From: a virus | UHGV virus genome: UHGV-0087418 | Reading direction: 5' to 3' (one strand) | DNA: 64,000 nt | Part shown: in pieces, positions 1-64,000 of the stretch | How positions within the stretch are numbered: position 1 is the first letter of the stretch | Layout of the letters: each line of letters begins with the position of its first letter | Notes under the pieces: generated by a model | The model's database searches: none | What the model was told of the DNA's origin: nothing | What the model saw: only the letters and a program-made list of their open reading frames with translations | Made by a program: the position numbers and the translations under genes

Positions 1-730
1 CACGAGTACGTGGCATTTTAACTACTTTACCAGGACTGTTATCAAAAGTATTTGAATGGCAGTCAAAGTAATTACTGCGAACTACTTTCCAAGCATAGAA
101 GTAGCCGTCTTCCGTAATTTCAATATCGTTTGCTACCAAGAAATCAAAGAGTCGAGATACCGCCTTTTGGCTCGGGTTTTCTAACAGATTTTCCAAGAAC
201 GGAAAATAAAATTCAAAGTTTTCGCCTTTTTCCATCGAATCGAGAATACGATCAACTAAACCAGATCGCAATTCAATATTTTGATAGAACAAGCTTCCAC
301 CTTCAATTCGAACATCACCGGAAATATATTTTTCAACAGCGCGACGAACGTTAATTTTTTGTGCCGCTTCTTCCAATTTATCTGCAACAAGCAGATTAAG
401 AATTTCCTGGAAGTTTGAATGAGTATTAGGAGTTGCGTTATAAGTTACACCATCAACAGTAATTGAAATGAATTTTTTAGATGCATTCCAAATAATGTCA
501 GATTTAGCAACTGGAGCAATAGCTGTATCGCTATTAACTTTAACAGTAATGTCACCGCTAATAGTAACTTTGGAGCGCTCAGCTTCTTCAGCATTTTTCA
601 AAACACGACGGATTGTGTCAACCGATACACCTTGCCAATCAGCCAATTCCTGTTGGGTGTAATTACCACTTGAATACAGTTTGACAATTTCAGCTTGTTC
701 GTTTTTGGTCAGGCATTTAATATTGTACAT
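1..730 (-). CDS. rIIB: rIIB protein, 5' portion (ORF runs off the window start)
   Basis: Minus-strand ORF with ATG at 728-730 (MYNIKCLTKNEQAEIVKLYSSGNYTQQELADWQ...), open to position 1; recognised as T-even rIIB and lies directly upstream of rIIA. Confidence 0.85.
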   Translation of the reverse strand, partial: MYNIKCLTKNEQAEIVKLYSSGNYTQQELADWQGVSVDTIRRVLKNAEEAERSKVTISGDITVKVNSDTAIAPVAKSDIIWNASKKFISITVDGVTYNATPNTHSNFQEILNLLVADKLEEAAQKINVRRAVEKYISGDVRIEGGSLFYQNIELRSGLVDRILDSMEKGENFEFYFPFLENLLENPSQKAVSRLFDFLVANDIEITEDGYFYAWKVVRSNYFDCHSNTFDNSPGKVVKMPRTR

Positions 731-741
731 AATTTTCCTTA

Positions 742-2919
742 TTAGGCCGCAAGGGCCTTCATAGTTTTAGCGATTTGGGAAACTTCATCATCACTTAAAG
801 AGTTGCGATAACCGATGAAGTCGGAAACAATACGGAATTTCTTGGTAAACTCAGCAACCATTTTATCACTGTTTTTTGAAGCATTATTTGATAATACATC
901 AAAAAGATTAGTTACTGTCCAGATGTCATGACCGATGGTATCTTTTCCACCGTTGAAATATACACCCTGTAATGAACTAACCATATTAGCGAGTCGTGTA
1001 TATTCTTCAGAAACTTCATCTACACTGAAGTACTTCATCATAAAATCTAACTCAGGATACTTGATAATTTTATCAATATATCGTTTAGCTGAACTTGAAT
1101 AACCTACATACTTATCATAATCTACATCATCAAAAGCATCTACATATAAATCACGCAGAGTTTCAAAAATACATTGGCACTGACCAAGTTCTTTTACCTT
1201 TTTCTGCAAAAGCGGACGAATAACATAAAATTCATTAATGCCAATAAGATTAGCCATACGAGTCAAAATACTCGTAGATGGATGACAAAGCGATGTAGTA
1301 CCATCCATAGAGAAAATATCAGAACGATGCATATATGCTACATAGCCAGTAATTTCATCTGCTTCTGATGTGAGTGTAAACAGTTCCTCTTTTTCCCAGC
1401 GTCCGTCTTTAATTTCAAACTTAAACGCAGTAGCAGCTTTAGGACGAGGAGCTTTACTTTTTACTGCCTTTGGAATATAACTTTTAACTAAAGCTTCAAT
1501 TTCTGACAAATAATGAATGTTAACTTCATCACTTTCAAACATTGCCATAATATCAGGGAGTAAATCAATCTGCGATTCTACTTCCGGATTAATAAACAGA
1601 AGACGCTCATTATGATGAATATTTAAGGTGTTATTAAATTCACTATCATCTAACGCATGCGCTAATCCACGGACAATATTAACACGATTTTTAATATTAT
1701 CAATAACAATATTAATTTTTGTTGTATTAATACCAAATAGACGATAACTTGATGCAACGGCTGAAGTTTCATGACTTTGCTTAATGCGTTTCAGTCGAGG
1801 GTCAAGATTTACTTCATACACAACTCCTGCATTGCATAACTTACTGTCAGGTTCAAACATGCTTTGCATCTTCTTATATGAAAGATTTTTAGTCGTAAAT
1901 TTGACTGAATTACTAATCATATAATCTCGAGCAGAATATCCCATCTTCATCAATTCACGGTATGTATGACGAGGAGATGTAGATTCTTTAAATCGTTTTA
2001 CATCTTCATTGAATGCCTTCTCACTAAGCTCTTTAACACGCTCAATAATATTTTTACGAGTACGATCATCCAGTGAAAGAGCCTCACGCGATGGAGCAAT
2101 ATCAAGTGAACCCATTGGAAACTTAATGTAATTCACTTCATTGCGGATGCTTAACCAGTTACGGTCTCTAATAACACCATCGATAGGATAAACAATACCA
2201 CCATAGATAGCATACAATCCACCACGATCTGGCCAGTATCTTTCTGGATTTACGCCGTAATAGTCATCAAAATCCGGAAAATAATCAATTTCGCGGTCAA
2301 GACCATTAATGATAGCCAAATCTTTGAATGGTCGCATGATATAAGAAACTTCATAAGCAAAGTTTCTAAAGTCTTTTTCTTCAACTGGAACTACGATTTC
2401 AATACCAGTTTTATCATCTGGACCCATTTCTTTTACAAACGTAGGTTTAATCTGCGGACCGTCACCATCCATGTAAGCTACATAACCACGAATTTCACCT
2501 TTATGGTACGAAGTAATACTAAACGTATCAGTATAGCTAAACGGAGATTTAGAACCTAAACCAAATCCACCAATGAAATCGTTAGATTCGGCTTTAGATG
2601 AACTAAAGTATGAATTATACAACCCAGGAGAATTATCATCACCCTGAATATCAAAATCGCTCATACCCGGACCAAAATCTCGACAAACAAATCGCGGATC
2701 TAATCGTCCTGGAACTTGAATGATAAATTTTTCAGGATTTCCATTGAGAGCATGGGCATCAATCATGTTGGTAATCAATTCACGGACTACTGCGCGAATC
2801 TTGTTTGTATACAAATCAGATGACAGAATTTTGAATACTTTAGGAGATGCTGTGATGCTAAATGCTTTTGATTTAGAACCATTACCAAGAATTGTTTCTT
2901 TTTCAGTGGTGATAATCAT
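742..2919 (-). CDS. rIIA: rIIA protein
   Basis: 725-aa ORF, the length of T4 rIIA; N-terminal GHKL/HATPase-like motif [14 protein letters not shown]; rIIB-rIIA synteny. Confidence 0.9.
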
Positions 2920-2929
2920 AATTTCCTCA

Positions 2930-3133
2930 TTAATTCATATTGCGTTTAATAACTTCAGCAACTTCTAGTAGTTCATCTTTAGTTGCGGTGTCGGATTGAA
3001 TTTTATCTCTAATATCCTTAAAGCGGTTTTTAAACTCTTCAGCTTCTCCCATATCGAAAAAGCGTTGAATGATTCTATATTCTCGATGAACTGCTTTATC
3101 AAAAAGTTCTAAATTTACTCTATATGATTTCAT
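2930..3133 (-). CDS. hypothetical protein (rIIA.1-like position)
   Basis: 67-aa ORF between the topoisomerase gene and rIIA; early promoter immediately upstream. Confidence 0.45.
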
Positions 3134-3158
3134 TTCAATATCCTCATTTGCCCAATTA

Positions 3159-3188
3159 ATTATACCACATCCTTGTGGTAAAGTAAAC
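3159..3188 (-). promoter_or_regulatory. T4-type early promoter (GTTTAC -35, GTATAAT -10 read on minus strand)
   Basis: Plus-strand 'gtaaac' at 3183-3188 and 'attata' at 3159-3164, about 18 nt apart; upstream of rIIA.1/rIIA. Confidence 0.5.
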
Positions 3189-5008
3189 TACTGGCTCATC
3201 CATTCTTTACGAAGGTCAGCATTATCTCCCATGAGCATTTCAAAAAGCTCTTTCCAGTTCTCAGGAAGTTTAACAACATCATATACTGGGTTTTGAATCA
3301 TCTCACGATATTCAGATTTTTCCAAAGAGCCAAGTCCCTTAATATAACGGATGCTATGTTTAGGTAGAGCATCTTTGGCACTCTCATATTCAGCGACTGT
3401 ATAAAACCATTCTTGTTTTTTACCGACCTGAGCGATGATTACAGGAGTTTTGACGAAACGAATTCTTCCTTGTTCAAACAGTTCTGGCCAATTACTAAAA
3501 AATCCGAGCAGAGAAGGATAAATGCTTCCTAGACCATCATGGTCGGCATCGGTCATAATTGCAATATTATGATAATTCAAGTTTTCGGCTTTTTCACCAA
3601 GAACTAATCCAGTGATTGCGCAAATATCAAATAGTTCTTTGTTTTTAAGCATATCAGCATATGACATACCCCAGCTGTTAAGAACTTTACCGCGTAATGG
3701 ATAACCACCATGAAGTTCTTTATCACGAACATCAATAAGATATCCGATAGCCGAATCACCCTCAGTCAAGAAAAGAGTAGTGTCAGCATCTTTACCACAA
3801 AGATTCGCTTTAATATGTTTATGAACCTTAGCTTTAGAAGCCTTTTTAGCTGCTTTAGTTTCTGCTGCCTTTTCTGCCGCCAATTTACGAGCCAAGGCAG
3901 CTTCAATAATTGGCATTAAAATTGCTTCATTATTTAAAATAGCGCGTGAAATCTTTTTAGCATCAAGCTGAATATGACTACGAATTTCACCAAATGGAGA
4001 AGTCAAACGCTCTTTAGTTTGAGAATCAAATCGCATGTTTTTCATATCACGAACAAACATAACGATAGTCAAACATTCTTTAACACGTGCTTTAGTTACA
4101 TCAATTTTGAACTTGCGTTTGATTTGTGGAATAAGGTCTTCACAAATATCATCCATAACGCAGTCAATGTGATGGCCACCATTCTTAGTATGAATGTTAT
4201 TGACGTATGTTAATTGACGAAAACCATCCGGTGAACGACCAACCGCAATAGAACAATTTTCTTGTTCTTGAACAATAGCATGCTCATCATATTGGCGTGC
4301 ATATTTCTTAAAATTGCCCTGAACCTTTTTACCATTAAAGGTAAATTGAATATCAGGATAAACTACTGCAAGTGTCTGGAGACGATCCAGTGTAATGTCA
4401 AGATAAACTTGAGATAGCTCATTAGTTTCAAATGACATAAAATCAGGAATGAAAGTAACACGTGTTCCTTTCCATTTTCCAGGAATATCTTCCCATGATT
4501 TATTTTCCATGCCATTTGAACAACGAACTACAATATTATTTTGACCGTCGCCAGTTTCACCGACAAACATCACAGAAAAAATGTTAGTTAAACTAGAACC
4601 AACACCGTTCATACCGCCAGTGACGCGTTCTTTGTCATCACCAAAGTTACCACCTGCTTTTGGAATAGTCCAGGCAGCAACAGGACCAGGAATTTCTTCA
4701 CCAGTAGGTGTTTTAACCATCGCTTGTGGAATACCACGACCGTTATCTTCAACTGTTACTTGATTGTTTTTAATAGTAACATTAATTTTATTTGCGAATT
4801 TAAACTTAGTACGAATACCTTCATCTACCGAGTTATCGATAATTTCATCAATAAGCTTAACAAGACCAGGTACATACTGAACACTTTCCCATTTACCAAA
4901 CAGAAAGCGCTCATGCATTTCATTAGCGGAAGAGCCAATGTACATGCCGCTACGCTTTTTGATATGTTCAATATCGCTCAGAATTTTAATTTCATTCTTA
5001 ATCATCAC
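3188..5008 (-). CDS. 39: DNA topoisomerase II large subunit, fused 39+60 type (GyrB-like ATPase)
   Basis: 606-aa ORF with GHKL ATPase and TOPRIM-like motifs; length matches the fused form found in T-even phages other than T4; no separate gene 60 or bypass segment seen. Confidence 0.9.
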   Translation of the reverse strand: MMIKNEIKILSDIEHIKKRSGMYIGSSANEMHERFLFGKWESVQYVPGLVKLIDEIIDNSVDEGIRTKFKFANKINVTIKNNQVTVEDNGRGIPQAMVKTPTGEEIPGPVAAWTIPKAGGNFGDDKERVTGGMNGVGSSLTNIFSVMFVGETGDGQNNIVVRCSNGMENKSWEDIPGKWKGTRVTFIPDFMSFETNELSQVYLDITLDRLQTLAVVYPDIQFTFNGKKVQGNFKKYARQYDEHAIVQEQENCSIAVGRSPDGFRQLTYVNNIHTKNGGHHIDCVMDDICEDLIPQIKRKFKIDVTKARVKECLTIVMFVRDMKNMRFDSQTKERLTSPFGEIRSHIQLDAKKISRAILNNEAILMPIIEAALARKLAAEKAAETKAAKKASKAKVHKHIKANLCGKDADTTLFLTEGDSAIGYLIDVRDKELHGGYPLRGKVLNSWGMSYADMLKNKELFDICAITGLVLGEKAENLNYHNIAIMTDADHDGLGSIYPSLLGFFSNWPELFEQGRIRFVKTPVIIAQVGKKQEWFYTVAEYESAKDALPKHSIRYIKGLGSLEKSEYREMIQNPVYDVVKLPENWKELFEMLMGDNADLRKEWMSQ

Positions 5009-5059
5009 TTATCCTCGTTTGGTTTCGGGAATATTATACTCCGGTAATCATAAAGCTAA

Positions 5060-5073
5060 AGGCCCGAAGGCCT
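5060..5073 (-). terminator. Stem-loop with CGAA/UUCG tetraloop, probable intrinsic terminator
   Basis: aggcc-cgaa-ggcct hairpin flanked by T/A runs, just downstream of the lipoprotein gene. Confidence 0.45.
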
Positions 5074-5074
5074 T

Positions 5075-5344
5075 TTATTTAAAACGGATAGTCGAATCCT
5101 TGAAGAATAGACCAGAACACACGGTTCCTTCTACTTTCTGCCCAGTAGGTCCAATAGCACGAAATCCAGTATGTTGGAAATCATTTTCAGAGCAACCGAA
5201 CCAGTTGTATCCAGTGATTTCAATATTAGTAAAACCACTTGAAGACAAAACTTTGGTTGCATTATCAGCATCAGTACATCCTGCTAAAGACACTGCTAAT
5301 ACTAATGCTGCGATAGAACGATTAATATATTTCATAGTTTTCAC
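5075..5344 (-). CDS. putative lipoprotein
   Basis: 89 aa; N-terminal signal peptide with lipobox LAGC. Confidence 0.5.
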   Translation of the reverse strand: MKTMKYINRSIAALVLAVSLAGCTDADNATKVLSSSGFTNIEITGYNWFGCSENDFQHTGFRAIGPTGQKVEGTVCSGLFFKDSTIRFK

Positions 5345-5712
5345 TTAAATTTAATGGCTTGAAGGAGACTAATAATTCTCAAGCGACTTCTTTCATCTTT
5401 AACTGTAAAAGAAAGAGGGTCACCAGATTTCATAGTGATAGTACATTCAAAATCAAAACCTTCGGGAACTTCTTCGAATAGGTGAAATTCGTAGTCATAA
5501 ATTAGAACATTACTCTGAAAACTGTGAAGAATTTTTCCGTCATTTCCAGATGCTGTACTAATCATTGTAACATTATTACCTTTCATATCTTCAACGATAA
5601 ATTCGCTTGTAGATATTACGGCATTAATAGAACCATTCCTATAAATAGCAGAAAATAGATATTTCTTTTCTTCACCTTCGCGAATGCGATATTTCTTACC
5701 AATTTTAAACAT
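5341..5712 (-). CDS. hypothetical protein
   Basis: 123-aa ORF, ATGA overlap with downstream gene. Confidence 0.45.
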   Translation of the reverse strand: MFKIGKKYRIREGEEKKYLFSAIYRNGSINAVISTSEFIVEDMKGNNVTMISTASGNDGKILHSFQSNVLIYDYEFHLFEEVPEGFDFECTITMKSGDPLSFTVKDERSRLRIISLLQAIKFK

Positions 5713-5714
5713 AA

Positions 5715-5891
5715 TTACCCTTTAAGTAAGTCGTAAAAACCACCATTCACATGCTTAGGAGCGGAAACTAACCGAATAGCAACCCGATGACAATCAGGAC
5801 ATACATCAGTATCCCTTTCAGAAATTTTCTTGATTTTTTCGTATTCTTTTTCGCAGTCTTTGGATTGACATTTATAATCATAAAGCGGCAT
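5715..5891 (-). CDS. small zinc-ribbon protein (about 58 aa)
   Basis: Hand-translated MPLYDYKCQSKDCEKEYEKIKKISERDTDVCPDCHRV...; two CxxC pairs; below the 60-aa cutoff of the ORF track. Confidence 0.35.
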   Translation of the reverse strand: MPLYDYKCQSKDCEKEYEKIKKISERDTDVCPDCHRVAIRLVSAPKHVNGGFYDLLKG

Positions 5892-5893
5892 AA

Positions 5894-6307
5894 TTATTCC
5901 TTAAAGTGAGCTTTCAACATCTGATACAAAGACCATGCCTGTACATTATTTTCAATAGTAATGTTCATAACCGGGAATTCAGATGGATCAGTTATTGTTG
6001 CAGATTCTTCCTGTTCTTCAGCTGCCTGGTATGGATTTTCAACTTCATTAAAGAATTCAGCTTCATTCGATGAAAGCCAAATAAAATCTTCATCCAAAAT
6101 ATCTTTACCAGAAGATAGTACTAAATTTCCAGCAAATGACATAATTTTAATAGGACGCCCAAGAGCATCCACATCTAAAATTTTAAAAGGATGCATACCT
6201 AAACGGCGTGCATAGATTCCGTTATCAGTATGGTCTTTAATAAAATTTTCTTGAGCTTGTTTATTTTTAAATTGATACCATTTATTAACTTCAAATTTAA
6301 TAGCCAT
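5894..6307 (-). CDS. hypothetical protein
   Basis: 137-aa ORF in the minus-strand gene array. Confidence 0.45.
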
Positions 6308-6522
6308 TAATAAATTTCCTTCCAGTAAGTTGTACCGTCTTCAGTGATTTCACGAAATACACCGTAAATTGGTTGTTTATCCCCAACCTTTTCATACACA
6401 TAAACCGAAGTCAAGTGAGTAAACTTAGCAGTGTGTTCCTTTTGAACTACTACCAAATCTGGATCGAATAACACATCTTCAAATTCGTCATTAGTGCAGT
6501 TCTGAACAATTTTACGTTTCAT
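6307..6522 (-). CDS. hypothetical protein
   Basis: 71-aa ORF, start/stop overlap with neighbour. Confidence 0.4.
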
Positions 6523-6625
6523 TACAATTTCCTCGTTAATTGAACATTGGAGCGATGCGTTTCAGAAGAGTAGCAGCACCTTTGGCAAATTTTCCATTTT
6601 ATTCTCCAAGTTATTTTCTGTATCA

Positions 6626-6662
6626 GTAGTTGATATTGATATAGTACCATAATCAACTACTG
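6626..6662 (-). promoter_or_regulatory. Perfect 11-bp inverted repeat (cagtagttgat / atcaactactg) enclosing a -10-like element; promoter-plus-stem-loop cassette
   Basis: Inverted repeat read directly; the loop contains tatagtacc, which is related to the repeated promoter cassettes at 25562-25596 and 53960-53994. Confidence 0.4.
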
Positions 6663-6693
6663 ATGTATATAGTTTTATGAAAAAATTTAAACT

Positions 6694-7191
6694 TTATGCA
6701 TAGCGAGCTTTGCTATAGTGTTTAATCCAACTTTCAGGAATGACTTTGTATGTTCCTAAAAATACCGCATTGTACAACTTAACGCCATCTTCTACCCATT
6801 GATCGGTAATGTATGCACACATAGCGCGAGTACGATGTTTTTGAACAACCCCTTCTTCGTCTTCGGTAAATTCAAATTCATAAGGAGCGACGAACTTAAT
6901 AGCTTGACCGAGTTTCCACTTAAAGTCTACACCTACATGCGAAGTATCAATCGTTTCAATTCCTTTAGCAGGAACAGCTTTCAAAAACGCAGACTCAAGA
7001 AATTTCGCACGAACATAGCCAAACTGGGGTTTAGACTTTCCATCTTTAGGAATGATACGCACTTTTACTTCAGAATCTTCATCTTTAACACCGTGTTTAA
7101 GCTGAATGCTTACAATTTCAACCAATTTTCCTGCTGCTTTAGAACGGGATTTATCAGATACACGAGCAATTTCACCAATATTAATAATCAT
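6694..7191 (-). CDS. hypothetical protein, paralogue of the next gene (MotB-like position)
   Basis: 165 aa; shares the C-terminal motif C.Y[IV]TDQW[IV]EDGV.L.N.V with ORF 7268-7807. Confidence 0.45.
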   Translation of the reverse strand: MIINIGEIARVSDKSRSKAAGKLVEIVSIQLKHGVKDEDSEVKVRIIPKDGKSKPQFGYVRAKFLESAFLKAVPAKGIETIDTSHVGVDFKWKLGQAIKFVAPYEFEFTEDEEGVVQKHRTRAMCAYITDQWVEDGVKLYNAVFLGTYKVIPESWIKHYSKARYA

Positions 7192-7267
7192 AGTTATCTC
7201 TCACTTGTTAAAAAGATTTTATACTCCACAGGACCATTATACTCTGGTCCCAAGAGTTTGTAAACTA

Positions 7268-7807
7268 TTAATTCAAAATAGCTACCACTGCACTACGAGG
7301 TACTACGCTAAAATCACCTGCATGAACAACGTTCAGGAGTTCAACGCCATCTTCAATCCACTGGTCTGTTACCCAACCACAGACCGAAATAAATGGAGTC
7401 TTGATAGCTACTGCACGAGTCAAAAGGTCAGTAGGATCAACTTCTTTGAAGAGGATAATCTCTGCTTCAAAGACTATAGTTTTAATTACTTCATCATTAT
7501 CTAAGCGTTGTGCTCGAATCACGTAAGCTTTATTCTTATCATACCAATTACTTTTTGAAAAACTTTTAACCACAAACTCGCCTTCACCAAAAACACTAGT
7601 CAATGCTTTATAACCCAAATCTAGTTCAGTAGTTTTAATTTCAGTTTCAACCAGTTTGTAGATTTTGCCGATTTCAATAGCGGTAGTCATAGTAGGTTCC
7701 TTAATTTCCAGTGGTTTAACAGGGCATACATAAGTGCTTACAACATCAAAATCAATCAATTTGGCTGCCGGATTTGGTGTGTATTCAGGATTATAATTAA
7801 ATTTCAT
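7268..7807 (-). CDS. hypothetical protein, paralogue of the previous gene
   Basis: 179 aa; C-terminal CGWVTDQWIEDGVELLNVVHAG similar to ORF 6694-7191. Confidence 0.45.
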   Translation of the reverse strand: MKFNYNPEYTPNPAAKLIDFDVVSTYVCPVKPLEIKEPTMTTAIEIGKIYKLVETEIKTTELDLGYKALTSVFGEGEFVVKSFSKSNWYDKNKAYVIRAQRLDNDEVIKTIVFEAEIILFKEVDPTDLLTRAVAIKTPFISVCGWVTDQWIEDGVELLNVVHAGDFSVVPRSAVVAILN

Positions 7808-7809
7808 AA

Positions 7810-8310
7810 TTATCTCATTTCAATAAAATCTATAAGTTCAGCATGGGATTTACGGAACATTACTTGATGTCCGCCAATGATAACTTGGTCATCTGGCACT
7901 TCGTATACAGCAAGATAAAATCCTTTAGAAGATAATTCTTCACGCTCTTCTCGTGTGAACCATCTCATCATATCATATTCACTAGCGAAAGCAAAATGAT
8001 AAAGAGCTATAAACCATCCTGGAATATGATATTCTACTCCAACATAATCTTTCTTGAACTTAGTATTAATTACTATATTAGCGTTTTTAACTAATAGTTT
8101 ATCTTCATGTGGTACAGGAATTCTTTTATTATCATCGCTATGATGCATAAAATTAGGTCTACTATAACCTACACGTAATAGCCACTCTTCGCTCCATGAA
8201 TCTATTATACTCCTGTACGGCGTTATTTGAACACAAAGATTTCGACGTATTGTTATAGCATCTTCATAATCAAGAATACTAAACGATGATTCAACACGAT
8301 AAATTTTCAT
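7810..8310 (-). CDS. hypothetical protein
   Basis: ORF-track start at 8349 lies upstream of the promoter -10; likely start is the ATG at 8308-8310 (MKIYRV...) with a GAGGA ribosome-binding site. Confidence 0.45.
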   Translation of the reverse strand: MKIYRVESSFSILDYEDAITIRRNLCVQITPYRSIIDSWSEEWLLRVGYSRPNFMHHSDDNKRIPVPHEDKLLVKNANIVINTKFKKDYVGVEYHIPGWFIALYHFAFASEYDMMRWFTREEREELSSKGFYLAVYEVPDDQVIIGGHQVMFRKSHAELIDFIEMR

Positions 8311-8336
8311 TTTATTATCCTCAGTAGCTATGGTGT

Positions 8337-8367
8337 TATAATACCACAACTAACCGAGGAAGTAAAC
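8337..8367 (-). promoter_or_regulatory. T4-type early promoter
   Basis: Plus 'gtaaac' at 8362-8367 and 'ataata' at 8337-8342 (GTTTAC-N17-TATTAT on minus strand). Confidence 0.45.
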
Positions 8368-8373
8368 AACTTT

Positions 8374-9057
8374 TTATCGTTTTGTTGGAAGAGACAGAGG
8401 ATCGCACTCTTCCTCTGACGGAGCATCTTCAAGACCCATAGCATATCGCAAAGCATACTTCATCATCAGGATGTCTTTCGCACAATCATGAATAGAATCA
8501 TGCGCAACGAATCCGTCTAAAGTTCCCTTTGGAAGAGGACATGTGGTCATATCACGAACAAGCAGAAGTGCTTCAATTCTGGTACGAATATCACGCTGAT
8601 TCCAGAATTTACATGGTTCTAACTTAAATGTATCAAGCTCATTCTCAGAAACGCCGTTAAAACGTTGAATATCGCGAATGAGATCAACTAAAATTGGAAA
8701 ATCAAACGACATTCCACGGCACCAGCCTTGAGATTTCCAAGGATCGATGTTATGTGCATTGATATAATCATTAAATTTTACAATACCATCGATGGTGCTT
8801 ACATCTTCATCTGATGGTGCAATATTTTTTCGAGCTTCAGGAGACTGATTTTTCCACCATTCGATAGTGCTTTTAGTAAAAAGACGATGTCCTTTTTGAC
8901 TTTTTAAATCAAATTTGATTTTAATGCCGCGCGAAACTAATTCATCAAATGTTTCAACTACTTCTGGGTTAGGATCAAAGGCAATAACAGCTAAGTCAAT
9001 AACAGCTGCTTTTTCACCGCTTCCCATTGTTTCAAAATCTATAATAAAATCAAACAT
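8374..9057 (-). CDS. dexA: exonuclease A (DnaQ-like 3'-5' exonuclease)
   Basis: 227 aa from the internal start MFDFIIDFETMG (DEDD exonuclease motif I); position before dda. Confidence 0.8.
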   Translation of the reverse strand: MFDFIIDFETMGSGEKAAVIDLAVIAFDPNPEVVETFDELVSRGIKIKFDLKSQKGHRLFTKSTIEWWKNQSPEARKNIAPSDEDVSTIDGIVKFNDYINAHNIDPWKSQGWCRGMSFDFPILVDLIRDIQRFNGVSENELDTFKLEPCKFWNQRDIRTRIEALLLVRDMTTCPLPKGTLDGFVAHDSIHDCAKDILMMKYALRYAMGLEDAPSEEECDPLSLPTKR

Positions 9058-9310
9058 TAATAATCGCCTTATAAAGATGGCTAATTTCACCTAAAATATA
9101 ATCACTGATTGTGACAGTTTTCACTCTACCGCAAAAGAATTCTAACGCAGTCAAATCTCGTTCAATTTCTTCCAATTGAAGCATTAACTTACTAGACTCA
9201 ATTTTTACAGTTTCATAATTTTTACTATAAGATATTTCATAAATTTCGCTTACTTTATCTTGAAGAAGATAAAACTGATCTTTAGTTATTTCCACGAATA
9301 GCTTCCTCAA
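9050..9310 (-). CDS. hypothetical protein
   Basis: 86-aa ORF between dexA and dda; start may be internal. Confidence 0.4.
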   Translation of the reverse strand: MRKLFVEITKDQFYLLQDKVSEIYEISYSKNYETVKIESSKLMLQLEEIERDLTALEFFCGRVKTVTISDYILGEISHLYKAIINV

Positions 9311-9542
9311 ATTTAATCAGCAGCTTACAGACACTTTCATCTAGCGTAATTACCGTGTCTGTATTACTATGATATGATTGTTTTTCAATTCGTTTAACTG
9401 CTAGTATAGTATCACTTATAAGATTAAGCTTATAAAGGAGCTCAGCTCCTGTTATCATAACACTGAGGTTATCTTGCTTATCAGTATGCTTCTTTATACC
9501 ATCTATTAGACGATTTAAATATTTTGAATTGATGTTAATCAT
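9282..9542 (-). CDS. hypothetical protein
   Basis: 86-aa ORF between dexA and dda. Confidence 0.4.
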   Translation of the reverse strand: MININSKYLNRLIDGIKKHTDKQDNLSVMITGAELLYKLNLISDTILAVKRIEKQSYHSNTDTVITLDESVCKLLIKFEEAIRGNN

Positions 9543-9548
9543 ATATCC

Positions 9549-10868
9549 TCACACATAAAACACATCATAACGACCACGAGTGACACCAACATAAAGAAGC
9601 TGCTGAGCCAATTCAGCGTCTGCATAATGAATACAAGGCGTATAGATGAAAGCACGGTCTACAGACATGCCCTGAGCTTTGTGAAATGTTGATGCAGGAA
9701 GTGCTTTCACTTTACTAAACTGTGATTTAGCATCCCAAAAATCACTCCACGGAGCTTTTCCACCTTTATTCCAATTTTTATAAGTTTCTGCCGTTTTACC
9801 TAAAAATAAGTTAAACTTATACAGCTCTTCATCAGATGAAATTATTTTAATCTTTTCACGATAATATTCATCGTCGCCGTAAGTTTCTACTGTTAAATCC
9901 CAATGACGAATTAGATATTCTCCAGAAACACCACGAGCTTTAACAAATGTTGATGTATACTCTGCTTCTATAATACGAACTAATTGTCCGTTATTAAAAA
10001 TAATTTCTGACACAGGCTTTCCATCAATTTTATATGTTTTAATTAATGGTTCCTGCATTACAATAATTTCACCAACGATAAAATCTTTATCAGTTTCAAA
10101 AATCTTTTTGCGAATAATGCTATTTAACTTATCAACAGATTTATTCGTAAATGCCATTACGCGATTTTCAAACAAATCATCTAGTGATTTTACGATTGAA
10201 AAATAATTTACCATAAAATCGCGTAAAGCGGTATCACCAGTAAATCCACGTACTCCATGCCCGTCAACAACTTTATCATAAATCCACTTACCGTTGCGAA
10301 CATCAGTAGCTACATCAATAATAGGAGCATTACTGCGTTTAACTTCAGTGAGTTCACACTGATAAAAATCTTTATGTGTAAAGAATGGGCTGATATAAGC
10401 AGTGTTTTCTCCTGGGTCAACAGGTCTAATTTGCTTATTATCGCCTATTCCAATTATAGTACACCATGGCGGGATAGTTGAAAGTAGAATTTTGAATAGC
10501 TTTCTATCATACATTGACACTTCGTCGCAGATTAATACTCTACATTTAGCTAAATCTGGTACTTCTTTTTGTTCAAAAAGAACGTTTTCTTCATATGTTA
10601 CCGGGTTGATTTTGAGAATACTGTGAATAGTACTCGCTTCTTTCCCTGACAGTTTTGAAAGAATCTTTTTAGCTGCATGAGTAGGAGCTGCTAAAATAAT
10701 ACCAGTTTCGCCTGTAGATATTAAGGCTTCAATGATGAACTTAGTAAGAGTAGTCTTACCAGTACCAGCAGGTCCATTAATAGTTACATGATGTTTCTTT
10801 TCTTTAATAGCCCTCATAACGATGTTAAAGGCATTTTTCTGGCCTTCTGTCAAATCATCAAATGTCAT
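9549..10868 (-). CDS. dda: Dda DNA helicase (SF1B)
   Basis: 439 aa; Walker A GPAGTGKT and helicase motifs; length matches T4 Dda. Confidence 0.9.
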   Translation of the reverse strand: MTFDDLTEGQKNAFNIVMRAIKEKKHHVTINGPAGTGKTTLTKFIIEALISTGETGIILAAPTHAAKKILSKLSGKEASTIHSILKINPVTYEENVLFEQKEVPDLAKCRVLICDEVSMYDRKLFKILLSTIPPWCTIIGIGDNKQIRPVDPGENTAYISPFFTHKDFYQCELTEVKRSNAPIIDVATDVRNGKWIYDKVVDGHGVRGFTGDTALRDFMVNYFSIVKSLDDLFENRVMAFTNKSVDKLNSIIRKKIFETDKDFIVGEIIVMQEPLIKTYKIDGKPVSEIIFNNGQLVRIIEAEYTSTFVKARGVSGEYLIRHWDLTVETYGDDEYYREKIKIISSDEELYKFNLFLGKTAETYKNWNKGGKAPWSDFWDAKSQFSKVKALPASTFHKAQGMSVDRAFIYTPCIHYADAELAQQLLYVGVTRGRYDVFYV

Positions 10869-11176
10869 CGTAAATTCCCTGCAATTGGTATACTAACAAT
10901 ACGCCCAGTATCTAAAATTCGCCGATATAATCTTTGTGTGTCTACATCAGGCTTAACATGTTTAACTTCTATTTTATTAAACCAAAACTTGCGTGGAGTC
11001 TCAACTAATCTCGGAATTCCCATACCTAAAGCTAGTCGATACTGCTCTTTAAGAGTGGTAAATACTTTATCAGCAATCTCCCTTTCAAAAAATACAGCAG
11101 GGCGATGTTCATCAAGCGGAACTGGCGCCGTAAATCCATCTTTATCTCTATAAACTATCGCATATACATAAAACAT
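10865..11176 (-). CDS. hypothetical protein
   Basis: 103-aa ORF overlapping the dda start. Confidence 0.45.
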   Translation of the reverse strand: MFYVYAIVYRDKDGFTAPVPLDEHRPAVFFEREIADKVFTTLKEQYRLALGMGIPRLVETPRKFWFNKIEVKHVKPDVDTQRLYRRILDTGRIVSIPIAGNLR

Positions 11177-11177
11177 A

Positions 11178-11924
11178 TTATCCTCGGATAAGTTTAAAAA
11201 TTGAACAATTTAGCGGGTATCCTCTTTTCAGTTTAAGTTTATCAATAAAAGACAAGTTTTGATACCGCTCTACACCTTGAATAATTTTATCACACATATC
11301 ATATTGCATTTCTGCTTCTGACAACTTTTTCACAGTTTTCCAATCCGAGCCTTTAAGAAGAACGTTCAATTTAACAACTTCAGCGCCTTCTGCTATACGA
11401 GAACCATCAATACGAGCTTTGAGTGCTACAATCGTTAGCTTAATGTCAGAGGTCTGTTTTGATTTAGAAAGCTGAGAAATGTGCTCAATTCGGTTTTCAC
11501 GTTTTTTCTGTATAGCTTTAATTTGATTATAAGTCTTTTTGATTTTAGCCCATTTCTTTTCATCTAAATTTAGTTTATAAACTTTTTTCGCAGATGAACG
11601 ACCAATTCGCAAAGCAAATAAATCACGCTTTTCAATCAACTCTTCTAAAGTATAATCAGAACGAAATGTATTGTACTTTTTCTTTACTGCAATAACATTC
11701 CCTTTAATGTATCCAACGTTATTATCAAAACGTTCTAATGATAATTTCTCTCCTTCAATACGATTATCAAAAGGTTCTCCTGAGTAAGCGCAAACTTTCT
11801 GATCTAAAATGTTCTTAATGTAATTGAAGTCTAAGTTAAAATCTTTAGAACGTCTTTTGGCAGATGCCTGAGTGTGCTCAAGACGACGTTTAATTTTACG
11901 AATTTGATTATTAGACAGTTTCAT
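11178..11924 (-). CDS. hypothetical basic protein (Srd-like position)
   Basis: 248 aa, lysine-rich; located between dda and modA as srd is in T4; the name is not verified. Confidence 0.4.
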   Translation of the reverse strand: MKLSNNQIRKIKRRLEHTQASAKRRSKDFNLDFNYIKNILDQKVCAYSGEPFDNRIEGEKLSLERFDNNVGYIKGNVIAVKKKYNTFRSDYTLEELIEKRDLFALRIGRSSAKKVYKLNLDEKKWAKIKKTYNQIKAIQKKRENRIEHISQLSKSKQTSDIKLTIVALKARIDGSRIAEGAEVVKLNVLLKGSDWKTVKKLSEAEMQYDMCDKIIQGVERYQNLSFIDKLKLKRGYPLNCSIFKLIRG

Positions 11925-11950
11925 ATTTTTCTCACGGACGGTTAACTACT

Positions 11951-11983
11951 TATACTATAACATTTTTACTTCAACTTGTAAAC
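11951..11983 (-). promoter_or_regulatory. T4-type early promoter
   Basis: Plus 'gtaaac' at 11978-11983 with a TATAGT-like -10 around 11951-11958 on the minus strand. Confidence 0.4.
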
Positions 11984-11996
11984 AACTTTATGAAAA

Positions 11997-12021
11997 TGCT
12001 TTAAAACTTTCATGGTATAAT
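11997..12021 (+). promoter_or_regulatory. MotA-box middle-promoter-like element on the plus strand (TGCTTTA-N12-TATAAT)
   Basis: tgcttta at 11997-12003 and tataat at 12016-12021; points antisense into modA. Confidence 0.3.
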
Positions 12022-12038
12022 GAATCTAAGTCCTTCCA

Positions 12039-12641
12039 TTATAGATTAAATCCTTCAAAATCAAGAGTATAGATAGTGTATGTTGAATACTTTTTATACT
12101 CGTATCTATCCGCAATTCTAAATACACTTCCAGCTGGTATCATTACTTCTTGTTCATCTGAAACTAATTCCATATTACGATAACGATGGCTATCCGGAAA
12201 TTTAAAACTCGGGCTATATTCTTTACAACGTAAAGCTTTTATAGCATACTCCTGGAAATTAAACACCATAGGAGCTTTGAATTCAAAAATAACTTGCGTG
12301 TTGTATTCTAATCCAGAAGCAAAATGTAGAGCTATATTTTTATCATATGAAGCTGATACTACTTTATCAAATGTAATAATATCAATTCCTTGATTTAACA
12401 CCTGTTTAGTCTCAACTGGAACACCTCTCCAAAGAGGTTTATCGTTTGGAACCAAACGAGATTTGATTATTTCATTTAACCAAGAATGATCGTCTGGCTT
12501 ATTAGTAATACAATGAATTAAAAGTTCAATTTCGGATAAATTAAATCCTTCAGAAAGTAATTCTTCACGAATAGAAGCACGCACAGATGCATCCATTGAT
12601 TTGATTTTAAAATCTTTTAATTGCATTGCTGAATATTTCAT
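12039..12641 (-). CDS. modA: ADP-ribosyltransferase ModA
   Basis: 200 aa; R-S-ExE ART signature (WRG ... SAS ... EQEVM); position next to modB. Confidence 0.7.
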   Translation of the reverse strand: MKYSAMQLKDFKIKSMDASVRASIREELLSEGFNLSEIELLIHCITNKPDDHSWLNEIIKSRLVPNDKPLWRGVPVETKQVLNQGIDIITFDKVVSASYDKNIALHFASGLEYNTQVIFEFKAPMVFNFQEYAIKALRCKEYSPSFKFPDSHRYRNMELVSDEQEVMIPAGSVFRIADRYEYKKYSTYTIYTLDFEGFNL

Positions 12642-13273
12642 TCAACTACCTCAATATCATACACTTTAAATGTTCCAAATGAATCGTGTAATTTTTCTTT
12701 TGAAATAGAAGTTATTTTATACTTTCCAATTGGAATCATCCATTCTTGTTCACGTACAATCATCATTAAGTTATCAGTACGTTCTGAATCTAATCCATCA
12801 GTATCTTCATATGTATACTTAAACTCAGTATTAGGAGAAGAAAGTATAATATCGCTGATATGATCAGAATAATTAAAAGCTTTATCAGTTTTTAAGCGAA
12901 ATATTATTTCAGTGGAATATTCAACATAAGAAAAACCACATGCTGTGTGCAAACTAGTAGTAAATGAATCTACTCTGTTCGTTGAAAACACTTCTCCAAC
13001 TTGTAAATCTTTAATGAGTTCTTTTGTCGATTTTGATATACCACGATATAGCTGATAAGGCGATTTAGTTAAATGCTTTTTAACGATTTTATTCAACTGC
13101 CGATGAAGAGCTTCATTCTTTTTGGCTTCCATACACTGCCAAAGAACTGACTGTTCAAAGTCAGTAAATTTTTCACAGACCATTTTGTACATATCATATT
13201 GAAAATCAACACTTTCAGCTTTTATAGATAACTGTTCAACATCTGCGAGATTAATAATCATGATAGCCTCCAT
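12638..13273 (-). CDS. modB: ADP-ribosyltransferase ModB
   Basis: 211 aa; paralogue of ModA with YRG ... ST ... EQEWM. Confidence 0.7.
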   Translation of the reverse strand: MEAIMIINLADVEQLSIKAESVDFQYDMYKMVCEKFTDFEQSVLWQCMEAKKNEALHRQLNKIVKKHLTKSPYQLYRGISKSTKELIKDLQVGEVFSTNRVDSFTTSLHTACGFSYVEYSTEIIFRLKTDKAFNYSDHISDIILSSPNTEFKYTYEDTDGLDSERTDNLMMIVREQEWMIPIGKYKITSISKEKLHDSFGTFKVYDIEVVE

Positions 13274-13287
13274 ATACTTCAGAAGCT

Positions 13288-13317
13288 ATCATATCATTGT
13301 TAGGAAGGAAAGTAAAC
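13288..13317 (-). promoter_or_regulatory. T4-type early promoter
   Basis: Plus 'gtaaac' at 13312-13317 and a TATGAT-like -10 near 13288-13293. Confidence 0.4.
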
Positions 13318-13328
13318 AACTTTTTGAA

Positions 13329-13511
13329 TTATTTTGCCCAGGGAGCCCAAGGCGGAGGGTCAAGATGGTATGAAGCTAGTTCTTCTAGAAGAGCATCTGG
13401 GGCTTCAATTCCATAATTCTGTAATACTATACGGTACTCTTTCTTATAATCACTAGAATCATTCTGGATATTCGTAGAATGATTATCTTCTAACATCTCA
13501 AATAAATCCAT
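13329..13511 (-). CDS. hypothetical protein
   Basis: 60-aa ORF. Confidence 0.35.
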   Translation of the reverse strand: MDLFEMLEDNHSTNIQNDSSDYKKEYRIVLQNYGIEAPDALLEELASYHLDPPPWAPWAK

Positions 13512-13519
13512 ATTAATTC

Positions 13520-13990
13520 CTAGCGATAAAAACCAAAATAACGATTAGCTTCAATAATCTTTCTTTCTTCTTCGGACATTCTCCAGCGTAGTCCAACATC
13601 AAAATGAGCCCAGACCATCTTAACAAATGCATTTATATCTTTAATATCTTCAATAATGAATGATTTACTTTTAGAAGGTTGACTCGCTAATTTAACTTTA
13701 TCGTCTTCAAACAGGTCAAAAAGACCATATTCATGAGCTCTTTTATAGCCTTTAATAGTTAAAGCTTCAGAAGAAGAAAACGGTGAATCAGTATTCTGTA
13801 AAATATCTTCAGTATGCTTTATAATTAGAATAACATTTTCTGGATATTTTCTTTCTTTTATATCTTTAATTAAAAGATCCGGATTTTCTGCTAAAGGAAT
13901 AATTAATGAGCATTTTTTATCAAGTGCATTTACTGATTTACATTCTTTAGACATAAATTCTATTGAATAATGTTTTGCTACTTCAATCAT
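13520..13990 (-). CDS. hypothetical protein
   Basis: 156-aa ORF. Confidence 0.4.
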
Positions 13991-14143
13991 GTGATTTCCT
14001 TTTGCCTACTAATGGACCGTCAGGAATTTTGTTTTCCTGGATATATTTCTCATTTTCTTCCATCATTTTACTGCCAATTTTAAGAAGCAAATCCATTGCT
14101 TCATTTGCTTTAGCTTTAGCCTCTTCTAATGTCATATCTCTGT

Positions 14144-14347
14144 TCATGATTTATCCCCATAGATATCTCTCATCAATTTAAGCGCTGAGCGTTCTAATTT
14201 CTTTTCTTTCTCAGCACTAATCATTGATTTCATCCATTCTTCTGATTCGTTCTGCATTTCTTTATTTACCTGTTCAACCCAACCATCGTCAATGTACATT
14301 GAGTTTGGTCTATTGAACCATTCAAGCATCTTCTTCAGAACTTTCAC
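14144..14347 (-). CDS. hypothetical protein
   Basis: 67-aa ORF. Confidence 0.35.
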
Positions 14348-14819
14348 TTGTTTTACCTAAAACAATAGTAGGAGCATCGTCAAATTCATGAATTTTTAGC
14401 AATTTTGGATTTAAATTATTCCATACATAATAAATGAAGTATGATAAAGCATCTTCACTCGCAATTATAAATTTATTTCCTTTATCTATTTTCCAGTCAT
14501 ATACTGAATCATATGAATATAATGGCAATGGTTTATTGTTATAATATGATTCAGCAACATCAATATAGTTAGATTTAGTAAATGCTTGAATTGACATAAA
14601 TGGAGAATTTCGTACAGTTTCAATAATTCCGATCTTTTTAAGTTTTATTTCAACATCTTCTGGAACTGGCATTGAAATAAAATCTTCTACTAGATACATG
14701 TTATTATCATATCTTTTATCAATTATTACTGCTACTGTAATTGGAATATCTTTAGCAAACGCCATGCTATCACTGCTAATATACATTTCAAACAAAATTG
14801 CTTCCATAATTTTCCTCAA
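14322..14819 (-). CDS. hypothetical protein
   Basis: 165-aa ORF. Confidence 0.4.
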
Positions 14820-15154
14820 TCACAAGATGTAGATGAACAACTAGAATCACAAGAACTTCCACATGAATCGCCCGTCCACACATGAACAGGAACATTAGTA
14901 TCATATGAATCAGAACTAGACTGTGTATTCTGCGTATTAGATGATGTAGGTGTTGACCAACGCCAAGGATTTTTATAATATTCCTGGGCTTCTTCATAAG
15001 TCATAGTAACTGCTTCTACTGTTCCATCTCCCATATAAACATATTCAACTACAGTTAAAGGAAGGTAGTCATTTGAAATAGGAACTACACCTTCTCCGGG
15101 AGTCGTAGAGAAAAAATCCGTAAAGAAACTTTTAAACCAATTAAAGATAAACAT
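14816..15154 (-). CDS. hypothetical protein with Cys/Ser-rich C-terminal repeat
   Basis: 112 aa; hydrophobic N-terminus; C-terminal ...[17 protein letters not shown]. Confidence 0.4.
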
Positions 15155-15366
15155 TACAAAAAGCCTCTTTGAAATTCGACTCTTTGAAATCCACCCCAGT
15201 CAGTGTATCGCATTTCAGCATTGAACTCGACTGAACCATCTGCATGCATCATGAATGAATGCGTGACGATATCACAATCCCAGCTTTTCATACCCCATTT
15301 ATCAGAGATAGCTTTATCAAGAACCTTCTGGAGGTCTTCATTTGGTTTAATCCAACGATTTAACAT
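15154..15366 (-). CDS. hypothetical protein
   Basis: 70-aa ORF. Confidence 0.4.
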   Translation of the reverse strand: MLNRWIKPNEDLQKVLDKAISDKWGMKSWDCDIVTHSFMMHADGSVEFNAEMRYTDWGGFQRVEFQRGFL

Positions 15367-15392
15367 AGTGCTCTCCTCTATAAGATAATTCT

Positions 15393-15422
15393 ATTATACC
15401 ATACTTGTTTTGGAAAGTAAAC
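15393..15422 (-). promoter_or_regulatory. T4-type early promoter
   Basis: Plus 'gtaaac' at 15417-15422 and 'attata' at 15393-15398, directly downstream of the soc terminator. Confidence 0.45.
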
Positions 15423-15438
15423 CGGTAAAATGAAAAAA

Positions 15439-15456
15439 GGACTCCCGAAGGAGTCC
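15439..15456 (-). terminator. Intrinsic terminator with UUCG tetraloop
   Basis: ggactcc-cgaa-ggagtcc hairpin followed by a T6 run on the minus strand, after soc. Confidence 0.7.
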
Positions 15457-15464
15457 TTGAATTA

Positions 15465-15710
15465 TTAACCACCAGTTACTTTCCACAAATCTTCGTTTGC
15501 AGTAATCCATGCATCACGTTGATTTTCTTCGTATACAGTAGTATATGCTGCTTTTTCTGAAGGGAATGTCTGGTAATGAGCGCCAGAAATTTTGTGAACG
15601 TCAGAATAAAGAGGGAAAGCTACAGAAATTTCCTTTCCTTCAATTTTCTTATTTCCATCTAATTTCTGCTCAAATGTTTTAATATTAACATAACCGCGAG
15701 TACTAGCCAT
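15465..15710 (-). CDS. soc: small outer capsid protein Soc
   Basis: 81 aa, MASTRGYVNIKTFEQKLDGNKKIEGKEISVAFPLY...; preceded by a TATAAATA late promoter. Confidence 0.85.
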   Translation of the reverse strand: MASTRGYVNIKTFEQKLDGNKKIEGKEISVAFPLYSDVHKISGAHYQTFPSEKAAYTTVYEENQRDAWITANEDLWKVTGG

Positions 15711-15740
15711 GTAATTCTCCTTTTATTTAAATTACATGAC

Positions 15741-15748
15741 TATTTATA
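15741..15748 (-). promoter_or_regulatory. T4 late promoter TATAAATA (gp55-dependent)
   Basis: Plus 'tatttata' at 15741-15748, about 30 nt upstream of the soc start. Confidence 0.6.
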
Positions 15749-15782
15749 ATAAATTCTCACAGCTTTTAAGCCGTCGTTTATA

Positions 15783-16301
15783 TTAATAACCTCGGTCTTG
15801 ACGAGCGAAGTTTTCAGCATTTTTCAGATAATAAAGTTTAAAGATTTCTTCAGCCGTAAGACCGAGACCTTGGAACATGTTCAGAACGAAATGAAGAATA
15901 TCAATCATTTCGAATTTAATTTCCAACTGGTCTTGTGGAGACAAATCAGTAATCAGAGTTTCACGTCGTTCACCATGTTGAGCTTTCCAAGGCTTCCATA
16001 CAGCAGATGCATCTTTTTCACCATTGCTCATACCACCAAGAGAAGTCAATAGTTCGCGGAATTCATCATCAATATAATCTTTCTGATTACGCAGCCAATC
16101 AACAACTTCACCCGCAGTAGCCAAATCATCAGGATGACGGTTATATTCAGGTTTATCTTTAGCTAAACGAACCTGCAGAGATTTCTGCATATCAAGCATA
16201 ACTTGCAGAGGGTCTTTTTCATCACCGAGAATATCCCAGTATTCATTTTGAGCTTTATCAGCGCCTTCAATCAGTTGTGAACATTCATTAAAGTATGCCA
16301 T
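15783..16301 (-). CDS. 56: dCTP pyrophosphatase (dCTPase/dUTPase)
   Basis: Starts at internal ATG 16299-16301 (MAYFNECSQLIEG...), about 172 aa; the ORF-track N-terminal extension is discarded; AAAGGA ribosome-binding site. Confidence 0.8.
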   Translation of the reverse strand: MAYFNECSQLIEGADKAQNEYWDILGDEKDPLQVMLDMQKSLQVRLAKDKPEYNRHPDDLATAGEVVDWLRNQKDYIDDEFRELLTSLGGMSNGEKDASAVWKPWKAQHGERRETLITDLSPQDQLEIKFEMIDILHFVLNMFQGLGLTAEEIFKLYYLKNAENFARQDRGY

Positions 16302-16335
16302 TATTTTTCCTTTCAATTCATGGGTTAGTAGATTA

Positions 16336-16359
16336 ATTATACAATAAATATATAAAGCA
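16336..16359 (-). promoter_or_regulatory. MotA-dependent middle-promoter-like element (TGCTTTA-N11-TATAAT)
   Basis: Plus 'taaagca' at 16353-16359 and 'attata' at 16336-16341; upstream of gene 56. Confidence 0.45.
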
Positions 16360-16568
16360 ATAAGGAGGATATATGGTACAAAAATTAATGGCACTTGTTA
16401 ATGCCATAAAAGGTAATAAAAACGTATAGCTTTTACTATTTCTGCTATGGTAGGAATTTTACTCTGGAATTTTGTTTTATCACCAATTGCTATTGCTCAT
16501 GGTGTTAATATTCCAGTAATTACTCTTGATACATTCGTAGATTTAGCATTTGCTTTAGTTGAGTTAAT

Positions 16569-17597
16569 TTAAATCTTAGCGTATTTAGATAGCCGCATTT
16601 TAGCCATCAACCCTTGGGCAATATTATTTTTCATATATTCCATAATTTGTTTAGGGGTTGCACCTTCCTTTCTAATCATATCATTAACATCTTTTGATTT
16701 CCAGGGAGATTTATCCCAAAACATAACCCTTTCTCCTGCATCAACTAATTTAGTCATTCGTTTAATAGTGTCAGGGTGACGAGGTTCATTATCTAAAACC
16801 CACACACGTCTATCTTTAAATGGAACAATTTCTAGGTCTAATTGACCGCCCGTAATAGCTATACCATTTTCAATAAAAAGTGAATCTATAGGTCCTTCTA
16901 GAACATATACATCACCATCTTTAACCCGTTCGACTCCATAAATTTTTGTTGCCTCAGGATAAGCTTTGATAGTGATATATTTTTGAGGAGCATCTTTCTT
17001 TAATGCACGTCCTTGAAAAGACTCGGCTTTTCCGTTAGCATTATAAATTGGAATAACAAGACGAGGCTCAGGTATTTCCTTTTTATATGTTCCTGGTGCT
17101 ATACTATTAACTAATTTAGGCCATTCAGTTGTAAACCAAAGATATTTCCATTTATCCTTTGGAATACAACGAGCTTTTACATATTTTATAATTGGATGGT
17201 CTTCCGCCAGTTTATCTAATCTAATGCATGACGGAAGAGATTTAATTATTTTCTTCTCAGGTTGTTTAGGAAGTTCTTTAGGTTTTTCTACTGGACGACT
17301 TTTACCTTTTTCCTTTCTTATTTCAAAGATATACTCACGATATAAATCAGGTTCAAACTCCTTTAAATATATTCCGATTGGTGCATGATAGTTACAGTTA
17401 TAACAATGAATATTTCCTTCATTATTATCGCCATAATACCATCCACGGGCTTTATTTTGGTCGGTTTTTGAATCTCCACAAACAGGACATCTAAACCGTA
17501 ATTTAAAAGTTGAACTATTATTTACTTGTGCGAATTTAGGTAAATGAGCCAATGCACGGTATGCAAACTCATTATCAATCCAAGGTATTGATGACAT
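16569..17597 (-). CDS. 61: DNA primase
   Basis: 342 aa; N-terminal zinc-binding CPVCGDS...CYNC and TOPRIM-like region. Confidence 0.9.
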   Translation of the reverse strand: MSSIPWIDNEFAYRALAHLPKFAQVNNSSTFKLRFRCPVCGDSKTDQNKARGWYYGDNNEGNIHCYNCNYHAPIGIYLKEFEPDLYREYIFEIRKEKGKSRPVEKPKELPKQPEKKIIKSLPSCIRLDKLAEDHPIIKYVKARCIPKDKWKYLWFTTEWPKLVNSIAPGTYKKEIPEPRLVIPIYNANGKAESFQGRALKKDAPQKYITIKAYPEATKIYGVERVKDGDVYVLEGPIDSLFIENGIAITGGQLDLEIVPFKDRRVWVLDNEPRHPDTIKRMTKLVDAGERVMFWDKSPWKSKDVNDMIRKEGATPKQIMEYMKNNIAQGLMAKMRLSKYAKI

Positions 17598-17599
17598 TT

Positions 17600-17764
17600 T
17601 TACTCTTCTTTTTCTTTAGATTCCTCTTTTTTCTTTTTAGGAATCTGTTCAGGACCTTTATTTACTACAGCACCTGACGTTGTTCCAGTGGAGATATTTT
17701 CAGGATTACCACCTGAATCTCCAGCTACCATATCTTCTTTAATAAATTCTTTATATGTTTTCAT
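17600..17764 (-). CDS. small hypothetical protein (about 54 aa)
   Basis: Hand-translated MKTYKEFIKEDMVAGDSGG...; TAATG-type coupling with neighbours; below the ORF-track cutoff. Confidence 0.35.
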   Translation of the reverse strand: MKTYKEFIKEDMVAGDSGGNPENISTGTTSGAVVNKGPEQIPKKKKEESKEKEE

Positions 17765-17765
17765 A

Positions 17766-18392
17766 TTAACCTCTATTCATAAAAGCATTAAAAATTTGGT
17801 CATCAATAGAAACATCTACTTTAGACTGTTTTTCTGATGGTAATTCATATCCACATATTACAATTTTGTGATCAATATCAAAATACACAGAAGCAATATG
17901 ATTAATGATGTTTTCAGTAAAGTCTAAATCAACATCAATATCTTTTTGACCACAGCCTAAAGGATAAATAATGCGAGTAATTCGATTATCTTTAACAAAG
18001 ATTCCACCGACATACTCTGTGCTGCGTTCAAAGTCTACGCGCCGACGAAATGAAAAATATTCAGGCTCTTTATGAGCTCGGCTCATAGGACACAACGAGT
18101 AACTAGAATAAGAGATGTCAAATCCTACGCCTTCGATATGAGCCAAAGTGTCATGATTAAACCAATTATAATCGTACGCCAAATCCATTAGATTATAATA
18201 TGTAAAAGGCACCGGATTAACATCATTAGTCACAAGCATATAATTAGCAACTGCTATAATTTCATTGTTTTTAACGAATACAAACCGTGATTGATGTGAA
18301 TGACCCGGACCCGCGTTTTCACGATTAATGATATAACACTGGGCACCTTTATATTTGTATGTATCTTTGCACTTGTGCATTTGATAGAGCAT
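17766..18392 (-). CDS. hypothetical protein
   Basis: 208-aa ORF between 61 and sp. Confidence 0.45.
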   Translation of the reverse strand: MLYQMHKCKDTYKYKGAQCYIINRENAGPGHSHQSRFVFVKNNEIIAVANYMLVTNDVNPVPFTYYNLMDLAYDYNWFNHDTLAHIEGVGFDISYSSYSLCPMSRAHKEPEYFSFRRRVDFERSTEYVGGIFVKDNRITRIIYPLGCGQKDIDVDLDFTENIINHIASVYFDIDHKIVICGYELPSEKQSKVDVSIDDQIFNAFMNRG

Positions 18393-18685
18393 TATTCACC
18401 TACCACTTCAGCGATGATATTTTTATTATTAAAGTTTTTATCGCAATACAGAACATAATTATACTGCATTACACCACCAGATTTAAGTTGTTTTTGCACT
18501 TCAGCTTTCATTTCAGGACGATCACGTTCAACGATATTCATAATATCCGCTTCAATTTGAATTTCAACTTCAGTCTGATCTGCAGTCATAGACCATTCGC
18601 ACAAATCTTTGTCATAACCCGCCATAGCAGGCTGAGCAGCGCAAGAAGATAAAGCAAAAATTGCAGCAAAGATAAATTTTTTCAT
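18392..18685 (-). CDS. sp: Spackle periplasmic protein (superinfection exclusion, lysozyme inhibitor)
   Basis: 97 aa; signal peptide MKKFIFAAIFALSSCAAQPAMA; size and position match T4 sp. Confidence 0.75.
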   Translation of the reverse strand: MKKFIFAAIFALSSCAAQPAMAGYDKDLCEWSMTADQTEVEIQIEADIMNIVERDRPEMKAEVQKQLKSGGVMQYNYVLYCDKNFNNKNIIAEVVGE

Positions 18686-18745
18686 GATAATCTCCTCAGT
18701 AGTTTATATTTATATAGTATCTCAATTTCCAATAAAAGTAAACAG

Positions 18746-19045
18746 TTATTTTAAAACTTCTGCATAATCGCATGTTACAAACTGTTTCTCTAACTTGGCG
18801 ATTTTATGAAAGTATCTTTTGCATTGACGAATCTGTCGCTTTGTAGGGCGCACAGCAAACTTAATAAATTCCACTCGACCAAATGGAGGGCTTTCTTCTG
18901 CCGGAATATCTAATACCAATTCCCACGTATCTGCAATAAGTGCTTTGAATTGAGTATTTTTCCTGACGTTATACGGTGTAGGTTTAAATAAAACGATATG
19001 CATATTATCCTCGGCAATCCACTTCACATACCTTCTTGTCATCAA
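18746..19045 (-). CDS. hypothetical protein
   Basis: 99-aa ORF. Confidence 0.4.
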   Translation of the reverse strand: MMTRRYVKWIAEDNMHIVLFKPTPYNVRKNTQFKALIADTWELVLDIPAEESPPFGRVEFIKFAVRPTKRQIRQCKRYFHKIAKLEKQFVTCDYAEVLK

Positions 19046-19187
19046 TGAAAGCTTTAACTAGTGCTTTATTAACTTCAGCATATTGAGTAGTAGCCCATTG
19101 AACGTCATCTTTCATCATTGTGATTTCTTTAGTAAACATGCTTTCATTCTTAAACCACCCCATAAAAACTACCTTTACCAATTCCAT
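19005..19187 (-). CDS. dmd: Dmd-like antitoxin (inhibitor of RnlA/LsoA)
   Basis: 60 aa, MELVKVVFMGWFKNESMF...; size and position immediately upstream of gene 41 match T4 dmd. Confidence 0.55.
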   Translation of the reverse strand: MELVKVVFMGWFKNESMFTKEITMMKDDVQWATTQYAEVNKALVKAFIDDKKVCEVDCRG

Positions 19188-19245
19188 AACAATCTCCTCA
19201 TTTAACCAACAAGACTACTATACCATAGTCTTGTCGGCTTGTAAA

Positions 19246-20673
19246 CTAAAATTTTAATTCATTTGCCAAAGCATCTAACTGAGCTCGAGCGGATTCGTTT
19301 CTTTGATAGCGATTCTGTTCAGCCTGAATCTGCTGTGAACCTGCTACTTCGTTCACTTCAGTTGGAGTAGAATCTTGCTCAATTTCTACCCATTTTTGAT
19401 TTCCTTTTTGAACACCCATCAAAAACTTATTCCATTTATTCTTATCACCATATCGTGATTTGATTTGCTTAATGAGTTGTTGTTCAGCAGCTGCTAGCTC
19501 CTCGGTTTCAATGACCGCAAGCATAAAATCTGCTGTTGCTGGAAGACCGGCAGATTCTGCAATATCGCTCATGTTAACATCAGAAGAATCCCAAGCTTGC
19601 TTACCAACCTGTGCTGCAGTCCAAAGAACAGTTTCGGTTTCAACAGCAAGAGCACGCAATTCCTCTGCGATAGCTTTAACAGTTGTGTAACTATTTTCTG
19701 AGTAAACTCTGATGCGGCAAGATTTACAAATACCCAGATAGTCAACAATAATGATTGTTGGAACAAAATTCTTCTTGAGCTTCAATTCATTCAAGAGAGA
19801 CCTGAATGTATTAGCGTCTGCTCCACCAGTAGGATACTGTTTAACGATTAAACGGCCGAGAGTAGATTTCTCACGCCATTTTTCCATTTTTCCTTTATAC
19901 TCAGCGTAAGAAATATGCCCATCATCAATGTCATCAAGAGAAACATCAAGCATATTAGCGTCAATACGCTTAGCACAGACTTCTTCTGCCATTTCCATGG
20001 AAATGTAAAGAACATTATGTCCGAGCTGCAAATAATCTGCTGCCAATGAACACAGACCTAATGACTTACCGACGTTAACACCAGCCATTAAAACGTTCAG
20101 TGTTCCAGTTTCAGCTCCGCCTTTAGTAATTTTATTTAGAATTTTGAGTTTAAATGGAACCTTACGAGCTTTATTCATATAAGATAGCCAACGTGCTTCG
20201 TAGTCATCCATCCAATCATGACCAACGTAACTATCAAATGAAATTGATAATGCTTGGCGCATGATGTCAGGAATAGCACCTACATCTGGCATTTTCTTAT
20301 TTCGTTTTTCTGGAGGAAGCTCAGCATTAGTTTGAATTTCAATTATTTTAGACGTAGCATTAAACATCGCCCTTTGCTGAACATATTTTTCTGTTTCTTT
20401 TACTAACCAGCTGTGGTCTTCTGGAGAATCGGCTAGTTTCGAAATAAGTGTTTTTACACCAGAATATTCTGTTTCAGTAAATGAACTATTTTCTAATGCA
20501 ACATTTAACGCATTAATAGATGGAACGCTATGGTACTCATTAACATGAGATTTAATTAATTTGAATGTATTTTTAGCTGGACCACTTTCAAAATATTCTG
20601 AATCCATATATGGCCAAACTTTTGAAAAATAAGCTTGATCAAATATGAGATGAGAAAGAATAATTTCTACCAC
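19246..20673 (-). CDS. 41: replicative DNA helicase (DnaB-like)
   Basis: 475 aa; Walker A GVNVGKS; RecA-fold helicase motifs. Confidence 0.9.
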   Translation of the reverse strand: MVEIILSHLIFDQAYFSKVWPYMDSEYFESGPAKNTFKLIKSHVNEYHSVPSINALNVALENSSFTETEYSGVKTLISKLADSPEDHSWLVKETEKYVQQRAMFNATSKIIEIQTNAELPPEKRNKKMPDVGAIPDIMRQALSISFDSYVGHDWMDDYEARWLSYMNKARKVPFKLKILNKITKGGAETGTLNVLMAGVNVGKSLGLCSLAADYLQLGHNVLYISMEMAEEVCAKRIDANMLDVSLDDIDDGHISYAEYKGKMEKWREKSTLGRLIVKQYPTGGADANTFRSLLNELKLKKNFVPTIIIVDYLGICKSCRIRVYSENSYTTVKAIAEELRALAVETETVLWTAAQVGKQAWDSSDVNMSDIAESAGLPATADFMLAVIETEELAAAEQQLIKQIKSRYGDKNKWNKFLMGVQKGNQKWVEIEQDSTPTEVNEVAGSQQIQAEQNRYQRNESARAQLDALANELKF

Positions 20674-20682
20674 ACTTACTCC

Positions 20683-21045
20683 TTAAAAGAATTTAAATTT
20701 TTTCTTTGACCTTTTATTAAATGCATCTTGTAGTTGCATTGTAATACATTTTTCTACATGAGGAGCTAACTCAGCTTTTCTTTCTTGGTCAAGAACAGCA
20801 AAGTCCATTACAACTTTTCCATCAACCCAATCTAATTTTGTCACATACACAATGTGTGTAGAACCATCTTCTAGTTTAATGACAATCTCCTGGATAACAT
20901 TTTCCATGGCAGATTTAATTATCTTAAGAGATTCATTAAAAAGACGTTCTTTTCTTTCTTCTTCCCCCTCCGAAGAGGGGGATTCATCGATAATTTCTAG
21001 ATCTAAATCTAAATCATCTTTATTCATTAAATTCTTCCATATCAC
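20683..21045 (-). CDS. hypothetical acidic protein (gene 40 position)
   Basis: 120 aa, between 41 and uvsX. Confidence 0.45.
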   Translation of the reverse strand: MIWKNLMNKDDLDLDLEIIDESPSSEGEEERKERLFNESLKIIKSAMENVIQEIVIKLEDGSTHIVYVTKLDWVDGKVVMDFAVLDQERKAELAPHVEKCITMQLQDAFNKRSKKKFKFF

Positions 21046-22201
21046 TTAACTGATCTAGGTCAGTTTCTAAATCAGCTGCTGATTTACTTTTACTTTCTGG
21101 AGATTTAAATTTTTCAACCTTTGAGTTAATCAATTCATCAACTTCAGCTTCAACAATTTCATTACTATCAATAGCACCTAACTGATAAGCGCGTTTAATA
21201 GCATCTCGGAATGGTTGATGCTTAAATAAAGGACCCCAGAATGTAGTGCAATTGGTATCTTTTGCACGCCAAGATTTTTCTTCGCGAATCATCTCGCCAG
21301 TTTCTTCGTCAAGAAATTCACGAGCATACCAGCCATTTTTAGGTTTTACCACAAATCCTAATTCAAGAGCCATATCTAACAATCCAGAATAAGGATCGAT
21401 ACCACCGTCAAATTTAACATCAATAAAGAATTTACTTTTTTCTTTAACGGTACGAGATTTTTCTACATTTAGAACAAATTGATACCCCTGAAGATCAGAA
21501 CCATCTTTAATCTGGCGCTTACCGATAATGAATACAGTATCAGCCGAATACATTACGCCTGTACCACCTGTCATCACGGTTTTACTGAACATTTCAATTG
21601 TTTCAATTGTATGGTTAACCGCAACGCATGGAATGTTTTTAATACTAAAATAAGGAGTAACAATACGGAATAATGACTTCAGTGATTTAGCACGAGTCAT
21701 ATCTGCCACAGATTTTTCATTCAAGGCATCTTCCGTTTCTTTCTTAGAAGCCATATTACCGATTGAGTCGATGAATACAATAACTTTTTCACCACGCTCA
21801 ATAGCTTCAAGCTGATTCACCATATCAATTTTCAGCTGTTCAACTGACTGGATTGGTGTGTGAATTACTCGTTCCGGGTCAACTCCCATGGATCGCAAAT
21901 AAGCTGGAGTAATACCAAATTCGCTATCATAGAATAGACATACCGCGTCAGGATATTTGTTCAAATACGCCGCAACCATAGTCAAAGACATATTTGATTT
22001 AAAGTGTTTAGAAGGACCTGCAAAAATGGTTAAACCAGACTGCATACCACCATCAATCGCACCAGAAATAGCGATATTAAGCATTGGGATTTTTGTACGG
22101 ATTACATCCTTTTCATTAAAGAATTTAGATGTAGTCAGTTCAGCAGTCATTTTAGAAGTGGAAGCTTTAATCAAACGGGATTTTAAATCTGCAATAGACA
22201 T
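21020..22201 (-). CDS. uvsX: UvsX recombinase (RecA homologue)
   Basis: 393 aa; Walker A GPSKHFKS; very similar to, but not identical with, the T4 UvsX I recall. Confidence 0.9.
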   Translation of the reverse strand: MSIADLKSRLIKASTSKMTAELTTSKFFNEKDVIRTKIPMLNIAISGAIDGGMQSGLTIFAGPSKHFKSNMSLTMVAAYLNKYPDAVCLFYDSEFGITPAYLRSMGVDPERVIHTPIQSVEQLKIDMVNQLEAIERGEKVIVFIDSIGNMASKKETEDALNEKSVADMTRAKSLKSLFRIVTPYFSIKNIPCVAVNHTIETIEMFSKTVMTGGTGVMYSADTVFIIGKRQIKDGSDLQGYQFVLNVEKSRTVKEKSKFFIDVKFDGGIDPYSGLLDMALELGFVVKPKNGWYAREFLDEETGEMIREEKSWRAKDTNCTTFWGPLFKHQPFRDAIKRAYQLGAIDSNEIVEAEVDELINSKVEKFKSPESKSKSAADLETDLDQLSDMEEFNE

Positions 22202-22280
22202 TCATTTTTTCCATAGGCATCATTATATTTTCCTCACTGGTTAAAGATAGAGTAATTATAACACAAAATAAATTTAGGCA

Positions 22281-23123
22281 TTAATCAACTGCTATTGGAT
22301 GAATAGCATTAAACTTATGAAATGCTTCTGATTTTTCTTTGCGCGAAACACACATGCGAAGAACCTTTAATGGCTCGTCTTCTTCACCCAACGATTTTCT
22401 CTTTTCAATATTCGATGTTTTCCAACGAGCTTGCTCTGGAAACTCTCTATTGATTTGCTCAAGAGCTCTATTATGTTTTGAATTACTACGAATTGAACTG
22501 CACCCGCCCGGAGCCTGTGCTTTTCCAGATACAACCAGATATTTGAACAAGGCCAAATGCGGATAACCTTGATTAATTAAATTGAGAAATGCATACATAT
22601 CTTCGCATAAATCAATTTTTCCATACCCAATTTGTTCTGTCGTAAGTTTTCCGAGGTCATACCATGTATTCGTGAATCCATATGAATTTTCACGATAATT
22701 ACCCCAAGATGAAGTAATTTTAAAAATTGGTAGGCGAGCATGACCATGATAATACCCACAATCCATGGCATCTTCAACGTATTGAATCAATTCATAGAAC
22801 TGTTCACGGGTTAATTGATTGACTTTATCTACACAACGACGGTCATCTCTTTTTCGCATTGAACTCATACGAATAGTAGTATCGTCGTCAATCATCCAGA
22901 TTCGTTGACCTGCATACATATCAGTAATTGCTTTACGAGTACCGGCAATTCCGTTTACATCATCAGGAATAGTTATAATTTTAGCTCTAGACCCATAGGC
23001 ATCATAATAAGCTTTTTCTTCATGTTCACGCACTACAATATGGGGTTCATAATCAGTCGGAAACATATCAAGGGCAGAAACTGCCCCGACACGCTGATAA
23101 CTTGGAATTACGAATTGAATCAT
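22281..23123 (-). CDS. putative glycosyltransferase (DxD type), possibly a DNA glucosyltransferase
   Basis: 280 aa; VIPSYQR ... DDD motif; occupies the uvsX-42 interval where T-even phages carry HMC-DNA glucosyltransferases. Confidence 0.4.
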   Translation of the reverse strand: MIQFVIPSYQRVGAVSALDMFPTDYEPHIVVREHEEKAYYDAYGSRAKIITIPDDVNGIAGTRKAITDMYAGQRIWMIDDDTTIRMSSMRKRDDRRCVDKVNQLTREQFYELIQYVEDAMDCGYYHGHARLPIFKITSSWGNYRENSYGFTNTWYDLGKLTTEQIGYGKIDLCEDMYAFLNLINQGYPHLALFKYLVVSGKAQAPGGCSSIRSNSKHNRALEQINREFPEQARWKTSNIEKRKSLGEEDEPLKVLRMCVSRKEKSEAFHKFNAIHPIAVD

Positions 23124-23761
23124 TTAAGTGCCTTACATTTGTCAAAATGGTATCTTGTCATATTTGGCCCACGTCCTTTTAGTCCGCAATGCGGACATAT
23201 TTTTTCTATCAAATTATGAGGTTTTCCTTTACGATTTTTAGACATCGTTTCTTTAATTATTTTAGCTTTTTCTGCGCCAAAAATTTCTTCATAAGTTTTA
23301 CCAGAATTTTCCTTTGCTCGATTTATAATTCCATATGCCTGCTCATTTTTACCATACATTGGATTACCTTCGCCTTTCATTCTTTTAGAATGATCAGGAC
23401 GCTTGATTCCACGAAAGGCATTTCCGCACTTATATCTTTCTTCTGGAGATAGTTTTTTACCGTACATTCCATTTAATTTGCCTGGAAAACTTCCTCCCCA
23501 TGCTTCATTCTTTAAATTATATGAATCCGGACAATTAGCAGCATCTAAACAAGTTAAAATAATTTCTTCAACCTGTCTAAACATTGGTCCTTCATATAAT
23601 ATTTCTTTATTAAAGGATTTTATTCCATATTTCTTTTTAGCATGTTGCCAAACTACACCCGAACCATCATAATTTGGGTTGTGACCATCATGACTTCCTA
23701 TATACCACTTTTTAGTTTTAGGATGTTTATACTTATAAACATGTGGCACATTTACTTCCAT
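23120..23761 (-). CDS. GIY-YIG-like (seg-type) homing endonuclease
   Basis: 213 aa; N-terminal VYKY...KWYIGS (GIY-YIG variant), NUMOD-like GK...YGK repeats, C-terminal CPHCG...YHFDKC zinc module. Confidence 0.5.
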   Translation of the reverse strand: MEVNVPHVYKYKHPKTKKWYIGSHDGHNPNYDGSGVVWQHAKKKYGIKSFNKEILYEGPMFRQVEEIILTCLDAANCPDSYNLKNEAWGGSFPGKLNGMYGKKLSPEERYKCGNAFRGIKRPDHSKRMKGEGNPMYGKNEQAYGIINRAKENSGKTYEEIFGAEKAKIIKETMSKNRKGKPHNLIEKICPHCGLKGRGPNMTRYHFDKCKALK

Positions 23762-24492
23762 TTTCCAGTATAATCCTTTTTAGCAATATGAGTTTCACCA
23801 GTGTTCCACCAATGGTCAACTAAATAAAACTGATTTTCGTACACATGAAGACTTCCAACGTTCCATATAATAGAACCTGCTTTATATTGCCGCGATGGGT
23901 CGCCTGCATTCAAATCAGATACTAATTTATCTAGTACGTATTTTTGCCATGCATAATCATTACGATAGCCTGCCCAGCAGTCATTGCTTCTCATATTAAC
24001 AACTGCATTGACTTTCTTGTCACGAATCAGATACTGTACGGTATTCGTACACATGAAATCTGACATACCATCTTTATTGTAGTCAAACTGCATAGATGGA
24101 CGAGTATAAATCATGATACCACGTCGAGAATCAGGATTTTGACCAAGTTCAGCTAAACACATATCATACTGGGCATAGTTATCTTCTGACCAGATGGCCC
24201 AACCATAATTCGAGTTAATTTCGCCTTTAGAAGATGCTACCTGCTGCCAAATCTTCGGTGTTTCACCCGGAATATCTTTAACAAACAAACTTTTAGATTT
24301 ATACCATTCAAGTTCACGTTGAATGTATTCATCATTAAGAGCGCCAAAAATAAACGGTTCATCTGCTACAAATGATGCACCAATAATTTCAATAGTTTTA
24401 ACACCAGTTTTATCAACTACGAAATCTTTTTCCTTTAATGCAAGCCCCAAATGAAGACGGATTTCTTCAACTGTCATAGAGTCACTAATCAT
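23752..24492 (-). CDS. 42: dCMP hydroxymethylase (thymidylate-synthase fold)
   Basis: 246 aa, same length as T4 gp42; ThyA-like motifs. Confidence 0.9.
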   Translation of the reverse strand: MISDSMTVEEIRLHLGLALKEKDFVVDKTGVKTIEIIGASFVADEPFIFGALNDEYIQRELEWYKSKSLFVKDIPGETPKIWQQVASSKGEINSNYGWAIWSEDNYAQYDMCLAELGQNPDSRRGIMIYTRPSMQFDYNKDGMSDFMCTNTVQYLIRDKKVNAVVNMRSNDCWAGYRNDYAWQKYVLDKLVSDLNAGDPSRQYKAGSIIWNVGSLHVYENQFYLVDHWWNTGETHIAKKDYTGKWK

Positions 24493-24499
24493 TTAAACC

Positions 24500-24649
24500 T
24501 CAATTGATACATTCATATTTAACTTGTAACAGTAATAAACCCCAACCTATAATAAGTGTCGGAATCATACAAGGAACCGTTACGCTATAGTATATACTTA
24601 TTATAATCATCAAGATTAAAAGCAATACTGCTAAAATTTTGCTTTTCAT
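24500..24649 (-). CDS. small hydrophobic membrane peptide (49 aa)
   Basis: Hand-translated MKSKILAVLLLILMIIISIYYSVTVPCMIPTLIIGWGLLLLQVKYECIN; ATGA overlap with the imm stop. Confidence 0.35.
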   Translation of the reverse strand: MKSKILAVLLLILMIIISIYYSVTVPCMIPTLIIGWGLLLLQVKYECIN

Positions 24650-24897
24650 TCCTTCTCTCTGATGATAATTACTTGGTTTTGCTGTGCAGATTTTTTAGTT
24701 TCACCCGCAATTGACCAAATAAATGTAATAAACCAACCAATAATTGACCAATTAAACAGTAAAGATGTGAAAAAGATTCCTACTGTCGATTTTGACCCAC
24801 GCATCAAGGCGATGAACCACGGAAGCATGTATATAATAATAGCCAACACGCCTGAAACTAAAACCATAAAAATTGAACCTGCTACTAAAGTTTCCAT
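24646..24897 (-). CDS. imm: immunity protein Imm (superinfection exclusion, inner membrane)
   Basis: 83 aa with two transmembrane segments; position between 42 and 43. Confidence 0.7.
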   Translation of the reverse strand: METLVAGSIFMVLVSGVLAIIIYMLPWFIALMRGSKSTVGIFFTSLLFNWSIIGWFITFIWSIAGETKKSAQQNQVIIIREKE

Positions 24898-24904
24898 CTT
24901 TTCC

Positions 24905-25285
24905 TCACTTAGTCAAATTTTTTACGCATGAATTATAAGAATTCACTACATACTCCATCGGAGCATTTTTACCAGTACGCCATTGATAATTATTAGCCCA
25001 ATTAGCCCAAAGTTCGGCGCAGTAGTTTTCAATTTTTTCTTCGCGTGTAATTACATCCGAATTACGATATGCTTGAGCAGATTCATCTGGACGAATAGCT
25101 TCGTCAAAATTCGCCTGCATTTGTTCTACTGTCTGTTTTGGAGCTTCTTTATAACACTTAACATTAGGATTATAAAATTTGCTTGAACAATTTACAATTT
25201 TTCCTACATCAGACTGATTTACTACCGGTCCTTGAGCTACACAGCCAGTAAGACCTAATGCAATAACCAAAATAGCAATTTTCAT
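24905..25285 (-). CDS. putative lipoprotein (imm.1-like)
   Basis: 126 aa; signal peptide with lipobox LTGC. Confidence 0.5.
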   Translation of the reverse strand: MKIAILVIALGLTGCVAQGPVVNQSDVGKIVNCSSKFYNPNVKCYKEAPKQTVEQMQANFDEAIRPDESAQAYRNSDVITREEKIENYCAELWANWANNYQWRTGKNAPMEYVVNSYNSCVKNLTK

Positions 25286-25295
25286 AATAATTTCC

Positions 25296-25553
25296 TCAAA
25301 TACAAGTAGTAATTACTCCAGTAGTGCTTACACAGGTATTACCTAATTGAACACCAAGCGTTCCATTAGTATTCATATGAAGATTATCATCAATTTTTGT
25401 TGATACTTTACCATTCATGTGAATAACAGTATTAGATTCAATCACATTCTGAGTGTCATTTTCAATATCAATAAATGGAACAGCTGCTAATGCAACTAGA
25501 ACAACTGCTAATGCAACTAAACACGCTGCTAAACAACCATAAACAATTTTCAT
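25296..25553 (-). CDS. small membrane protein
   Basis: True start ATG 25551-25553 (MKIVYGCLAACLVALAVVLVALAAV...), 85 aa; the ORF-track extension translates the promoter/leader. Confidence 0.45.
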   Translation of the reverse strand: MKIVYGCLAACLVALAVVLVALAAVPFIDIENDTQNVIESNTVIHMNGKVSTKIDDNLHMNTNGTLGVQLGNTCVSTTGVITTCI

Positions 25554-25561
25554 TTTATTCT

Positions 25562-25617
25562 CCAAATCCGTATCAGTTGATAGTTGTATAGTACCACGGA
25601 AGAACAGGGATGTAAAT
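25562..25617 (-). promoter_or_regulatory. Early-promoter/leader cassette, copy A (repeated at 53960-54014)
   Basis: 35-nt string ccaaatccgtatcagttgatagttgtatagtacca identical to 53960-53994; -10-like atagta and -35-like gtaaat. Confidence 0.5.
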
Positions 25618-25705
25618 AGTTTTGTGAAAAAATTTTTAATGAATTTACAGGACCTAGAATCATCTATTTTTCTTAAGTATAGATTTATATTACTTGTATG
25701 AAAAA

Positions 25706-25721
25706 GGGACCCGGAGGTCCC
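25706..25721 (-). terminator. Intrinsic terminator hairpin
   Basis: gggacc-cgga-ggtccc followed by T5 on the minus strand, after gene 43. Confidence 0.6.
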
Positions 25722-25734
25722 TAGATTTATTCTA

Positions 25735-28431
25735 TCAGCCAAACAGGAAGTCTAACGAAGCTTTTTCTTCATAGTCCATACCTGCCGATTCACACATGCC
25801 CGCAAGCGGTTTAACAAACGATTTTTGGAACAAAGTTGAGTAGTCAATCCAAGACAGTACGTCAGAACGAATTTCTTTTGGAAGTTCTGTGCCTGATGGC
25901 CAAGCAATACACTTGTCACCAAATGGATTTCCTTCACGTAATGGAAGAACCATTACCTTATTTCCATCCAAAATTGGAGCTACACCTAAACCGCTAACAG
26001 CTCGACGATAAGTTAGCACACCACGAATATGGAACGGACATTTAAATCCTGGCCAACCTTTATCATCATATTTCGCTATATCGTTCGCAGTTTTTACTTC
26101 AGCAATAACTTTATAGTCAAGTTGACGATATTCTTTCTCAAAGTTCTTGTAGTATTCTTGGACAGACTCTTCGCCTTCTTGAAGAATACGACGAATACTT
26201 TCTTCGAGAGCTTCTTGTACTGCTTTTGGTGTTGAACTCTGCTGAGTTTCCATACCCATGATTTTTAAATGCGGTTCGGCAAATCGCTTATCTTCCATAT
26301 CATAAACGTTCAGAGCATAACGTTTTTTCGCTTTCCAAAATCCACCGACACCCTTTGAACCAAGTGGAGGGCAAGAAATAGCTTCACGGTCCATATGCAT
26401 CAGATGCTCGCGGTTATTCATATAGTCACATAACTCACGATATGCAACATCAATCATAGGTTCCATCTTTTTCTTACCGAACTGATTCATGAATTCAACT
26501 AAATCATTTTGTTCTTTAAAGCGGTCAAGACCTACTTTTTCAATAACTTTATCTACACAAACATATACCGAATCAGTATCACCTGCTGCGATGAAATCTT
26601 CACCATTAGTTCCACACACTTTATTTAGATATTCATTAATTTTGCGAGCAATCCACTGAATACCGACTTGACCGAAAATTGTGATAGCAGTAGCATTTCG
26701 CAAATCATAGTAACGGAAATGAATATTACCAAGAGCACCATAAAGACTGTTAATAAGAATTTTACGGTTCAGCTGATTTGTGTTAGCAAGTGTAGCAGCT
26801 TTTTCACATTCTTCAATCAGACTGTTAAGAACAGATTCGGTGTAATTCGATAATTCGTTTAAGAAATCATCACTGAACTTAACATATCGTTCAACTTCTG
26901 GTTTAGTTGAGCAAGACCCTGCACCTTTCATAATAATCTTTTTAATAGATTCGGCATTCATTTCTTCCGCGAACATTTTCTTTTTCCAATCTTTACGCTG
27001 GAAAAATACTTTAGCGATTTCCTTTGGAATGATACCTTCTTGGTGCTTATCATACATCCATCCATTCGGAGAGCAAGAATATTCATCACTTGGCTTAGGA
27101 GCTGTTCCTGCGATATATTCATGAATTGGATGAACTTTAAACTGCCCGCGAATAGTCTCAGGACTAATGTTAACCTGACGAATAATGCTAGGATACAGAG
27201 ACGTCAAGTCAAAACTCATAATGTATCGACGAGCAATCGGTTTAGGTTCAAACACAAATGCACCTGGAAAACTCTGTTTAACGTGCGAACCTTGTTGAGG
27301 AATAACCTTATGTTCACCTTTCAGTGAGTTAAAAATAATAGCGTCCCAAGTTTTAATAGGACTCATTACACCAGAAAAAGGCATTTTAGCGTAATAAGAC
27401 ATACTTAAAACTAGATCGATAAACCCACGAATTTTATCAATTGCTTGAACTGATTCTACGTCAATGATGTTATAACTAATGTATCGTTGATGATTAGTCT
27501 CACGAAGTTTATTAATAGGACCATCGTACGGCAATTTACCTTTTTTGGTTTCATGTTGAGCAACTGATTCCAACGAGAACGATGGCAAATTAGTAAATGC
27601 GAACTTCTTGTATAAATCTAAATAATCAAGAATAGATACGCCATCAATAGAATAAATTTCTTTGCTACCGTACATATTTTGAATTAGTTTAGATTTTACT
27701 CGACCGATTGGAGAGAAGCGTTTCATACTACGTTCACCGAGAACCATTTTAACGCGATTCATGATATACGGAACGTCAAATCCCTCAATATTCCAACCAG
27801 TAAAAATAGCAGGTCGTTTCTGTTCCCAGAGATTGATATATTCCATGAGCATATCACGCTCATTATCGAATGGCATATAAATTACTCGGTCAAGAATTTC
27901 TTGAGGAACTTCATCACCACCTTCACAGTCAAGCTTAGCAGCTAACTTTGCATCCCATTTTGATACTGAACCGTACATTGAATTCAACAAATCAAAGACG
28001 TAAAAACGGTCGTCAATTGAATCGTAATGAGTGATAGCATCAATTTCATATTCTGCTTTCATTGGGTCAGGAAATTTATCACCAGTAACCTCAATGTCGC
28101 AGTTAGCTACACGAACAAATTTTCGGTCATAAACAATTTCTGAACCATATGTATCACTGATATAAGCGAGTTTAAAATCGTTCATACCGAGAGCTTCGAG
28201 ACCGATGTCTTCCATTCGCTTCATCCAGTCTCGTGCATCTTTCATTGATGGAAATTTTTGAGGAGCGCAATTTTTACCATAAATGTCTTTGTATTTTGAC
28301 TCTTCCTTACAATGCCTAAACATAGTCGGAAGATATTCTACTTCACGAGTACGTTCCTTTCCGTTTTCATCAATATAACGTTCAACAATATTATTTCCGA
28401 CTGTTTCGATAGAGATATAAAATTCTTTCAT
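25735..28431 (-). CDS. 43: DNA polymerase (family B)
   Basis: 898 aa, same length as T4 gp43; exonuclease and polymerase motifs (DTDS, YGALG). Confidence 0.95.
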   Translation of the reverse strand: MKEFYISIETVGNNIVERYIDENGKERTREVEYLPTMFRHCKEESKYKDIYGKNCAPQKFPSMKDARDWMKRMEDIGLEALGMNDFKLAYISDTYGSEIVYDRKFVRVANCDIEVTGDKFPDPMKAEYEIDAITHYDSIDDRFYVFDLLNSMYGSVSKWDAKLAAKLDCEGGDEVPQEILDRVIYMPFDNERDMLMEYINLWEQKRPAIFTGWNIEGFDVPYIMNRVKMVLGERSMKRFSPIGRVKSKLIQNMYGSKEIYSIDGVSILDYLDLYKKFAFTNLPSFSLESVAQHETKKGKLPYDGPINKLRETNHQRYISYNIIDVESVQAIDKIRGFIDLVLSMSYYAKMPFSGVMSPIKTWDAIIFNSLKGEHKVIPQQGSHVKQSFPGAFVFEPKPIARRYIMSFDLTSLYPSIIRQVNISPETIRGQFKVHPIHEYIAGTAPKPSDEYSCSPNGWMYDKHQEGIIPKEIAKVFFQRKDWKKKMFAEEMNAESIKKIIMKGAGSCSTKPEVERYVKFSDDFLNELSNYTESVLNSLIEECEKAATLANTNQLNRKILINSLYGALGNIHFRYYDLRNATAITIFGQVGIQWIARKINEYLNKVCGTNGEDFIAAGDTDSVYVCVDKVIEKVGLDRFKEQNDLVEFMNQFGKKKMEPMIDVAYRELCDYMNNREHLMHMDREAISCPPLGSKGVGGFWKAKKRYALNVYDMEDKRFAEPHLKIMGMETQQSSTPKAVQEALEESIRRILQEGEESVQEYYKNFEKEYRQLDYKVIAEVKTANDIAKYDDKGWPGFKCPFHIRGVLTYRRAVSGLGVAPILDGNKVMVLPLREGNPFGDKCIAWPSGTELPKEIRSDVLSWIDYSTLFQKSFVKPLAGMCESAGMDYEEKASLDFLFG

Positions 28432-28491
28432 AGATATTCCTTAGTTTATAGCCCGAGTTATTAGGCTCTTGATATATTATACTCCAAATAA

Positions 28492-28505
28492 GGGGCCGAA
28501 GCCCC
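28492..28505 (-). terminator. Stem-loop with UUCG tetraloop
   Basis: ggggc-cgaa-gcccc hairpin just downstream of regA. Confidence 0.5.
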
Positions 28506-28509
28506 TTGC

Positions 28510-28878
28510 TTAATTACCAATCGTATATTTTGGAACGAGTTTCCATTCATGTTTTTGTTTAAAAGAAATAACTCGGAAGTTATTAGTTAAATCTTTCATA
28601 AAAGTTCTTTGACCAGGAACGATTTCAATCAGTCCCCAATCTTCTAACAGCCACGCAATCGAATCACGACGAACTTCATCTTCTTCTGTCATTTCAACCT
28701 GACGGCCATCCATACGAAGCATTTCTTTAAAATGAACGATATAGTATAGTCCTTTTTTCTGAAGAATATGACAGGACTGATACAGAACTTTATCTTTATT
28801 ATTAGCAATTCCCATACGAGTCAAGGTTTCTTTTACTTTCAGAAAATCTTCAGGTTTTTTAAGAGTAATTTCAATCAT
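28510..28878 (-). CDS. regA: RegA translational repressor
   Basis: 122 aa, MIEITLKKPEDFLKVKETLTRMGIANN...; position after 62. Confidence 0.85.
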   Translation of the reverse strand: MIEITLKKPEDFLKVKETLTRMGIANNKDKVLYQSCHILQKKGLYYIVHFKEMLRMDGRQVEMTEEDEVRRDSIAWLLEDWGLIEIVPGQRTFMKDLTNNFRVISFKQKHEWKLVPKYTIGN

Positions 28879-28879
28879 T

Positions 28880-29443
28880 TTACCATTCCAATGCTAGTTT
28901 TTTGAGTTGTTTCTGTTCTTTTACATTCTTAGTCACTTCTTTTAAAAAATCATCCGTGACTAAACCTTTTAGTTCTTTTAATACTAAAGGAAGTTTTCCA
29001 TTTTTAGCAAGAATTGATTTATAGTTAATTGCATCATTTGTATTAACTTGATACCGCTTAGCAAGTAACTTAATAATCAATACTTCAGTAGAATCTTCGA
29101 CCAGTTTTGCCCATTTACCATATCTTTTACCCCGAGGAACAGCAGCCATCAGATAATTAAAATGGGCTTCATCGCTTAAACCTGATCCAATTAAATTCAT
29201 AGCATATACAGCTGGCATGCATTCAGGAAATTGTGATAATGCATTCTCAACCATGTATTTTGAATAATCTTTTTGAGCAATAGAGCATTTAGTTTTATTA
29301 TTAATAGCTCCAATTATTTCAAAAAATTCATTTTCAGCTTTTTCCTTAAAAGAATCAGCAGCAGATTGGACAGCTGTCCAATCTTTTGAATACCAAGCAA
29401 CTTGATGCTCGTTTAATTGAATATCATCTTCAAATAAGCTCAT
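28880..29443 (-). CDS. 62: clamp loader small subunit
   Basis: 187 aa; 62-44-45 synteny. Confidence 0.8.
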
Positions 29444-29444
29444 A

Positions 29445-30404
29445 TCACTTCCACTGCATTTCGCATGCTAATTGAATGAAAAGATATGCTAAATGTAATT
29501 CCGTATTAGCCGCAATTCCATGATACTGATTATTTTCGCCGACAATTTCATACATACGAATAATACTTTGCGGAGTTACGCGTGTATAAATTTCTTCGGC
29601 AAGTTTACCTACGAACCACGAATAATCAGCTGCATATTTTGGCGCTAAAGCTCTGAGCTGTTTAACATCTTTATTTTTGAGAGATTCAAGAACATCATCA
29701 ATAGCACCACGATCGTTAGTAACCAGTGATAAAATACCAGCATCCAAAACACCTTTAGATGAATAACTATCGAGCTCGCCAATAGTTTTACGAAAATCAG
29801 GAAAATTCTTTTTAACCAAAGCTGCTACAACTTTCATATCAGCTATAGCAATTCCTTCATGCTTACAGATTTCAGTCAATCGACGAATCATCTGCTTCAT
29901 CATTTCAATTTTATCTTCATCAGTCGGTTGACCGAATGTAATAACTCGGCAGCGTGACTGAAGCGGTTTAATAATACCATCAATATTGTTAGCAGTAATA
30001 ATAATACTACAGTTTGAACTATAAGCTTCCATAAAGGAACGAAGATGTCGCTGAGACTCTGCTAACCCTGAACGGTCAAATTCATCAATAACGATTACTT
30101 TTTGACGACCATCAAATGAAGCTGCGCTAGCAAAATTAGTCAAAGGACCGCGAACGAAATCAATTTTACAATCTGACCCATTCACAAACATCATATCAGC
30201 ATTTACATCATGACACAATGCTTTTGCTACAGTTGTTTTACCTGTTCCTGGAGAAGGAGAATGAAGAATAATATGTGGAATCTTACCTTTACTTGTAATA
30301 GATTTAAAGGTTTCTTTATCAAAGGCGGGAAGAATACATTCATCGATAGTAGATGGACGATATTTCTGTTCAAGAATGTGTTCTTTTTCATTTACAGTAA
30401 TCAT
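29445..30404 (-). CDS. 44: clamp loader large subunit (AAA+)
   Basis: About 319 aa from internal start MITVNEKEH; Walker [11 protein letters not shown]. Confidence 0.85.
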
Positions 30405-30436
30405 AATTTCCTCATTCAAGTTTTAGTGTAAATTTA

Positions 30437-30450
30437 AGGGCCGAAGCCCT
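30437..30450 (-). terminator. Stem-loop with UUCG tetraloop
   Basis: agggccgaagccct; identical 14-mer also at 36462 and 40101. Confidence 0.45.
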
Positions 30451-30453
30451 TTA

Positions 30454-31140
30454 TTAAAAATCGTGGGTAGAATCAGCTTCAAGAGCTACTACATAATTCG
30501 CGTGTTCACCTTCAAATTTAGCAGCACCTTGTTTACCTTTTGCCCAGAGCAGAAGTTTATAATTTCCTGGTTGCATTTTCATATTTGCCATATTGATAAT
30601 GAAATTAAATGTATTTTCACCATCATAATCACCAAGAGTCAAAGAATATTTAACGCGGGTCAAAGCAGAATCTTCCACTTTATTAAAACCGTTAATTACG
30701 ATTTTACCTTCTTTTACTGTGATAGCAATTGTATCAATCTGCAGACCACGAGATACACGCAACAGCTGTTGAAGGTCTTCAGCTTTAATTTCAGTAACAA
30801 CAGATGCTACCGGGAATGGAATTGGTTTATTAGGAGCAACTACTGTACTCGGATCGGCTGCTGGCCAAAAAATTGTTGAACGAGCATCAGCAATTTTAAT
30901 ATTTCCATCTTCTGACTGGGAAATTTCTGCATCGTCATTAACTAGGGACAGAATACCGAGAAAACCGTTCAAATCGTAAATTGCTACATCAAAATCAATA
31001 GTGTCAGAAATATTTGCTTCCGCATAAGTTGTACCATTAACTGCGCGAGTCATAATAAATTGACCAGATTTAAGCATAATACCAGAGTTAATAGTAGCGA
31101 AATTTTTAAGCAGAGCAGTAGTATCTTTAGACAGTTTCAT
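30454..31140 (-). CDS. 45: sliding clamp
   Basis: 228 aa, same length as T4 gp45. Confidence 0.85.
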   Translation of the reverse strand: MKLSKDTTALLKNFATINSGIMLKSGQFIMTRAVNGTTYAEANISDTIDFDVAIYDLNGFLGILSLVNDDAEISQSEDGNIKIADARSTIFWPAADPSTVVAPNKPIPFPVASVVTEIKAEDLQQLLRVSRGLQIDTIAITVKEGKIVINGFNKVEDSALTRVKYSLTLGDYDGENTFNFIINMANMKMQPGNYKLLLWAKGKQGAAKFEGEHANYVVALEADSTHDF

Positions 31141-31195
31141 GTAATTTCCTTCAATTCAAGTGAGATTTAATTTTATAACTAATTTAATAAAGCAA

Positions 31196-31585
31196 TTAAC
31201 GATTAAAATCGGCAGCAATTGTTTCCGCAACAATTTGAGCAGCGACAATTAGACGTTCATCTGCATTACCACAATAATCGTCTTCAAGGCGTTCACCACA
31301 TGAAGTCATAATAAATTTAGCACCAGCATTTAAAGATTCTGTAGTATGTTTGCGCATTAGTTCAATCCATTTATTACTTACTTCACGATCGATAGCTTCA
31401 TAATACGCATGACGAGCAGGTGCAGATTTAATTTTATTCTGAATAACTTCCATCGCGTTATCAGAAAGAGACAAAACCCATGCTCGACGAATTTTATTTT
31501 GATTTTGTGGATTTGATTCAGAACGCACGTGTTTTGGCTGAATATCTTTTACATCAACAGTATAATTCACAGTAATTTTAGTCAT
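31196..31585 (-). CDS. rpbA: RNA polymerase-binding protein RpbA
   Basis: 129 aa; position downstream of 45. Confidence 0.6.
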
Positions 31586-31594
31586 AATACACCT

Positions 31595-31786
31595 TTAGTC
31601 ATAATAATCAGTAACAGTCCAAGCTTCATTTCTGTTGGACATTATTTTCGTATATTCTGCTTTAAATGCATTCTTAAGCATAGATTCAGTAACTATATGC
31701 TCTTCATTAGAAAAATTATTTCTCAGAATATATCGTTTTATTTCAGGAATAGTTAATAGATGCTGTCCAGTTGAATATTCTGCCAC
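31595..31786 (-). CDS. hypothetical protein (45.2-like)
   Basis: 63-aa ORF; apparent GTG start. Confidence 0.35.
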   Translation of the reverse strand: MAEYSTGQHLLTIPEIKRYILRNNFSNEEHIVTESMLKNAFKAEYTKIMSNRNEAWTVTDYYD

Positions 31787-31796
31787 AGTTCCTCCG

Positions 31797-31804
31797 TATA
31801 AATA
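31797..31804 (+). promoter_or_regulatory. T4 late promoter TATAAATA on the plus strand
   Basis: tataaata at 31797-31804, about 33 nt upstream of the HNH endonuclease ATG, with an AAAGGA ribosome-binding site. Confidence 0.55.
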
Positions 31805-31837
31805 TGTTTATCACTCGCTGTATCAAAAGGATATGTT

Positions 31838-32554
31838 ATGAATTATAAACTAATTTATGAAAAGTTAATCTCTAATGCTAAATCTCGAAAACTTGATTGC
31901 TATACTGAATCTCATCACATTATACCACGCTGTTTAAATGGTAGCGATGATGCTTCAAACTTAGTAGATTTAACACCAGAAGAGCACTATGTAGCTCATC
32001 AACTTTTAGTAAAAATTTATCCTTCTGAACCAAAATTAGTCTATGCTGCTAACATGATGACAGTTTCTACGAAATACGCTAAACGTAACAATAAAACTTT
32101 CGGCTGGATTCGTCGTAAACTCTGGGAAATAGAAAAGAATAAAGAGTTCTCCCAAGAGACACGAAAGAAAATGTCCGATGCAGTAGCTAATAAAGCAAGA
32201 CTAACTTGTCCACATTGCGGTAAGTCTGGATTAAGCGGGAATATGAATCGATGGCATTTTGATAACTGCCCAAATCATCCCAATCCTAAAGTTAGACCGC
32301 CAATGTCTAAAGAACACAGAAATAATATCTCAAACGGGCTTAAAGCAATCGTTCTTGAAGAAACATCCTGCGAATTCTGCGGAATGATAGGCAAGAAATG
32401 CGTTATCGCAGCGCATAGAAATTTCTGCAAGAAAAATCCAAATGGACGCAAGAAAACTGAAAAGACTGGTACTTGCGTCCATTGTGGTAAAGTTACCACT
32501 TTCGGAAATTTATCAAGATGGCATAATGATAACTGTAAATATAAACCTAGCTAA
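31838..32554 (+). CDS. HNH homing endonuclease (mob-type, free-standing)
   Basis: 238 aa on the opposite strand to its neighbours; HNH core ESHHIIPRCLNGSDDASNLVDLTPEEHYVAH; three CxxCG...W/RH.DNC zinc-finger-like repeats. Confidence 0.7.
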   Translation: MNYKLIYEKLISNAKSRKLDCYTESHHIIPRCLNGSDDASNLVDLTPEEHYVAHQLLVKIYPSEPKLVYAANMMTVSTKYAKRNNKTFGWIRRKLWEIEKNKEFSQETRKKMSDAVANKARLTCPHCGKSGLSGNMNRWHFDNCPNHPNPKVRPPMSKEHRNNISNGLKAIVLEETSCEFCGMIGKKCVIAAHRNFCKKNPNGRKKTEKTGTCVHCGKVTTFGNLSRWHNDNCKYKPS

Positions 32555-34235
32555 TCTTAGCTAAACTAAATCTACCAACTTTTTCCATTTGAATGTGCTG
32601 ACCATATTCCTGTGGGTCATGGTCTTTATGCGAAATTATGAAGAAGTTGGTATCCTTCAAACCATCTAAAATTTTAGCCACATTTTTAATACCTTCAGCA
32701 TCAAATGCACCGTCATACACTTCATCAAGAAATAAACAACTTATTTTAACACCTGAAACTTTTTCAGCAATATCACGCCAAGTAAATAAAAGAGCAATAT
32801 CAATTCGTGCTTTTTCGCCTTGACTGAATGAAGCATAACTAAAATCTTCGCGACCGCGGGATTTAATTGTCTCATTAAATTCTTCATCTAATGTAAACAC
32901 ATAATCCGCTTCCATTATTTTAAGATAATGGTTAATCTGCTTATTAAATAATGGAATGTACTTTTTAATAATAGCACCTTTAATACCAGAATCTTTGAGC
33001 ATATCAGTCAAAATTCCTCTGTGGTATTTTTCCATTACTAAATTAGTTTTTGTCTTAACAATTTTATCAAGTTCTTCTTGAAGCAGTGCTATTTCATCAG
33101 CATGGTCAATAAACTCAGATGATGCTTTTTCTATAGCTGCTTTAACTTTTTTAGCTTTATCTACCGTCGTGATTAGAGATTGCTTTTTATTGCGAATATC
33201 ATTCGCCAACGTCTGCTGGGTTTTAATATTATCTCGGTATTCATCAACAAGAACTTTTAAATTATCACGATGTGTTGAAAGCTGTTCAAACGAATGTGTG
33301 CATTCAGAAACTTTATCTTTAATTTTAGAAACAACTTTATCACCGGAACTTAATTGTGACAAACAGGTTGGACATAATCCACCTTCGTGATACATATTAA
33401 TGACTTTATTATACGAGTCAATTTTTGATTTAATTAAAAATGCTTCTTGACCGATTTTATTAAATGCATCAGTCGGGTCTTCATCCAAAACAATATTAAC
33501 TAATCTTTCATTAGCTTCTTCTATTTCCGATTTTAACGTTCTAGCTTCTTTTGCCAAATCATCATACATATTCTGTAGACGAGTAAGGTTATCACCAGTT
33601 AATTTTTTCTGGCGTTCAACGTTATCATTATATATTTTAATTTGCTGGATAATACTATCTTTTTTAACATCAAGCACTTGGTTTTGTGAATTTAATTCAC
33701 GTATTAGTGCTTTATTAAGCTTATCCATTTCAGCTAATGTTCCTACCTCGAGCAGGTCTTCGACGAGTTTTCTTCTTGCAGGAGTGGATAGGCCCATAAA
33801 AGGGGTATATCCAGCCGTGCCGAGTACGACGATCTGTTTGAAACTGGCATATGACATTCCGATAAGCTGTTCAAATTCTGCTTGGAAATCTTTACTGCTG
33901 GCAGATTCATTAAGACGTGTACCGTTAACGGTGATTTCGAAAACATTCGGTTTTTGTCCTCTTTTGATATAGTACTTTTTCTCATCATATTCCATCCACA
34001 GTTCAACTAAAAGTTCTTTCTTATTTGTGCTGTTTATTAATTGACCTTTCTTTACATCACGAAATGGCTTGCCAAAAAGCCCAAATGTGATGGCTTCTAA
34101 CATAGTAGACTTACCACCGCCATTTCGTCCAGTAATAAGAGTTTTTTGAACCTTATCTAGTTGAATGTCAATAGGATTTCCACCTACTGACATTATATTT
34201 TGATACCTAACTCGGTTTAGTTTAAAATTCTTCAC
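32547..34235 (-). CDS. 46: recombination endonuclease subunit (Rad50/SbcC-like ATPase)
   Basis: 562 aa; Walker A GRNGGGKST, coiled-coil middle region, C-terminal signature/Walker B. Confidence 0.85.
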   Translation of the reverse strand: MKNFKLNRVRYQNIMSVGGNPIDIQLDKVQKTLITGRNGGGKSTMLEAITFGLFGKPFRDVKKGQLINSTNKKELLVELWMEYDEKKYYIKRGQKPNVFEITVNGTRLNESASSKDFQAEFEQLIGMSYASFKQIVVLGTAGYTPFMGLSTPARRKLVEDLLEVGTLAEMDKLNKALIRELNSQNQVLDVKKDSIIQQIKIYNDNVERQKKLTGDNLTRLQNMYDDLAKEARTLKSEIEEANERLVNIVLDEDPTDAFNKIGQEAFLIKSKIDSYNKVINMYHEGGLCPTCLSQLSSGDKVVSKIKDKVSECTHSFEQLSTHRDNLKVLVDEYRDNIKTQQTLANDIRNKKQSLITTVDKAKKVKAAIEKASSEFIDHADEIALLQEELDKIVKTKTNLVMEKYHRGILTDMLKDSGIKGAIIKKYIPLFNKQINHYLKIMEADYVFTLDEEFNETIKSRGREDFSYASFSQGEKARIDIALLFTWRDIAEKVSGVKISCLFLDEVYDGAFDAEGIKNVAKILDGLKDTNFFIISHKDHDPQEYGQHIQMEKVGRFSLAKIS

Positions 34236-34456
34236 AAAAGATTCCTTTTAATGTATCTTTTAGACCATTCTATCATATCATCATAATCTAAAAAGTATTC
34301 ATCAAATTCAGCCATGCAAACAACACCTTGCGCTGCTTTTGATGTGATATAAATTATTCCAACATATCTAGAATCTTCTTCGGTGTAATCAATATTTGCT
34401 ATGAATTCATCGTTAATGTCAAATGTCGAAAACTTCACAGTATGCATCCTTAATAC
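34232..34456 (-). CDS. hypothetical protein
   Basis: Small ORF after gene 46; probable start at internal ATG 34454-34456. Confidence 0.35.
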   Translation of the reverse strand, partial: VLRMHTVKFSTFDINDEFIANIDYTEEDSRYVGIIYITSKAAQGVVCMAEFDEYFLDYDDMIEWSKRYIKRNLL

Positions 34457-34682
34457 AAGATACAGCCATATCTTGTAATGATTTAGGTGTGTCATTATCT
34501 AAAATGTTGAAGTTAAAAGATACAGCCCAATCAGTGCAGACCGTAACCTTTTTAATACAATTATCTTCAACCTCTAGCGGTTCAAACCAATATTCAATAA
34601 TTTCTTTATGCCCAATATCATCTTTTACTTCGCATTCAAAATGCTGACTCATCATAACATTTTTAAATTCATCAAAAGTCAT
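34419..34682 (-). CDS. hypothetical protein
   Basis: 87-aa ORF downstream of gene 47. Confidence 0.35.
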   Translation of the reverse strand: MTFDEFKNVMMSQHFECEVKDDIGHKEIIEYWFEPLEVEDNCIKKVTVCTDWAVSFNFNILDNDTPKSLQDMAVSCIKDAYCEVFDI

Positions 34683-35698
34683 TGTGTTGCCTCTACATAT
34701 AGCTGATTTGCATATTGAATAAGTGCTTCGCGGTCAGAATCAGTGATGTCTGGAATTGCATTAATGTATTCTTCCATTAACGTCTGAAGTGATTGAACTT
34801 CAACTTCTTCACTATCATCTGACTCGACAGAGTTATCAATCTTTGACACAACTCGTAATGAATGCACAACTTTTTCTAGTTCAGATTCGAACTTCGTTAG
34901 ATTTTTGTCTACTTCAGTTACTATAACACGCACTGATAGATTTGTAAAATCTTTATAGTCAATTTTTCCCTTAAATGGATATTGAATTCGACGATGCCAG
35001 GTAGTGTTGTTTGGAATAAATTCCATTCGTTCTGTTTCTGTATCAAACATCCAGAACCCGCGAGGGTCATTCTCGTCACCCGCAGTTAGTGTCCATGGTG
35101 TCCCAATATATCTGACGTTAGCAGCCTCAGAGATAGTATGGAAGTGACCAGACCACACTTCTTTATAAGTCTTAAGGAAATCAGGTTCAAGACCGTGAGA
35201 TTTCATTCCTTTATAAAAATAAAATCCATTCAGCTCCCAGTGACCAACACAAAAAGAAGCAGATGAAGTTTTGATGTGTTCAAGAATTTCACCAGTATTT
35301 TCTTCACACATCCAAGGAATTAAATCAATCAAACATCCGTCAAAATCTACTGTAGTAGGCTTATCATATACTTTAACATTAGGATATTTAGCCAAAAGCT
35401 CAGTAGAAGCATTTGGATGCATTACATTTTTGTAGTGGAGATCGTGATTTCCTACAATAGTATGTAATGTGATTCCAGCGTCATCAAGCATTTGAACTAT
35501 TTCACGGGCAAACTCCATTGTTTTATGCGTGATCGCTTTTCGCACATCAAAAATATCACCATATTGAATCCATACCGTAATTCCATTTTTCTTAGAATAT
35601 TCTATCGCTTGCTTAATTCCATCAATTTGAATACCGCGAATCCACTCATCATCAGCTTTAACGCCTAAATGCCAATCACCCAAGTTTAGTATTTTCAT
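34679..35698 (-). CDS. 47: recombination endonuclease subunit (Mre11/SbcD-like phosphoesterase)
   Basis: 339 aa; calcineurin-like phosphoesterase motifs (GDWH, GNHD). Confidence 0.85.
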   Translation of the reverse strand: MKILNLGDWHLGVKADDEWIRGIQIDGIKQAIEYSKKNGITVWIQYGDIFDVRKAITHKTMEFAREIVQMLDDAGITLHTIVGNHDLHYKNVMHPNASTELLAKYPNVKVYDKPTTVDFDGCLIDLIPWMCEENTGEILEHIKTSSASFCVGHWELNGFYFYKGMKSHGLEPDFLKTYKEVWSGHFHTISEAANVRYIGTPWTLTAGDENDPRGFWMFDTETERMEFIPNNTTWHRRIQYPFKGKIDYKDFTNLSVRVIVTEVDKNLTKFESELEKVVHSLRVVSKIDNSVESDDSEEVEVQSLQTLMEEYINAIPDITDSDREALIQYANQLYVEATQ

Positions 35699-36299
35699 GA
35701 TGTCTTTTCCATCCTAATTTAGCTGCTTTTGAAACCAGTTCTTTAATTTTTCCTTTTGTCCATTCAGGACCAGGAGGTTCATGACATAACATTTGCTTAA
35801 CTCCGTTATTATACCATTTTTTACCTTTATTATGTGATGAAGCTTTAAATTTATTTGACCTTCCTTTTACATAACCTTCTGGAATATAAGGTAAAAAGGC
35901 AGATTTTCCTGTTAATGGATCATGTGAATGTATATTTCCTTTACAATTATGAGAACCATATAATGGATGATTTTGTCCTTTATTATCTCTTCCAAATGAA
36001 CCTTTTGGAGCAGCATATGACATATTAAAGAATAATGGATTTTTAACTGCATCATGCAATCGTTGATAATATAACTCGCATTTAATAGCTTCTTCACGCG
36101 TATCAAATTCAGCTAAAATGCATGAATCAAATAAGTGAGGATTATCTGAAAGCTCTTTATTATAAATTTTCTTATACTTTTTAGATAAAACTGAACCATG
36201 ATATCCAGCTAAATGCCTATCTAAAGACGTAGATCCAATATAAAAAGGAGGAAGTTTATCTCCATTATATATTGTTAAATAAGTTATATATTTTTTCAT
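35676..36299 (-). CDS. GIY-YIG-like (seg-type) homing endonuclease
   Basis: 207 aa; YLTIY...FYIGST (GIY-YIG variant) plus NUMOD-like GKKWYNNG; overlaps the gene 47 start. Confidence 0.5.
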   Translation of the reverse strand: MKKYITYLTIYNGDKLPPFYIGSTSLDRHLAGYHGSVLSKKYKKIYNKELSDNPHLFDSCILAEFDTREEAIKCELYYQRLHDAVKNPLFFNMSYAAPKGSFGRDNKGQNHPLYGSHNCKGNIHSHDPLTGKSAFLPYIPEGYVKGRSNKFKASSHNKGKKWYNNGVKQMLCHEPPGPEWTKGKIKELVSKAAKLGWKRHHENTKLG

Positions 36300-36461
36300 A
36301 TATCAAGAACCGTCATTGAAATGCAAAATAAAATTATTGAAATAAATCCATCTGGAGTGCTAAAAAACCCAATCCAACATGCTCTAGTGAATAGATAAAA
36401 TGCGAGAAAAAGTATCACATATCCAAGAAATATCATTATATCAAACTCCGTATAAAGCTAA

Positions 36462-36475
36462 AGGGCCGAAGCCCT
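36462..36475 (-). terminator. Stem-loop with UUCG tetraloop
   Basis: agggccgaagccct downstream of alpha-gt. Confidence 0.45.
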
Positions 36476-37678
36476 TTATTTTGTAATAATGTCAAACTGT
36501 TCTTTAAAGCAGAAGCTTGAATCTTGATGCTGATACAAAAATTCATAAGCTTTTTCGCGTTCACGGTCATAAAGAGCTCGGTCAGATGACAGTTCTTTAA
36601 TACGTTCAAATGTTGATTCCATGTCATTTTCATCAAACCAAACGATACCGCTATCATGCGAAATTAACGGAGTATTATCAACACGGAATTTTAAATTTTC
36701 GCCAGTAGATTTCCAAAATACTGGAATTGTTCCACATGCACCAAGCTCGAGATGAGTATATTCTAAAGAACGTTGTAGATATTTTTTGTCCAACTTACTC
36801 AGTTGATAACCAAATCCGGATTTACTCATGCGTTCAAGCATTTCGCTATTTACATAACGGTCGAGAATTTGCGTTGGCAAATTAGGAGCAATTTTAATTT
36901 GGTCTACTTGATGAAGACGATAATACTCGTATGGAATTCCTTTTTCTTTAATAGGAATGAACGCTGGAGAACGTTCCAGACCTTCCATAATAGTACTTAG
37001 TCCAGCAGGTTTAAGATGTTTTTCGTGAAAATCAAACATCTGATAAAAACCTTTCCATGTAGTCGTACGACCAATCCAACGGTTGACATTCATATTAATT
37101 TCAGAAACATCTTTCCAGTAGGTTGATCGAACCTTCGCAATATCCATAGGAGGCTGAAAGTTGTATACAGTCGGTGCTTCTTCAATATCATCAAACAGAG
37201 AAACTGTTTCTGGATACCATTCTTTCATCAGAACTTTATTAAAATCACCATTATCAGAATGACTAAAAATAACATCAGCTCGACGAACAGTTTCTTCTAA
37301 TCCCAAATTTCGGCGCAAAGAAAGAGAAGAATGGTCATGTTGATAAACTACAACACGAACCGAAGGTTTAATGTTATCAATAATTTTTTTATAGTTATTA
37401 ATAGTGTCTTCTTCGACTGAAGTAGCAGGAACTGAATTGATAATTAGAATATCACAATCATTTACCAGCTTAAGTGTTTTATCGTATTCTTTTGCCAATA
37501 AAACCGGAATTGAAAATGATTTATAATCATGCGCGCAATTACGAGTAAATGATTTATCTTTAGCATAAACCAAAGTTACTTCATGACCATTTTTAATAAA
37601 CCAATCACGCTGCTCGAGAGAAAATTTAGTTACGCCGCAACCTTCAAGACCTCGAGCCATAAAAATGCATACTTTCAT
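36476..37678 (-). CDS. a-gt: DNA alpha-glucosyltransferase
   Basis: 400 aa, same length as T4 alpha-gt; position between 47 and 55. Confidence 0.75.
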   Translation of the reverse strand: MKVCIFMARGLEGCGVTKFSLEQRDWFIKNGHEVTLVYAKDKSFTRNCAHDYKSFSIPVLLAKEYDKTLKLVNDCDILIINSVPATSVEEDTINNYKKIIDNIKPSVRVVVYQHDHSSLSLRRNLGLEETVRRADVIFSHSDNGDFNKVLMKEWYPETVSLFDDIEEAPTVYNFQPPMDIAKVRSTYWKDVSEINMNVNRWIGRTTTWKGFYQMFDFHEKHLKPAGLSTIMEGLERSPAFIPIKEKGIPYEYYRLHQVDQIKIAPNLPTQILDRYVNSEMLERMSKSGFGYQLSKLDKKYLQRSLEYTHLELGACGTIPVFWKSTGENLKFRVDNTPLISHDSGIVWFDENDMESTFERIKELSSDRALYDREREKAYEFLYQHQDSSFCFKEQFDIITK

Positions 37679-37702
37679 TTAATATCCTCATTGTTTTGGT
37701 TT

Positions 37703-37726
37703 ATTTTACCAAAAATTTATAAAGCA
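37703..37726 (-). promoter_or_regulatory. MotA-box middle-promoter-like element (TGCTTTA-N11-TAAAAT)
   Basis: Plus 'taaagca' at 37720-37726 and 'atttta' at 37703-37708, upstream of alpha-gt. Confidence 0.4.
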
Positions 37727-37731
37727 ATATA

Positions 37732-37745
37732 GGAGCCGAAGCTCC
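37732..37745 (-). terminator. Stem-loop with UUCG tetraloop
   Basis: ggagc-cgaa-gctcc. Confidence 0.4.
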
Positions 37746-37918
37746 TATCCGCATAATACACCATACAGAGGCTCATTAGAGCTTCTAAATTTTATACGCT
37801 TATATGTTATAGTTCCTTCTGCTTTAGCTTTATCATGAGACTCTTTAAAGCGTCTCATCATTTCTGCTTTAGAGGAACGAATTTTATTATAATCTATTTC
37901 AGAAGTCTGGGTGTTCAT
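37745..37918 (-). CDS. small hypothetical protein (about 57 aa)
   Basis: Hand-translated MNTQTSEIDYNKIRSSKAEMMRRFKESHDKAKAEG...; not in the ORF track. Confidence 0.3.
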   Translation of the reverse strand: MNTQTSEIDYNKIRSSKAEMMRRFKESHDKAKAEGTITYKRIKFRSSNEPLYGVLCG

Positions 37919-37921
37919 CTT

Positions 37922-38128
37922 TCACAGTTGCCACCATTTTTTGACTTGATAGGAATCAACCCACACTTTCATATTAGGGTCTGCTCTTACAATAGGAGGA
38001 TTAACTTCTTTAATTGAACTATCATGGTATTCTTTTTCAGAAATTTTCACACAAAGATGACCATTCAAAGATTCAGTAAATCCTGCATTAATTTTAAGAC
38101 GCTTGAATTTTACGTTTGTAAGCATCAA
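37922..38128 (-). CDS. hypothetical protein
   Basis: 68-aa ORF. Confidence 0.35.
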   Translation of the reverse strand: MMLTNVKFKRLKINAGFTESLNGHLCVKISEKEYHDSSIKEVNPPIVRADPNMKVWVDSYQVKKWWQL

Positions 38129-38411
38129 TCATATCCTCAATCTGCGATCTAGTAGTCTTCCAAAGAATACTAATGAGTTCATCGTTATATGGCTGTTTTA
38201 GAATATCCCGACTTTTCTTGATAGCATATTCGTATTGAGCAAAATTATTGTTTTCAGCTGCAATCTGAGCGTGCTTATAAAGACGGTTCAGTTCACGTTT
38301 GTTTTTAGACAATAACTTATTTGCTTTTCTTTCTGCTTCAAGACGGTTCTTTTCTTCAATAGAAGAAATAAGCTTTTCCACTTCATCATTAATTTCGGGT
38401 TTATCAGTCAT
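38094..38411 (-). CDS. hypothetical protein
   Basis: 105-aa ORF. Confidence 0.4.
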   Translation of the reverse strand: MTDKPEINDEVEKLISSIEEKNRLEAERKANKLLSKNKRELNRLYKHAQIAAENNNFAQYEYAIKKSRDILKQPYNDELISILWKTTRSQIEDMIDAYKRKIQAS

Positions 38412-38412
38412 A

Positions 38413-38631
38413 TTATTTCTCTAATATAAAATAAAAATCATCATCTGTTAAATGATACCGATAGTTTAATTCTACACCATTAGATTTAAAAGCGGTATCA
38501 TACGGATTTTCTGGATCAATATCAATGTCAAGAGCTAAAACTTCCCTGAGATACATTTTAAGTAAATAGGGAATAGCTTCAACTTCAGGTATTTCTTCCA
38601 AGAATCCGGAGAGGTTAATCGTTAGCCTCAT
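38413..38631 (-). CDS. hypothetical protein
   Basis: 72-aa ORF. Confidence 0.4.
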
Positions 38632-39178
38632 ATAAAAAATCCAAACTAGGAGAATCGTCTACAACACTTTTCTTTTCAGCCCCCGGTGTTCTATAGGTTG
38701 ATTCTTCGTAATGCGTCATTTTATCGTAGATGTCTTGAATAAAAGTTTCATCTACTAACGCAACCATATCGTCGTCACGACTGTCATAGACATTGTGAAC
38801 GAAGTAACTGTATTTCTTTGCAACTTCCTTACGTTCTTTTTTAATACGTTGGACGAATGCATTAAAACAAGCTTGAGTTATATATGCATGTGGGTTTTTA
38901 TATTTCGTTTCATCAAAATTATGAAGCCCCTTAATAGAAGCTTCTATACCATCTGCAATCATTTCTTGTTTCCAAGATTGGGTGTATCCTGAAAAGTTGA
39001 AACGTTTAGATAAGCCTTCTGCAATAAGCATAATGGCTAATCCGATAGTATCATTCTGACGAACTACTTTATTTGGGTCTTTATTATTTGCTAATTCTGT
39101 TTTCCAATCAATAATAGCTTGTAAAAGCTCTTTATTGTTTACGTAATTATATTTAGGCTTAGTTTCTGACATTTTCAC
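38615..39178 (-). CDS. 55: late-transcription sigma factor
   Basis: 187 aa; matches T4 gp55 in length and position. Confidence 0.85.
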
Positions 39179-39250
39179 CTCTTAGCTCAATTCATAGATC
39201 TATTATATCATAATATTTGAAGATCTATCTTAAAGCATAGAGGATATCAG

Positions 39251-39520
39251 TTATCTAAGTAAGCAGTATGCTTGGAACACTTTCTCCATCATCTTTTTAA
39301 ATTCATGAATATCTATATAATGACTAGTTAAATCAGCATGATATAAAAAGTCTAAAAACTTTTCATGCGTGCTAGCATATTCACTTTCATTTAATTCAGA
39401 AACATGACTTTCCCAATATCCAACACCAGTCTTATTTGGGAAAAATGAAATTTTCATGTATTGGTCAACATAGAAAATACCAAAATTTTCAATAGCCATA
39501 GAAATATTAATAAATTTCAT
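39251..39520 (-). CDS. hypothetical protein
   Basis: 89-aa ORF. Confidence 0.4.
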   Translation of the reverse strand: MKFINISMAIENFGIFYVDQYMKISFFPNKTGVGYWESHVSELNESEYASTHEKFLDFLYHADLTSHYIDIHEFKKMMEKVFQAYCLLR

Positions 39521-39738
39521 ACATTCATCAACTTAGCCGCTTCAAGAGCTGCATCTAGTGAATCAAACTGGTCAACATATTCAATCAATTCGCCATAATT
39601 AGCGTATAACCACCATTGACTAAATTCATACTCAAGGATGAATCCATTTCCTTCAATTTGAGTTAAACCAATGCCATTTGTATTTACTTCATATCCGGCA
39701 AGACGCAAATCGTTAATAAGAGCTTCGTTCATATTCAT
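39517..39738 (-). CDS. hypothetical protein
   Basis: 73-aa ORF. Confidence 0.4.
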   Translation of the reverse strand: MNMNEALINDLRLAGYEVNTNGIGLTQIEGNGFILEYEFSQWWLYANYGELIEYVDQFDSLDAALEAAKLMNV

Positions 39739-40061
39739 ACCTTAGCAATTTTCAGGTCAGCAAATTTTTTCTTGCGTTGATTTTTCATACGACGAATAGT
39801 TTTATCGGAAATTTCATGCTTTTGATAAGCTTTAGATTCTACGCCAAAAGCTTTAACATCAAATTCTGACAAGATATATTGAACCAACAATTCGCGGACA
39901 GTATTGCGTCCAATCTTCTGATCGTTCTGTTTCATCGTCTGATGAAGCTCTTTTTCCCATTTATCCAAAATTTGAGGAGTTACAATATCGCCTTTTTCTA
40001 GCAAAGAAACTACTTTATCATATGCGTAAGAATTGATGGCGTTTTTAATTTGAATAGTCAT
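39735..40061 (-). CDS. hypothetical protein
   Basis: 108-aa ORF, basic C-terminus. Confidence 0.4.
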   Translation of the reverse strand: MTIQIKNAINSYAYDKVVSLLEKGDIVTPQILDKWEKELHQTMKQNDQKIGRNTVRELLVQYILSEFDVKAFGVESKAYQKHEISDKTIRRMKNQRKKKFADLKIAKV

Positions 40062-40100
40062 ACATTATCCTCAATTGCGTTAAAATTTTATTATCCAAAA

Positions 40101-40114
40101 AGGGCCGAAGCCCT
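40101..40114 (-). terminator. Stem-loop with UUCG tetraloop
   Basis: agggccgaagccct followed by a T-rich tract on the minus strand. Confidence 0.5.
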
Positions 40115-40314
40115 TAGCTAAACCGTTTGGCACCCTTCCAGCCTTCGTACATCATTGCAACTGACAATGACAAAGCTCCTTCACATGCTGCATACTTATT
40201 ATTCCAGAACCAATTTAGAAAAACTTCATCCTCAATACCATTGTGTTTCATGTTCTGGAAAAATTTGGCACGTTCTTCAGCAATTCGTTGTGATAATTTA
40301 GATTCAGGATTCAT
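40114..40314 (-). CDS. hypothetical protein
   Basis: 66-aa ORF. Confidence 0.35.
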   Translation of the reverse strand: MNPESKLSQRIAEERAKFFQNMKHNGIEDEVFLNWFWNNKYAACEGALSLSVAMMYEGWKGAKRFS

Positions 40315-40530
40315 TTAAATTTTCCAGTTACCATTTTCATCAATAAATTTAATCCAGTCATTTACTGACCACTTGGTCGTATCGCCCTTTGGAGCAACAT
40401 TTAAAATGTATAATCCTTGTTTAAAAAGCATGCGTTTGATATTCATATTTTCCTCAGCTGTAACGATAGCACTCGTTTGATTTACGCTTAGCAACTCGTT
40501 GAGAAGTATTATAATCAAAATCATCGTCAA
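40315..40530 (-). CDS. hypothetical protein
   Basis: 71-aa ORF. Confidence 0.35.
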   Translation of the reverse strand: MTMILIIILLNELLSVNQTSAIVTAEENMNIKRMLFKQGLYILNVAPKGDTTKWSVNDWIKFIDENGNWKI

Positions 40531-40792
40531 TGTAAACTGATTTTTTCAACTTTCTTACTTCACCACGTAATTGGCGATTTAGCTCATCTTTAACTTCTGA
40601 ATCGATGCCTTTCATTCTACGCCATTTATCAGAGCGAAAAATGTTTTCAACCATATCTTTATGACTTACACCATCAGGAGCTTTACGCTTTCCGAAATAG
40701 TCATAATCACGTACTTTTAAATCTTTACGACGATACGTTTTACCCATGGAGTTTAATTTCCTTAGCAACTGAACTAAATACAGCACGATCAC
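40454..40792 (-). CDS. hypothetical basic protein
   Basis: 112-aa ORF; start is probably the internal MGKTYRRKDLKV... Confidence 0.35.
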   Translation of the reverse strand: MIVLYLVQLLRKLNSMGKTYRRKDLKVRDYDYFGKRKAPDGVSHKDMVENIFRSDKWRRMKGIDSEVKDELNRQLRGEVRKLKKSVYIDDDFDYNTSQRVAKRKSNECYRYS

Positions 40793-41074
40793 AAATCAAG
40801 CGTTTATTCCATTTAAGTAAAGTATAGTGAACCTCAAAATCATCTACTGCTGTAACAATAACGATATGTCCGTTAACACGATAATACTGATCTCTTTTAA
40901 TCTCTTTATCAACCATATCAAATCCTCAAAGGCAATTCATATGTTAATAATACCACAGTTTGAACTTGTTGTAAACAACTTTGTGAAAATTATTTTAGGG
41001 AATGATAAGAAGGGAACGATAGCTTAGAATGGTAATATACAGAATGTGAGAAAGAAAGGCCCAGAGGGCCCGTC

Positions 41075-41398
41075 TTAGTCTTCTATGATATCTCTATCAT
41101 ATCCAAGTGAAATGAGAGTTTCTTTGAAGTGTTTAATGTTCTTTTGTCTAGAATCATTAATGAAAATGACTGGATAACGAATGTTAAGAGATGTGAATCC
41201 AGCGCGTTTAGCAAGAGATACAATCAGTGGACGATCATACTCAATCTTACCATTATTTGTAAGAACTTTATAGAAAGTAAAAGGAGCATTGAGCTCCTTT
41301 AGAAGTTTTGTAACTGATTGACATCCAGGACAACGACCTACTTCATCTGGAATTCCATAGACTTCAATCTTATTCTTTAAGTTCGAGTTTTGTTCCAC
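41075..41398 (-). CDS. nrdH: glutaredoxin-like protein (NrdH-like)
   Basis: CPGC redox motif in KIEVYGIPDEVGRCPGCQSV; start uncertain (possible GTG at 41396-41398), since the ORF-track N-terminus overlaps another frame. Confidence 0.5.
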   Translation of the reverse strand: MEQNSNLKNKIEVYGIPDEVGRCPGCQSVTKLLKELNAPFTFYKVLTNNGKIEYDRPLIVSLAKRAGFTSLNIRYPVIFINDSRQKNIKHFKETLISLGYDRDIIED

Positions 41399-41681
41399 GA
41401 GAAATAATTCCTTGATAAGTCCAGTATGGCGGGTTAACAGAATCCTCACCAGAATTTTCTTCAGGAAAATAAACCTGGATAACAAATCCAGATGCATCAA
41501 AGGTAAAATAAACCGTAGGTAATTCACCTAACAATTCAGCACGATTATTAATTTCTTCGAGTTCTCGTTCTCGTCCAGCCCAAAAACTAGGATTTAGACT
41601 ACATTCATAGAAATAATAGTCATTACCGAACATATCAAAACCCTTCCAACTCTCTACCACATACCGCTCAAAACTAATCAT
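41370..41681 (-). CDS. hypothetical protein
   Basis: 103-aa ORF. Confidence 0.4.
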   Translation of the reverse strand: MISFERYVVESWKGFDMFGNDYYFYECSLNPSFWAGRERELEEINNRAELLGELPTVYFTFDASGFVIQVYFPEENSGEDSVNPPYWTYQGIISRGTKLELKE

Positions 41682-41683
41682 AA

Positions 41684-41899
41684 TTAATCCTTTTTATCAA
41701 GAACAGCATTCAGCTTATTAGTAATTTTATCCAGACGCTCATTGAACTCGCTAGAAGATAGACCTTTTTCTGGAGAAATCAAACTAATCACGAAAAATAT
41801 AACAATAAAAGGAATAAGGAAAATAGCTCCAACTGCCATAAACAAAAAGAATGTTACAGTTGTAAGAAAATCAGCTAAACCTTTACGAAATTTATACAT
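41684..41899 (-). CDS. small membrane protein
   Basis: 71 aa with one hydrophobic segment. Confidence 0.4.
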   Translation of the reverse strand: MYKFRKGLADFLTTVTFFLFMAVGAIFLIPFIVIFFVISLISPEKGLSSSEFNERLDKITNKLNAVLDKKD

Positions 41900-42014
41900 A
41901 TTTTACCCTTAATTGATTAACCAAGCATTGATAAGCACTAAACTATATTGCGAATAAAATTCTGGGCCAAAATGAAAAATCATATCATTTATAGTGTCCA
42001 TAATATAATTCAAT

Positions 42015-42485
42015 TTAATCATGTTTCCACACCCCATCGGTATTTGACCAAAGTCGCTGATTATCTGATCCTCGCCACAACTTTTTGGTCGGAAGATTTT
42101 TCTCATACTTCCCATCAATAATAACATCAACATATTTAAGCATTTCTAGTTGTTTAATATCTTCAAACTTATATCCTGTCCACAACCAAATGCTTTTATT
42201 TGGATAAAGATTTTTTACTGTTTGAACAATGCAATGAATAACATCTCGGTTATCAGGATAGAGAGGGTCTCCTCCAGTTATAGTTAATCCTTCTATATAA
42301 TCATTATTCAAACATTCAATTAATTGTTCCAGCGTTTCACCAGTGAATGGAATACCATTTCTAGCGTTCCATGTTGATTTATTATAACACCCTTCGCATT
42401 TATGCAAACAACCTGTAACGAAAAGAACGACCCTGCATCCAGGGCCATTCACAAAATCACAAGGATAAAATCTATCATAATTCAT
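42015..42485 (-). CDS. nrdG: anaerobic ribonucleotide reductase activating protein (radical SAM)
   Basis: 156 aa; CxxxCxxC-type cluster motif GCLHKCEGC; adjacent to nrdD. Confidence 0.85.
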   Translation of the reverse strand: MNYDRFYPCDFVNGPGCRVVLFVTGCLHKCEGCYNKSTWNARNGIPFTGETLEQLIECLNNDYIEGLTITGGDPLYPDNRDVIHCIVQTVKNLYPNKSIWLWTGYKFEDIKQLEMLKYVDVIIDGKYEKNLPTKKLWRGSDNQRLWSNTDGVWKHD

Positions 42486-44299
42486 TGGTGTTTAACCCTA
42501 TGCATGATTTCTTTATTTTTTCCAAGATTAAATCCGCGTTCATTCGGATTTCCCAAATAGCCACAAGTTCTTCTTATTGTGTTCATCTTTTTAGGATCAG
42601 TTTCTCCACAAATAGAACAAACAAACCCGTTTTCAGTAGGAGTCATTTCATGGGTACTTCCGCATGTAAAACATTTATCTACTGGCATATTAACACCAAA
42701 ATAATCTAAATGTTGTGCAGCATAATCCCATACAGCCTCAAGACCTTTTAGGTTATTTTTCATATCAGGAAGTTCAACATAAGAAATGTGACCACCTGTC
42801 GCAATGAAATGATATGGGGCTTCGCGAGAAATCTTTTCAAACGGAGTAATATTTTCTTCTACTGAAACATGGAAACTATTAGTGTACCAGCCTTTATCAG
42901 TAACATCCTTTACACTTCCATATTTCTCAGTATCAAGTTTACAGAAGCGATAGCACAGGTTTTCAGCAGGAGTAGAATACAAGCTAAAAGCAAAACCGGT
43001 TCTTTCAGTCCACTGCTTAAGACGAGCATTCATTTTAGTTAAAATTTCCTGTCCAATATCACGACCGGCAAGAATATTCAATTCGTGAATACCAATGTAT
43101 CCTAGGGACACTGAACTTCTACCGTTTTTAAATAACTCAATTATGTCGTCATCAGGTTTAAGACGAACCCCGAATGCACCTTCTTGGTAAAGAATAGGAG
43201 CAACAGTCGCTTTAACTCCTTTTAAGGAACTAATTCTACACATCAAAGCTTCAAAACACAAATCCATTCGTTCATTGAACAATTCGGCAAATTTCTGTTC
43301 ATTGAACTGTGTTCCAATATAAGAATCTAATGCAATACGAGGAAGATTCAGTGTTACAACACCAAGATTATTACGTCCATCAAGAATTTCATTACCAGTC
43401 GAATCTTTCCATACGCTCAAGAAACTACGACATCCCATTGGAGAAACAGGAATAGATGAACCAGTGATAGCTTTATTGTTCTTAGCTGAAATAATATCAG
43501 GATACATTCTTTTGCTTGCACACTCTAAAGCAAGCTGCTTAATATCATAGTTCGGATCGTCTTTATAAAGATTAACGCCTTCTTCAACGAACATAACAAG
43601 CTTAGGGAAAATAGGAGTTATCCCATCGCGACCAAGACCTTTAATACGATTTTTCAGAATTGCTTTCTGAATCATTCGTTCAGTCCAGTCAGTTCCCGTA
43701 CCAAACGTAATTGTTACAAAAGGTGTTTGTCCGTTTGAACTAAAGAGAGTATTTACTTCATATTCATAAGCTTGGAATGCATCGTATACGTCTTTTTCTG
43801 TTTTAGATTGGGCATAATTCAATGCATCAGCGATTTGCCATTTTTCTGCATCCTCAATATGTTTTGCATAGGTGCGTTTAACATAAGGAGAAAGTACTTT
43901 ATCTACATTCGCAAAAGTCGTTCCGCCATATTGATGAGAAGCAACCTGTGCAGTAATTTGTGCCATAATTGCAGTAGCAACGCCGATTGATTTAGGAGTT
44001 TCAATCTGCGCATTACCGAGCTTAAATCCATTCTCAAGCATTCCTTTTAAATCTACTAAACAGCAATTAGTAAATGGAAGAGCAGGGGAATAATCAATAT
44101 CGTGGAAATGGATAATTCCGCTTTCATGCGCTTTCATAATAAAAGACGGGACCATATTTTTGGCAATGTGTTTAGACACAATACCAGCCATAAGGTCCCG
44201 TTGAGTTGGAAAAACACGAGAATCTTTATTAGCATTCTCGTTTAAAAGGTCTTTATTAGTTTTATGAATCAATCCTTCAATTTCTTTTTCAATCGTCAT
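42482..44299 (-). CDS. nrdD: anaerobic ribonucleoside-triphosphate reductase (class III, glycyl radical)
   Basis: 605 aa uninterrupted; C-terminal glycyl-radical motif RRTCGYLG and Zn-ribbon CxxC...CxxC; no intron or I-TevII-like ORF. Confidence 0.9.
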   Translation of the reverse strand: MTIEKEIEGLIHKTNKDLLNENANKDSRVFPTQRDLMAGIVSKHIAKNMVPSFIMKAHESGIIHFHDIDYSPALPFTNCCLVDLKGMLENGFKLGNAQIETPKSIGVATAIMAQITAQVASHQYGGTTFANVDKVLSPYVKRTYAKHIEDAEKWQIADALNYAQSKTEKDVYDAFQAYEYEVNTLFSSNGQTPFVTITFGTGTDWTERMIQKAILKNRIKGLGRDGITPIFPKLVMFVEEGVNLYKDDPNYDIKQLALECASKRMYPDIISAKNNKAITGSSIPVSPMGCRSFLSVWKDSTGNEILDGRNNLGVVTLNLPRIALDSYIGTQFNEQKFAELFNERMDLCFEALMCRISSLKGVKATVAPILYQEGAFGVRLKPDDDIIELFKNGRSSVSLGYIGIHELNILAGRDIGQEILTKMNARLKQWTERTGFAFSLYSTPAENLCYRFCKLDTEKYGSVKDVTDKGWYTNSFHVSVEENITPFEKISREAPYHFIATGGHISYVELPDMKNNLKGLEAVWDYAAQHLDYFGVNMPVDKCFTCGSTHEMTPTENGFVCSICGETDPKKMNTIRRTCGYLGNPNERGFNLGKNKEIMHRVKHQ

Positions 44300-44769
44300 T
44301 TTAAACTCTTTCTAAGCTGCTTCTTAAATGAAGCTATTAATTGTGTTTTAGTGTCAGATTCATTATATTCAAATCCTCTTTGAAGCATCTCAGCCATCAT
44401 TTCCTCTTTTCCTAAACGAGAAAATTCCTTTGATTTATCTCCAACGAAGTTAGGGTGAATATTATTTTGGGTGTAATCGGATTTTAAATAAGTAAGTAAA
44501 TTTTCTAACCATTCAAGATAATCAACGCCTTGCCCCTTTAAGCCAGAACGATTAAATTTGTGTTTCATTTGACCTTCCGCTGCATTGCAGAGATTACAGA
44601 GCAATCCACGTACCTTTCCTGCTTTTGGTCCATTTAATTCATGGTCATGGTCAAGGTGATTAGCTTGAACATCAGGATTTAGTTCTCGTTGGCAAATTAA
44701 GCATTTACCGTTTTGTGCGTTATAAAATTTCTGTTTTTCTTCTTTGTATAATTTGCCAGTCAATAACAT
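44296..44769 (-). CDS. 49: endonuclease VII (Holliday-junction resolvase)
   Basis: 157 aa; zinc-binding CLICQ...HLDHDHELNG motif; same length as T4 gp49. Confidence 0.85.
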   Translation of the reverse strand: MLLTGKLYKEEKQKFYNAQNGKCLICQRELNPDVQANHLDHDHELNGPKAGKVRGLLCNLCNAAEGQMKHKFNRSGLKGQGVDYLEWLENLLTYLKSDYTQNNIHPNFVGDKSKEFSRLGKEEMMAEMLQRGFEYNESDTKTQLIASFKKQLRKSLK

Positions 44770-44811
44770 AATAAAACCCTTACCTTGAATAGATAAGGGT
44801 ATTTATTATTT

Positions 44812-44988
44812 TCAAGTATTGTAAAACATTCGATGCAATCGCTTATATTGTCGAATCATCTTTTTAGTAGGACGAGAATAAGTTCCTACACAAGTGGTCA
44901 TATTAGGGTCAGTAGGACTTCCTTTAATAAAAAGTTTCCAGACTTTACCACCATTTAGCTTTTCAGTATAAATCAATTCAGTTTTCAT
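44812..44988 (-). CDS. small hypothetical protein (about 58 aa)
   Basis: Hand-translated MKTELIYTEKLNGGKVWKLFIKGSPTDPNM...; TAATG overlap with the upstream gene. Confidence 0.3.
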   Translation of the reverse strand: MKTELIYTEKLNGGKVWKLFIKGSPTDPNMTTCVGTYSRPTKKMIRQYKRLHRMFYNT

Positions 44989-45452
44989 TAGAATGGCCTA
45001 TCAGAAAAAGAAATTTGAGTTTCAAGCCATTCAATATATTCTGCCGCAGCTTGCATCAAATTTCCTTCATAACCATCGTTATTTTCTTGTGCAGCTAATT
45101 TAGCTAATGCGTATGAAATACGTTCACCTTGAAAAGCGGCTTCAGGCTTCCGAATAACTTGACTAGTTCGTTCTACAACTTCTTCAATTTCGCCATTTTC
45201 CGCTGATTCAGTATTCCACAAGCACCAGTATGTAATTGGCTTATCGTAGATGTTAATAATCTTTCCATCAGAAAGTTCAATTTCAATAATTCCAGTATCA
45301 GGTTCTATGTCATCTTCACATTCTTTTACAAGTTCACGAACTTTAAAGACAGTACCTGCACTAAGTTCCGGCCAGTAATTACACAGCCCTTTATCAGCAC
45401 GATTAATTCTAAACCACTTATCTACTGCAATCATATCCCATCTCCATATCAA
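44988..45452 (-). CDS. hypothetical protein (pin-like position)
   Basis: 154-aa ORF between 49 and nrdC. Confidence 0.4.
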   Translation of the reverse strand: MIWRWDMIAVDKWFRINRADKGLCNYWPELSAGTVFKVRELVKECEDDIEPDTGIIEIELSDGKIINIYDKPITYWCLWNTESAENGEIEEVVERTSQVIRKPEAAFQGERISYALAKLAAQENNDGYEGNLMQAAAEYIEWLETQISFSDRPF

Positions 45453-45557
45453 TTAAGTCGTTTATCGTTGGTTCATTATATACTGTTTCTTCATCAGTGT
45501 AAACCGGTTCTTCCGGCTCTGGCTCCACAGTTTCCCATCTAGCCGCCCACCAAGGTT

Positions 45558-45878
45558 TTATAGCGTAATCCATTCTCGTACTGTCTGAGTTACTACACGT
45601 TCACGGGGCTCGACTAGTTCAACAGTCGGAACTGCATAATACCAGTCAGAATGGTAAGAACCTGAGCGAGTTTCATTTACAGACACATGAACGTTATGTT
45701 TTGGACTAAAATAAATGCACTGTCGATATTGGCATTTGCCGTCTTGTACCCAATCTTCTATTTCGATAGGTTTAAGATAATCTGAAAAATCGAAATCATA
45801 ATTTTCTGAAAATGCATCATGGTCTTCAATGATTTCACTCAGAACTGCATCAACATCTAATTTATTTTCAATATTCAT
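45558..45878 (-). CDS. hypothetical protein
   Basis: 106-aa ORF. Confidence 0.4.
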   Translation of the reverse strand: MNIENKLDVDAVLSEIIEDHDAFSENYDFDFSDYLKPIEIEDWVQDGKCQYRQCIYFSPKHNVHVSVNETRSGSYHSDWYYAVPTVELVEPRERVVTQTVREWITL

Positions 45879-45888
45879 TTTTCACCAA

Positions 45889-46098
45889 TTAATTTCGCAA
45901 TTTATTAAGTTCTTCATAATCAATCCAGGATTCTAGTCCTGATGGCAAATCAGATTCAATTTCCCAAAGAAGTTCTTCAATTTTCTGAAGACGATCTAAT
46001 TCTTCAGCAGGAATAGTAACCATTGACGGAGTTCTTGATACGCTAATATCGTAAATCATATTTACCCCAGTTTGACCATACAATCGCCATATTTCCAT
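45889..46098 (-). CDS. hypothetical protein
   Basis: 69-aa ORF. Confidence 0.35.
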   Translation of the reverse strand: MEIWRLYGQTGVNMIYDISVSRTPSMVTIPAEELDRLQKIEELLWEIESDLPSGLESWIDYEELNKLRN

Positions 46099-46277
46099 TT
46101 AGAAATAGACTTTTCACCATTAGAATAATAAACTTCAAGTTTAGCACGGTTATTTTTAATTTGAATAACCTTGGCTGTCATCAAAGTTCCATACCCATAG
46201 TAAACTGCAACTTCATCACCTACATATACCGCGCTTCCGCGGTAGTCATGGATATAATCAGTTCCTTCGAGCATCAT
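46062..46277 (-). CDS. hypothetical protein
   Basis: 71-aa ORF. Confidence 0.35.
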   Translation of the reverse strand: MMLEGTDYIHDYRGSAVYVGDEVAVYYGYGTLMTAKVIQIKNNRAKLEVYYSNGEKSISKWKYGDCMVKLG

Positions 46278-46537
46278 TTAAAGTATTCCCGCAATTGGTC
46301 AAATCCGCCAATATGACTTCCATCAGGAGCAAATACTTGTGGCATCGTCAAACCAATTTGAGTATCACGACCTAGTTTCGTCAGAAGTTCAGCGATTTTC
46401 TCATCATCAAAAACACCTTTTTCCGGCATAATGTTGATAAATTCAAACGGCTGTTTCTTCACAGTCAAAAGACGTTTTGCATTATCACAATACACGCATT
46501 TATGGATACTGCTATCATAACCATATACTTTAAACAT
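46274..46537 (-). CDS. nrdC: glutaredoxin/thioredoxin (electron donor for ribonucleotide reductase)
   Basis: 87 aa, MFKVYGYDS.IHKCVYCDNAKRLL... with CVYC active site; essentially the T4 NrdC sequence as I recall it. Confidence 0.85.
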   Translation of the reverse strand: MFKVYGYDSSIHKCVYCDNAKRLLTVKKQPFEFINIMPEKGVFDDEKIAELLTKLGRDTQIGLTMPQVFAPDGSHIGGFDQLREYFK

Positions 46538-46538
46538 A

Positions 46539-46796
46539 TTATTCCTTAATTCCTAGTACTTGTTTAAAAGTCTCGTCGTAATCAAGACTTTGGCCAGTTT
46601 GTTCTTTATGTTTGTATATAATATCACTTACTTCTGATAGCATATTTTTATATGAACGGGTTAAAGCAGATTTAAGCACGCTGTATCTATCAGGAAATTT
46701 ACCGTGTTCATTATAATACGCTATTGCTAATTCACGGACTGCCTTTTCAGCAGTCTCCATATATTCTTTACGCTTTGTCATTTTCTTCTCGGTCAA
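46539..46796 (-). CDS. hypothetical protein
   Basis: 85-aa ORF. Confidence 0.4.
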
Positions 46797-47085
46797 ATCG
46801 GTGTTTACAATGACGACATTTATAACGAAGATTACTAGTCTGCCAATGAACTAATTGTACCTGTTCAGTACCGCATTCAGGACAATTAGGAACGTTTTTA
46901 GAAGCCCTTTCGCGGCGTTCAACCATAGCCATAATGGCATCCCATGCTGGAGGTTTAAAATCTAAATCGTCACAACCATGAATCTTTCCACGCATTTCCA
47001 GATCGTCTTCTTCACCAGCCATAATAATTTTAATTAGACTGGAATTACTTGAAGCTGCAATATCTTCTAATAGACGCTTTTTCAT
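46768..47085 (-). CDS. hypothetical zinc-ribbon protein
   Basis: 105 aa; CPECG...CRHC near the C-terminus. Confidence 0.4.
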
Positions 47086-48008
47086 TTCAGCACCTCAATA
47101 GCATCACGTAAACCATCTGCTTTGGCGGTTAAAGCCTTAAGAACTTTAGTATGCTCTTCAATCTGTTTTTCAACTTCAATCAAACGAGCACTGAGATATT
47201 CACGTTCTTCTTTCATAGTATCATTCCCATGATTGTGCTTTGGTGTAGGTTTAAATTCGCTGGGGTCCTTTAACTTAATAACAAATTTAGTTTCAAACAG
47301 TGAAAGACCATAATTCGTATTATCATCAAAGGATTTAACTACATCCATATTAGATAATAACTCACGCAAATTATAAGCCAAAGAACTAATAGTTTCATTG
47401 TGTTTATTAGCTTCGTGCGGTTTCATATACGGAAGATTTTTATATATCTCGTGCGGAGCACAAATGATAATTGATAATTCAAATTGTCCATTCTGGGATG
47501 ATGGAGTGAATTTAGCAGTAACCCAGTCTTTTACATTCACATTAATAGTACGATTATCACCATGACAAAACAGTCTACGAGAATGCTTAAAAAGCATATT
47601 AACGTTCTCATTAAATTCACCTGAAAACTCACTAGCGAATTTTTCTTTACTATTTTTAGAAAACCATTCTTCTAAATAAGTTCTTTTCACGTCATTAATA
47701 ATATTAAATGTAACAACATTAGCATTTGATACATTAGTCTCAATGTAGCTTGGATACATAAATTTTTTAACATTATTAACAGCTATTACAGAAGATAGTA
47801 ATCGGGAACGTTTGAACCACTCTAGCAAAGAACCAAGAGAATGTGAATATGCATTTTGTGTATCTTTACAAATATGGTTTTCCCATCCAATATAGTCTAA
47901 AAAATCACGAAGAATATTATTGATTACTGCTCTGTGTCCGATCTGATAATTACGGTGTTTAGTAATAAGGCTGTCAAAATAATCAATATAATGTTTACGA
48001 GTTTTCAT
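47082..48008 (-). CDS. hypothetical protein, member 1 of a four-gene tandem paralogue array, coiled-coil C-terminus
   Basis: 308 aa; shares the R(R/I)xxxxFxxFxKQL-type mid-region motif and a C-terminal heptad tail with the next three ORFs. Confidence 0.5.
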   Translation of the reverse strand: MKTRKHYIDYFDSLITKHRNYQIGHRAVINNILRDFLDYIGWENHICKDTQNAYSHSLGSLLEWFKRSRLLSSVIAVNNVKKFMYPSYIETNVSNANVVTFNIINDVKRTYLEEWFSKNSKEKFASEFSGEFNENVNMLFKHSRRLFCHGDNRTINVNVKDWVTAKFTPSSQNGQFELSIIICAPHEIYKNLPYMKPHEANKHNETISSLAYNLRELLSNMDVVKSFDDNTNYGLSLFETKFVIKLKDPSEFKPTPKHNHGNDTMKEEREYLSARLIEVEKQIEEHTKVLKALTAKADGLRDAIEVLK

Positions 48009-48060
48009 GTTCTTCTCACTTGGTTAATGATTTATACTCCGAGCCATCCTTGGCTTTAAA

Positions 48061-49092
48061 TTACTTAATTAACTGTAAAGCTTGTTCAAGACGATCCAGG
48101 CGATTAACAGATTCTTCCCAAATCCTTTTAGCCTGCTCATAATCTTTCTGCGCTTTATTAGAAATTTCTAGAACTTCTTTATAAGCTTTTTCTAGTGCAA
48201 TAACTTCTGGACGAATTTCTACCGGTTCAGGTGAATCGTCAAGACATTCCATTAGTTCCTCAAGGGTAGTTTCTTCTTTAGGAGTATTCACAATTTCATC
48301 ACATTTTTGTTGGTAAATTTCTTTATCAGTCGGTGAGTACGCACACTTTACTTCACGGAGACTAACTACAATTTTATATCCTTCCCAACCGCATATATTC
48401 TTAAAAGGATAAGTATGAATATTTTCTACTGTTTCCATACAAAGTAATGCGGTCTCTAACTGACGAGTTATATCGCTAGCAATTGAGAAAAATTTATTAA
48501 TGTTCTTTTGATTAGCTTCTGGTGTAAAAAATTCATAATTCACAAAAATAGCTGCTTTATTTTTATCAAGCTCATATTCTTTTATGATAATCATATCAGA
48601 AGCCCAAGGATGGATTTGACGATAATCACCATAGCATAATTTAGAAGCTGATTTTAGAAGTTGCTTCTTGAAAAGTCTGAAATTACTAATCCAACGACGA
48701 GTAAAAATATTCTCAGGGTCTTCTTTATTATTAAGATGATAAGAATTAACATCACCGAACCAATTATATCCTACTACATCTTTAGTTCGTTTAATTTCTT
48801 TCCCAAATTTACTAAGAATATCTCTGTTGACTAAGTATGAAAGAAGACGAGAACCTTTAAAGGTTTCCTTAATATCATCTTTATATTCGCAACTAGAAAT
48901 TTTATGAACTTCATGAATAAATTTGTCGGAAGAAACAATACTTGCATCAGTATTGTTGAGCCACTGATTGATAATAGAAAGAACACTATTCTGACTAGAC
49001 ATAGATTTAACTTTATCATCAATAACGCTATTGAATGATTTGATATATTCGTTACGAGTCATATTAATCTCCTCAGTAGAAAGTAAGAACAT
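48061..49092 (-). CDS. hypothetical protein, paralogue array member 2
   Basis: 343 aa; C-terminal coiled coil ...KRIWEESVNRLDRLEQALQLIK. Confidence 0.5.
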   Translation of the reverse strand: MFLLSTEEINMTRNEYIKSFNSVIDDKVKSMSSQNSVLSIINQWLNNTDASIVSSDKFIHEVHKISSCEYKDDIKETFKGSRLLSYLVNRDILSKFGKEIKRTKDVVGYNWFGDVNSYHLNNKEDPENIFTRRWISNFRLFKKQLLKSASKLCYGDYRQIHPWASDMIIIKEYELDKNKAAIFVNYEFFTPEANQKNINKFFSIASDITRQLETALLCMETVENIHTYPFKNICGWEGYKIVVSLREVKCAYSPTDKEIYQQKCDEIVNTPKEETTLEELMECLDDSPEPVEIRPEVIALEKAYKEVLEISNKAQKDYEQAKRIWEESVNRLDRLEQALQLIK

Positions 49093-49119
49093 TATACCAC
49101 ATCCTTGTGGCGAAGTAAA

Positions 49120-50142
49120 CTAGTTTAGTGCATTTAGTGCATTGTTCAGTTTAGAACGTTGCTTCGTAAGATTTTTGACTTTTTCTTGAGCTTTTTCTAG
49201 CATCTTTTCAGCTTCTAACACTTCATTAGTTGCTTTAACGAGTTCATCATCTACTGCCTTGATAGACTTCTCAATCGCATCCGCATGCCATTTTTCAACA
49301 GGTTTAAGACTCGGATTTTCAACAGGAAGAAAATTCACTTTATTGAATTTCCATGCATCTTTATTACTTGAACTATACATCCAAAATTTAGGATCGTTTG
49401 ATGAGTAATTGGATAAATTTAAGTTATCTTGCACTTCCTGCTTTTTCTCTTGTGGGACTTCGTCCTTTCTCAAAAAATCGTATTTAAATGAAACGATCAT
49501 ATCAAGTTCATACGTTGTTGTATGTTCCCAATTTCGCTCAAAATGAGGTAAAATCTTAGACTGAACAGCGGCAACAACATCCATATACTTAAATGCTTCT
49601 GTCAACTGTGATTTAAGGCATTCGCAAATTGAAAGAGAATTTTTTGTATTAGGTTTAAAGCTAATTCGCGCAGTTCTGTTATTTTCTTTTAATGGTCTTA
49701 CTTCCATCTGAAGAGTATAACCATCAAATTTCAGATTCTTTAAGTTAATATCAGAACCTTTTAATCGACTCGCAATTGATAAAATTTGTTTTAATTGTTT
49801 ACGGAATAGAGCAATAAATCTCCATTCAATACGATAATGATTTGGATTGAAAAATCCAGATGATAAATCGACCTTACTTTGACCAACGCCTTGAACAAAT
49901 AGAGGATTTTTATAATCAATAGTTTTACAGAAATCGGTGAGCTGCTCACGAGCAGTCATTTGTGTAATATATCCTGCTTGGTTAAAATTGCGCACCCATT
50001 CACTGCTGTTCAGATGTTTAAAGGCATGAATGGAACAATTAACTTTACCAAGGTCTAAATTATTTTCACACAAAAACGTCATAGCATCACGAGTATAGCT
50101 GGCATTACGAACCATATCTTCAATTTGAGAACGAGTTTTCAT
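49120..50142 (-). CDS. hypothetical protein, paralogue array member 3
   Basis: 340 aa; C-terminal coiled coil ...EAEKMLEKAQEKVKNLTKQRSKLNNALNALN. Confidence 0.5.
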   Translation of the reverse strand: MKTRSQIEDMVRNASYTRDAMTFLCENNLDLGKVNCSIHAFKHLNSSEWVRNFNQAGYITQMTAREQLTDFCKTIDYKNPLFVQGVGQSKVDLSSGFFNPNHYRIEWRFIALFRKQLKQILSIASRLKGSDINLKNLKFDGYTLQMEVRPLKENNRTARISFKPNTKNSLSICECLKSQLTEAFKYMDVVAAVQSKILPHFERNWEHTTTYELDMIVSFKYDFLRKDEVPQEKKQEVQDNLNLSNYSSNDPKFWMYSSSNKDAWKFNKVNFLPVENPSLKPVEKWHADAIEKSIKAVDDELVKATNEVLEAEKMLEKAQEKVKNLTKQRSKLNNALNALN

Positions 50143-50150
50143 GGTGTTCC

Positions 50151-51062
50151 TTAAGATTTAAGTAAATCGACAATTTTAATTAACTTTTCACGCTCAGATT
50201 TAGCTTTACTACTCAGTCCAGATAGTCTGAAAATTTCATCATCATATTGTTGAATAGAAATATTCAGCTCTTCAATTTGCTTATTAAAATAATCAATTTG
50301 TTCAGAATGTTTTTCGTTACTACGAACTGGTACAGGTTTCGTAGGCAATGTAGTTGAACTGGATTCATCCGGGCGGTAAATTAAAATACAACTTGAACCA
50401 ATAGGGCATTTTGCACCAGATGAATATTCTAATGTTCCAGATTCTTTTAAAACTTCAAAAGCTAAACAGAGATGATGCCCCATATTAATATAATCTGTAG
50501 AGCGAGCTCTGATGTAATAATCATCGCCACGAATACTAAATTTAAAGCATTTAAGGTCTTCTGTATTATTGGTCTTAAAAATCATTTGTTTATCTAGACC
50601 TTTAGCTAATCGAGCGCCCAATGCTAATAATCGTCGTTGATTTTCCCACAAATCCGCAATCATTTGATCGAATGATAATTTCGGCATTAGTCGACCGTAA
50701 AGGTCATATCCTTTATTATAATTACGAAGGATTTCATTCGCGTTAATACGAGACAATGCTCCAATTTTATTAAGAGCTTTCATAATGCGATTAGATAAAC
50801 TCATTCCAGATCCGTTTGTTCGCTGCAAATGTTTTTCTAATCCAAATCCAATATCAACTTTAAACTTATCTAAAATTTCTGCATGAACATCTCTGTCAAT
50901 AACATTCAAATCCAAAGTTGAGTTAAATCTATGAAAAAATTTATCTGGCTCTGCACTGCGAAATACAGTCCATTCATTCATCATTTTTTTATTAACTAAA
51001 GATTTAATTACTGCATTGACATTATTAATTACTACTGACATATTTTCCTCACTCAATTTCAA
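50151..51062 (-). CDS. hypothetical protein, paralogue array member 4
   Basis: 303 aa; C-terminal coiled coil ...IFRLSGLSSKAKSEREKLIKIVDLLKS. Confidence 0.5.
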   Translation of the reverse strand: MKLSEENMSVVINNVNAVIKSLVNKKMMNEWTVFRSAEPDKFFHRFNSTLDLNVIDRDVHAEILDKFKVDIGFGLEKHLQRTNGSGMSLSNRIMKALNKIGALSRINANEILRNYNKGYDLYGRLMPKLSFDQMIADLWENQRRLLALGARLAKGLDKQMIFKTNNTEDLKCFKFSIRGDDYYIRARSTDYINMGHHLCLAFEVLKESGTLEYSSGAKCPIGSSCILIYRPDESSSTTLPTKPVPVRSNEKHSEQIDYFNKQIEELNISIQQYDDEIFRLSGLSSKAKSEREKLIKIVDLLKS

Positions 51063-51456
51063 TTTTACTAAATATACAGAATAAGATGGAACAGACTATA
51101 TAAGCACCACACACAGATTGAACTAATACCATTCCAAAGAACCAAACAATATTATCAAACAATGTCTGTTTTACGTCGAAAGGACGTAAACTTACAGTAA
51201 TATTATCACCTTTTTCTATTGAAGAATACATCTCTGGGGAAATATATTCACTAAATCTATAACCGTCTTTTAGTTCATATACGGCAATAAACGATAAACT
51301 AGACCCTTTTCCTTGTGTTCCTGTAATGGTATTAACTACAGTAACATCATAATCTTTATAATGCATATAATCATTAATTGCGTAATAACCATATGCAATT
51401 ACTACACATAAACAACATATCAATAAATTCAATCTTTTAATTATCAACTGTTTCAT
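51049..51456 (-). CDS. membrane protein (two transmembrane segments)
   Basis: 135 aa; hydrophobic N- and C-terminal segments. Confidence 0.45.
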   Translation of the reverse strand: MKQLIIKRLNLLICCLCVVIAYGYYAINDYMHYKDYDVTVVNTITGTQGKGSSLSFIAVYELKDGYRFSEYISPEMYSSIEKGDNITVSLRPFDVKQTLFDNIVWFFGMVLVQSVCGAYIVCSILFCIFSKIEIE

Positions 51457-51511
51457 AATAATCTCAATTAAAAGGGCTTAGAACCATTATACCATCCTTG
51501 GTATAAAGCGG

Positions 51512-52039
51512 TTATGCGAGTACCGTCTTTAACCGTTCTTCAAACTTCCGAAGAGTATTTTGGCGTTCAGCTCTTTGCTTTTTGTAAGTTTCAATACGCT
51601 CTGAAATGAGAGTGTATCGTTCATTTACTGATTCTTTCATAAAATCAGGAATTTCACGAGAAGCTTTAATCTCGTCAAATTTATCAATAACAGCTTGCTC
51701 TTCAGCAATTAAGTTATCATACATTAAAATATCTTTCTTGATGAACTCAATATCTTCTTGAGTTACACGAGATAATTTAGATGCTTTATCCTTTTTGTAC
51801 TGTTTGTTAGTATCACGAGACCAGTGTAATGTACGATTTTTATTCGTATTTTTGTAAATTTCTACAATACCGATCTCATCAATAATAACAATCCAATTCC
51901 AACGTGATTTGTAAATTTGTCCTCCATCAACAGTGATTTCACCTCCGATTGAGATGTCATTAAAGAACTTGCTTTGTGCTTCAGATTTAAATTTACCATC
52001 GTTATAATTTACTAAGTTGAAAATATCTTTAGCGTTCAT
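51512..52039 (-). CDS. hypothetical protein
   Basis: 175-aa ORF, charged C-terminal half. Confidence 0.4.
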   Translation of the reverse strand: MNAKDIFNLVNYNDGKFKSEAQSKFFNDISIGGEITVDGGQIYKSRWNWIVIIDEIGIVEIYKNTNKNRTLHWSRDTNKQYKKDKASKLSRVTQEDIEFIKKDILMYDNLIAEEQAVIDKFDEIKASREIPDFMKESVNERYTLISERIETYKKQRAERQNTLRKFEERLKTVLA

Positions 52040-52099
52040 TTTCTGTTCCTCCGTAGTTGATAGGGTAATAATACCACAGAGGAACAGTCTTGTAAACCA

Positions 52100-52414
52100 C
52101 TAAAAGAAACTTCTTTCACAATTTTTTCCACTGAACCATGCACTTACCGCTTTCTTGGTCTCAGGAGCAGTGTTATCCATAAACCATTCAAAGGCAGCCT
52201 TTTTATGATTCTGGAGGGCTTCTCGGGCTTTAATCTGCTCACGGTCTATTAACACTAACATATGAGCCTTTCTTGTCACCATGGGCTTCTTATGATTTTT
52301 TGAATACTCCCAGTCATTTGTCCATCGCATTGTTGTTGCGAACTGAAATACTGCTTCTTTAATTTTAGTTTCGTAAATTTCACGAGCCTTTGAGTATAAC
52401 ATCACTACCTCCAT
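52100..52414 (-). CDS. hypothetical protein
   Basis: 104-aa ORF. Confidence 0.4.
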   Translation of the reverse strand: MEVVMLYSKAREIYETKIKEAVFQFATTMRWTNDWEYSKNHKKPMVTRKAHMLVLIDREQIKAREALQNHKKAAFEWFMDNTAPETKKAVSAWFSGKNCERSFF

Positions 52415-52503
52415 TCACCAGTTTAATTCTAGTCATCTTTTTAATGGCAGTCCATATAATCTATTTCTGAACTGCCTTTTTGTCATAGAAGTCCTCTTAT
52501 GAA

Positions 52504-53490
52504 TTATTTCAGAAGAGTAACCTCAGCGATTTCTTCCCAACCGTTTTTGTCGGTCATAATAAAGTCAGCAAGATAAAGAGCAGTACGCAGTGAAACATTG
52601 CGTAAACGGTTAACATTAACTTTCATCCATGATAATGCTTTATAAGTTTCTTCATCAGAAAGACCACGCTTTTGCATCATGTCAGTTGAAAGAATAACAT
52701 CTTCAACCCTGACCATAATTTCTTCATTAGTATGAACACCCAAATCCAAATAAACTGAGCGGGACACTAATGCTTGTAAATGTGGAGCAAGTTTAGTACC
52801 ACGGTCTAATTCGCGGTCAATGTCAACGTTTGTGATAAAAACAATCGTTCCTTTAAATTCAAACTCACGCTCAATGCCTTTTTCTTCTAAGTAAGAAGAC
52901 GCAGTGCTCCAGCAGACTTTACGGGTCTCTCCAGTGTCCAGAGCGGCTTTTAGAAGATTAAGAATATCCATATCAGAGAAAACATCCACATCATCAATCA
53001 AAAGGACAGAATTCTCTTCACGATTATTCCAAAGCTGCTCATAAAGACCAATACCAGAGATTTTACCATTAATGCTTTTATATTCAATGTATCCAATATC
53101 ATTTGCTTTATTCAAAGCTTTATCTAAAGAATACGTTTTACCAATACCTGCTGCACCAGAGATAATCAATGAACGAATATTTCCATTAATAATACCATTC
53201 GTCATCATTCCCATAACATTAAATCTTTTATTAATGCGGGTTTTCATATCTTCATACGATTCTTTAACTTCTTCAACTTTTACACCATCATATGAAATAT
53301 CTGATTTGTAAACCCAAACACCGCGACGTTTACCGTCAATTTCAACAAAAACTTTACCATCTCCTTGTGCATCTACCGGAGCATTATCTGGGAACCATTC
53401 GCCTAAGAGCTCAAAAGTTCCAGAGATTTCTTTACCGAAGTAGATACCCTTATTGATAGTTACAGTTTTCATTTTATTCTCCAATTTCAC
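52504..53490 (-). CDS. P-loop NTPase (AAA-like ATPase)
   Basis: 328 aa; Walker A ISGAAGIGKT, Walker B VLLIDDVD, sensor-like FITN; N-terminal domain of about 100 aa with unknown fold. Confidence 0.55.
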   Translation of the reverse strand: MKLENKMKTVTINKGIYFGKEISGTFELLGEWFPDNAPVDAQGDGKVFVEIDGKRRGVWVYKSDISYDGVKVEEVKESYEDMKTRINKRFNVMGMMTNGIINGNIRSLIISGAAGIGKTYSLDKALNKANDIGYIEYKSINGKISGIGLYEQLWNNREENSVLLIDDVDVFSDMDILNLLKAALDTGETRKVCWSTASSYLEEKGIEREFEFKGTIVFITNVDIDRELDRGTKLAPHLQALVSRSVYLDLGVHTNEEIMVRVEDVILSTDMMQKRGLSDEETYKALSWMKVNVNRLRNVSLRTALYLADFIMTDKNGWEEIAEVTLLK

Positions 53491-53541
53491 ATTTGTTTTG
53501 ATAGGGTAATAGTATCACACTACTACCCTACTGTAAACAAT

Positions 53542-53805
53542 TTATTTTAGTGTTTGCCAAATTTTTACTGCTTCGCGACGAGATACTTCTACAGCTCCAA
53601 GTTCTACGGCTTTTTGACGTCGGCGAGCATGTAAGTCATAATGTTTAATGCGTTTATCTTGAAACCAAGAACGTTTCATTCCTATTGCTTCTGCCATTTT
53701 ATGAAGCTCTTCAATATCTCCATCAGTGAACATATGACAATTTTTAGTTGGATGGCCGCGAAGTTTCCATCCATGATTCATTAAAACATCTACGTAAACT
53801 GTCAT
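53542..53805 (-). CDS. hypothetical protein (resembles the DUF4031 family from memory)
   Basis: 87 aa, MTVYVDVLMNHGWKLRGHPTKNCHMFTDGDIEELHKMAEAIGMKRSWFQ...; family assignment is recall only. Confidence 0.4.
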   Translation of the reverse strand: MTVYVDVLMNHGWKLRGHPTKNCHMFTDGDIEELHKMAEAIGMKRSWFQDKRIKHYDLHARRRQKAVELGAVEVSRREAVKIWQTLK

Positions 53806-53951
53806 TGATTCTGCTCCAAATATGTTTCTATAATTTTCTGAGCGAGATAAACTGCGTTATCTTCAGTTGCATCTTCTAAGAAATTTTCAAAATAAACTGA
53901 AATTTCTTCTGTGTCAATCAACTTTTTTACTTCAATTAACGTAGTTTTCAT
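53802..53951 (-). CDS. small hypothetical protein (49 aa)
   Basis: True start ATG 53949-53951 (MKTTLIEVKKLIDTEEISVYFENF...); the ORF-track extension translates the promoter/leader cassette. Confidence 0.4.
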   Translation of the reverse strand: MKTTLIEVKKLIDTEEISVYFENFLEDATEDNAVYLAQKIIETYLEQNQ

Positions 53952-53959
53952 TTTATTCC

Positions 53960-54014
53960 CCAAATCCGTATCAGTTGATAGTTGTATAGTACCATAAAGC
54001 TTTATGCTTGTAAA
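53960..54014 (-). promoter_or_regulatory. Early-promoter/leader cassette, copy B (GTTTAC-N17-TACTAT plus conserved leader)
   Basis: Plus 'gtaaac' at 54009-54014 and 'atagta' at 53986-53991; 35-nt leader identical to 25562-25596. Confidence 0.5.
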
Positions 54015-54037
54015 CCGTTTTGTGAAAAAATTTTGAA

Positions 54038-54057
54038 ATAAAAAAAAGGGAGCCCGA
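54038..54057 (-). terminator. Strong intrinsic terminator (UUCG tetraloop, U8 tail)
   Basis: gggagcc-cgaa-ggctccc followed by T8 on the minus strand; ends the nucleotidyltransferase operon. Confidence 0.7.
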
Positions 54058-54067
54058 AGGCTCCCTA

Positions 54068-55081
54068 TCATTTATAATAACTTCGATGGTTTTCAAGATA
54101 AACCCTCTCAAGGAAGTCATCCCAGAAACCCATGTCTACTTTTTGCTGCATACCGTTCTTAGAAGCTTCAATGGAAGCTGCTTCTACTTGATCGACTACA
54201 TCTTCCAAAAACTCTTGAACAGTTTTAAATGGATGTTTACCCAACTTCACGTCGAGAATAAATGGAGCATCTTGAAGTGGATAGACTAAGTCACCAGTTT
54301 TGTAAATTTCCAATAGTTGGAGTCCACCACGGCAAGCATGACTCAGAGCTTTCCAGTCAATGCCCTCATTAGCTTCGGCCTTACGAGCGCGTTCGCCGTA
54401 TTCAGCATCAAGTTTATTCAAAGATTGCTTAAGCTCGATAAGAGAAAGCGTTGTTTGATATTTACGACCCAACACGGTGTAGAACGTTTGTGGTCCTGTT
54501 TTCTCATGATTATGGAATACCCATTCACAGAATTCGTTCTCTGGAAGACGATGCTTAATATCTTCAACTTTAGTTCGACGCTGCTTAATGGAACCGTCTT
54601 CTTGGTAATCAACCCATTGCTCAGGGATTTGATTAACTACTTTCAATACATCACGTAATGCGGCCAAACGAGAACCCTTGACACCATATTTAGAAGCTTG
54701 CTTGCGAACATATCCTAAATAGGATTTCATGTTAGTCGTATAAAAACGAGAACGATTGTCTTGAATAAACTTCCATACATCAGGCAAATCAGATTTAACT
54801 ACCAGTTCAGGTGGAGTATGGAGCATATCCAATGCTACAGTTTCACCATCTGCTGCTAATTTAAAGAAATACTTAAGACTGTATAGTTCATGGTCAATAT
54901 CATCTTTAGTGTTTTTAAATGATGTGTTGTTAGTGTTTTTACTCATATGCTCTTTAACATTTCCGATAAGAATATCGCGAGCAGGAGGAACAAAGATTTC
55001 TTTAAAATCTACATCAGATTCTGGAGTAGAAGTTCCATAAAGATGACTACCAAAATAGCTTTTCATTACTGTTTTCATCAT
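54068..55081 (-). CDS. putative nucleotidyltransferase (Pol-beta superfamily minimal NTase motif)
   Basis: 337 aa; N-terminal GSHLYGTSTPESDVDF (GS...[DE]h[DE] signature) and downstream acidic DIDHE; remainder alpha-helical and unassigned. Confidence 0.5.
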   Translation of the reverse strand: MMKTVMKSYFGSHLYGTSTPESDVDFKEIFVPPARDILIGNVKEHMSKNTNNTSFKNTKDDIDHELYSLKYFFKLAADGETVALDMLHTPPELVVKSDLPDVWKFIQDNRSRFYTTNMKSYLGYVRKQASKYGVKGSRLAALRDVLKVVNQIPEQWVDYQEDGSIKQRRTKVEDIKHRLPENEFCEWVFHNHEKTGPQTFYTVLGRKYQTTLSLIELKQSLNKLDAEYGERARKAEANEGIDWKALSHACRGGLQLLEIYKTGDLVYPLQDAPFILDVKLGKHPFKTVQEFLEDVVDQVEAASIEASKNGMQQKVDMGFWDDFLERVYLENHRSYYK

Positions 55082-55539
55082 TCAGCCTTATATTCAATAA
55101 CAGGACACACTTTAGCTTTACGCGCTTTTAAAAATTCGACGATAATAGATTTCTTGGGTTGAATAGGAGGTAAACCTTTATACGCCCTATCAATATTTTC
55201 TACATGTAAAGCATAATCCTTTTTCCATTTATAATCTTTATATTTTTCATGTAGTTGTGCAGGAATAACAAATGAACCAATAATAAGTAAAACAAGCAAA
55301 ATGGCAAGTATAAATGCTGATGGAATAAGAGTCCATAAACTACCAAAAATAAGCCATTTCTGTATGATTTCTGCACAGATAATAGTTAGACCTGCGAGTA
55401 TAGTACATCCGAAAAAAGAAACGAAAAATGTAGGGATAACAATAGACCAAAAATATGCACAAAGTGTCTTAGGTCGTTTCCATTCGTCGTTAAACATTTT
55501 GAATAATTTATAATGCCAAGAGTTTTCATTAATAATCAT
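55078..55539 (-). CDS. membrane protein (3-4 transmembrane segments)
   Basis: 153 aa; ATGA overlap with the nucleotidyltransferase gene. Confidence 0.45.
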   Translation of the reverse strand: MIINENSWHYKLFKMFNDEWKRPKTLCAYFWSIVIPTFFVSFFGCTILAGLTIICAEIIQKWLIFGSLWTLIPSAFILAILLVLLIIGSFVIPAQLHEKYKDYKWKKDYALHVENIDRAYKGLPPIQPKKSIIVEFLKARKAKVCPVIEYKAE

Positions 55540-55541
55540 AA

Positions 55542-56063
55542 TTATCCTTTCATTGAAGGTGTAACAGTTGTTAAATACTTAATCATAGCTTCAGCTTCTA
55601 ATTTTGATAATGAAATTTCTCCATTGTTTTGACGAATAGAAATAAAATCCGGATGACGGTCACCACCAGCTTTTAAAACACACATATAAGTATCAGTTTC
55701 ATCTTCAATATTTGAAATGATTGAAGCAGTTCCACATGAATGTGGTTTTTGATAAATCAATACAGCTTTTCTTCCACCGTTTGACTGTTCATAAACTTTT
55801 AATACATCAAACAAATCACTTCTTTTATCAATAGCTAAGATGTTGTTTTCATCTTCAATGTTAAATCCTTCGGATACTTCATAAAGTGTCACCCATAAAT
55901 CGCCAATATCAATAACAGCGTTCACTTTTCCATGACTTTCAAGAGCATGACAAATTTTCTTGATTTCATCATAACTCATTTTAATAATATCATCTCCTTG
56001 AATAAGAAAGATGTCATTTTTAAATTCAACACGAATTAAACCGCTTTCACTTGAAATAAACAT
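55542..56063 (-). CDS. hypothetical protein, paralogue of the next gene
   Basis: 173 aa; C-terminal LSKLEAEAMIKYLTTVTPSM resembles FTKDEAIALKTYLDSVIPTM of ORF 56070-56636. Confidence 0.45.
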   Translation of the reverse strand: MFISSESGLIRVEFKNDIFLIQGDDIIKMSYDEIKKICHALESHGKVNAVIDIGDLWVTLYEVSEGFNIEDENNILAIDKRSDLFDVLKVYEQSNGGRKAVLIYQKPHSCGTASIISNIEDETDTYMCVLKAGGDRHPDFISIRQNNGEISLSKLEAEAMIKYLTTVTPSMKG

Positions 56064-56069
56064 ATTTCC

Positions 56070-56636
56070 TCACTTTGAAATCATAGTTGGAATGACAGAA
56101 TCAAGATAAGTCTTTAGCGCAATAGCTTCGTCTTTGGTAAATGTGACAATATGTGATCGAAAATCATCAATTTGACGAATAGTTAAGACATCTCCATCTT
56201 CATAACATTTTGATAAATTTAAAACAGTTTCATCATTTTGATCGCACTGATCGCAAGCGTTAGTAATAATAGCATTGCAATTTTTGAGCCATTTTAAACT
56301 ATGTTTTCTTTCATTAGAATAATAAAAATATTTAATCTTATCTATAAAACTATCCCAATGGATAACTGATAAACACATTGACTCACTTTTAATATTAAAT
56401 CCTGGGCATGAAGAATAAAAATGAATTTTGTGCTCATCATTGATGCTTACTATTTTATCGGTATAAGGATATTCAATTTGGGTTAAATGAATGATTTCAC
56501 TAGGCGTAAAATATAGCATATCGTCTTCTTGTGTCAAACGATACATATTATTTACTTTTTCTATAGCTAATTCACCAAAAAGCAGACTAACTTCTAATAC
56601 TAATCGTTTCATATTGATTCTCTTCGACTCACTCAC
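56070..56636 (-). CDS. hypothetical protein, paralogue of the previous gene
   Basis: 188 aa; shared C-terminal motif; CDQCDQ cysteine pair. Confidence 0.45.
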   Translation of the reverse strand: MSESKRINMKRLVLEVSLLFGELAIEKVNNMYRLTQEDDMLYFTPSEIIHLTQIEYPYTDKIVSINDEHKIHFYSSCPGFNIKSESMCLSVIHWDSFIDKIKYFYYSNERKHSLKWLKNCNAIITNACDQCDQNDETVLNLSKCYEDGDVLTIRQIDDFRSHIVTFTKDEAIALKTYLDSVIPTMISK

Positions 56637-56966
56637 AATTACATACTCCTTTGAATAATATCAATAATGTTGTTCACCAGATTATAAGTAAACATTGGAT
56701 AATTATATTGAATCATCACATACGCAACAAACAAAACTTTCATTCTCTTCTCCTTGGCAGTTAACAAGATTACTATATCATAACCTTGCCAACTTGTAAA
56801 CCATTAAATGACGTTTTCAATAAAATTCTGAAGCTTTGTGTGAGCATCAACCATGATTTTCATTTCTTCCTTTGCGAAAGCTGTACCTCTTTCCCTAGCA
56901 GAATACTCATAGTCAGAAACTGCATTAGCATATTCTTCAATTAGCTTCATTAAAAACATCTGCTTT

Positions 56967-57161
56967 TCAGTTTTCATTATTCCACCTAATCATTTCAAGA
57001 TATTGAACTAACTTAGCTTTGGATTTATCCAAATCCTTTTTAGCTGCTTCTATACCATCGTATGAGTATCCTTCACAATGCTCAACTGCTAATTGGTATG
57101 AATCTATTTCAATATCACGTGCTAATTTAATGATTTTTTCAAACTGTTCACTTGTCAGCAT
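56967..57161 (-). CDS. hypothetical protein
   Basis: 64-aa ORF. Confidence 0.35.
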   Translation of the reverse strand: MLTSEQFEKIIKLARDIEIDSYQLAVEHCEGYSYDGIEAAKKDLDKSKAKLVQYLEMIRWNNEN

Positions 57162-57163
57162 AC

Positions 57164-57403
57164 TTAAACTCTCGTATTATGATCGATAATTTCATCAAGA
57201 AACATATCTAAAGCTTCTACAGCATTATCAACTTTAGCTTCAAATTTTTCAATACCTTTATTTGCAATGCCTGCCGAAAACCAAGCAAAGTCACTAAGTT
57301 CCTCATCTGCTTTGCGAATTAAAGCTACCAATTCTTTAATTTTATCTGCTTGTTCAATTCTAGTCATTATTCCACCACATATGAAAGAGAGAATATTGCA
57401 CAC
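57164..57403 (-). CDS. hypothetical protein
   Basis: 79-aa ORF. Confidence 0.35.
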
Positions 57404-57600
57404 GCCATATGAGTTGCAGCTTCATCACACATATCATAACGTTTCTTAAGAAGTTCTACAAGTTCTTCACTAGTAACTTCATCCATGTCGACGAAAAAAT
57501 CACCATTAATGATGACGTAGATATTTCCTTCTTGATTGAGTGCTTCAATTTTCATGATGTTCTCCTCTTTATCCGATGGTTGTATAGTATCACAGCTCAA
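57367..57600 (-). CDS. hypothetical protein
   Basis: 77-aa ORF. Confidence 0.35.
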
Positions 57601-57629
57601 ATTGAAAGTAAACTGGTAAAATGAAAAAA

Positions 57630-57645
57630 GTCTCCCGAAGGAGAC
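57630..57645 (-). terminator. Intrinsic terminator with UUCG tetraloop
   Basis: gtctcc-cgaa-ggagac followed by T6 on the minus strand; the flanking ggtaaaatgaaaaaag plus GTTTAC -35 repeats the arrangement at 15417-15456. Confidence 0.6.
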
Positions 57646-57650
57646 TAATG

Positions 57651-58037
57651 TTATTCGAGGGAAAGAAGATATTTGCTCTGGTAAAACATCCCAGTAATAT
57701 CATCTATCGTGCTTTGAATGGCTGGAGGCATTTCTTTATAAATGCTGTTAGATTGGTCTAGTATGCGATCAATCATTTTAATTGTGTCGGTAGGAAGTTT
57801 ACTGGCATCTGGAATTGAAGGCGTGTATTTTCTACCAGAATACCCTAAATATTGCTCACCAAATTTATCAATCAAATCTGGCAATTCAGAGAAAATAAAA
57901 TCGTATGCTTTGTGTCTAGCATAACTTTTAGTTTCAAAATGCGCAGAATGAAAATAAGCTTGTGCAGCCATTAATAAACCTAAGTATTCATCTGCCTTTG
58001 AAGGTTTTCCACTTTGTGAAAAGTCGCTGAATTTCAT
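57651..58037 (-). CDS. hypothetical protein (rI.-1-like position)
   Basis: 128-aa ORF immediately upstream of rI. Confidence 0.4.
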
Positions 58038-58327
58038 TCAGTCTCCAATTTAATGTTCATAATTCTAGCGTATGATTGTGCCATCTCCGCGCCTCGTTCT
58101 ATACATTCAAAATCGGAAGAGCACGGGTCATTTTTATAGGTCGTTCGCATAAAACTATAGAACTGTTCAGATGATTCTACGCTTTTATTTTCAAAAAGCA
58201 TATAAACGTGTCTAATACCAGATTCCATAAATTTATCAAAATGAGGATCGACATTCGCTTCAATTGGTGGAGATAAAGCAAACGCTAATCCTAGCATGGC
58301 AAATAGTGCCGTTGCTTTTAAGGCCAT
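58034..58327 (-). CDS. rI: lysis-inhibition regulator RI (antiholin)
   Basis: 97 aa, MALKATALFAMLGLAFALSPPIEANVDPHFDKFMESG...; signal-anchor plus periplasmic domain. Confidence 0.8.
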   Translation of the reverse strand: MALKATALFAMLGLAFALSPPIEANVDPHFDKFMESGIRHVYMLFENKSVESSEQFYSFMRTTYKNDPCSSDFECIERGAEMAQSYARIMNIKLETE

Positions 58328-58339
58328 AAAGGCCTCCTA

Positions 58340-58552
58340 TCATTTTTGTCCTGTATTTACTTTATGCCGATGCACGGCCTTAACTTTATCAAGGTATTTT
58401 TCAAAATTTCGCAATCTAGTATAGTCTGCCGGAGATTGGTTGAGTGATACTTCTCGACGCAAAGCTGAAATGATATTTCCAGCTTCCCTACGAATTTCAT
58501 CTAATTGAAGAACAGTAAGATTGCGAAGTTGCTTTTCAGTTAATTGTAGCAT
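58340..58552 (-). CDS. hypothetical protein
   Basis: 70-aa ORF between rI and tk. Confidence 0.4.
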
Positions 58553-58594
58553 ATATACCCCTTTAGTTAGATAAACCTATTTATAACTTTTGCA

Positions 58595-59176
58595 CTAACC
58601 GAGCTTTTTAGTTAATTCATTCCAATGTTTTCTACACAAAGAAACATAAATTTCATCACCAATACAGATTTGATTACCTTCTTTAACTGGTGTTCCATCT
58701 TCCATTAATCGAGCTGTCATAATAGCCTTTTTACCACAATGACAAACTGCCTTTAGTTCAATAAGTTTATCTGCAATCGCCAAAAGTTCTTTAGAACCTT
58801 CAAATAATTTTCCAGCGAAATCAGTCCTTAGCCCATAAGCCATAACAGGAACATTATATGTATCAACAATTCGGCTTAATTGATGCACCTGTTCAGTTTT
58901 TAAAAACTGGGCTTCATCTACAAATACACAATGAATATCTTTTTGTGCTTCAGCCCATTTATAGAACTCAAAAATATCCATATCATCCGTAATAATATTC
59001 GCTTCCTGCTTAATTCCAATGCGAGAAACGACTTCACAGACAGAATCACGAGTATCAATAGCAGGCTTAAGAACTAATACACCCATTCCGCGTTCTTTAT
59101 AATTATGCGCAGCAGTTAAAAGAGAAGCAGATTTTCCAGCATTCATTGCTGCGTAAGTAAAAATTAAACTCGCCAT
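58595..59176 (-). CDS. tk: thymidine kinase
   Basis: 193 aa; P-loop AMNAGKS; C-terminal Zn-ribbon CHCG...C. Confidence 0.85.
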   Translation of the reverse strand: MASLIFTYAAMNAGKSASLLTAAHNYKERGMGVLVLKPAIDTRDSVCEVVSRIGIKQEANIITDDMDIFEFYKWAEAQKDIHCVFVDEAQFLKTEQVHQLSRIVDTYNVPVMAYGLRTDFAGKLFEGSKELLAIADKLIELKAVCHCGKKAIMTARLMEDGTPVKEGNQICIGDEIYVSLCRKHWNELTKKLG

Positions 59177-59185
59177 ATCACCTTC

Positions 59186-59371
59186 TTAAAGCGTATTCAC
59201 ATAAGCTATTAATTCGTTTTCTTTCTTATCAAACCGATCAGCAAATTCTTCTTGCTGATCGGGAGATAGCGGGCCGTATTCATCATAAAAGGTGTTTGCT
59301 TCTGTATGCTCATCTAGAAGTTCATGGATAAGCTCAAACAATTTATCTTTTTGTTCTTTACTCAGACTCAT
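59186..59371 (-). CDS. hypothetical protein
   Basis: 61-aa acidic ORF. Confidence 0.35.
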   Translation of the reverse strand: MSLSKEQKDKLFELIHELLDEHTEANTFYDEYGPLSPDQQEEFADRFDKKENELIAYVNTL

Positions 59372-59537
59372 ATATTAATTTCCAGGAGTTTTAAAATAAT
59401 TCGCTTTTGCTTAAATATTTCCATAGTTAAATGACCAGTATCTTTTTGACCGATTCCAATGGCAAAACCTTTATTGACAGCGAGTTCAATTAAATTATCA
59501 AGCTCACGTAACACTTCATATTGTAACTCAAAACTAT

Positions 59538-59765
59538 TCATTTCGGTTTACCTTCTTTAACGAAATCGGGATAAGGATAAAATCCTGAATAAAATCCTTC
59601 ACCTTTATGATTGATGCATCCTTTATTAGAACAATAGCACCAATAATCGAAATCACAAGTCATTTCATCATTACATAAAGCAAAAACAACTGGCCATTCA
59701 CACTTTTCGCAGTGGGCATTTTTAAGAATACTTGTTTGGCTCATAACCATGTAACCTTTAAACAA
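59538..59765 (-). CDS. hypothetical Cys-rich protein
   Basis: 75 aa; multiple Cys/His residues. Confidence 0.35.
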   Translation of the reverse strand: MFKGYMVMSQTSILKNAHCEKCEWPVVFALCNDEMTCDFDYWCYCSNKGCINHKGEGFYSGFYPYPDFVKEGKPK

Positions 59766-59953
59766 TATTCTTCTACGTGTTGTTTACGACCTTTCTTATC
59801 AATAAAGGTATATTCAACGAATGTTCCAATATAGTCTTTATCTACACCATGTGGACTATTAATTGGGCATTTAGTACGGCAAATGCGTTCCCATTGACGA
59901 ATAATTTCCACTTTGTTTTTAGGATCAAACGGATGCGGGTAATGTACTTTCAT
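59741..59953 (-). CDS. hypothetical protein
   Basis: 70-aa ORF. Confidence 0.35.
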   Translation of the reverse strand: MKVHYPHPFDPKNKVEIIRQWERICRTKCPINSPHGVDKDYIGTFVEYTFIDKKGRKQHVEEYCLKVTWL

Positions 59954-60404
59954 AATCCACCACTATTAAATCAATATCAGGAGTAAACATGTCGATTAAT
60001 TTAGAAACCTTATCCCAATCGCCGCCAGCAATACCGCAACCTATACGTGGAATGTAAATTACTGGTTTAAACAAAAGGGTTTCTGCCTGTAGATTTAATT
60101 CTATCATGCAGTTTACTAAAGCACCATAATCAAGATTAGGACCCGGTTCGTATTGTGTATACAGGTTATAGCATATACCAAATCCCGTAGGGCTATGTTT
60201 AAAAACAATAGACATATCGCCTAATTTATCACGAGAACCGTACTCGGTAGTGGTTTTATCTATTTCTAAAATTTTGGGATAGGCTCTTGCTAATTGACCC
60301 GCTACGCCAGAGCCCATTGTGTGGAAGCAATTGCACCCGTGCGCAATAATATTACCTTGAAGAAATAGGGCGACAATATCGCCCTTGATATATTTTACAA
60401 TCAT
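59925..60404 (-). CDS. macro-domain protein (ADP-ribose binding/processing)
   Basis: 159 aa; KGDI...NIIAHGCNCFHTMGSGVAGQ and IPRIGCGIAGGDW match macro-domain signature regions. Confidence 0.6.
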   Translation of the reverse strand: MIVKYIKGDIVALFLQGNIIAHGCNCFHTMGSGVAGQLARAYPKILEIDKTTTEYGSRDKLGDMSIVFKHSPTGFGICYNLYTQYEPGPNLDYGALVNCMIELNLQAETLLFKPVIYIPRIGCGIAGGDWDKVSKLIDMFTPDIDLIVVDYESTLPASV

Positions 60405-60748
60405 CTAGTACTCAATCCTCGATTATAAGAATCTACTAAACGGTCAACCATTGAATGACAAGCGGCTTTATCTTTCTCCTCCGCAACTGAACATTCTAAA
60501 GTATTCCACTTTTTAGCATATCGTTTTAACAATGTATCATTTTTGTATCTGCTTGATTTATCTCTTTCTCCGTCTTTATATGCATATATTAATTTCTGCG
60601 CAAATTCAGCTTGGCATGCTTTATTTTTCCCACAATAATCCGCGGCAGTACGGTTTACATACTCTCTAATTTCAGTATATGATGTATCTGCTAACGCAGA
60701 AGCAGAAAATGAAATTAATCCTATACATAAAACCAAAATTTTAGTCAT
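60401..60748 (-). CDS. secreted/periplasmic hypothetical protein
   Basis: 115 aa; signal peptide MTKILVLCIGLISFSASALA; four Cys in the mature part. Confidence 0.45.
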   Translation of the reverse strand: MTKILVLCIGLISFSASALADTSYTEIREYVNRTAADYCGKNKACQAEFAQKLIYAYKDGERDKSSRYKNDTLLKRYAKKWNTLECSVAEEKDKAACHSMVDRLVDSYNRGLSTR

Positions 60749-61286
60749 TTACTATTTCCAAAAGTTTATTATTTTTAAGGTAATTAGCCTTTTCTAGGAC
60801 TTCAGAAGCATATTTAGAACCTGCTTTAACATTCCATCCCGAATTATAAGAGGATATCGCCTTTCTTATATCGCCCTTATGTATATTTAACCAATAAGAA
60901 AGTTCAATGTACGCCCAGGAAGCTGAATTGGACCGTTTATTCAACATTCTTTTTATTTCAGCATCGGTCATATTATAACCAAGTTCCTTAACTCTTGCTC
61001 GCATAGTAGGCAAATAATTTTGGAACATTCCATAGGCATGATGCTTTGGTTTAGATTTTAAATTAACTCCGGCAGAGCTTTCTTGCCATAAAATAGCAGC
61101 CATTATATGACCTAATCCGCTCTTGTGGATATTTTTGTGTGTTTTATATTTTCCATCCTTAGAAAATTGTTCCCCGAATTGATACGCGTAACGCATGTTA
61201 TCGAGTTGGACATTACTGAAAGTATGCTCGGAGCTATGCGCCATCATTGAAATGGCCAATAGACCAGCGAGTAGTGCTTTTCTCAT
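60741..61286 (-). CDS. periplasmic lytic transglycosylase-like protein (SLT domain)
   Basis: 181 aa; signal peptide; SLT motifs WQESS, GMFQ, SYNSGW. Confidence 0.55.
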   Translation of the reverse strand: MRKALLAGLLAISMMAHSSEHTFSNVQLDNMRYAYQFGEQFSKDGKYKTHKNIHKSGLGHIMAAILWQESSAGVNLKSKPKHHAYGMFQNYLPTMRARVKELGYNMTDAEIKRMLNKRSNSASWAYIELSYWLNIHKGDIRKAISSYNSGWNVKAGSKYASEVLEKANYLKNNKLLEIVND

Positions 61287-61293
61287 GCTTACC

Positions 61294-61755
61294 TCATTGA
61301 GTTTTAATTACTGCTTTAGAAGCCTTTCCTGGTAAACGACGACTGTTGATAATTGCCATCCTGCATTGAAGCGACGGGTCTTTGAACTTCGCATTAGGTT
61401 TACAAACTGTAAATCCAAGCCAAAGATTTCCATCTGTGATTTCTAAACGTCCAGGACGGTATTCAACCCCATCAATAAAATCCTCATCAATGTCAGGACG
61501 CGGAGGCATACTCAGGAATTCATTAACTTCTAAAACATGGTCTTTTATTTTGTGGAATAATTCAAAAACATATGTCTCATCAATCTCCCGTTGAATTGCA
61601 CGATCAAGAAGATGCTGAGAATATTTTAGATGAAACGATGAGACCCCTGCTGCTTTTGATGCCTCACGAATCTCATTGTTAATTTGACGAAACTCCGACT
61701 CAAAGTGACGACGAAGCTTATTTCGACGGATAAAAACTTCTGTGTTGATAGTCAT
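61294..61755 (-). CDS. regB: RegB endoribonuclease
   Basis: 153 aa; size and position after tk and the vs-region genes match T4 RegB. Confidence 0.6.
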   Translation of the reverse strand: MTINTEVFIRRNKLRRHFESEFRQINNEIREASKAAGVSSFHLKYSQHLLDRAIQREIDETYVFELFHKIKDHVLEVNEFLSMPPRPDIDEDFIDGVEYRPGRLEITDGNLWLGFTVCKPNAKFKDPSLQCRMAIINSRRLPGKASKAVIKTQ

Positions 61756-61814
61756 GTTATTCTCCTCTTAACTGATAGAAAAATTATACCACAGTCAAGA
61801 GGAAAAGTAAACAG

Positions 61815-62135
61815 TTATTCTTTAAATCTAATCAATTTATTCATAGACTTTGAAACTTCTGCACGGACCTCATGTAGGTTTTTAAGCTGTTCAAGACGTT
61901 GCTCATAGTAAGCAATTTCATCTTCTTCGAGGCAGTCCTGTGAATCTTCTTTAAGATAACGCGCATAGTCCTGGAAAGCGTTACGAATTACTTCCTGGAA
62001 ATCATCAAGACTTTGAATTTTCTTAGGAGCAACAGATACACGACGAGGGGCAGTATAATACTCATAACCAAACCCTGCGCTTAATTGAGCCATTAATATT
62101 TTTCCTCTGGTTGGAATACCGCGCGACAAGCCCAC
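61815..62135 (-). CDS. hypothetical protein
   Basis: 106-aa ORF. Confidence 0.4.
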
Positions 62136-62395
62136 ATACTAGCTTCTTTGAGTTTCGTTTTAGCAATAGTTAGCTGATCAAGGCTTTCAGCATAATTCTT
62201 TGCGAATTCGTAGTCTTCGCAATTATCTAGTGCTTCCCAGAATTCATCGTATAAAGCGTCAAAGATAAGTCCTAAACGAACTTCAGCGTCTTTAATAGCA
62301 TTCACTTTATCGATTTTCTCTTCAGTGTGCGGCTTATAACCTTTAATATCTTCAATCATATTTGACTTCCTCACCCGTTCCCAAATCATATTCAA
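62093..62395 (-). CDS. hypothetical protein
   Basis: 100-aa ORF; start may be internal. Confidence 0.4.
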
Positions 62396-62573
62396 CTAAA
62401 CGAATAGGTTCATGAATGCCATATCCTTGAACAGAAATTTCTGTCGTAGGATAAATTCCATTAATATCACCCATGTTCCACGCTTCATTAAATTGCTGTT
62501 CGCCTGAATTACTAAACCATTCTGCAAAAGCATTTAACACATCTTCAGAACCTTCAATAATTATCTTTGCCAT
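62352..62573 (-). CDS. hypothetical protein (last phage-type gene before the junction)
   Basis: 73 aa; AT-rich phage codon usage; its ATG (62571-62573) overlaps the grcA stop codon in a TAATG arrangement. Confidence 0.45.
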   Translation of the reverse strand: MAKIIIEGSEDVLNAFAEWFSNSGEQQFNEAWNMGDINGIYPTTEISVQGYGIHEPIRLVEYDLGTGEEVKYD

Positions 62574-62956
62574 TACAAGCTCTCAGTAAAGGTACGAGCG
62601 ATAACGTCGCGCTGCTGTTCCGGAGTCAGAGAGTTAAAGCGAACTGCATAACCGGATACACGGATGGTCAGCTGCGGATATTTTTCCGGATGCTTAACTG
62701 CATCTTCCAGAGTTTCACGACGCAGAACGTTAACGTTCAGGTGCTGACCACCTTCAACGCGAACTTCTGGTTTCACTTCTACTGGAACTTCACGGTACTC
62801 AATGTCACCCAGTTTGCTTACTGCAACCACTTCGTCTTCTGCATAACCTGCTTTTGCAACGATGCAACGTGCTTCGCCTTTTTCGCTGTCCAGCAGCCAG
62901 AAAGAGTTCAGCAGATCGTCGTTAGCGGCTTTAGTAATCTGGATACCTGTAATCAT
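62573..62956 (-). CDS. grcA: autonomous glycyl radical cofactor GrcA (YfiD), host-type
   Basis: 127 aa from [16 protein letters not shown]... to ...[29 protein letters not shown] (glycyl-radical motif RVSGY); GC-rich E. coli codon usage unlike the flanking phage DNA; the ORF-track N-terminal extension MPGRHH is discarded. Confidence 0.9.
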
Positions 62957-63063
62957 GTGATGCCTCCCCGGCAAAATTATTTGATTTGTTCAGCCTGTCG
63001 CGGCCAATTGGTAAAACCATTGTTGCTTGAGTGTATATATACTCCTCAAACACCCTTGAATCT

Positions 63064-63077
63064 TTGATTTAAATCAA
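63064..63077 (-). promoter_or_regulatory. FNR-type binding site (TTGAT-N4-ATCAA) in the grcA promoter region
   Basis: Perfect palindrome ttgatttaaatcaa at 63064-63077 upstream of grcA; grcA is known to be FNR-activated. Confidence 0.55.
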
Positions 63078-63260
63078 TAAAAACCACACATCAAGTGTGG
63101 TCGCAAATGGATTTTATTGTTTTACATCAACTTATGCGGGTGTGAAATTTTACCAATTTACATTTTTTTGCACTCGTTTAAGTCTAAAAAATGAGCATGA
63201 TTTTGTTCTGTAGAAAGAAGCAGTTAAGCTAGGCGGATTGAAGATTCGCAGGAGAGCGAG

Positions 63261-63950
63261 ATGGCTAACGAATTAACCTGGCATGACGTGCTGGCTGAAG
63301 AGAAGCAACAACCTTATTTTCTTAATACCCTTCAGACCGTCGCCAGCGAGCGGCAGTCCGGCGTCACTATCTATCCACCACAAAAAGATGTCTTTAACGC
63401 GTTCCGCTTTACCGAGTTGGGTGACGTTAAAGTGGTGATTCTCGGCCAGGATCCTTATCACGGACCGGGACAGGCGCATGGTCTGGCATTTTCCGTTCGT
63501 CCCGGCATTGCCATTCCTCCGTCATTATTGAATATGTATAAAGAGCTGGAAAATACTATTCCGGGCTTCACCCGCCCTAATCATGGTTATCTTGAAAGCT
63601 GGGCGCGTCAGGGCGTTCTGCTACTCAATACTGTGTTGACGGTACGCGCAGGTCAGGCGCATTCCCACGCCAGCCTCGGCTGGGAAACCTTCACCGATAA
63701 AGTGATCAGCCTGATTAACCAGCATCGCGAAGGCGTGGTGTTTTTGTTGTGGGGATCGCATGCGCAAAAGAAAGGGGCGATTATAGATAAGCAACGCCAT
63801 CATGTACTGAAAGCACCGCATCCGTCGCCGCTTTCGGCTCATCGTGGATTCTTTGGCTGCAACCATTTTGTGCTGGCAAATCAGTGGCTGGAACAACATG
63901 GCGAGACGCCGATTGACTGGATGCCAGTATTACCGGCAGAGAGTGAGTAA
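63261..63950 (+). CDS. ung: uracil-DNA glycosylase
   Basis: 229 aa, [25 protein letters not shown]... with the UDG active-site motif [14 protein letters not shown]; E. coli-type sequence and composition; divergent from grcA as in E. coli K-12. Confidence 0.95.
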
Positions 63951-64000
63951 ATTTGCGGGAAAATGCCGGATGGCAGAGTTGCCACCCGGCTGATTTATCA

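What the first reader, a model, noticed from the sequence alone, without database searches (positions are those of the whole stretch)
25562..25617. Duplicated early-promoter/leader cassette at two distant loci that produces artefactual N-terminal extensions
A 35-nt string (ccaaatccgtatcagttgatagttgtatagtacca) is identical at 25562-25596 and 53960-53994. Each copy ends 9 nt before an ATG and is preceded by a GTTTAC/ATTTAC -35. Translating through it gives the shared pseudo-peptide TIQLSTDTDL.NKMK in two unrelated ORF-track entries. A third, related copy at 6626-6662 sits inside a perfect 11-bp inverted repeat. This fits the promoter-early stem-loop type of mobile regulatory cassette described for T4-type genomes, which can mediate modular gene shuffling.
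Basis: partly seen in the sequence, partly recalled or inferred. Interest (0 to 1): 0.45.

Follow-up and report, generated by a model that had tools for sequence, protein, structure and literature searches.

The report
Repeated T4 early promoter–leader cassette
The repeat is real, but it is an ordinary, already described feature of T4-like phages: a strong early promoter with its short mRNA leader, copied at several places in the genome, each next to small genes that come and go between related phages.

Summary
The 35-nt repeat (25562-25596 and 53960-53994) is confirmed and is the longest exact repeat in the window. The window is a Tequatrovirus (T4-like phage), and the element reads on the minus strand. 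Each copy is a T4-type early promoter: an AT-rich UP element, a (G/A)TTTAC -35, a TGG-TACTAT extended -10, an unstructured leader of about 28 nt, a Shine-Dalgarno site and ATGAAA. The 35-mer covers only the extended -10 plus the leader. The 18-nt promoter spacers of the two copies are unrelated.

The copies are orthologues of the T4 promoters upstream of imm.1 and nrdC.10. A third, more divergent copy lies in the motB-cef spacer, and a fourth locus (denB/ndd) lies outside the window.

The N-terminal extensions are mechanical ORF artefacts. All copies sit at ORF presence/absence polymorphisms, with one breakpoint at or just after the cassette's start codon (in the SD-ATG repeat at copy B). Across genomes the same leader is fused to at least seven unrelated ORFs.

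This matches the promoter-early stem-loop (PeSL) elements published for RB49/phi1 (2010) and T4/PST (2014). Early promoters as a class are not enriched at window-versus-T4 breakpoints, so a causal role in shuffling remains an inference.

The parts
25705..25722 (-). Copy A: terminator hairpin at the end of gene 43 (GGGACCTCCGGGTCCC followed by a T-run), about 88 nt upstream of the -35
   Evidence: Terminator scan. RNA fold -13.9 kcal/mol, z = -3.3. The hairpin (one stem position differs) and T-run are also present in T4.
25618..25640 (-). Copy A: AT-rich UP-element region (AAAAATTTTTTCACAAAACT)
   Evidence: 84% A+T in the 25 nt upstream of the -35. An 18-nt exact match to copy B, GTTTTGTGAAAAAATTTT. 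77% identity to copy B against a mean of 38% for early-promoter pairs.
25588..25617 (-). Copy A core promoter: -35 ATTTAC (25617-25612), an 18-nt spacer ending in TGG, -10 TACTAT (25593-25588)
   Evidence: TTTACA-17-TACTAT with TG. A relative annotates a T4-early-type promoter at this position. Orthologous to the T4 sequence upstream of imm.1.
25554..25587 (-). Copy A leader: predicted TSS about 25581 (inferred from -10 spacing), unstructured 5' UTR, SD GGAG at 25563-25560
   Evidence: Sequence. RNA fold -0.9 kcal/mol, z = 0.2. 97.5% identical to copy B over the 40 nt after the -10, against a mean of 34% (sd 11%) for other early-promoter pairs.
25296..25553 (-). orf85: small predicted membrane/secreted ORF driven by copy A. 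Absent from T4. The 268-bp indel is flanked by ATGAAAATTG (25553-25544 and 25285-25276)
   Evidence: Present in 326 phage records against about 544-574 that hold the locus. No Pfam family.
54039..54066 (-). Copy B: intrinsic terminator (AGGGAGCCTTCGGGCTCCCT plus T8) directly upstream of the UP element
   Evidence: Terminator scan. RNA fold -16.2 kcal/mol, z = -3.5. The stem-loop is identical in T4; its T-run is two T shorter.
53986..54038 (-). Copy B promoter: UP element, -35 GTTTAC (54015-54010), spacer aagcataaagctttatgg, -10 TACTAT (53991-53986)
   Evidence: Identical to the T4 promoter upstream of nrdC.10.
53952..53985 (-). Copy B leader: predicted TSS about 53979. The SD position reads GGGG (53961-53958) where copy A and T4 have GGAG
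   Evidence: RNA fold unstructured.
53464..53951 (-). Variable module downstream of copy B: orf49 (53802-53951), orf87/DUF4031 (53542-53805), and a second early promoter (-35 at 53538-53533, -10 at 53514-53509) with its leader up to nrdC.10 (ATG at 53472). The 479-bp indel relative to T4 is flanked by the 21-nt repeat TTGG(A/G)GAATAAAATGAAAACT (53963-53943 and 53484-53464)
   Evidence: About 163 records hold the module at 80% coverage or more. DUF4031, E = 1.6e-21.
6598..6695 (-). Copy C (motB-cef spacer): UP element, weak -35 ATATAC (6670-6665), -10 TACTAT (6646-6641) at the apex of a stem-loop (arms 6622-6641 / 6645-6664), leader with SD GGAG (6607-6604)
   Evidence: RNA fold -20.2 kcal/mol, z = -5.6. 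Near-identical in T4.
6562..6597 (-). Copy C: 11-codon remnant of an 89-aa ORF. There is a 208-bp internal deletion relative to phage OE5505, and the same deletion is present in T4
   Evidence: Alignment A3. Annotation of OE5505. About ten of the 40 records listed match as two pieces spanning roughly 770-910 bp of the record for the 701-nt query.

Best explanation
The repeat is the core of a T4-type early (host sigma-70) promoter plus its 5' leader. It reads on the minus strand.

**Anatomy (shown by sequence).** Each copy has an AT-rich UP element (AAATTTTTTCACAAAAC), a -35 (G/A)TTTAC, a 17/18-nt spacer, an extended -10 TGG-TACTAT, and a leader of about 28 nt. That leader is unstructured and carries a Shine-Dalgarno GGAG 6 nt before ATGAAA.

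**Identity of the copies (shown by comparison).** Copy A (25.6 kb) is the orthologue of the T4 promoter in front of imm.1. Copy B (54.0 kb) is the orthologue of the T4 promoter in front of nrdC.10. Copy C (6.6 kb) is the motB-cef spacer element. A fourth paralogue lies in the denB/ndd region, outside the window.

**Function (inferred from established T4 biology).** Immediately after infection, unmodified or Alt-modified host RNA polymerase fires from these promoters and expresses the small ORFs downstream. The terminator hairpins upstream (B, A) or around the -10 (C) insulate each unit from read-through.

**Evolution (inferred from comparative pattern).**
- The copies are paralogues with mosaic similarity. 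The UP element and the -10/leader are shared, while the spacers are unrelated.
- Their conserved body, and especially their 3' end (GGAGAATAAA-ATGAAAA), supplies short homology.
- At that homology, ORF modules are inserted, deleted or swapped.

This is the PeSL (promoter-early stem-loop) cassette model already published for T4-type phages.

**The shared peptide.** TIQLSTDTDL.NKMK is simply the in-frame translation of the leader. It is not protein.
For: **Observation.**

**Genome identity.** The window is 96-99% identical to many Tequatrovirus genomes.

**Promoter anatomy.**
-.
- The window holds 19 minus-strand sites matching the T4 early promoter consensus.
- Promoters are annotated in relatives and in the T4 ndd record X75802.

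**T4 orthology.**

**Common descent rather than consensus.**
- The 40 nt after the -10 are 97.5% identical between A and B, against a mean of 34% (sd 11%, next best 60%) among 19 early promoters.
- The spacer is 39%, equal to the mean.

**Leader structure.** The leader is unstructured and the hairpins are significant. There is no Rfam family match.

**Variable genes at every copy.**
- orf85.
- The orf49-orf87-promoter module, flanked by a 21-nt repeat.
- A deletion remnant at C.
- An 8-codon remnant at the T4 ndd locus, against an 87-aa ORF elsewhere.

**One leader, many ORFs.**
- The same -10 plus leader is fused to at least 7 mutually unrelated ORFs.
- Near-exact copies of the core: 514 places in 343 phage records, up to 3 per genome.

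**Crossover inside the leader.** Phage ASO78A joins the B promoter to orf49 through a different leader, with the junction after CTATCAA.

**Cross-genus examples.**
- STML-198 (Gelderlandvirus) carries the cassette plus a different ORF at the nrdC.10 site, apparently acquired together with a neighbouring gene that it shares at 87% with Tequatrovirus W143.
- AKM_NP4 has two near-identical promoter-leader cassettes flanking a 78-aa ORF at the same site.

**Published definition.** The PeSL description and model match.
Against: - No transcript 5' ends or promoter activity were measured here.
- Only copy B has the canonical 'stem-loop just upstream' layout of T4/PST PeSLs. Copy C has a poor -35 (ATATAC).
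- The causal claim is weak. Only 2 of 21 window-vs-T4 structural junctions touch an early-promoter cassette, against 3.0 expected under a circular-shift null. Seven of the other junctions coincide with homing-endonuclease genes.
- Junction homologies are short: 10 nt at A, 21 nt at B, about 4-5 nt at C. Generic microhomology-mediated deletion at gene starts, filtered by selection, would give the same picture.
- With more than 500 genomes compared, most spacers in plastic regions will show some polymorphism.
Confidence: 0.82

Rival explanations
1. Passive paralogy. The copies are old duplicates kept alike by purifying selection on a good early promoter and translation-initiation region. The neighbouring ORF gains and losses come from ordinary microhomology-mediated illegitimate recombination at gene boundaries. 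The cassette plays no special role.
For: - Early-promoter cassettes are not enriched at window-vs-T4 junctions: 2 of 21 against 3.0 expected.
- The deletion at copy C uses only about 4-5 nt of microhomology, and copy A's indel uses only 10 nt.
- Other ORF indels in the window have 2-8 nt junction overlaps far from any early promoter.
- The leader is unstructured with an ideal SD spacing, which is plausibly selectable in itself.
Against: - The promoter spacers of A and B are unrelated while both flanks are near-identical. That mosaic is better explained by exchange than by uniform selection.
- The other 17 early promoters work with quite different leaders, so this particular leader is not required.
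- The same leader is joined to at least 7 unrelated ORFs.
- Phage ASO78A shows a crossover inside the leader.
- Tandem duplicated cassettes flank an inserted ORF in AKM_NP4.
Confidence: 0.3
2. Ongoing gene conversion (concerted evolution) between the paralogous cassettes explains the exact 35-nt identity in this particular genome. In T4 the same two copies differ by a 3-nt ACT indel and one substitution.
For: - T4 copy A has ...CAACTACTGATACGG...GAATGAAATG, whereas T4 copy B and both window copies lack the ACT.
- The ACT state is not locus-specific across genomes: the A locus carries ACT in T4 and in L008/L009 but not in the window, L001, L012 or L029, and the ndd-region (D) locus carries it in T4 but not in L010/L011/L013.
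- W143 has ACT at the B locus.
Against: - ACT/ACTACT is a tandem trinucleotide, so recurrent slippage can produce the same homoplasy.
- The sample of sequenced alleles examined here is small.
- This is compatible with the main explanation rather than opposed to it.
Confidence: 0.35
3. The leader is itself a functional element with a specific partner, either as RNA or as DNA. Candidates are a translational enhancer, a regulatory-protein or nuclease site, or a site-specific recombination target. It would be conserved for that reason.
For: In Gelderlandvirus STML-198 the stretch from TACTAT to GGATT is 33/33 identical, and 41/42 identical to T4 copy B. The adjacent nrdC.10 coding sequence is only 74% identical there.
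Against: - The STML-198 copy sits in a segment absent from the other Gelderlandvirus examined, AKM_NP4; only 4 records cover 80% or more of that locus. Its neighbouring gene is shared at 87% with a Tequatrovirus. Recent horizontal transfer therefore explains the identity.
- There is no RNA structure and no Rfam match.
- The GGAG is mutated to GGGG in window copy B without loss of the downstream ORF.
Confidence: 0.08

Closest known systems
Bacteriophage T4 early promoters (Pe), as reviewed by Hinton 2010 (PMC2988021) and Nolan et al. 2006 (PMC1524935)
   Same: - 'UP/-35/TGn/-10' architecture, with GTTTAC at -35 and an A/T-rich UP region.
- Minus-strand orientation in the early region.
- The copies are positional orthologues of the T4 sequences upstream of imm.1, nrdC.10 and cef.
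- The paralogue at the ndd locus is annotated as a promoter in T4 record X75802.
   Different: Nothing essential differs. Copy A has ATTTAC instead of GTTTAC. Copy C has ATATAC and a hairpin over the -10. The near-identity of the transcribed leader between copies goes beyond the promoter consensus.
PeSL (promoter-early stem-loop) cassettes: Arbiol et al. 2010 (PMC2839356, RB49/phi1); Comeau, Arbiol and Krisch 2014 (PMC4122927, T4/PST and KVP40/nt-1)
   Same: - A conserved unit of about 100 bp: AT-rich region, -35/-10 (T4/PST consensus TTTACW-N17-TAYWAT), stem-loop, SD, start codon.
- It lies next to variable small ORFs and next to the plastic gene 43 locus.
- Indels are bounded by the cassette.
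- The denB/ndd-region paralogue lies in the same region as the ndd.4/.5 exchange shown in Fig. 6A of the 2014 paper.
   Different: - Stem-loop placement varies here: directly upstream at B, about 88 nt upstream at A, and over the -10 at C.
- The homology actually flanking the indels here is only the 10-21 nt SD-ATG end, not the AT-rich region proposed in the RB49 example.
- Mini-circles were not, and could not be, tested.
Integron gene cassettes (attC/attI with a common promoter)
   Same: Works alike only in outline: small promoterless ORFs are gained and lost at a site that supplies the expression signals.
   Different: There is no integrase and no attC-like structured site. Junctions are at short homologies. 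Each cassette here carries its own promoter. This is an analogy only, not membership.

Membership tests
T4 early promoter (Pe) | -35 GTTTAC-type hexamer and -10 TAnnnT, separated by 17 nt (sigma-70 numbering), with an extended -10 TGn | tested here: met
   A: TTTACA-17-TACTAT with TG. B: the same. C has -10 TACTAT and TGG, but its -35 is only ATATAC.
T4 early promoter (Pe) | A/T-rich UP element upstream of the -35 | tested here: met
   84%, 80% and 88% A+T in the 25 nt upstream of the -35 for A, B and C. All share the AAATTTTTTCA(C/T)AAAAC motif.
T4 early promoter (Pe) | Active immediately after infection with unmodified host RNA polymerase (primary 5' end; chloramphenicol-independent) | not testable with these tools
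   A T4 dRNA-seq data set exists (GSE255091, cited in bioRxiv 10.1101/2024.04.04.588121), but its TSS table is not held.
PeSL cassette | Composite unit of about 100 bp ending in a Shine-Dalgarno sequence and the start codon of the downstream ORF | tested here: met
   GGAG (GGGG in B), then AATAAA, then ATG in all three copies.
PeSL cassette | Stable stem-loop within or just upstream of the promoter, able to terminate upstream transcription | tested here: inconclusive
   B: met (hairpin plus T8 abutting the UP element, -16.2 kcal/mol). C: met in the RB49 sense (stem-loop over the -10, -20.2 kcal/mol, no U-tract). A: the hairpin is the gene 43 terminator, about 88 nt upstream of the -35, so not contiguous. 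Terminator activity was not measured.
PeSL cassette | Lies in hyperplastic regions or next to unusually plastic genes, typically upstream of small ORFs of unknown function | tested here: met
   B lies in the nrdC.x region. C lies in the motB-cef region. A lies immediately downstream of gene 43, a locus named as PeSL-flanked. The downstream ORFs orf85 and orf49 have no Pfam family.
PeSL cassette | Adjacent ORFs differ between closely related phages, with breakpoints in or at the cassette | tested here: met
   A, B, C and the ndd locus. Caveat: there is no general enrichment of early promoters at window-vs-T4 junctions.
PeSL cassette | Recombination between cassettes yields excised mini-circles or recombinants | not testable with these tools
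   Needs outward-facing PCR or long-read data from infected cells or virions.

The most novel reading that the evidence does not exclude
The 3' end of this particular leader family (…GGATTTGGAGAATAAA-ATGAAA) may be a preferred, quasi-site-specific junction for ORF capture. It would then work as a dedicated 'expression slot' that moves small genes between loci and even between genera (Tequatrovirus to Gelderlandvirus), rather than as one more stretch of homology.
Probability: 0.1. Interest if true: 0.45.

Novelty: already known. Interest (0 to 1): 0.15.

Why it matters
There are three practical points.
1. Stop-to-stop ORF calls through these leaders produce false N-terminal extensions (GTIQLSTDTDL.NKMK). 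Such calls can create spurious 'homology' between unrelated small proteins.
2. The cassette is a convenient marker of variable-gene slots in Tequatrovirus genomes. These are the imm.1, nrdC.10, motB-cef and denB/ndd loci, where host-adaptation or anti-defence ORFs are likely to be found.
3. The data add concrete examples to the published PeSL shuffling model: at least 7 unrelated ORFs behind one leader, a crossover inside the leader, and one probable cross-genus transfer. They also give a caution, because early promoters in general are not enriched at breakpoints in this window.

None of this changes current understanding.

Tried and rejected
- **Known RNA family.** An Rfam gathering-threshold scan of the whole window gave no hits.
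- **Structured leader or riboregulator.** The A and B leaders fold no better than shuffles (-0.9 kcal/mol, z about 0.2-0.5). The palindromic B spacer is also not significant.
- **General association of early promoters with indels.** This was tested against T4 1-70 kb. Two of 21 junctions touch a cassette, against a null mean of 3.0 (P(>=2) = 0.88), so it was rejected as a general statement.
- **Deep cross-genus conservation of the leader as evidence of function.** This was weakened when the STML-198 copy turned out to lie in a segment absent from the Gelderlandvirus AKM_NP4 and shared with Tequatrovirus W143.
- **Experimental TSS support.** Miller et al. 2003 is not held. AF158101 and NC_000866 carry no promoter features here. 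The dRNA-seq supplement does not contain the TSS table.
- **IMG/VR and metagenome pattern scans.** They returned few loci. Two of them (L021, L023) are unrelated coding-sequence matches.
- **Protein searches, structure prediction and covariance models.** These were not used, because the element is non-coding and unstructured.

Full report
**Observation**

The 35-mer is present exactly twice, at 25562-25596 and 53960-53994. No shuffle of the window gave even a 3-mismatch match. A self-comparison at word size 14 shows it is the longest exact direct repeat in the window; the next is 20 nt.

The similarity is wider than reported and is mosaic:
- 50 nt with one mismatch (25547-25596 vs 53945-53994);
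- then 18 nt with no more similarity than random promoter pairs;
- then 26 nt at 92% (25611-25636 vs 54009-54034).

**Where we are**

The window is a Tequatrovirus, 96-99% identical to many Escherichia, Shigella and Yersinia T4-like phages. Genes here run on the minus strand.

Read on that strand, each copy has these parts:

| Part | Sequence |
|---|---|
| UP element | AAATTTTTTCACAAAAC |
| -35 | (A/G)TTTAC |
| Spacer | 18 nt, ending in TGG |
| -10 | TACTAT |
| Leader | ACAACTATCAACTGATACGGATTTGG(A/G)GAATAAA |
| Start | ATGAAAA |

- The consensus scan recovers TTTACA-17-TACTAT with an extended -10 TG at both loci.
- A simple pattern scan finds 19 such T4-type early promoters on the minus strand of the window.
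- Close relatives annotate T4-early-type promoters at the copy-A position and upstream of nrdC.10.
- The 35-mer itself is the TGG, the -10, the start region and the 5' UTR down to the first GG of the Shine-Dalgarno site.
- With the usual spacing, transcription would start near 25581 and 53979, giving a leader of about 28 nt. This is inferred, not measured.

**Orthology with T4**

- T4 has copy A in front of imm.1.
- T4 has copy B, including the same terminator hairpin and the same spacer, in front of nrdC.10.
- T4 has copy C in the motB-cef spacer.
- A fourth paralogue lies in the denB/ndd region, outside the window. It is annotated as a promoter with -35 and -10 signals in the 1994 T4 record X75802.
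- Across the phage database the 46-nt core (-10 to ATG) occurs near-exactly at 514 places in 343 records. That is up to three per genome, at about 25 kb, 52-54 kb and 164-166 kb.

**Is the similarity just promoter consensus?**

No. Among the 19 early promoters, the 40 nt downstream of the -10 average 34% pairwise identity (sd 11%; best other pair 60%). A versus B is 97.5%. The UP region is 77% against a mean of 38%. The spacer is 39%, exactly the mean.

So A and B share ancestry in two segments but not in the one between them. The A spacer resembles that of another early promoter, at 52097.

**Structure**

- The leader RNA is unstructured (-0.9 kcal/mol, z about 0).
- The hairpins are real: -16.2 kcal/mol (B terminator), -13.9 (gene 43 terminator upstream of A) and -20.2 (copy C, enclosing the -10).
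- There is no Rfam match anywhere in the window.

**Artefactual extensions**

The leader is open in the frame of the ATG. The mechanical ORFs 25296..25742 and 53802..54071 therefore both contain GTIQLSTDTDL(E/G)NKMK. Annotated relatives start these genes at the MK, giving 85 aa and 49 aa.

**Are the neighbouring genes variable?**

Yes, at every copy.

*Copy A.*
- T4 goes straight from the cassette into imm.1.
- The window has an extra 85-aa ORF. The 268-bp indel is flanked by ATGAAAATTG.
- The ORF is found in 326 records, against about 544-574 that hold the locus.

*Copy B.*
- T4 goes straight into nrdC.10.
- The window has orf49, a DUF4031 gene and a second early promoter.
- This is a 479-bp module flanked by the 21-nt repeat TTGG(A/G)GAATAAAATGAAAACT.
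- About 163 records carry it at 80% coverage or more.

*Copy C.*
- Phage OE5505 has an 89-aa ORF behind the cassette.
- The window and T4 carry a 208-bp internal deletion that leaves an 11-codon remnant.

*ndd locus.*
- T4 has an 8-codon remnant.
- Other phages have an 87-aa or a 68-aa ORF there.

*Taken together.*
- The same -10 plus leader is joined to at least seven ORFs with no detectable similarity to each other.
- In phage ASO78A the B promoter is joined to orf49 through a different leader, with the junction after CTATCAA. Crossovers therefore also occur inside the leader.
- In Gelderlandvirus AKM_NP4, two near-identical promoter-leader cassettes flank a 78-aa ORF at the nrdC.10 site.
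- In Gelderlandvirus STML-198 the Tequatrovirus-type leader (41/42 identical to T4 copy B) precedes yet another ORF at that site. Its neighbouring gene is shared at 87% with Tequatrovirus W143, which points to horizontal transfer.

**Caution on causality**

I aligned the window to T4 1-70 kb and listed all 21 structural junctions.
- Only two touch an early-promoter cassette, and they are exactly copies A and B. A circular-shift null gives 3.0 on average, so early promoters as a class are not enriched at breakpoints here.
- Seven junctions coincide with homing-endonuclease genes (mobA, segF, segA, mobB, mobC, the I-TevII intron, mobD).
- Other junctions are ORF indels with 2-8 nt junction overlaps, far from promoters.
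- The homologies that actually bound the indels at A, B and C are short (10, 21 and about 4-5 nt). They lie at the SD-ATG end, where selection would in any case retain only in-register events.

**Comparison with what is known**

- T4 early promoters with UP/-35/TGn/-10 and 'additional regions of consensus' are textbook material.
- PeSLs were defined in RB49/phi1. They comprise an AT-rich region, a sigma-70-like promoter, a stem-loop in one of five positions (including over the -10), an SD and a start codon. They are conserved over about 100 bp, lie next to ORFans and next to gene 43, and mediate excision and insertion.
- PeSLs were then extended to T4/PST, with the consensus TTTACW-N17-TAYWAT and stem-loops just upstream. 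An example was given in the ndd region.
- The present elements meet those features. The exceptions are that copy A's hairpin is not contiguous, copy C has a weak -35, and function cannot be tested here.

**Verdict**

The feature is already known. Interest is low. Its value is mainly as an annotation caveat and as a few clean additional examples, plus one negative enrichment test, for the published model.

Noticed in passing
window 25484-25519: orf85 contains a 21-nt tandem duplication. The 15-mer CTGCTAATGCAACTA occurs at 25484 and 25505, giving LVALAVV-LVALAAV in its hydrophobic segment. Alleles in other phages are 78 aa long and lack the 7-aa repeat (L008/L009).
   Followed up: partly
window 53958-53961: The only difference between copies A and B inside the 50-nt block changes the Shine-Dalgarno GGAG to GGGG in front of orf49. 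From general T4 knowledge GGAG is also the RegB cleavage motif, so this mRNA may escape RegB. T4 and most relatives have GGAG at this position.
   Followed up: no
window 3159-3178 and 49091-49110: This is a second pair of early promoters (-35 at 3188 and 49120). They share an exact 20-mer, ATTATACCACATCCTTGTGG, covering the -10 and most of the spacer (89% spacer identity). Segment sharing between early promoters is therefore not unique to the reported pair.
   Followed up: partly
window 57613 and 15422 (-35 positions); 52097: - The promoters at 57613 and 15422 share their upstream terminator and UP region (CCTTCGGGAG..TTTTTTCATTTTACC, 67% identity).
- The promoter at 52097 shares its spacer and leader with the second promoter of the T4 ndd record (X75802 1296-1355).
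   Followed up: no
window 30436-30455, 36460-36480, 40099-40115: Three copies of the same small GC-rich palindrome, AAGGGCCGAAGCCCTT(TATT), are present. It looks like a terminator hairpin and is repeated at distant loci.
   Followed up: no
window 16341-16362, 3523-3588, 15748-15820, 37669-37694, 42465-42485, 43761-43764: Relative to T4 the window lacks:
- about 900 bp spanning the dam methylase gene;
- about 1.1 kb spanning part of gene 60, 60.1 and mobA;
- segF, mobB and mobC;
- the nrdD intron with I-TevII.

segA and beta-gt are replaced by a T2/T6-type beta-glucosyl-HMC-alpha-glucosyltransferase region.
   Followed up: no
L024-L026 (metagenome contig OBRH01000009.1, 168455 bp): This contig carries cassette copies A and B identical to the window, including the GGGG variant. 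Its orf49 differs from the window's at one residue. It also has a third copy, in the denB/ndd-type context, that drives a 68-aa ORF (MFTTAELK...) not seen at that locus in the other genomes examined.
   Followed up: partly
L032 370-790 (Salmonella phage AKM_NP4) and L019 880-1215 (STML-198): The site upstream of nrdC.10 is an ORF-insertion hot spot in another genus too.
- AKM_NP4 has two near-identical promoter-leader cassettes flanking a 78-aa ORF.
- STML-198 has a Tequatrovirus-type leader plus a 59-aa ORF, with a degenerate -35.

   Followed up: partly

What the first reader, a model, noticed from the sequence alone, without database searches (positions are those of the whole stretch)
31797..32554. 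Plus-strand HNH homing endonuclease behind a late promoter, inserted between 45.2 and gene 46
This is one of the few genes on the opposite strand to the rest of the region. A canonical TATAAATA late promoter lies at 31797-31804 and a ribosome-binding site precedes the ATG. The protein has an HNH core and three tandem CxxCG...(W/R)H.DNC zinc-finger-like repeats. T4 has no gene at this position as far as I recall, so this looks like a lineage-specific mobile endonuclease insertion next to the 46/47 recombination genes, a classic homing target.
Basis: partly seen in the sequence, partly recalled or inferred. Interest (0 to 1): 0.45.

Follow-up and report, generated by a model that had tools for sequence, protein, structure and literature searches.

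The report
Known Mob-type HNH homing endonuclease gene
This is an intact selfish "homing endonuclease" gene wedged between phage genes 45.2 and 46; T4 lacks it, but about one in eight T4-like coliphages carry it and it has been annotated since the RB32 genome of 2006, so it is real but ordinary.

Summary
A 238-aa ORF (31838-32554, + strand) lies between minus-strand genes 45.2 and 46. An exact TATAAATA sits 41 nt upstream and AAGGA sits 6 nt before the ATG. The protein has an intact HNH motif and three Cys2-His-Cys fingers; the second finger deviates from the stated pattern.

T4 has only a 55-bp spacer at this position. Of 517 matching phage records, 60 carry the insertion. The gene is 99.6% identical to RB32ORF054w, annotated in 2006 and counted as a mob-like HNH homing endonuclease gene in a 2010 review. 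Its closest T4 paralogue is MobE (35% identity).

It is not confined to one lineage. Orthologues (44-64% identity) occupy the same tail-to-tail position in Dhakavirus, Mosigvirus and Pseudotevenvirus, and are sporadic within genera where this was counted.

Among seven copies, 35 polymorphic codons are synonymous and 5 are not, so the protein is under purifying selection.

Most likely mechanism, by inference: late-expressed nicking or cutting of endonuclease-free genomes at the gene 46 3' end and spacer, followed by recombinational copying. The target site is predicted only loosely; one candidate signature failed a replicate test. No cleavage or homing data exist.

Verdict: already known, low interest.

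The parts
31797..31804 (+). T4-type late promoter TATAAATA, 41 nt upstream of the ATG
   Evidence: Exact match. Only 5 copies in the window against 10.1 expected. Conserved upstream of the orthologous genes in Dhakavirus (-44) and Mosigvirus (-53).
31827..31831 (+). Ribosome-binding site AAGGA, 6 nt before the ATG
   Evidence: Read directly from the sequence. AAGGAT is also present in the Dhaka and Mosig orthologue leaders.
31838..32554 (+). Free-standing Mob-type HNH homing endonuclease gene, 238 aa
   Evidence: PHROG 655, 9e-69; RB32ORF054w; MobE, 35% identity. 35 synonymous vs 5 non-synonymous polymorphic codons among 7 genomes, all ORFs intact.
31907..31999 (+). HNH catalytic motif, E24-H54 (ESHHIIPRCLNGSDDASNLVDLTPEEHYVAH)
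32144..32182 (+). NUMOD3-like helix (EFSQETRKKMSDA)
   Evidence: Pfam NUMOD3 E=0.14 for this protein. 16 of 30 family members hit NUMOD3, best E=1.7e-29.
32207..32269 (+). Cys2-His-Cys finger 1 (C124, C127, H140, C144)
   Evidence: Sequence. Conserved in the gene-46-associated clade. The model has strand-strand-helix at pLDDT >85.
32369..32428 (+). Variant Cys2-His-Cys finger 2 (C178, C181, H193, C197)
   Evidence: Sequence. Present only in the clade with >=42% identity. The model has strand-strand-helix.
32474..32536 (+). Cys2-His-Cys finger 3 (C213, C216, H229, C233), the family-wide C-terminal finger shared with MobE
   Evidence: All four ligands are invariant in 30 sequences and align with MobE CPHCG...RWHYDKC. 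The profile hits the CTCF finger array at E=1.6e-3.
31781..32560 (.). Segment with no counterpart in T4; it replaces T4's 55-bp 45.2/46 spacer
   Evidence: Pairwise and 13-genome alignments. Identity to endonuclease-free genomes ends at 31780 on the left and resumes at about 32561 on the right.
32547..32600 (-). 3' end of gene 46 (altered tail ...GRFSLAKIS*; overlaps the endonuclease ORF by 8 nt). This is the counterpart of the predicted target region in endonuclease-free genomes.
   Evidence: In Mosigvirus the only differences between carrier and non-carrier within more than 150 nt lie here. The Leu548 codon is CTT in 10 of 10 endonuclease-free genomes and differs in 9 of 10 carriers.
31595..31786 (-). 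Gene 45.2, left neighbour; in carriers its start is GTG plus an extra Ala codon
32441..32500 (.). Two adjacent hairpins inside the ORF (a 12-bp perfect stem at 32441-32452 / 32472-32483, then 32485-32500); possible attenuator or terminator
   Evidence: inverted repeat I3.: -25.6 kcal/mol, z -5.3 on the minus strand; -27.1 kcal/mol, z -4.8 on the plus strand. Specific to Tequatrovirus. Function not tested.
32322..32347 (-). MotA-type middle-promoter-like match, antisense inside the ORF; a candidate replacement for the spacer promoter lost on insertion
   Evidence: The pattern occurs 19 times in the window against 4.5 expected. T4, HY01 and RB18 carry a match in the spacer instead. This is inference only.

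Best explanation
This is a functional, free-standing homing endonuclease gene of the T4 'Mob' (HNH) type. It is the same gene as RB32ORF054w.

Shown:
- The ORF is intact and under purifying selection.
- It has a complete HNH motif, followed by NUMOD3-like helices and three Cys2-His-Cys fingers.
- An exact T4 late promoter and a good ribosome-binding site precede it.
- It replaces the 55-bp 45.2/46 spacer in a minority of otherwise collinear genomes, in at least three genera; a fourth, Pseudotevenvirus, also has carrier and non-carrier genomes at this site.

Inferred:
- Late in a mixed infection the protein binds DNA through its fingers and helices.
- It nicks or cuts the endonuclease-free allele near the 3' end of gene 46 and the spacer.
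- T4-type recombination-dependent repair then copies the gene, plus adjacent gene 46 sequence, from the carrier genome.
- Carrier genomes are protected because the insertion and nearby substitutions alter the site.
For: Family assignment:
- PHROG 655 'homing endonuclease', E=9e-69.
- MobE: 35% identity over the full length, E=3e-34.
- Family profile against McrA HNH, E=6e-4, and against CTCF fingers, E=1.6e-3.
- AF2 model with pLDDT 90, showing a strand-strand-helix core and three strand-strand-helix fingers.

Catalytic and zinc-ligand residues are invariant.

Sporadic distribution:
- 60 of 517 Tequatrovirus-like records carry it.
- The same count of 60 comes from tblastn at >=95% identity and from the linked gene 46 allele.
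- 9 of 60 Dhakavirus-like records carry it.
- T4, RB69, JS98, QL01 and RB43 lack it.

The site and orientation are the same in four genera.

There are no fixed carrier vs non-carrier differences outside 31781-32738, so the cassette sits in recombining backgrounds.

Purifying selection: 35 synonymous vs 5 non-synonymous polymorphic codons.

The late promoter is rare in the window and conserved in orthologues.

Precedent: MobE nicks the neighbouring nrdB gene and is inherited at high frequency, with co-conversion of flanks (PMC2790892).
Against: - There is no biochemical or genetic evidence of cleavage or homing for this protein, here or in the literature searched.
- Pfam HNH is below its gathering score for this sequence (16.9 vs 21.4 bits).
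- Endonuclease diversity among carriers (about 2-3%) is similar to that of the flanks. The distribution could therefore be an old polymorphism reshuffled by ordinary recombination rather than active homing.
- The best candidate immunity signature, the Leu548 codon, fails in the carrier Mosigvirus mar005p1.
Confidence: 0.8

Rival explanations
1. The gene is a resident, vertically inherited nuclease that no longer homes. On this reading it is an old gene at this locus, lost from most lineages and kept in the rest for another benefit, such as excluding competing phages, stimulating recombination, or carrying regulatory signals its neighbours need.
For: - The same site and orientation occur in four genera, and endonuclease identity roughly tracks gp46 identity: 64% vs 69%, 44% vs 45%, 68% vs 68%.
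- Within-carrier diversity equals that of the flanks.
- Strong purifying selection is more than a purely selfish, cycling element needs.
- Regulatory-looking elements lie on its antisense strand.
Against: - The gene is sporadic within Tequatrovirus and Dhakavirus, and Mosigvirus and Pseudotevenvirus each have both carriers and non-carriers, with precise presence/absence boundaries.
- Carriers belong to several Tequatrovirus species.
- One clear incongruence exists: Mosig vs Tequatro is 58% for the endonuclease but 82% for gp46.
- The close relative MobE is demonstrably mobile.
Confidence: 0.14
2. The gene is an inactive, decaying remnant of a homing endonuclease gene, comparable to I-TevIII in T4.
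For: Pfam HNH is sub-threshold. The middle finger is degenerate.
Against: - The ORF is full length in all 7 genomes examined, with 35 synonymous vs 5 non-synonymous polymorphic codons.
- All catalytic and zinc-ligand residues are conserved across 30 homologues.
- The promoter and RBS are intact and conserved.
Confidence: 0.04
3. The ORF is a chance open frame or a mis-called gene.
For: None found.
Against: 2278 homologues at E<=1e-10, a confident structure model, and annotation in dozens of genomes.
Confidence: 0.01

Closest known systems
RB32ORF054w (ABI94878.1) of Escherichia phage RB32, and its copies annotated 'homing endonuclease' in about 60 Tequatrovirus records
   Same: It is the same gene: 99.6% protein identity, the same position between 45.2 and 46, the same orientation, and the same 8-nt overlap with gene 46. 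It is counted among the 2 mob-like HNH genes of RB32 in PMC2993671, Table 5.
   Different: Nothing of substance differs. The RB32 note says 'similar to mobB', whereas tblastn and blastp here found MobE to be the best full-length T4-type match.
T4 MobE (free-standing HNH endonuclease between nrdA and nrdB; PMC2790892)
   Same: The N-terminal HNH domain is alignable from residue 1, there is a NUMOD3 region, and the C-terminal CxxCG...RWHxDxC finger is shared. Identity is 35% over the full length. Both are free-standing, sit next to a conserved DNA-metabolism gene, are sporadic among relatives, and have a hairpin inside the coding region (compared with the mobE internal terminator).
   Different: - MobE is promoterless, co-oriented with its neighbours and co-transcribed with nrdA. 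This gene has its own late promoter and is antisense to its neighbours.
- MobE has one finger and several NUMOD3 repeats. This clade has three fingers.
- The target gene differs: nrdB for MobE, presumably gene 46 here.
Orthologues beside gene 46 in other genera: Dhakavirus (04086, MX01, Bp7), Mosigvirus (348Ecol098PP, mar005p1), Pseudotevenvirus (Cronuts), and Yersinia phage MHG19
   Same: The intergenic site is the same, the arrangement is tail-to-tail with gene 46, the length is 236-238 aa, and the three-finger architecture is shared. TATAAATA plus a conserved leader is present in Dhaka and Mosig.
   Different: - Identity is 44-64%.
- Mosig and Dhaka have a hairpin exactly at the tail-to-tail junction rather than inside the ORF.
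- Pseudotevenvirus lacks an exact TATAAATA.
- In Mosigvirus the gene 46 coding sequence is almost unchanged by the insertion.
I-HmuI and other phage HNH nicking homing endonucleases (from my own knowledge, and as cited in PMC2790892)
   Same: The layout is modular and extended: an HNH catalytic domain followed by separate DNA-binding modules.
   Different: I-HmuI is intron-encoded. No significant sequence or fold match to it was recovered here, so this is an analogy and not tested membership.

Membership tests
HNH (beta-beta-alpha-metal) nuclease superfamily | His-Asn-His catalytic and metal-binding residues in the motif HH..P...G......N.V.L....H | tested here: met
   ESHHIIPRCLNGSDDASNLVDLTPEEHYVAH. 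E24, H26, H27, N41, H50 and H54 are invariant in 30 homologues. The motif aligns residue for residue with the McrA and group II maturase HNH motifs.
HNH (beta-beta-alpha-metal) nuclease superfamily | Score at or above the Pfam PF01844 gathering threshold | tested here: not met
   16.9 bits against a cut-off of 21.4, E=0.007. 18 of 30 family members hit PF01844 at E<=0.01, and the family profile hits the McrA HNH at E=6e-4.
HNH (beta-beta-alpha-metal) nuclease superfamily | Beta-beta-alpha fold around the motif | tested here: met
Mob-type free-standing HNH homing endonucleases of T4-like phages | Sequence homology to MobA-E over the HNH domain and the C-terminal finger | tested here: met
   MobE: 35% identity over 251 columns, E=3e-34. 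MobD N-terminus: 53% identity over residues 1-70 (H91). PHROG 655, E=9e-69.
Mob-type free-standing HNH homing endonucleases of T4-like phages | Free-standing intergenic position, present or absent among otherwise collinear close relatives | tested here: met
   60 of 517 records carry it, and T4 has a 55-bp spacer instead. 9 of 60 Dhakavirus-like records carry it.
Mob-type free-standing HNH homing endonucleases of T4-like phages | Sequence differences at or near the target in carrier genomes (self-immunity) | tested here: inconclusive
   The junction and the gp46 tail differ in all carriers. The Leu548 codon is CTT in 10 of 10 endonuclease-free genomes and altered in 9 of 10 carriers, but it is unchanged in mar005p1. 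The true target is unknown.
Mob-type free-standing HNH homing endonucleases of T4-like phages | Site-specific nicking or cleavage, and super-Mendelian inheritance in mixed infection | not testable with these tools
   This needs phage crosses and break mapping, as done for MobE (PMC2790892).
NUMOD3-containing nuclease-associated DNA-binding modules | Match to Pfam PF07460 | tested here: not met
   E=0.14, 12.6 bits against a cut-off of 20.4 for this protein. 16 of 30 relatives match strongly. In this clade fingers occupy the positions where relatives have NUMOD3 repeats.
T4 late (gp55/gp33/gp45-dependent) promoter | TATAAATA a short distance upstream of the gene on the coding strand | tested here: met
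   Exact match at 31797-31804, conserved in two other genera. Actual late transcription cannot be tested here.

The most novel reading that the evidence does not exclude
The insertion may have taken over its neighbours' regulatory signals on its antisense strand. In endonuclease-free Tequatroviruses the 55-bp spacer carries a strong hairpin and a MotA-type middle promoter for 45.2/rpbA. Carriers lose both. Inside the endonuclease ORF, on the minus strand, they have a very stable hairpin followed by a U-run (32500->32432) and a new middle-promoter match (32347->32322). If these are functional, deleting the selfish gene would disturb host-gene expression. That would be an antisense version of the 'embedded promoter' retention strategy described for segG, mobB and mobC. 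Separately, the hypervariable and partly inter-genus mosaic 3' end of gene 46 could be a footprint of repeated endonuclease-triggered gene conversion.
Probability: 0.2. Interest if true: 0.4.

Novelty: already known. Interest (0 to 1): 0.18.

Why it matters
It matters little on its own. It adds one more member to the well-studied set of free-standing endonuclease genes in T4-like phages, and it is already annotated as such.

The modest value is practical:
- It is an uncharacterised Mob-family enzyme with its own late promoter and an unusual three-finger DNA-binding array.
- It sits beside the gene for the Rad50-like nuclease subunit that phage double-strand-break repair depends on.
- Natural carrier and non-carrier pairs exist in several genera (in Mosigvirus they are nearly identical around the site). 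That makes a convenient system for mapping a Mob-type target site and testing how such elements coexist with essential neighbours.

Tried and rejected
1. I first took the ~200-bp divergent stretch of gene 46 (32600-32770) as the co-converted or immunity tract marking the cleavage site. I rejected this. The stretch is equally variable among endonuclease-free Tequatroviruses (pairwise 0.18-0.20), and in Mosigvirus the carrier and non-carrier are essentially identical there.
2. The Leu548 codon (CTT in all non-carriers, altered in carriers of three genera) looked like a clean immunity signature. The carrier Mosigvirus mar005p1 keeps CTT, so I report it only as suggestive.
3. I looked for an RNA hairpin sequestering the RBS, as in I-TevI and mobE. 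The leaders of three genera fold no better than shuffles (z -0.35 to -0.71).
5. A single-sequence search of PDB sequences found nothing significant. The family profile was needed.
6. IMG/VR held no close (>64%) copy, so population comparisons used GenBank phage records.
7. MAFFT aligned T4's 55-bp spacer to the 5' end of the endonuclease gene. I treated the 'fixed differences' at 31803-31874 and at 32291/32295 as alignment artefacts.
8. By eye I found no convincing similarity between the promoter/leader and the putative target (an I-TevI-style operator), and did not pursue it.
I re-ran it without that row.

Full report
**1. What is in the sequence**

The window at 29.4-35.7 kb is the T4-type replication/recombination cluster. 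It runs 44, 45, rpbA, 45.2, 46, 46.1, 46.2, 47, all on the minus strand. Between 45.2 (31595-31786) and 46 (32547-34235) lies a single plus-strand ORF at 31838-32554, encoding 238 aa.

- TATAAATA is at exactly 31797-31804.
- AAGGA is at 31827-31831, 6 nt before the ATG.
- TATAAATA occurs only 5 times in the 64-kb window, against 10.1 expected from shuffles. A copy 41 nt upstream of an ORF on the right strand is therefore unlikely to be accidental.
- The ORF's last 8 nt overlap the 3' end of gene 46, tail to tail.

**2. It is an insertion relative to T4**

T4 (NC_000866) has only a 55-bp spacer between 45.2 and 46. Alignments show near-identity up to window 31780 and again from about 32561.

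In carrier genomes:
- 45.2 starts with GTG plus an extra Ala codon.
- gp46 ends ...GRFSLAKIS instead of ...GRFTVMV.

Megablast of the locus finds 517 phage records, and 60 of them contain the whole insertion. The same number, 60, comes from tblastn with the protein at >=95% identity and from the linked gene 46 3' allele at >=95% identity, with no record at 90-95%.

**3. What the protein is**

Sequence and profile evidence:
- PHROG 655 'homing endonuclease', E=9e-69.
- Pfam HNH is sub-threshold for this sequence alone (16.9 vs 21.4 bits).
- The motif ESHHIIPRCLNGSDDASNLVDLTPEEHYVAH is complete. E24, H26, H27, N41, H50 and H54 are invariant in a 30-sequence alignment.
- A profile of that alignment hits the McrA HNH domain (E=6e-4), a group II maturase HNH, Cas8-HNH, and the CTCF zinc-finger array (E=1.6e-3) among solved structures.

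Structure prediction:
- The AlphaFold model is confident, with mean pLDDT 90.
- It shows a strand-strand-helix catalytic core and three strand-strand-helix fingers.
- Their ligands are C124/C127/H140/C144, C178/C181/H193/C197 and C213/C216/H229/C233.
- Whole-model searches were otherwise uninformative.

Closest T4-type paralogue:
- MobE, at 35% identity end to end, E=3e-34, including the C-terminal finger.
- In relatives, NUMOD3 repeats occupy the positions where this clade has fingers 1 and 2.

**4. It is already known**

RB32 carries the same gene, 99.6% identical, at the same place. It has been annotated since 2006 as RB32ORF054w, 'putative site-specific intron-like DNA endonuclease, similar to mobB'. 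Petrov et al. 2010 count two mob-like HNH genes in RB32 (PMC2993671). Dozens of GenBank records call it 'homing endonuclease'. I found no paper in the held library that characterises it experimentally.

**5. It is not lineage-specific**

Homologues with >=42% identity all sit between 45.2 and 46, convergent with 46. This holds in:
- Dhakavirus (04086, 64% identity);
- Mosigvirus (348Ecol098PP, 58%; mar005p1, 59%);
- Pseudotevenvirus (Cronuts, 44%);
- IMG/VR contigs.

More distant homologues are at other sites, such as nrdA or neck genes.

In Dhakavirus the distribution is again sporadic, with 9 of 60 Dhakavirus-like records carrying the gene. RB69, 308Ecol101PP, QL01, JS98 and RB43 lack it.

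Endonuclease identity roughly tracks gp46 identity between genera, with one clear exception. Mosig vs Tequatro is 58% for the endonuclease against 82% for gp46, while Mosig vs Dhaka is 68% against 68%. This suggests long residence with at least one exchange between genera.

TATAAATA and a conserved leader (tttatc..tcgctgtatcaaa.aaggat) precede the gene in Tequatro-, Dhaka- and Mosigvirus.

**6. It is functional**

All seven copies compared are intact. They differ at 35 synonymous and 5 non-synonymous codons. There are no fixed carrier vs non-carrier differences left of 31781 or right of 32738. The cassette therefore sits in freely recombining backgrounds that belong to several Tequatrovirus species.

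**7. Mechanism**

This section is inferred by analogy with MobE (PMC2790892) and the general model for free-standing endonucleases (PMC2988022).

- The gene is expressed late.
- The protein recognises the endonuclease-free 46/45.2 junction through its fingers and helices.
- The HNH domain nicks or cuts there.
- Recombination-dependent repair copies the gene from the carrier genome.

**Where the target lies**

I first took the ~200-bp divergent stretch of gene 46 (32600-32770) as the linked or immune tract. I then rejected this, for two reasons:
- The stretch is just as variable among endonuclease-free Tequatroviruses, which have two further allele classes.
- It is unchanged between carrier and non-carrier Mosigviruses.

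In Mosigvirus the only differences within more than 150 nt are a 3-change cluster at Gln546/Leu548 and the tail after ...GRFTVM.

The Leu548 codon is CTT in 10 of 10 non-carriers from three genera. It is ATT, TTG or TTA in 9 of 10 carriers. The carrier mar005p1 keeps CTT.

I therefore place the target only loosely, in the last ~50 bp of gene 46 plus the spacer. The insertion itself is probably the main protecting change in carrier genomes.

**8. Side observations on regulation**

T4's spacer contains a strong hairpin (-19.3 kcal/mol, z -6.1) and a MotA-type middle-promoter match. Carriers lose both.

Inside the endonuclease ORF there is:
- a 12-bp perfect hairpin at 32441-32483 (z about -5 on either strand), followed on the minus strand by a U-run;
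- a minus-strand middle-promoter match at 32347-32322 (the pattern occurs 19 times in the window against 4.5 expected).

These features are specific to Tequatrovirus and are untested.

**9. Verdict**

The element is a previously annotated member of a well-known class. Novelty: already known. Interest: low.

Noticed in passing
window 32596-32800 (gene 46, codons ~490-548): The 3' end of gene 46 is a hypervariable mosaic even among endonuclease-free Tequatroviruses, with pairwise divergence of 0.18-0.20 in 50-nt windows. There are at least three allele classes. About half of the differing codons are non-synonymous. The RB18/JLBYU22 allele resembles Mosig/Dhaka gp46 in this stretch (DSATD..., ISHRDHDPQAYGQH). 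The flanks are 0-3% divergent.
   Followed up: partly
T4 locus L001 4245-4305 (minus strand) vs window 31787-31837: T4's 55-bp 46/45.2 spacer holds a MotA-type middle-promoter match (TGCTTTAATTTATTAGAGTATAAT) and a strong hairpin (-19.3 kcal/mol, z -6.1). Both are missing from carrier genomes.
   Followed up: partly
window 32322-32347 (minus strand): A middle-promoter-like match (TGCTTTAAGCCCGTTTGAGATATTAT) lies antisense inside the endonuclease ORF, about 535 nt upstream of 45.2. It is present in RB32 as well but not in the Dhaka or Mosig orthologues.
   Followed up: partly
window 32441-32500: A 12-bp perfect inverted repeat and an adjacent small hairpin lie inside the ORF (z about -5 on both strands). 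On the minus strand they are followed by UUGGAUUUUUCUU, 47-115 nt downstream of the gene 46 stop. This recalls the internal terminator of mobE. The one stem substitution seen (PuKrd-SF4, T->C at 32482) would keep a G-U pair only on the minus strand.
   Followed up: partly
window 31805-31831; L096 2460-2495; L094 2455-2495: A ~25-nt leader between the late promoter and the RBS (tttatc..tcgctgtatcaaa.aaggat) is conserved across three genera, although the proteins are only 58-64% identical. It has no significant RNA fold. It could be an operator or a translational signal.
   Followed up: partly
L094 ~3205-3225; L096 ~3208-3228: In the Mosigvirus and Dhakavirus orthologues a hairpin (AAGCCTC-loop-GAGGCTT) sits exactly at the tail-to-tail junction with gene 46 and looks like a bidirectional terminator. 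The Tequatrovirus version lacks it.
   Followed up: no
window, whole: TATAAATA is under-represented (5 observed vs 10.1 expected). The MotA-box/-10 pattern is over-represented (19 vs 4.5). Both fit an early/middle-gene region of a T4-like phage.
   Followed up: no
GenBank PV654520.1 (hits H3, H41): A record labelled 'Pseudomonas phage vB_PSGBLB0006' (142 kb, host P. aeruginosa) carries this locus at 98.8% DNA identity and 100% endonuclease protein identity. It looks like a Tequatrovirus sequence, possibly mislabelled or from a mixed lysate.
   Followed up: no
L099 550-553; L100 546-549: In endonuclease-free Dhakaviruses (QL01, JS98) the gene 46 stop overlaps the 45.2 start with no spacer at all. 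The insertion in carrier Dhakaviruses therefore separated two overlapping genes.
   Followed up: no

What the first reader, a model, noticed from the sequence alone, without database searches (positions are those of the whole stretch)
47082..51062. Tandem array of four diverged paralogues with C-terminal coiled-coil tails
Four consecutive minus-strand genes (308, 343, 340, 303 aa) share architecture (N-terminal domain, a conserved basic/aromatic helix, and a heptad-repeat tail of 30-40 residues) but are highly diverged. Tandem diversifying paralogues in a phage accessory region are typical of host-interaction or anti-defence families in which each copy targets a different host variant.
Basis: partly seen in the sequence, partly recalled or inferred. 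Interest (0 to 1): 0.5.

Follow-up and report, generated by a model that had tools for sequence, protein, structure and literature searches.

The report
T-even phage nrdC.3–nrdC.6 paralogue array
Four neighbouring early genes of a T4-like phage are very old, highly diverged copies of one gene, and since one copy (nrdC.5) is already known to disarm the bacterial Dsr1 immune protein, the other three are good candidates for undiscovered anti-immunity factors.

Summary
The window is a T-even phage (Tequatrovirus), and the four minus-strand genes are nrdC.3, nrdC.4, nrdC.5 and nrdC.6. Two lengths need correcting: nrdC.4 is 333 aa and nrdC.6 is 296 aa.

Evidence that they are paralogues:
- **nrdC.3–nrdC.4:** HHalign probability 98%.
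- **nrdC.5 to nrdC.3/4:** probability 91%, and 85% with the tails removed; reversed controls are null.
- **nrdC.6:** joined mainly by structure. Its AlphaFold model has the same element order as nrdC.4 and hits the same viral proteins, including NrdC.3. Sequence support is weak.

All four share one architecture: a helical N-domain, a variable α/β domain, a floppy linker and a 45–55-residue heptad helix. Within each orthologue family the tail is the most conserved part, but tails differ between paralogues.

Arrays of 2–4 copies occupy the same position across Straboviridae, including Acinetobacter phage Acj61.

The anti-defence reading is supported for one member only. T4 nrdC.5 (91% identical) counteracts Dsr1 (Srikant et al. 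2022). For the others it is inference from paralogy, dispensability, faster evolution and an anti-defence neighbourhood.

The parts
47082..48008 (-). nrdC.3, 308 aa. Paralogue 1 (PF26897 / phrog_1435): head plus a heptad tail at about residues 269-308.
   Evidence: ORF; name; phrog_1435 E 3.5e-99; HHalign to the nrdC.4 family 98.1%, E 7e-14; heptad z 4.1 at 278-305.
48061..49062 (-). nrdC.4, 333 aa from the corrected start (the finding used 49092, giving 343 aa). Paralogue 2 (PF26897 / phrog_1435). In 343-aa numbering: helical domain 13-94, alpha/beta domain 98-245, low-confidence linker about 250-294, helix 295-342.
49091..49119 (-). Sigma-70/T4-early-type promoter-like site (TTTACT-17-TATAAT with an extended -10 TG) just upstream of nrdC.4. 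Its -10 box overlaps the spurious upstream ATG.
   Evidence: Consensus scan, 10 of 12 matches; sequence context. A consensus match only; function is not shown.
49120..50142 (-). nrdC.5, 340 aa. Paralogue 3 (Pfam DUF7235 / PF23882 / phrog_2351). Orthologue of the T4 gene shown to counteract Dsr1. Tail at about 283-340.
   Evidence: DUF7235 E 1.6e-126; 91.2% aa identity to T4 nrdC.5 at the syntenic position; HHalign to nrdC.3/4 91%, E 1e-6, and heads only 85%; heptad z 4.0; function from PMC9391042.
50151..51041 (-). nrdC.6, 296 aa from the corrected start (the finding used the TTG at 51062, giving 303 aa). Paralogue 4 (PF26899 / phrog_2257). In 303-aa numbering: helix pair 131-152, two beta-hairpins flanking helix 194-207, linker 235-249, helix 249-302.
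   Evidence: SD GAGGAA before the ATG at 51041; phrog_2257 E 4e-151; AF2 pLDDT 76.3, pTM 0.63; Foldseek hits shared with nrdC.4, plus NrdC.3 at prob 0.94; merged-profile HHalign P 1e-3 to 1e-5 versus reversed controls 0.63/0.03.
48009..48060 (-). nrdC.4-nrdC.3 intergenic spacer. It holds a TTTAAA...TATAAA promoter-like sequence and the CAAGGATG element that is also found upstream of nrdC.4 and nrdC.7.
   Evidence: Sequence; CAAGGATG count of 6 versus 1.75 expected. Weak.

Best explanation
nrdC.3, nrdC.4, nrdC.5 and nrdC.6 are four ancient paralogues of one Straboviridae-specific protein superfamily, arrayed head-to-tail in the early, dispensable nrdC-nrdC.11 region.

Each protein has four parts: an N-terminal helical bundle, a central alpha/beta domain that varies most between phages, a flexible linker, and a 45-55-residue amphipathic heptad helix. 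That helix most likely forms a paralogue-specific coiled-coil oligomer.

The family most likely consists of protein inhibitors of host anti-phage immunity. nrdC.5 neutralises the SIR2-TPR defence protein Dsr1. This is shown for the 91%-identical T4 orthologue. It probably acts by direct binding that blocks either trigger sensing (major capsid protein, sensed by the TPR domain) or NADase activation. That step is inferred by analogy with DSAD1-DSR2. The other three paralogues are inferred to neutralise other defence proteins in the same manner.

Shown here: paralogy, architecture, distribution and evolutionary rates. Shown elsewhere: the anti-Dsr1 activity of nrdC.5. Inferred: direct binding, oligomerisation through the tail, and any anti-defence role for nrdC.3, nrdC.4 and nrdC.6.
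For: Paralogy:
- nrdC.3-nrdC.4: BLASTP E 6e-4, same PHROG, HHalign 98.1%.
- nrdC.3/4 versus nrdC.5: HHalign 91.1%, E 1e-6, over 249 colinear columns. Heads only: 85.1%, E 6e-6. Reversed-profile controls: P 0.2-0.7.
- nrdC.6: AF2 model with the same element order as nrdC.4. Foldseek hits the same BFVD proteins as nrdC.4 (PM2, IME523, fHyAci03, Acj61 E5E4A2, Cronus, fHe-Yen9-01, PS2) plus NrdC.3 of fPS-65 at E 2e-3, prob 0.94. Merged-profile HHalign gives P 2.5e-4 to 1e-3 locally and 1e-5 globally, against reversed controls of 0.63 and 0.03.

Tail:
- Terminal helices in both models.
- The best heptad window is in the tail in all four.
- The tail is the best-conserved region within each family.

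Function:
- T4 nrdC.5 expressed from a plasmid restores plating of a deletion phage on MG1655 carrying dsr1 (PMC9391042).
- Dsr1 carries a TPR sensor triggered by major capsid protein (PMC12803255).

Context:
- Promoter-like sites lie upstream, and the paper calls nrdC.5 an early gene.
- dN/dS is 0.14-0.20, against 0.00-0.08 for housekeeping neighbours.
- The Pin (Lon inhibitor) gene and the orthologue of the T6 OLD inhibitor Gp49.2 lie 1-2 kb away.
- No enzyme family, defence family or solved structure matches by sequence.
Against: - Only one of the four has any functional data, and even there the mechanism (direct or indirect) is unknown.
- Gene-wide dN/dS is well below 1, so there is no direct signature of an arms race.
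- All four genes are retained in nearly every Tequatrovirus. That would also fit a conserved host-takeover function.
- The nrdC.6 link rests on predicted structures of moderate confidence (pLDDT 76) and on weak sequence statistics.
- TM-scores to shared BFVD hits are only 0.4-0.5 because domain orientations differ.
- Coiled-coil oligomerisation was not modelled.
Confidence: 0.6

Rival explanations
1. The four proteins are paralogues, but their common job is host takeover rather than immune evasion. They would bind and re-programme conserved host proteins early in infection. The anti-Dsr1 effect of nrdC.5 would then be indirect, for example by changing the timing or state of the Dsr1 trigger or by changing NAD+ metabolism.
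For: - The array is retained with the same gene order in nearly all Tequatroviruses and in other genera.
- Net purifying selection, dN/dS 0.07-0.20.
- The mechanism of rescue was not studied in PMC9391042.
- NAD+-restoring pathways are known to counter Dsr1 (PMC13464706).
Against: - nrdC.5 alone is sufficient for rescue.
- The genes can be deleted without loss of growth on laboratory hosts.
- The variable alpha/beta domain with a conserved tail looks like a target-tracking binder.
Confidence: 0.2
2. Only nrdC.3, nrdC.4 and nrdC.5 are true paralogues. nrdC.6 would be an unrelated protein that converged on a similar size and a coiled-coil tail, and the structural matches would be dominated by the long helix.
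For: - Family-level HHalign of nrdC.6 against each other family alone is not significant: P 0.005-0.04, probability below 8%.
- The nrdC.6 model has a lower pLDDT of 76.
- Foldseek TM-scores are 0.24-0.48.
Against: - The same ordered elements appear after the N-domain, including a helix pair at almost identical residue numbers (129-152 versus 131-152) that carries the shared [KR]L..G.D motif.
- Foldseek alignments span 300-390 columns, not just the tail, and include NrdC.3 at prob 0.94.
- The head-only merged profile gives P 9.7e-4, against 0.63 for the reversed control.
- nrdC.6 keeps a conserved syntenic position next to nrdC.5-like genes in several genera.
Confidence: 0.12
3. The proteins are virion- or assembly-associated factors descended from a tail-terminator or tail-completion protein, acting in morphogenesis rather than in immunity.
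Against: - The genes lie in the early region with sigma-70-type promoter-like sites, far from the structural modules.
- nrdC.5 is described as an early gene, and it was lost in a viable evolved T4 clone.
- The 'tail sheath stabilizer' label on T6 nrdC.5 is a propagated annotation error.
Confidence: 0.03

Closest known systems
T4 NrdC.5, the anti-Dsr1 counter-defence gene (Srikant, Guegler & Laub 2022, eLife, PMC9391042); Pfam DUF7235 (PF23882)
   Same: The window gene at 49120-50142 is its orthologue: 91% aa identity, the same position in the array and the same length. It scores 422 bits against DUF7235, whose cut-off is 30.
   Different: The published work treats nrdC.5 as a lone uncharacterised gene. 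Its relationship to nrdC.3, nrdC.4 and nrdC.6, its domain architecture and its coiled-coil tail are not described there. The activity of this particular allele was not tested.
DSAD1, the SPbeta-phage inhibitor of DSR2
   Same: It is a phage protein that switches off a SIR2-domain NADase defence by binding the sensor region and competing with the structural-protein trigger (abstracts of PMC10973363, PMC11087589 and PMC11263360). This is the working analogy for how NrdC.5 may act on Dsr1.
   Different: No similarity was looked for or found. The host, phage family and target (DSR2 versus Dsr1) all differ. The resemblance is functional analogy only, and membership is not claimed.
Phage tail-terminator / tail-completion fold (lambda gpU, T5 p142, SPP1 gp17-like, GTA terminator, DUF3168)
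   Different: The scores are low, identity is 3-17%, and extra N- and C-terminal domains are present. The genes are early and dispensable and lie outside the structural module. Ring assembly is untested. This is a fold resemblance, not membership.
Other multi-gene anti-defence islands of T-even phages (dmd-tifA-adfA 'anti-TA island'; pin / T6 Gp49.2 next to this array)
   Same: These are also clusters of small early, dispensable genes that each neutralise a different host defence (PMC9391042; PMC13096335).
   Different: Those islands hold unrelated genes. Here, four adjacent genes are paralogues of a single fold, and 2-4-copy tandem arrays are conserved across the virus family.

Membership tests
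Pfam DUF7235 (PF23882) - NrdC.5 family | Score above the Pfam gathering threshold over the full-length model | tested here: met
   nrdC.5: 422.3 bits against a cut-off of 30, model positions 1-307 of 307. The other three paralogues do not hit this model.
Pfam PF26897 (NrdC.3/NrdC.4 family) / phrog_1435 | Significant full-length match to the family profile | tested here: met
   phrog_1435: nrdC.3 E 3.5e-99 and nrdC.4 E 3.2e-164. All homologues of both carry precomputed PF26897. PF26897 itself is not in the local Pfam copy, so the window proteins were not scored against it directly.
Pfam PF26899 (NrdC.6 family) / phrog_2257 | Significant full-length match to the family profile | tested here: met
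   phrog_2257 E 4.2e-151, positions 1-303 of 303. All 105 homologues carry precomputed PF26899. PF26899 is not in the local Pfam copy.
Single NrdC.3-6 superfamily (proposed here) | Head-domain homology independent of the coiled-coil tail | tested here: met
   nrdC.3-nrdC.4: 98.1% over columns 3-232. nrdC.3/4-nrdC.5 heads: 85.1%, E 6e-6. Reversed controls are null. For nrdC.6 the head-only result is P 9.7e-4, with shared Foldseek hits over 300-390 columns. That link is weaker but consistent.
Single NrdC.3-6 superfamily (proposed here) | C-terminal heptad-repeat helix of 45-55 residues after a flexible linker | tested here: met
   AF2 helices 295-342 (nrdC.4) and 249-302 (nrdC.6), each preceded by a segment with pLDDT below 50-60. 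The best heptad window is in the tail in all four, with z 4.1, 2.4, 4.0 and 1.8. The oligomeric state was not tested.
Anti-Dsr1 counter-defence protein | Orthology to the experimentally tested T4 nrdC.5 | tested here: met
   91.2% aa identity and the syntenic position between nrdC.6 and nrdC.4. This applies to nrdC.5 only.
Anti-Dsr1 counter-defence protein | Expression restores phage plating on Dsr1-carrying cells | not testable with these tools
   Shown for the T4 allele in PMC9391042. It has not been shown for this allele or for nrdC.3, nrdC.4 or nrdC.6.
Thioredoxin/glutaredoxin (the product name given to these genes in many GenBank records) | Thioredoxin fold with a CxxC active site | tested here: not met
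   No thioredoxin or glutaredoxin Pfam hit at E up to 0.1. None of the four translations contains a CxxC motif. The models are helical-bundle plus alpha/beta plus long-helix proteins. The label is carried over from the locus name.
Tail terminator / tail completion proteins (gpU-like) | Strong structural match to the family fold | tested here: inconclusive
Tail terminator / tail completion proteins (gpU-like) | Encoded in the late structural module and present in virions | tested here: not met
   The genes lie between nrdC and nrdC.7-11 in the early region, and nrdC.5 is described as an early, non-essential gene. Virion content was not tested.

The most novel reading that the evidence does not exclude
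The NrdC.3-6 superfamily is a Straboviridae-wide toolkit of coiled-coil-oligomerised decoys whose variable alpha/beta domain was derived from a tail-terminator-like structural protein. Each paralogue would plug the sensor of a different host pattern-recognition defence, such as different members of the Dsr1/Avs7 TPR-sensor clade or other sensors of structural proteins. On this reading, one ancient gene family accounts for several still-unassigned counter-defence activities of T4-like phages.
Probability: 0.15. Interest if true: 0.75.

Novelty: new member of a known kind. Interest (0 to 1): 0.5.

Why it matters
T4 is the best-studied lytic phage, yet most of its early accessory genes have no assigned function. 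This analysis shows that the one characterised gene here (nrdC.5, anti-Dsr1) belongs to a four-member paralogue array with a shared fold and tail, and that 2–4-copy arrays sit at the same position across the virus family. That turns three "hypothetical proteins", and their many relatives in Acinetobacter, Klebsiella, Serratia, Yersinia, Erwinia and Pectobacterium phages, into concrete candidates for new immune inhibitors. It also suggests a design principle that can be tested with simple genetics: a conserved oligomerising tail and a fast-changing target-binding domain. Finally, it links three Pfam families that are currently separate, and it flags widespread "thioredoxin" mis-annotation.

Tried and rejected
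- **Pairwise BLASTP** among the four: only nrdC.3–nrdC.4 is significant. BLASTP is insufficient on its own.
- **First-pass family profiles:** too shallow for nrdC.5 (all members at least 80% identical), giving 12% probability against nrdC.4. This was fixed by adding Dhakavirus, Gaprivervirus and JK45 homologues found by tblastn.
- **Exhaustive HMMER search with the nrdC.5 profile** against 1.84 billion representatives: only 13 hits, and none bridges to the other families.
- **Sequence search of the PDB** with three family profiles: nothing below E 0.1.
- **NCBIfam and PADLOC:** nothing meaningful.
- **"Tail sheath stabilizer and completion protein" on T6 nrdC.5:** traced to name propagation from another record that also mislabels nrdC.8. 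Rejected as evidence.
- **"Thioredoxin" labels:** rejected.
- **Acj61 p120/p121 against my profiles by HHalign:** not significant. Their membership rests on Foldseek hits and synteny only.
- **P0261** (foreign head on the nrdC.5 tail): it exists only on an 803-bp metagenome contig, could be an assembly chimera, and was not used.
- **nrdC.8 as a fifth member:** its tail heptad score is within noise (z 1.5), and there is no profile or fold evidence. Not included.
- **The 106-aa gene at 45558–45878:** I first took it to be the OLD inhibitor. Checking the residues named in the paper showed that the orthologue is the 56-aa gene at 45889–46059.


Full report
**What the window is.** The region is 98.9% identical to Shigella phage vB_SsoM_113 and about 95% identical to T2 and T6. 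503 phage records match it. The neighbours are nrdD, endonuclease VII, pin and nrdC. The four minus-strand ORFs of the finding are nrdC.3 (47082–48008), nrdC.4, nrdC.5 (49120–50142) and nrdC.6.

**Corrected gene starts.**
- nrdC.4: the ATG at 49092 lies inside the −10 box of a promoter-like site (TTTACT‑17‑TGgTATAAT) and has no Shine-Dalgarno sequence. The ATG at 49062 follows GAGGAG. The gene is therefore 48061–49062, 333 aa.
- nrdC.6: the TTG at 51062 has no SD, and the ATG at 51041 follows GAGGAA. The gene is therefore 50151–51041, 296 aa.
- Homologues and other annotated records use these lengths.

**Are the four related?**
- BLASTP detects only nrdC.3–nrdC.4 (E 6e‑4, 26% identity over 172 residues).
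- The databases split them into three families: phrog_1435/PF26897 (nrdC.3 and nrdC.4), phrog_2351/DUF7235 (nrdC.5) and phrog_2257/PF26899 (nrdC.6).
- Profile-profile comparison confirms nrdC.3–nrdC.4 at 98.1% probability, E 7e‑14.
- The nrdC.5 family was at first too shallow. tblastn found homologues at 20–28% identity in Dhakavirus, Gaprivervirus and the JK45 lineage.
- With those homologues added, nrdC.3/4 versus nrdC.5 gives 91.1% probability, E 1e‑6, over 249 colinear columns.
- With the tails cut off, the heads still match at 85.1%, E 6e‑6, over 157 columns. Reversed-profile controls give P 0.2–0.7. The similarity is therefore not a coiled-coil artefact.
- nrdC.6 is not significant against either family alone (P 0.005–0.04).
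- Against a merged nrdC.3/4/5 profile, nrdC.6 reaches P 2.5e‑4 to 1e‑3 locally, 9.7e‑4 head-only and 1e‑5 in global mode. Reversed controls give 0.63 and 0.03.
- The aligned segments are the SRLLS…L..F helix and the [KR]L..G.D loop that all four carry.

**Structure.** The nrdC.4 model (pLDDT 82.8, pTM 0.68) has a helical bundle at 13–94. It then has three strands, a helix pair at 129–152, a β-hairpin, helix 195–218 and a second β-hairpin, followed by a low-confidence linker and helix 295–342. The nrdC.6 model (pLDDT 76.3, pTM 0.63) repeats this order: helix pair 131–152, hairpin, helix 194–207, hairpin, disordered 235–249 and helix 249–302.

Foldseek against BFVD returns the same uncharacterised Straboviridae proteins for both models at probability 1.0. 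These are from PM2, IME523, fHyAci03, Acj61 (E5E4A2), Cronus and fHe‑Yen9‑01. Both models also hit NrdC.3 of fPS‑65, with nrdC.4 at E 2e‑7 and nrdC.6 at E 2e‑3 (prob 0.94). The alignments span 300–390 columns. TM-scores are only 0.4–0.5, which fits flexible domain arrangements. I conclude that all four are one superfamily. The nrdC.6 link is the least certain.

**The tail.** The best heptad window falls in the C-terminal tail of every paralogue: nrdC.3 278–305 (z 4.1), nrdC.4 300–327 (z 2.4), nrdC.5 286–313 (z 4.0) and nrdC.6 253–280 (z 1.8). Within each orthologue family, compared across genera, the tail is the most conserved region and the α/β domain the least:

| Family | Tail identity | α/β domain identity |
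|---|---|---|
| nrdC.3 | 82% | 49% |
| nrdC.4 | 62% | 41% |
| nrdC.6 | 64% | 47% |
| nrdC.5 | 38% | 24% |

Between paralogues the tails share only about 19% identity. The stalk-and-variable-head picture therefore holds, but each paralogue keeps its own tail sequence. This suggests paralogue-specific oligomers or partners, which is inference.

**Distribution.**
- Tequatroviruses carry four copies, and 462 of 503 matching records cover at least 80% of the array.
- Dhakaviruses carry three: nrdC.6, an nrdC.5-like gene and nrdC.4.
- JK45 carries three.
- The Gaprivervirus TH15 carries three, one of them frameshifted in an unverified record.
- Acinetobacter phage Acj61 (subfamily Twarogvirinae) carries two tandem genes of 330 and 304 aa between nrdC and nrdC.10. 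Their lengths match the two BFVD hits E5E4A1 and E5E4A2.
- The array is therefore ancient and positionally stable.
- An exhaustive HMMER search found almost no nrdC.5 relatives outside these phages.

**Evolutionary rate.** Against T4 and T6, nrdC.3, nrdC.4 and nrdC.5 have dN/dS of 0.14–0.20. The values for nrdD, gp49, nrdC, nrdC.1 and nrdC.8–10 are 0.00–0.08. The array genes evolve faster than their neighbours but are not under gene-wide positive selection.

**Function.** Srikant, Guegler & Laub (2022) found that an evolved T4 clone with deletions could not plate on ECOR17 unless dsr1 was deleted. The dsr1 gene alone protected MG1655. [quoted passage not shown] The window gene is 91% identical to T4 nrdC.5.

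Dsr1 combines a SIR2 NADase with a TPR sensor shared with Avs7, and it is triggered by major capsid protein (PMC12803255). No later paper in the library names an anti-Dsr1 family or links nrdC.5 to its neighbours.

The surrounding region holds other counter-defence genes. Pin is annotated as an inhibitor of the host Lon protease. The T6 OLD inhibitor Gp49.2 has its window orthologue at 45889–46059.

No enzyme, defence or solved-structure family matches the four proteins by sequence. A non-enzymatic binder or inhibitor is therefore the most economical reading. Direct binding of Dsr1 is inferred by analogy with DSAD1–DSR2. Anti-defence roles for nrdC.3, nrdC.4 and nrdC.6 are also inference.

This could mean the α/β domain derives from, or mimics, a structural protein. 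It could equally be a generic α/β sandwich resemblance. It was seen for one model only. The matching "tail sheath stabilizer" label in a T6 record is a propagated annotation error.

**Verdict.** Paralogy holds and is not confined to the helical tail, and the anti-defence role is experimentally true for one member. "Diversifying" and "each copy targets a different variant" remain unproven. The genes themselves are long known. What is new is their unification into one superfamily with a defined architecture, which nominates three candidate immune inhibitors in a model phage.

Noticed in passing
window 45889-46059 (-): This 56-aa ORF is 98% identical to the T6 protein that a 2026 paper calls Gp49.2 and shows to inhibit the OLD defence system (residues M13, T15 and W32 match). 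The ORF list shows it as 45889-46098, starting at an upstream ATG. The different 106-aa T4-type '49.2' gene at 45558-45878 is not that inhibitor, and T6 lacks it.
   Followed up: yes
P0056 (metagenome/ENA protein, 299 aa); corresponds to window about 49330-49700 joined to 47082-47600: A natural fusion protein: nrdC.5 residues about 147-272 joined in frame to nrdC.3 from residue about 137 (junction KFNKVN|MLFKH), with nrdC.4 deleted. This is a rearrangement within the array.
   Followed up: partly
P0057 (Shigella phage Sf25, 378 aa); homologue of window 50151-51041: An nrdC.6 allele with an 82-residue internal tandem duplication (IRAHSTDY...NKQIEEL repeated) just before the tail.
   Followed up: no
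P0261 / L008 120-641: A 173-aa protein with an unrelated 118-residue head fused to a tail identical to nrdC.5 residues about 288-340. It is known only from an 803-bp metagenome contig, so it may be an assembly chimera or a real head swap.
   Followed up: partly
window 48045-48052, 49100-49107, 51493-51500 (- strand): The octamer CAAGGATG recurs in the spacer of promoter-like sequences upstream of nrdC.3, nrdC.4 and nrdC.7. There are 6 copies in the window against 1.75 expected, and 1 of 100 shuffles reached 6. The site upstream of nrdC.7 also has a MotA-box-like GCTTTA 12 nt before TATAAT.
   Followed up: partly
window 47082-51062 and many GenBank records: nrdC.3-nrdC.6 are labelled 'thioredoxin' or 'Mur ligase domain-containing protein' in many phage records. 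One T6 record labels nrdC.5 'tail sheath stabilizer and completion protein'. None of these labels is supported by sequence or by the models.
   Followed up: yes
window 51512-52039 (-), nrdC.8: This 175-aa protein also ends in a charged helical segment with some heptad character (z 1.5, not significant). A 175-aa Klebsiella phage protein appeared weakly (prob 0.54) in the nrdC.6 fold search. A possible distant or truncated relative is not established.
   Followed up: partly
window 42482-44299 (-) nrdD; compare L006 and L007: The window's nrdD is uninterrupted, whereas T4 nrdD is split and carries a homing endonuclease. T6 has a seg-like endonuclease between nrdC.9 and nrdC.10 that the window lacks. 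This is mobile-endonuclease presence/absence polymorphism around the array.
   Followed up: no
window 62001-64000: GC content rises to 0.448 against about 0.32-0.37 elsewhere in the window. No tRNA genes were found anywhere in the window.
   Followed up: no
window 46768-47085 (-), nrdC.2: This zinc-ribbon protein overlaps the nrdC.3 stop by 4 bases. It is only 70% identical to the T6 copy (dN/dS 0.48), making it the fastest-evolving gene of the neighbourhood in that comparison.
   Followed up: no
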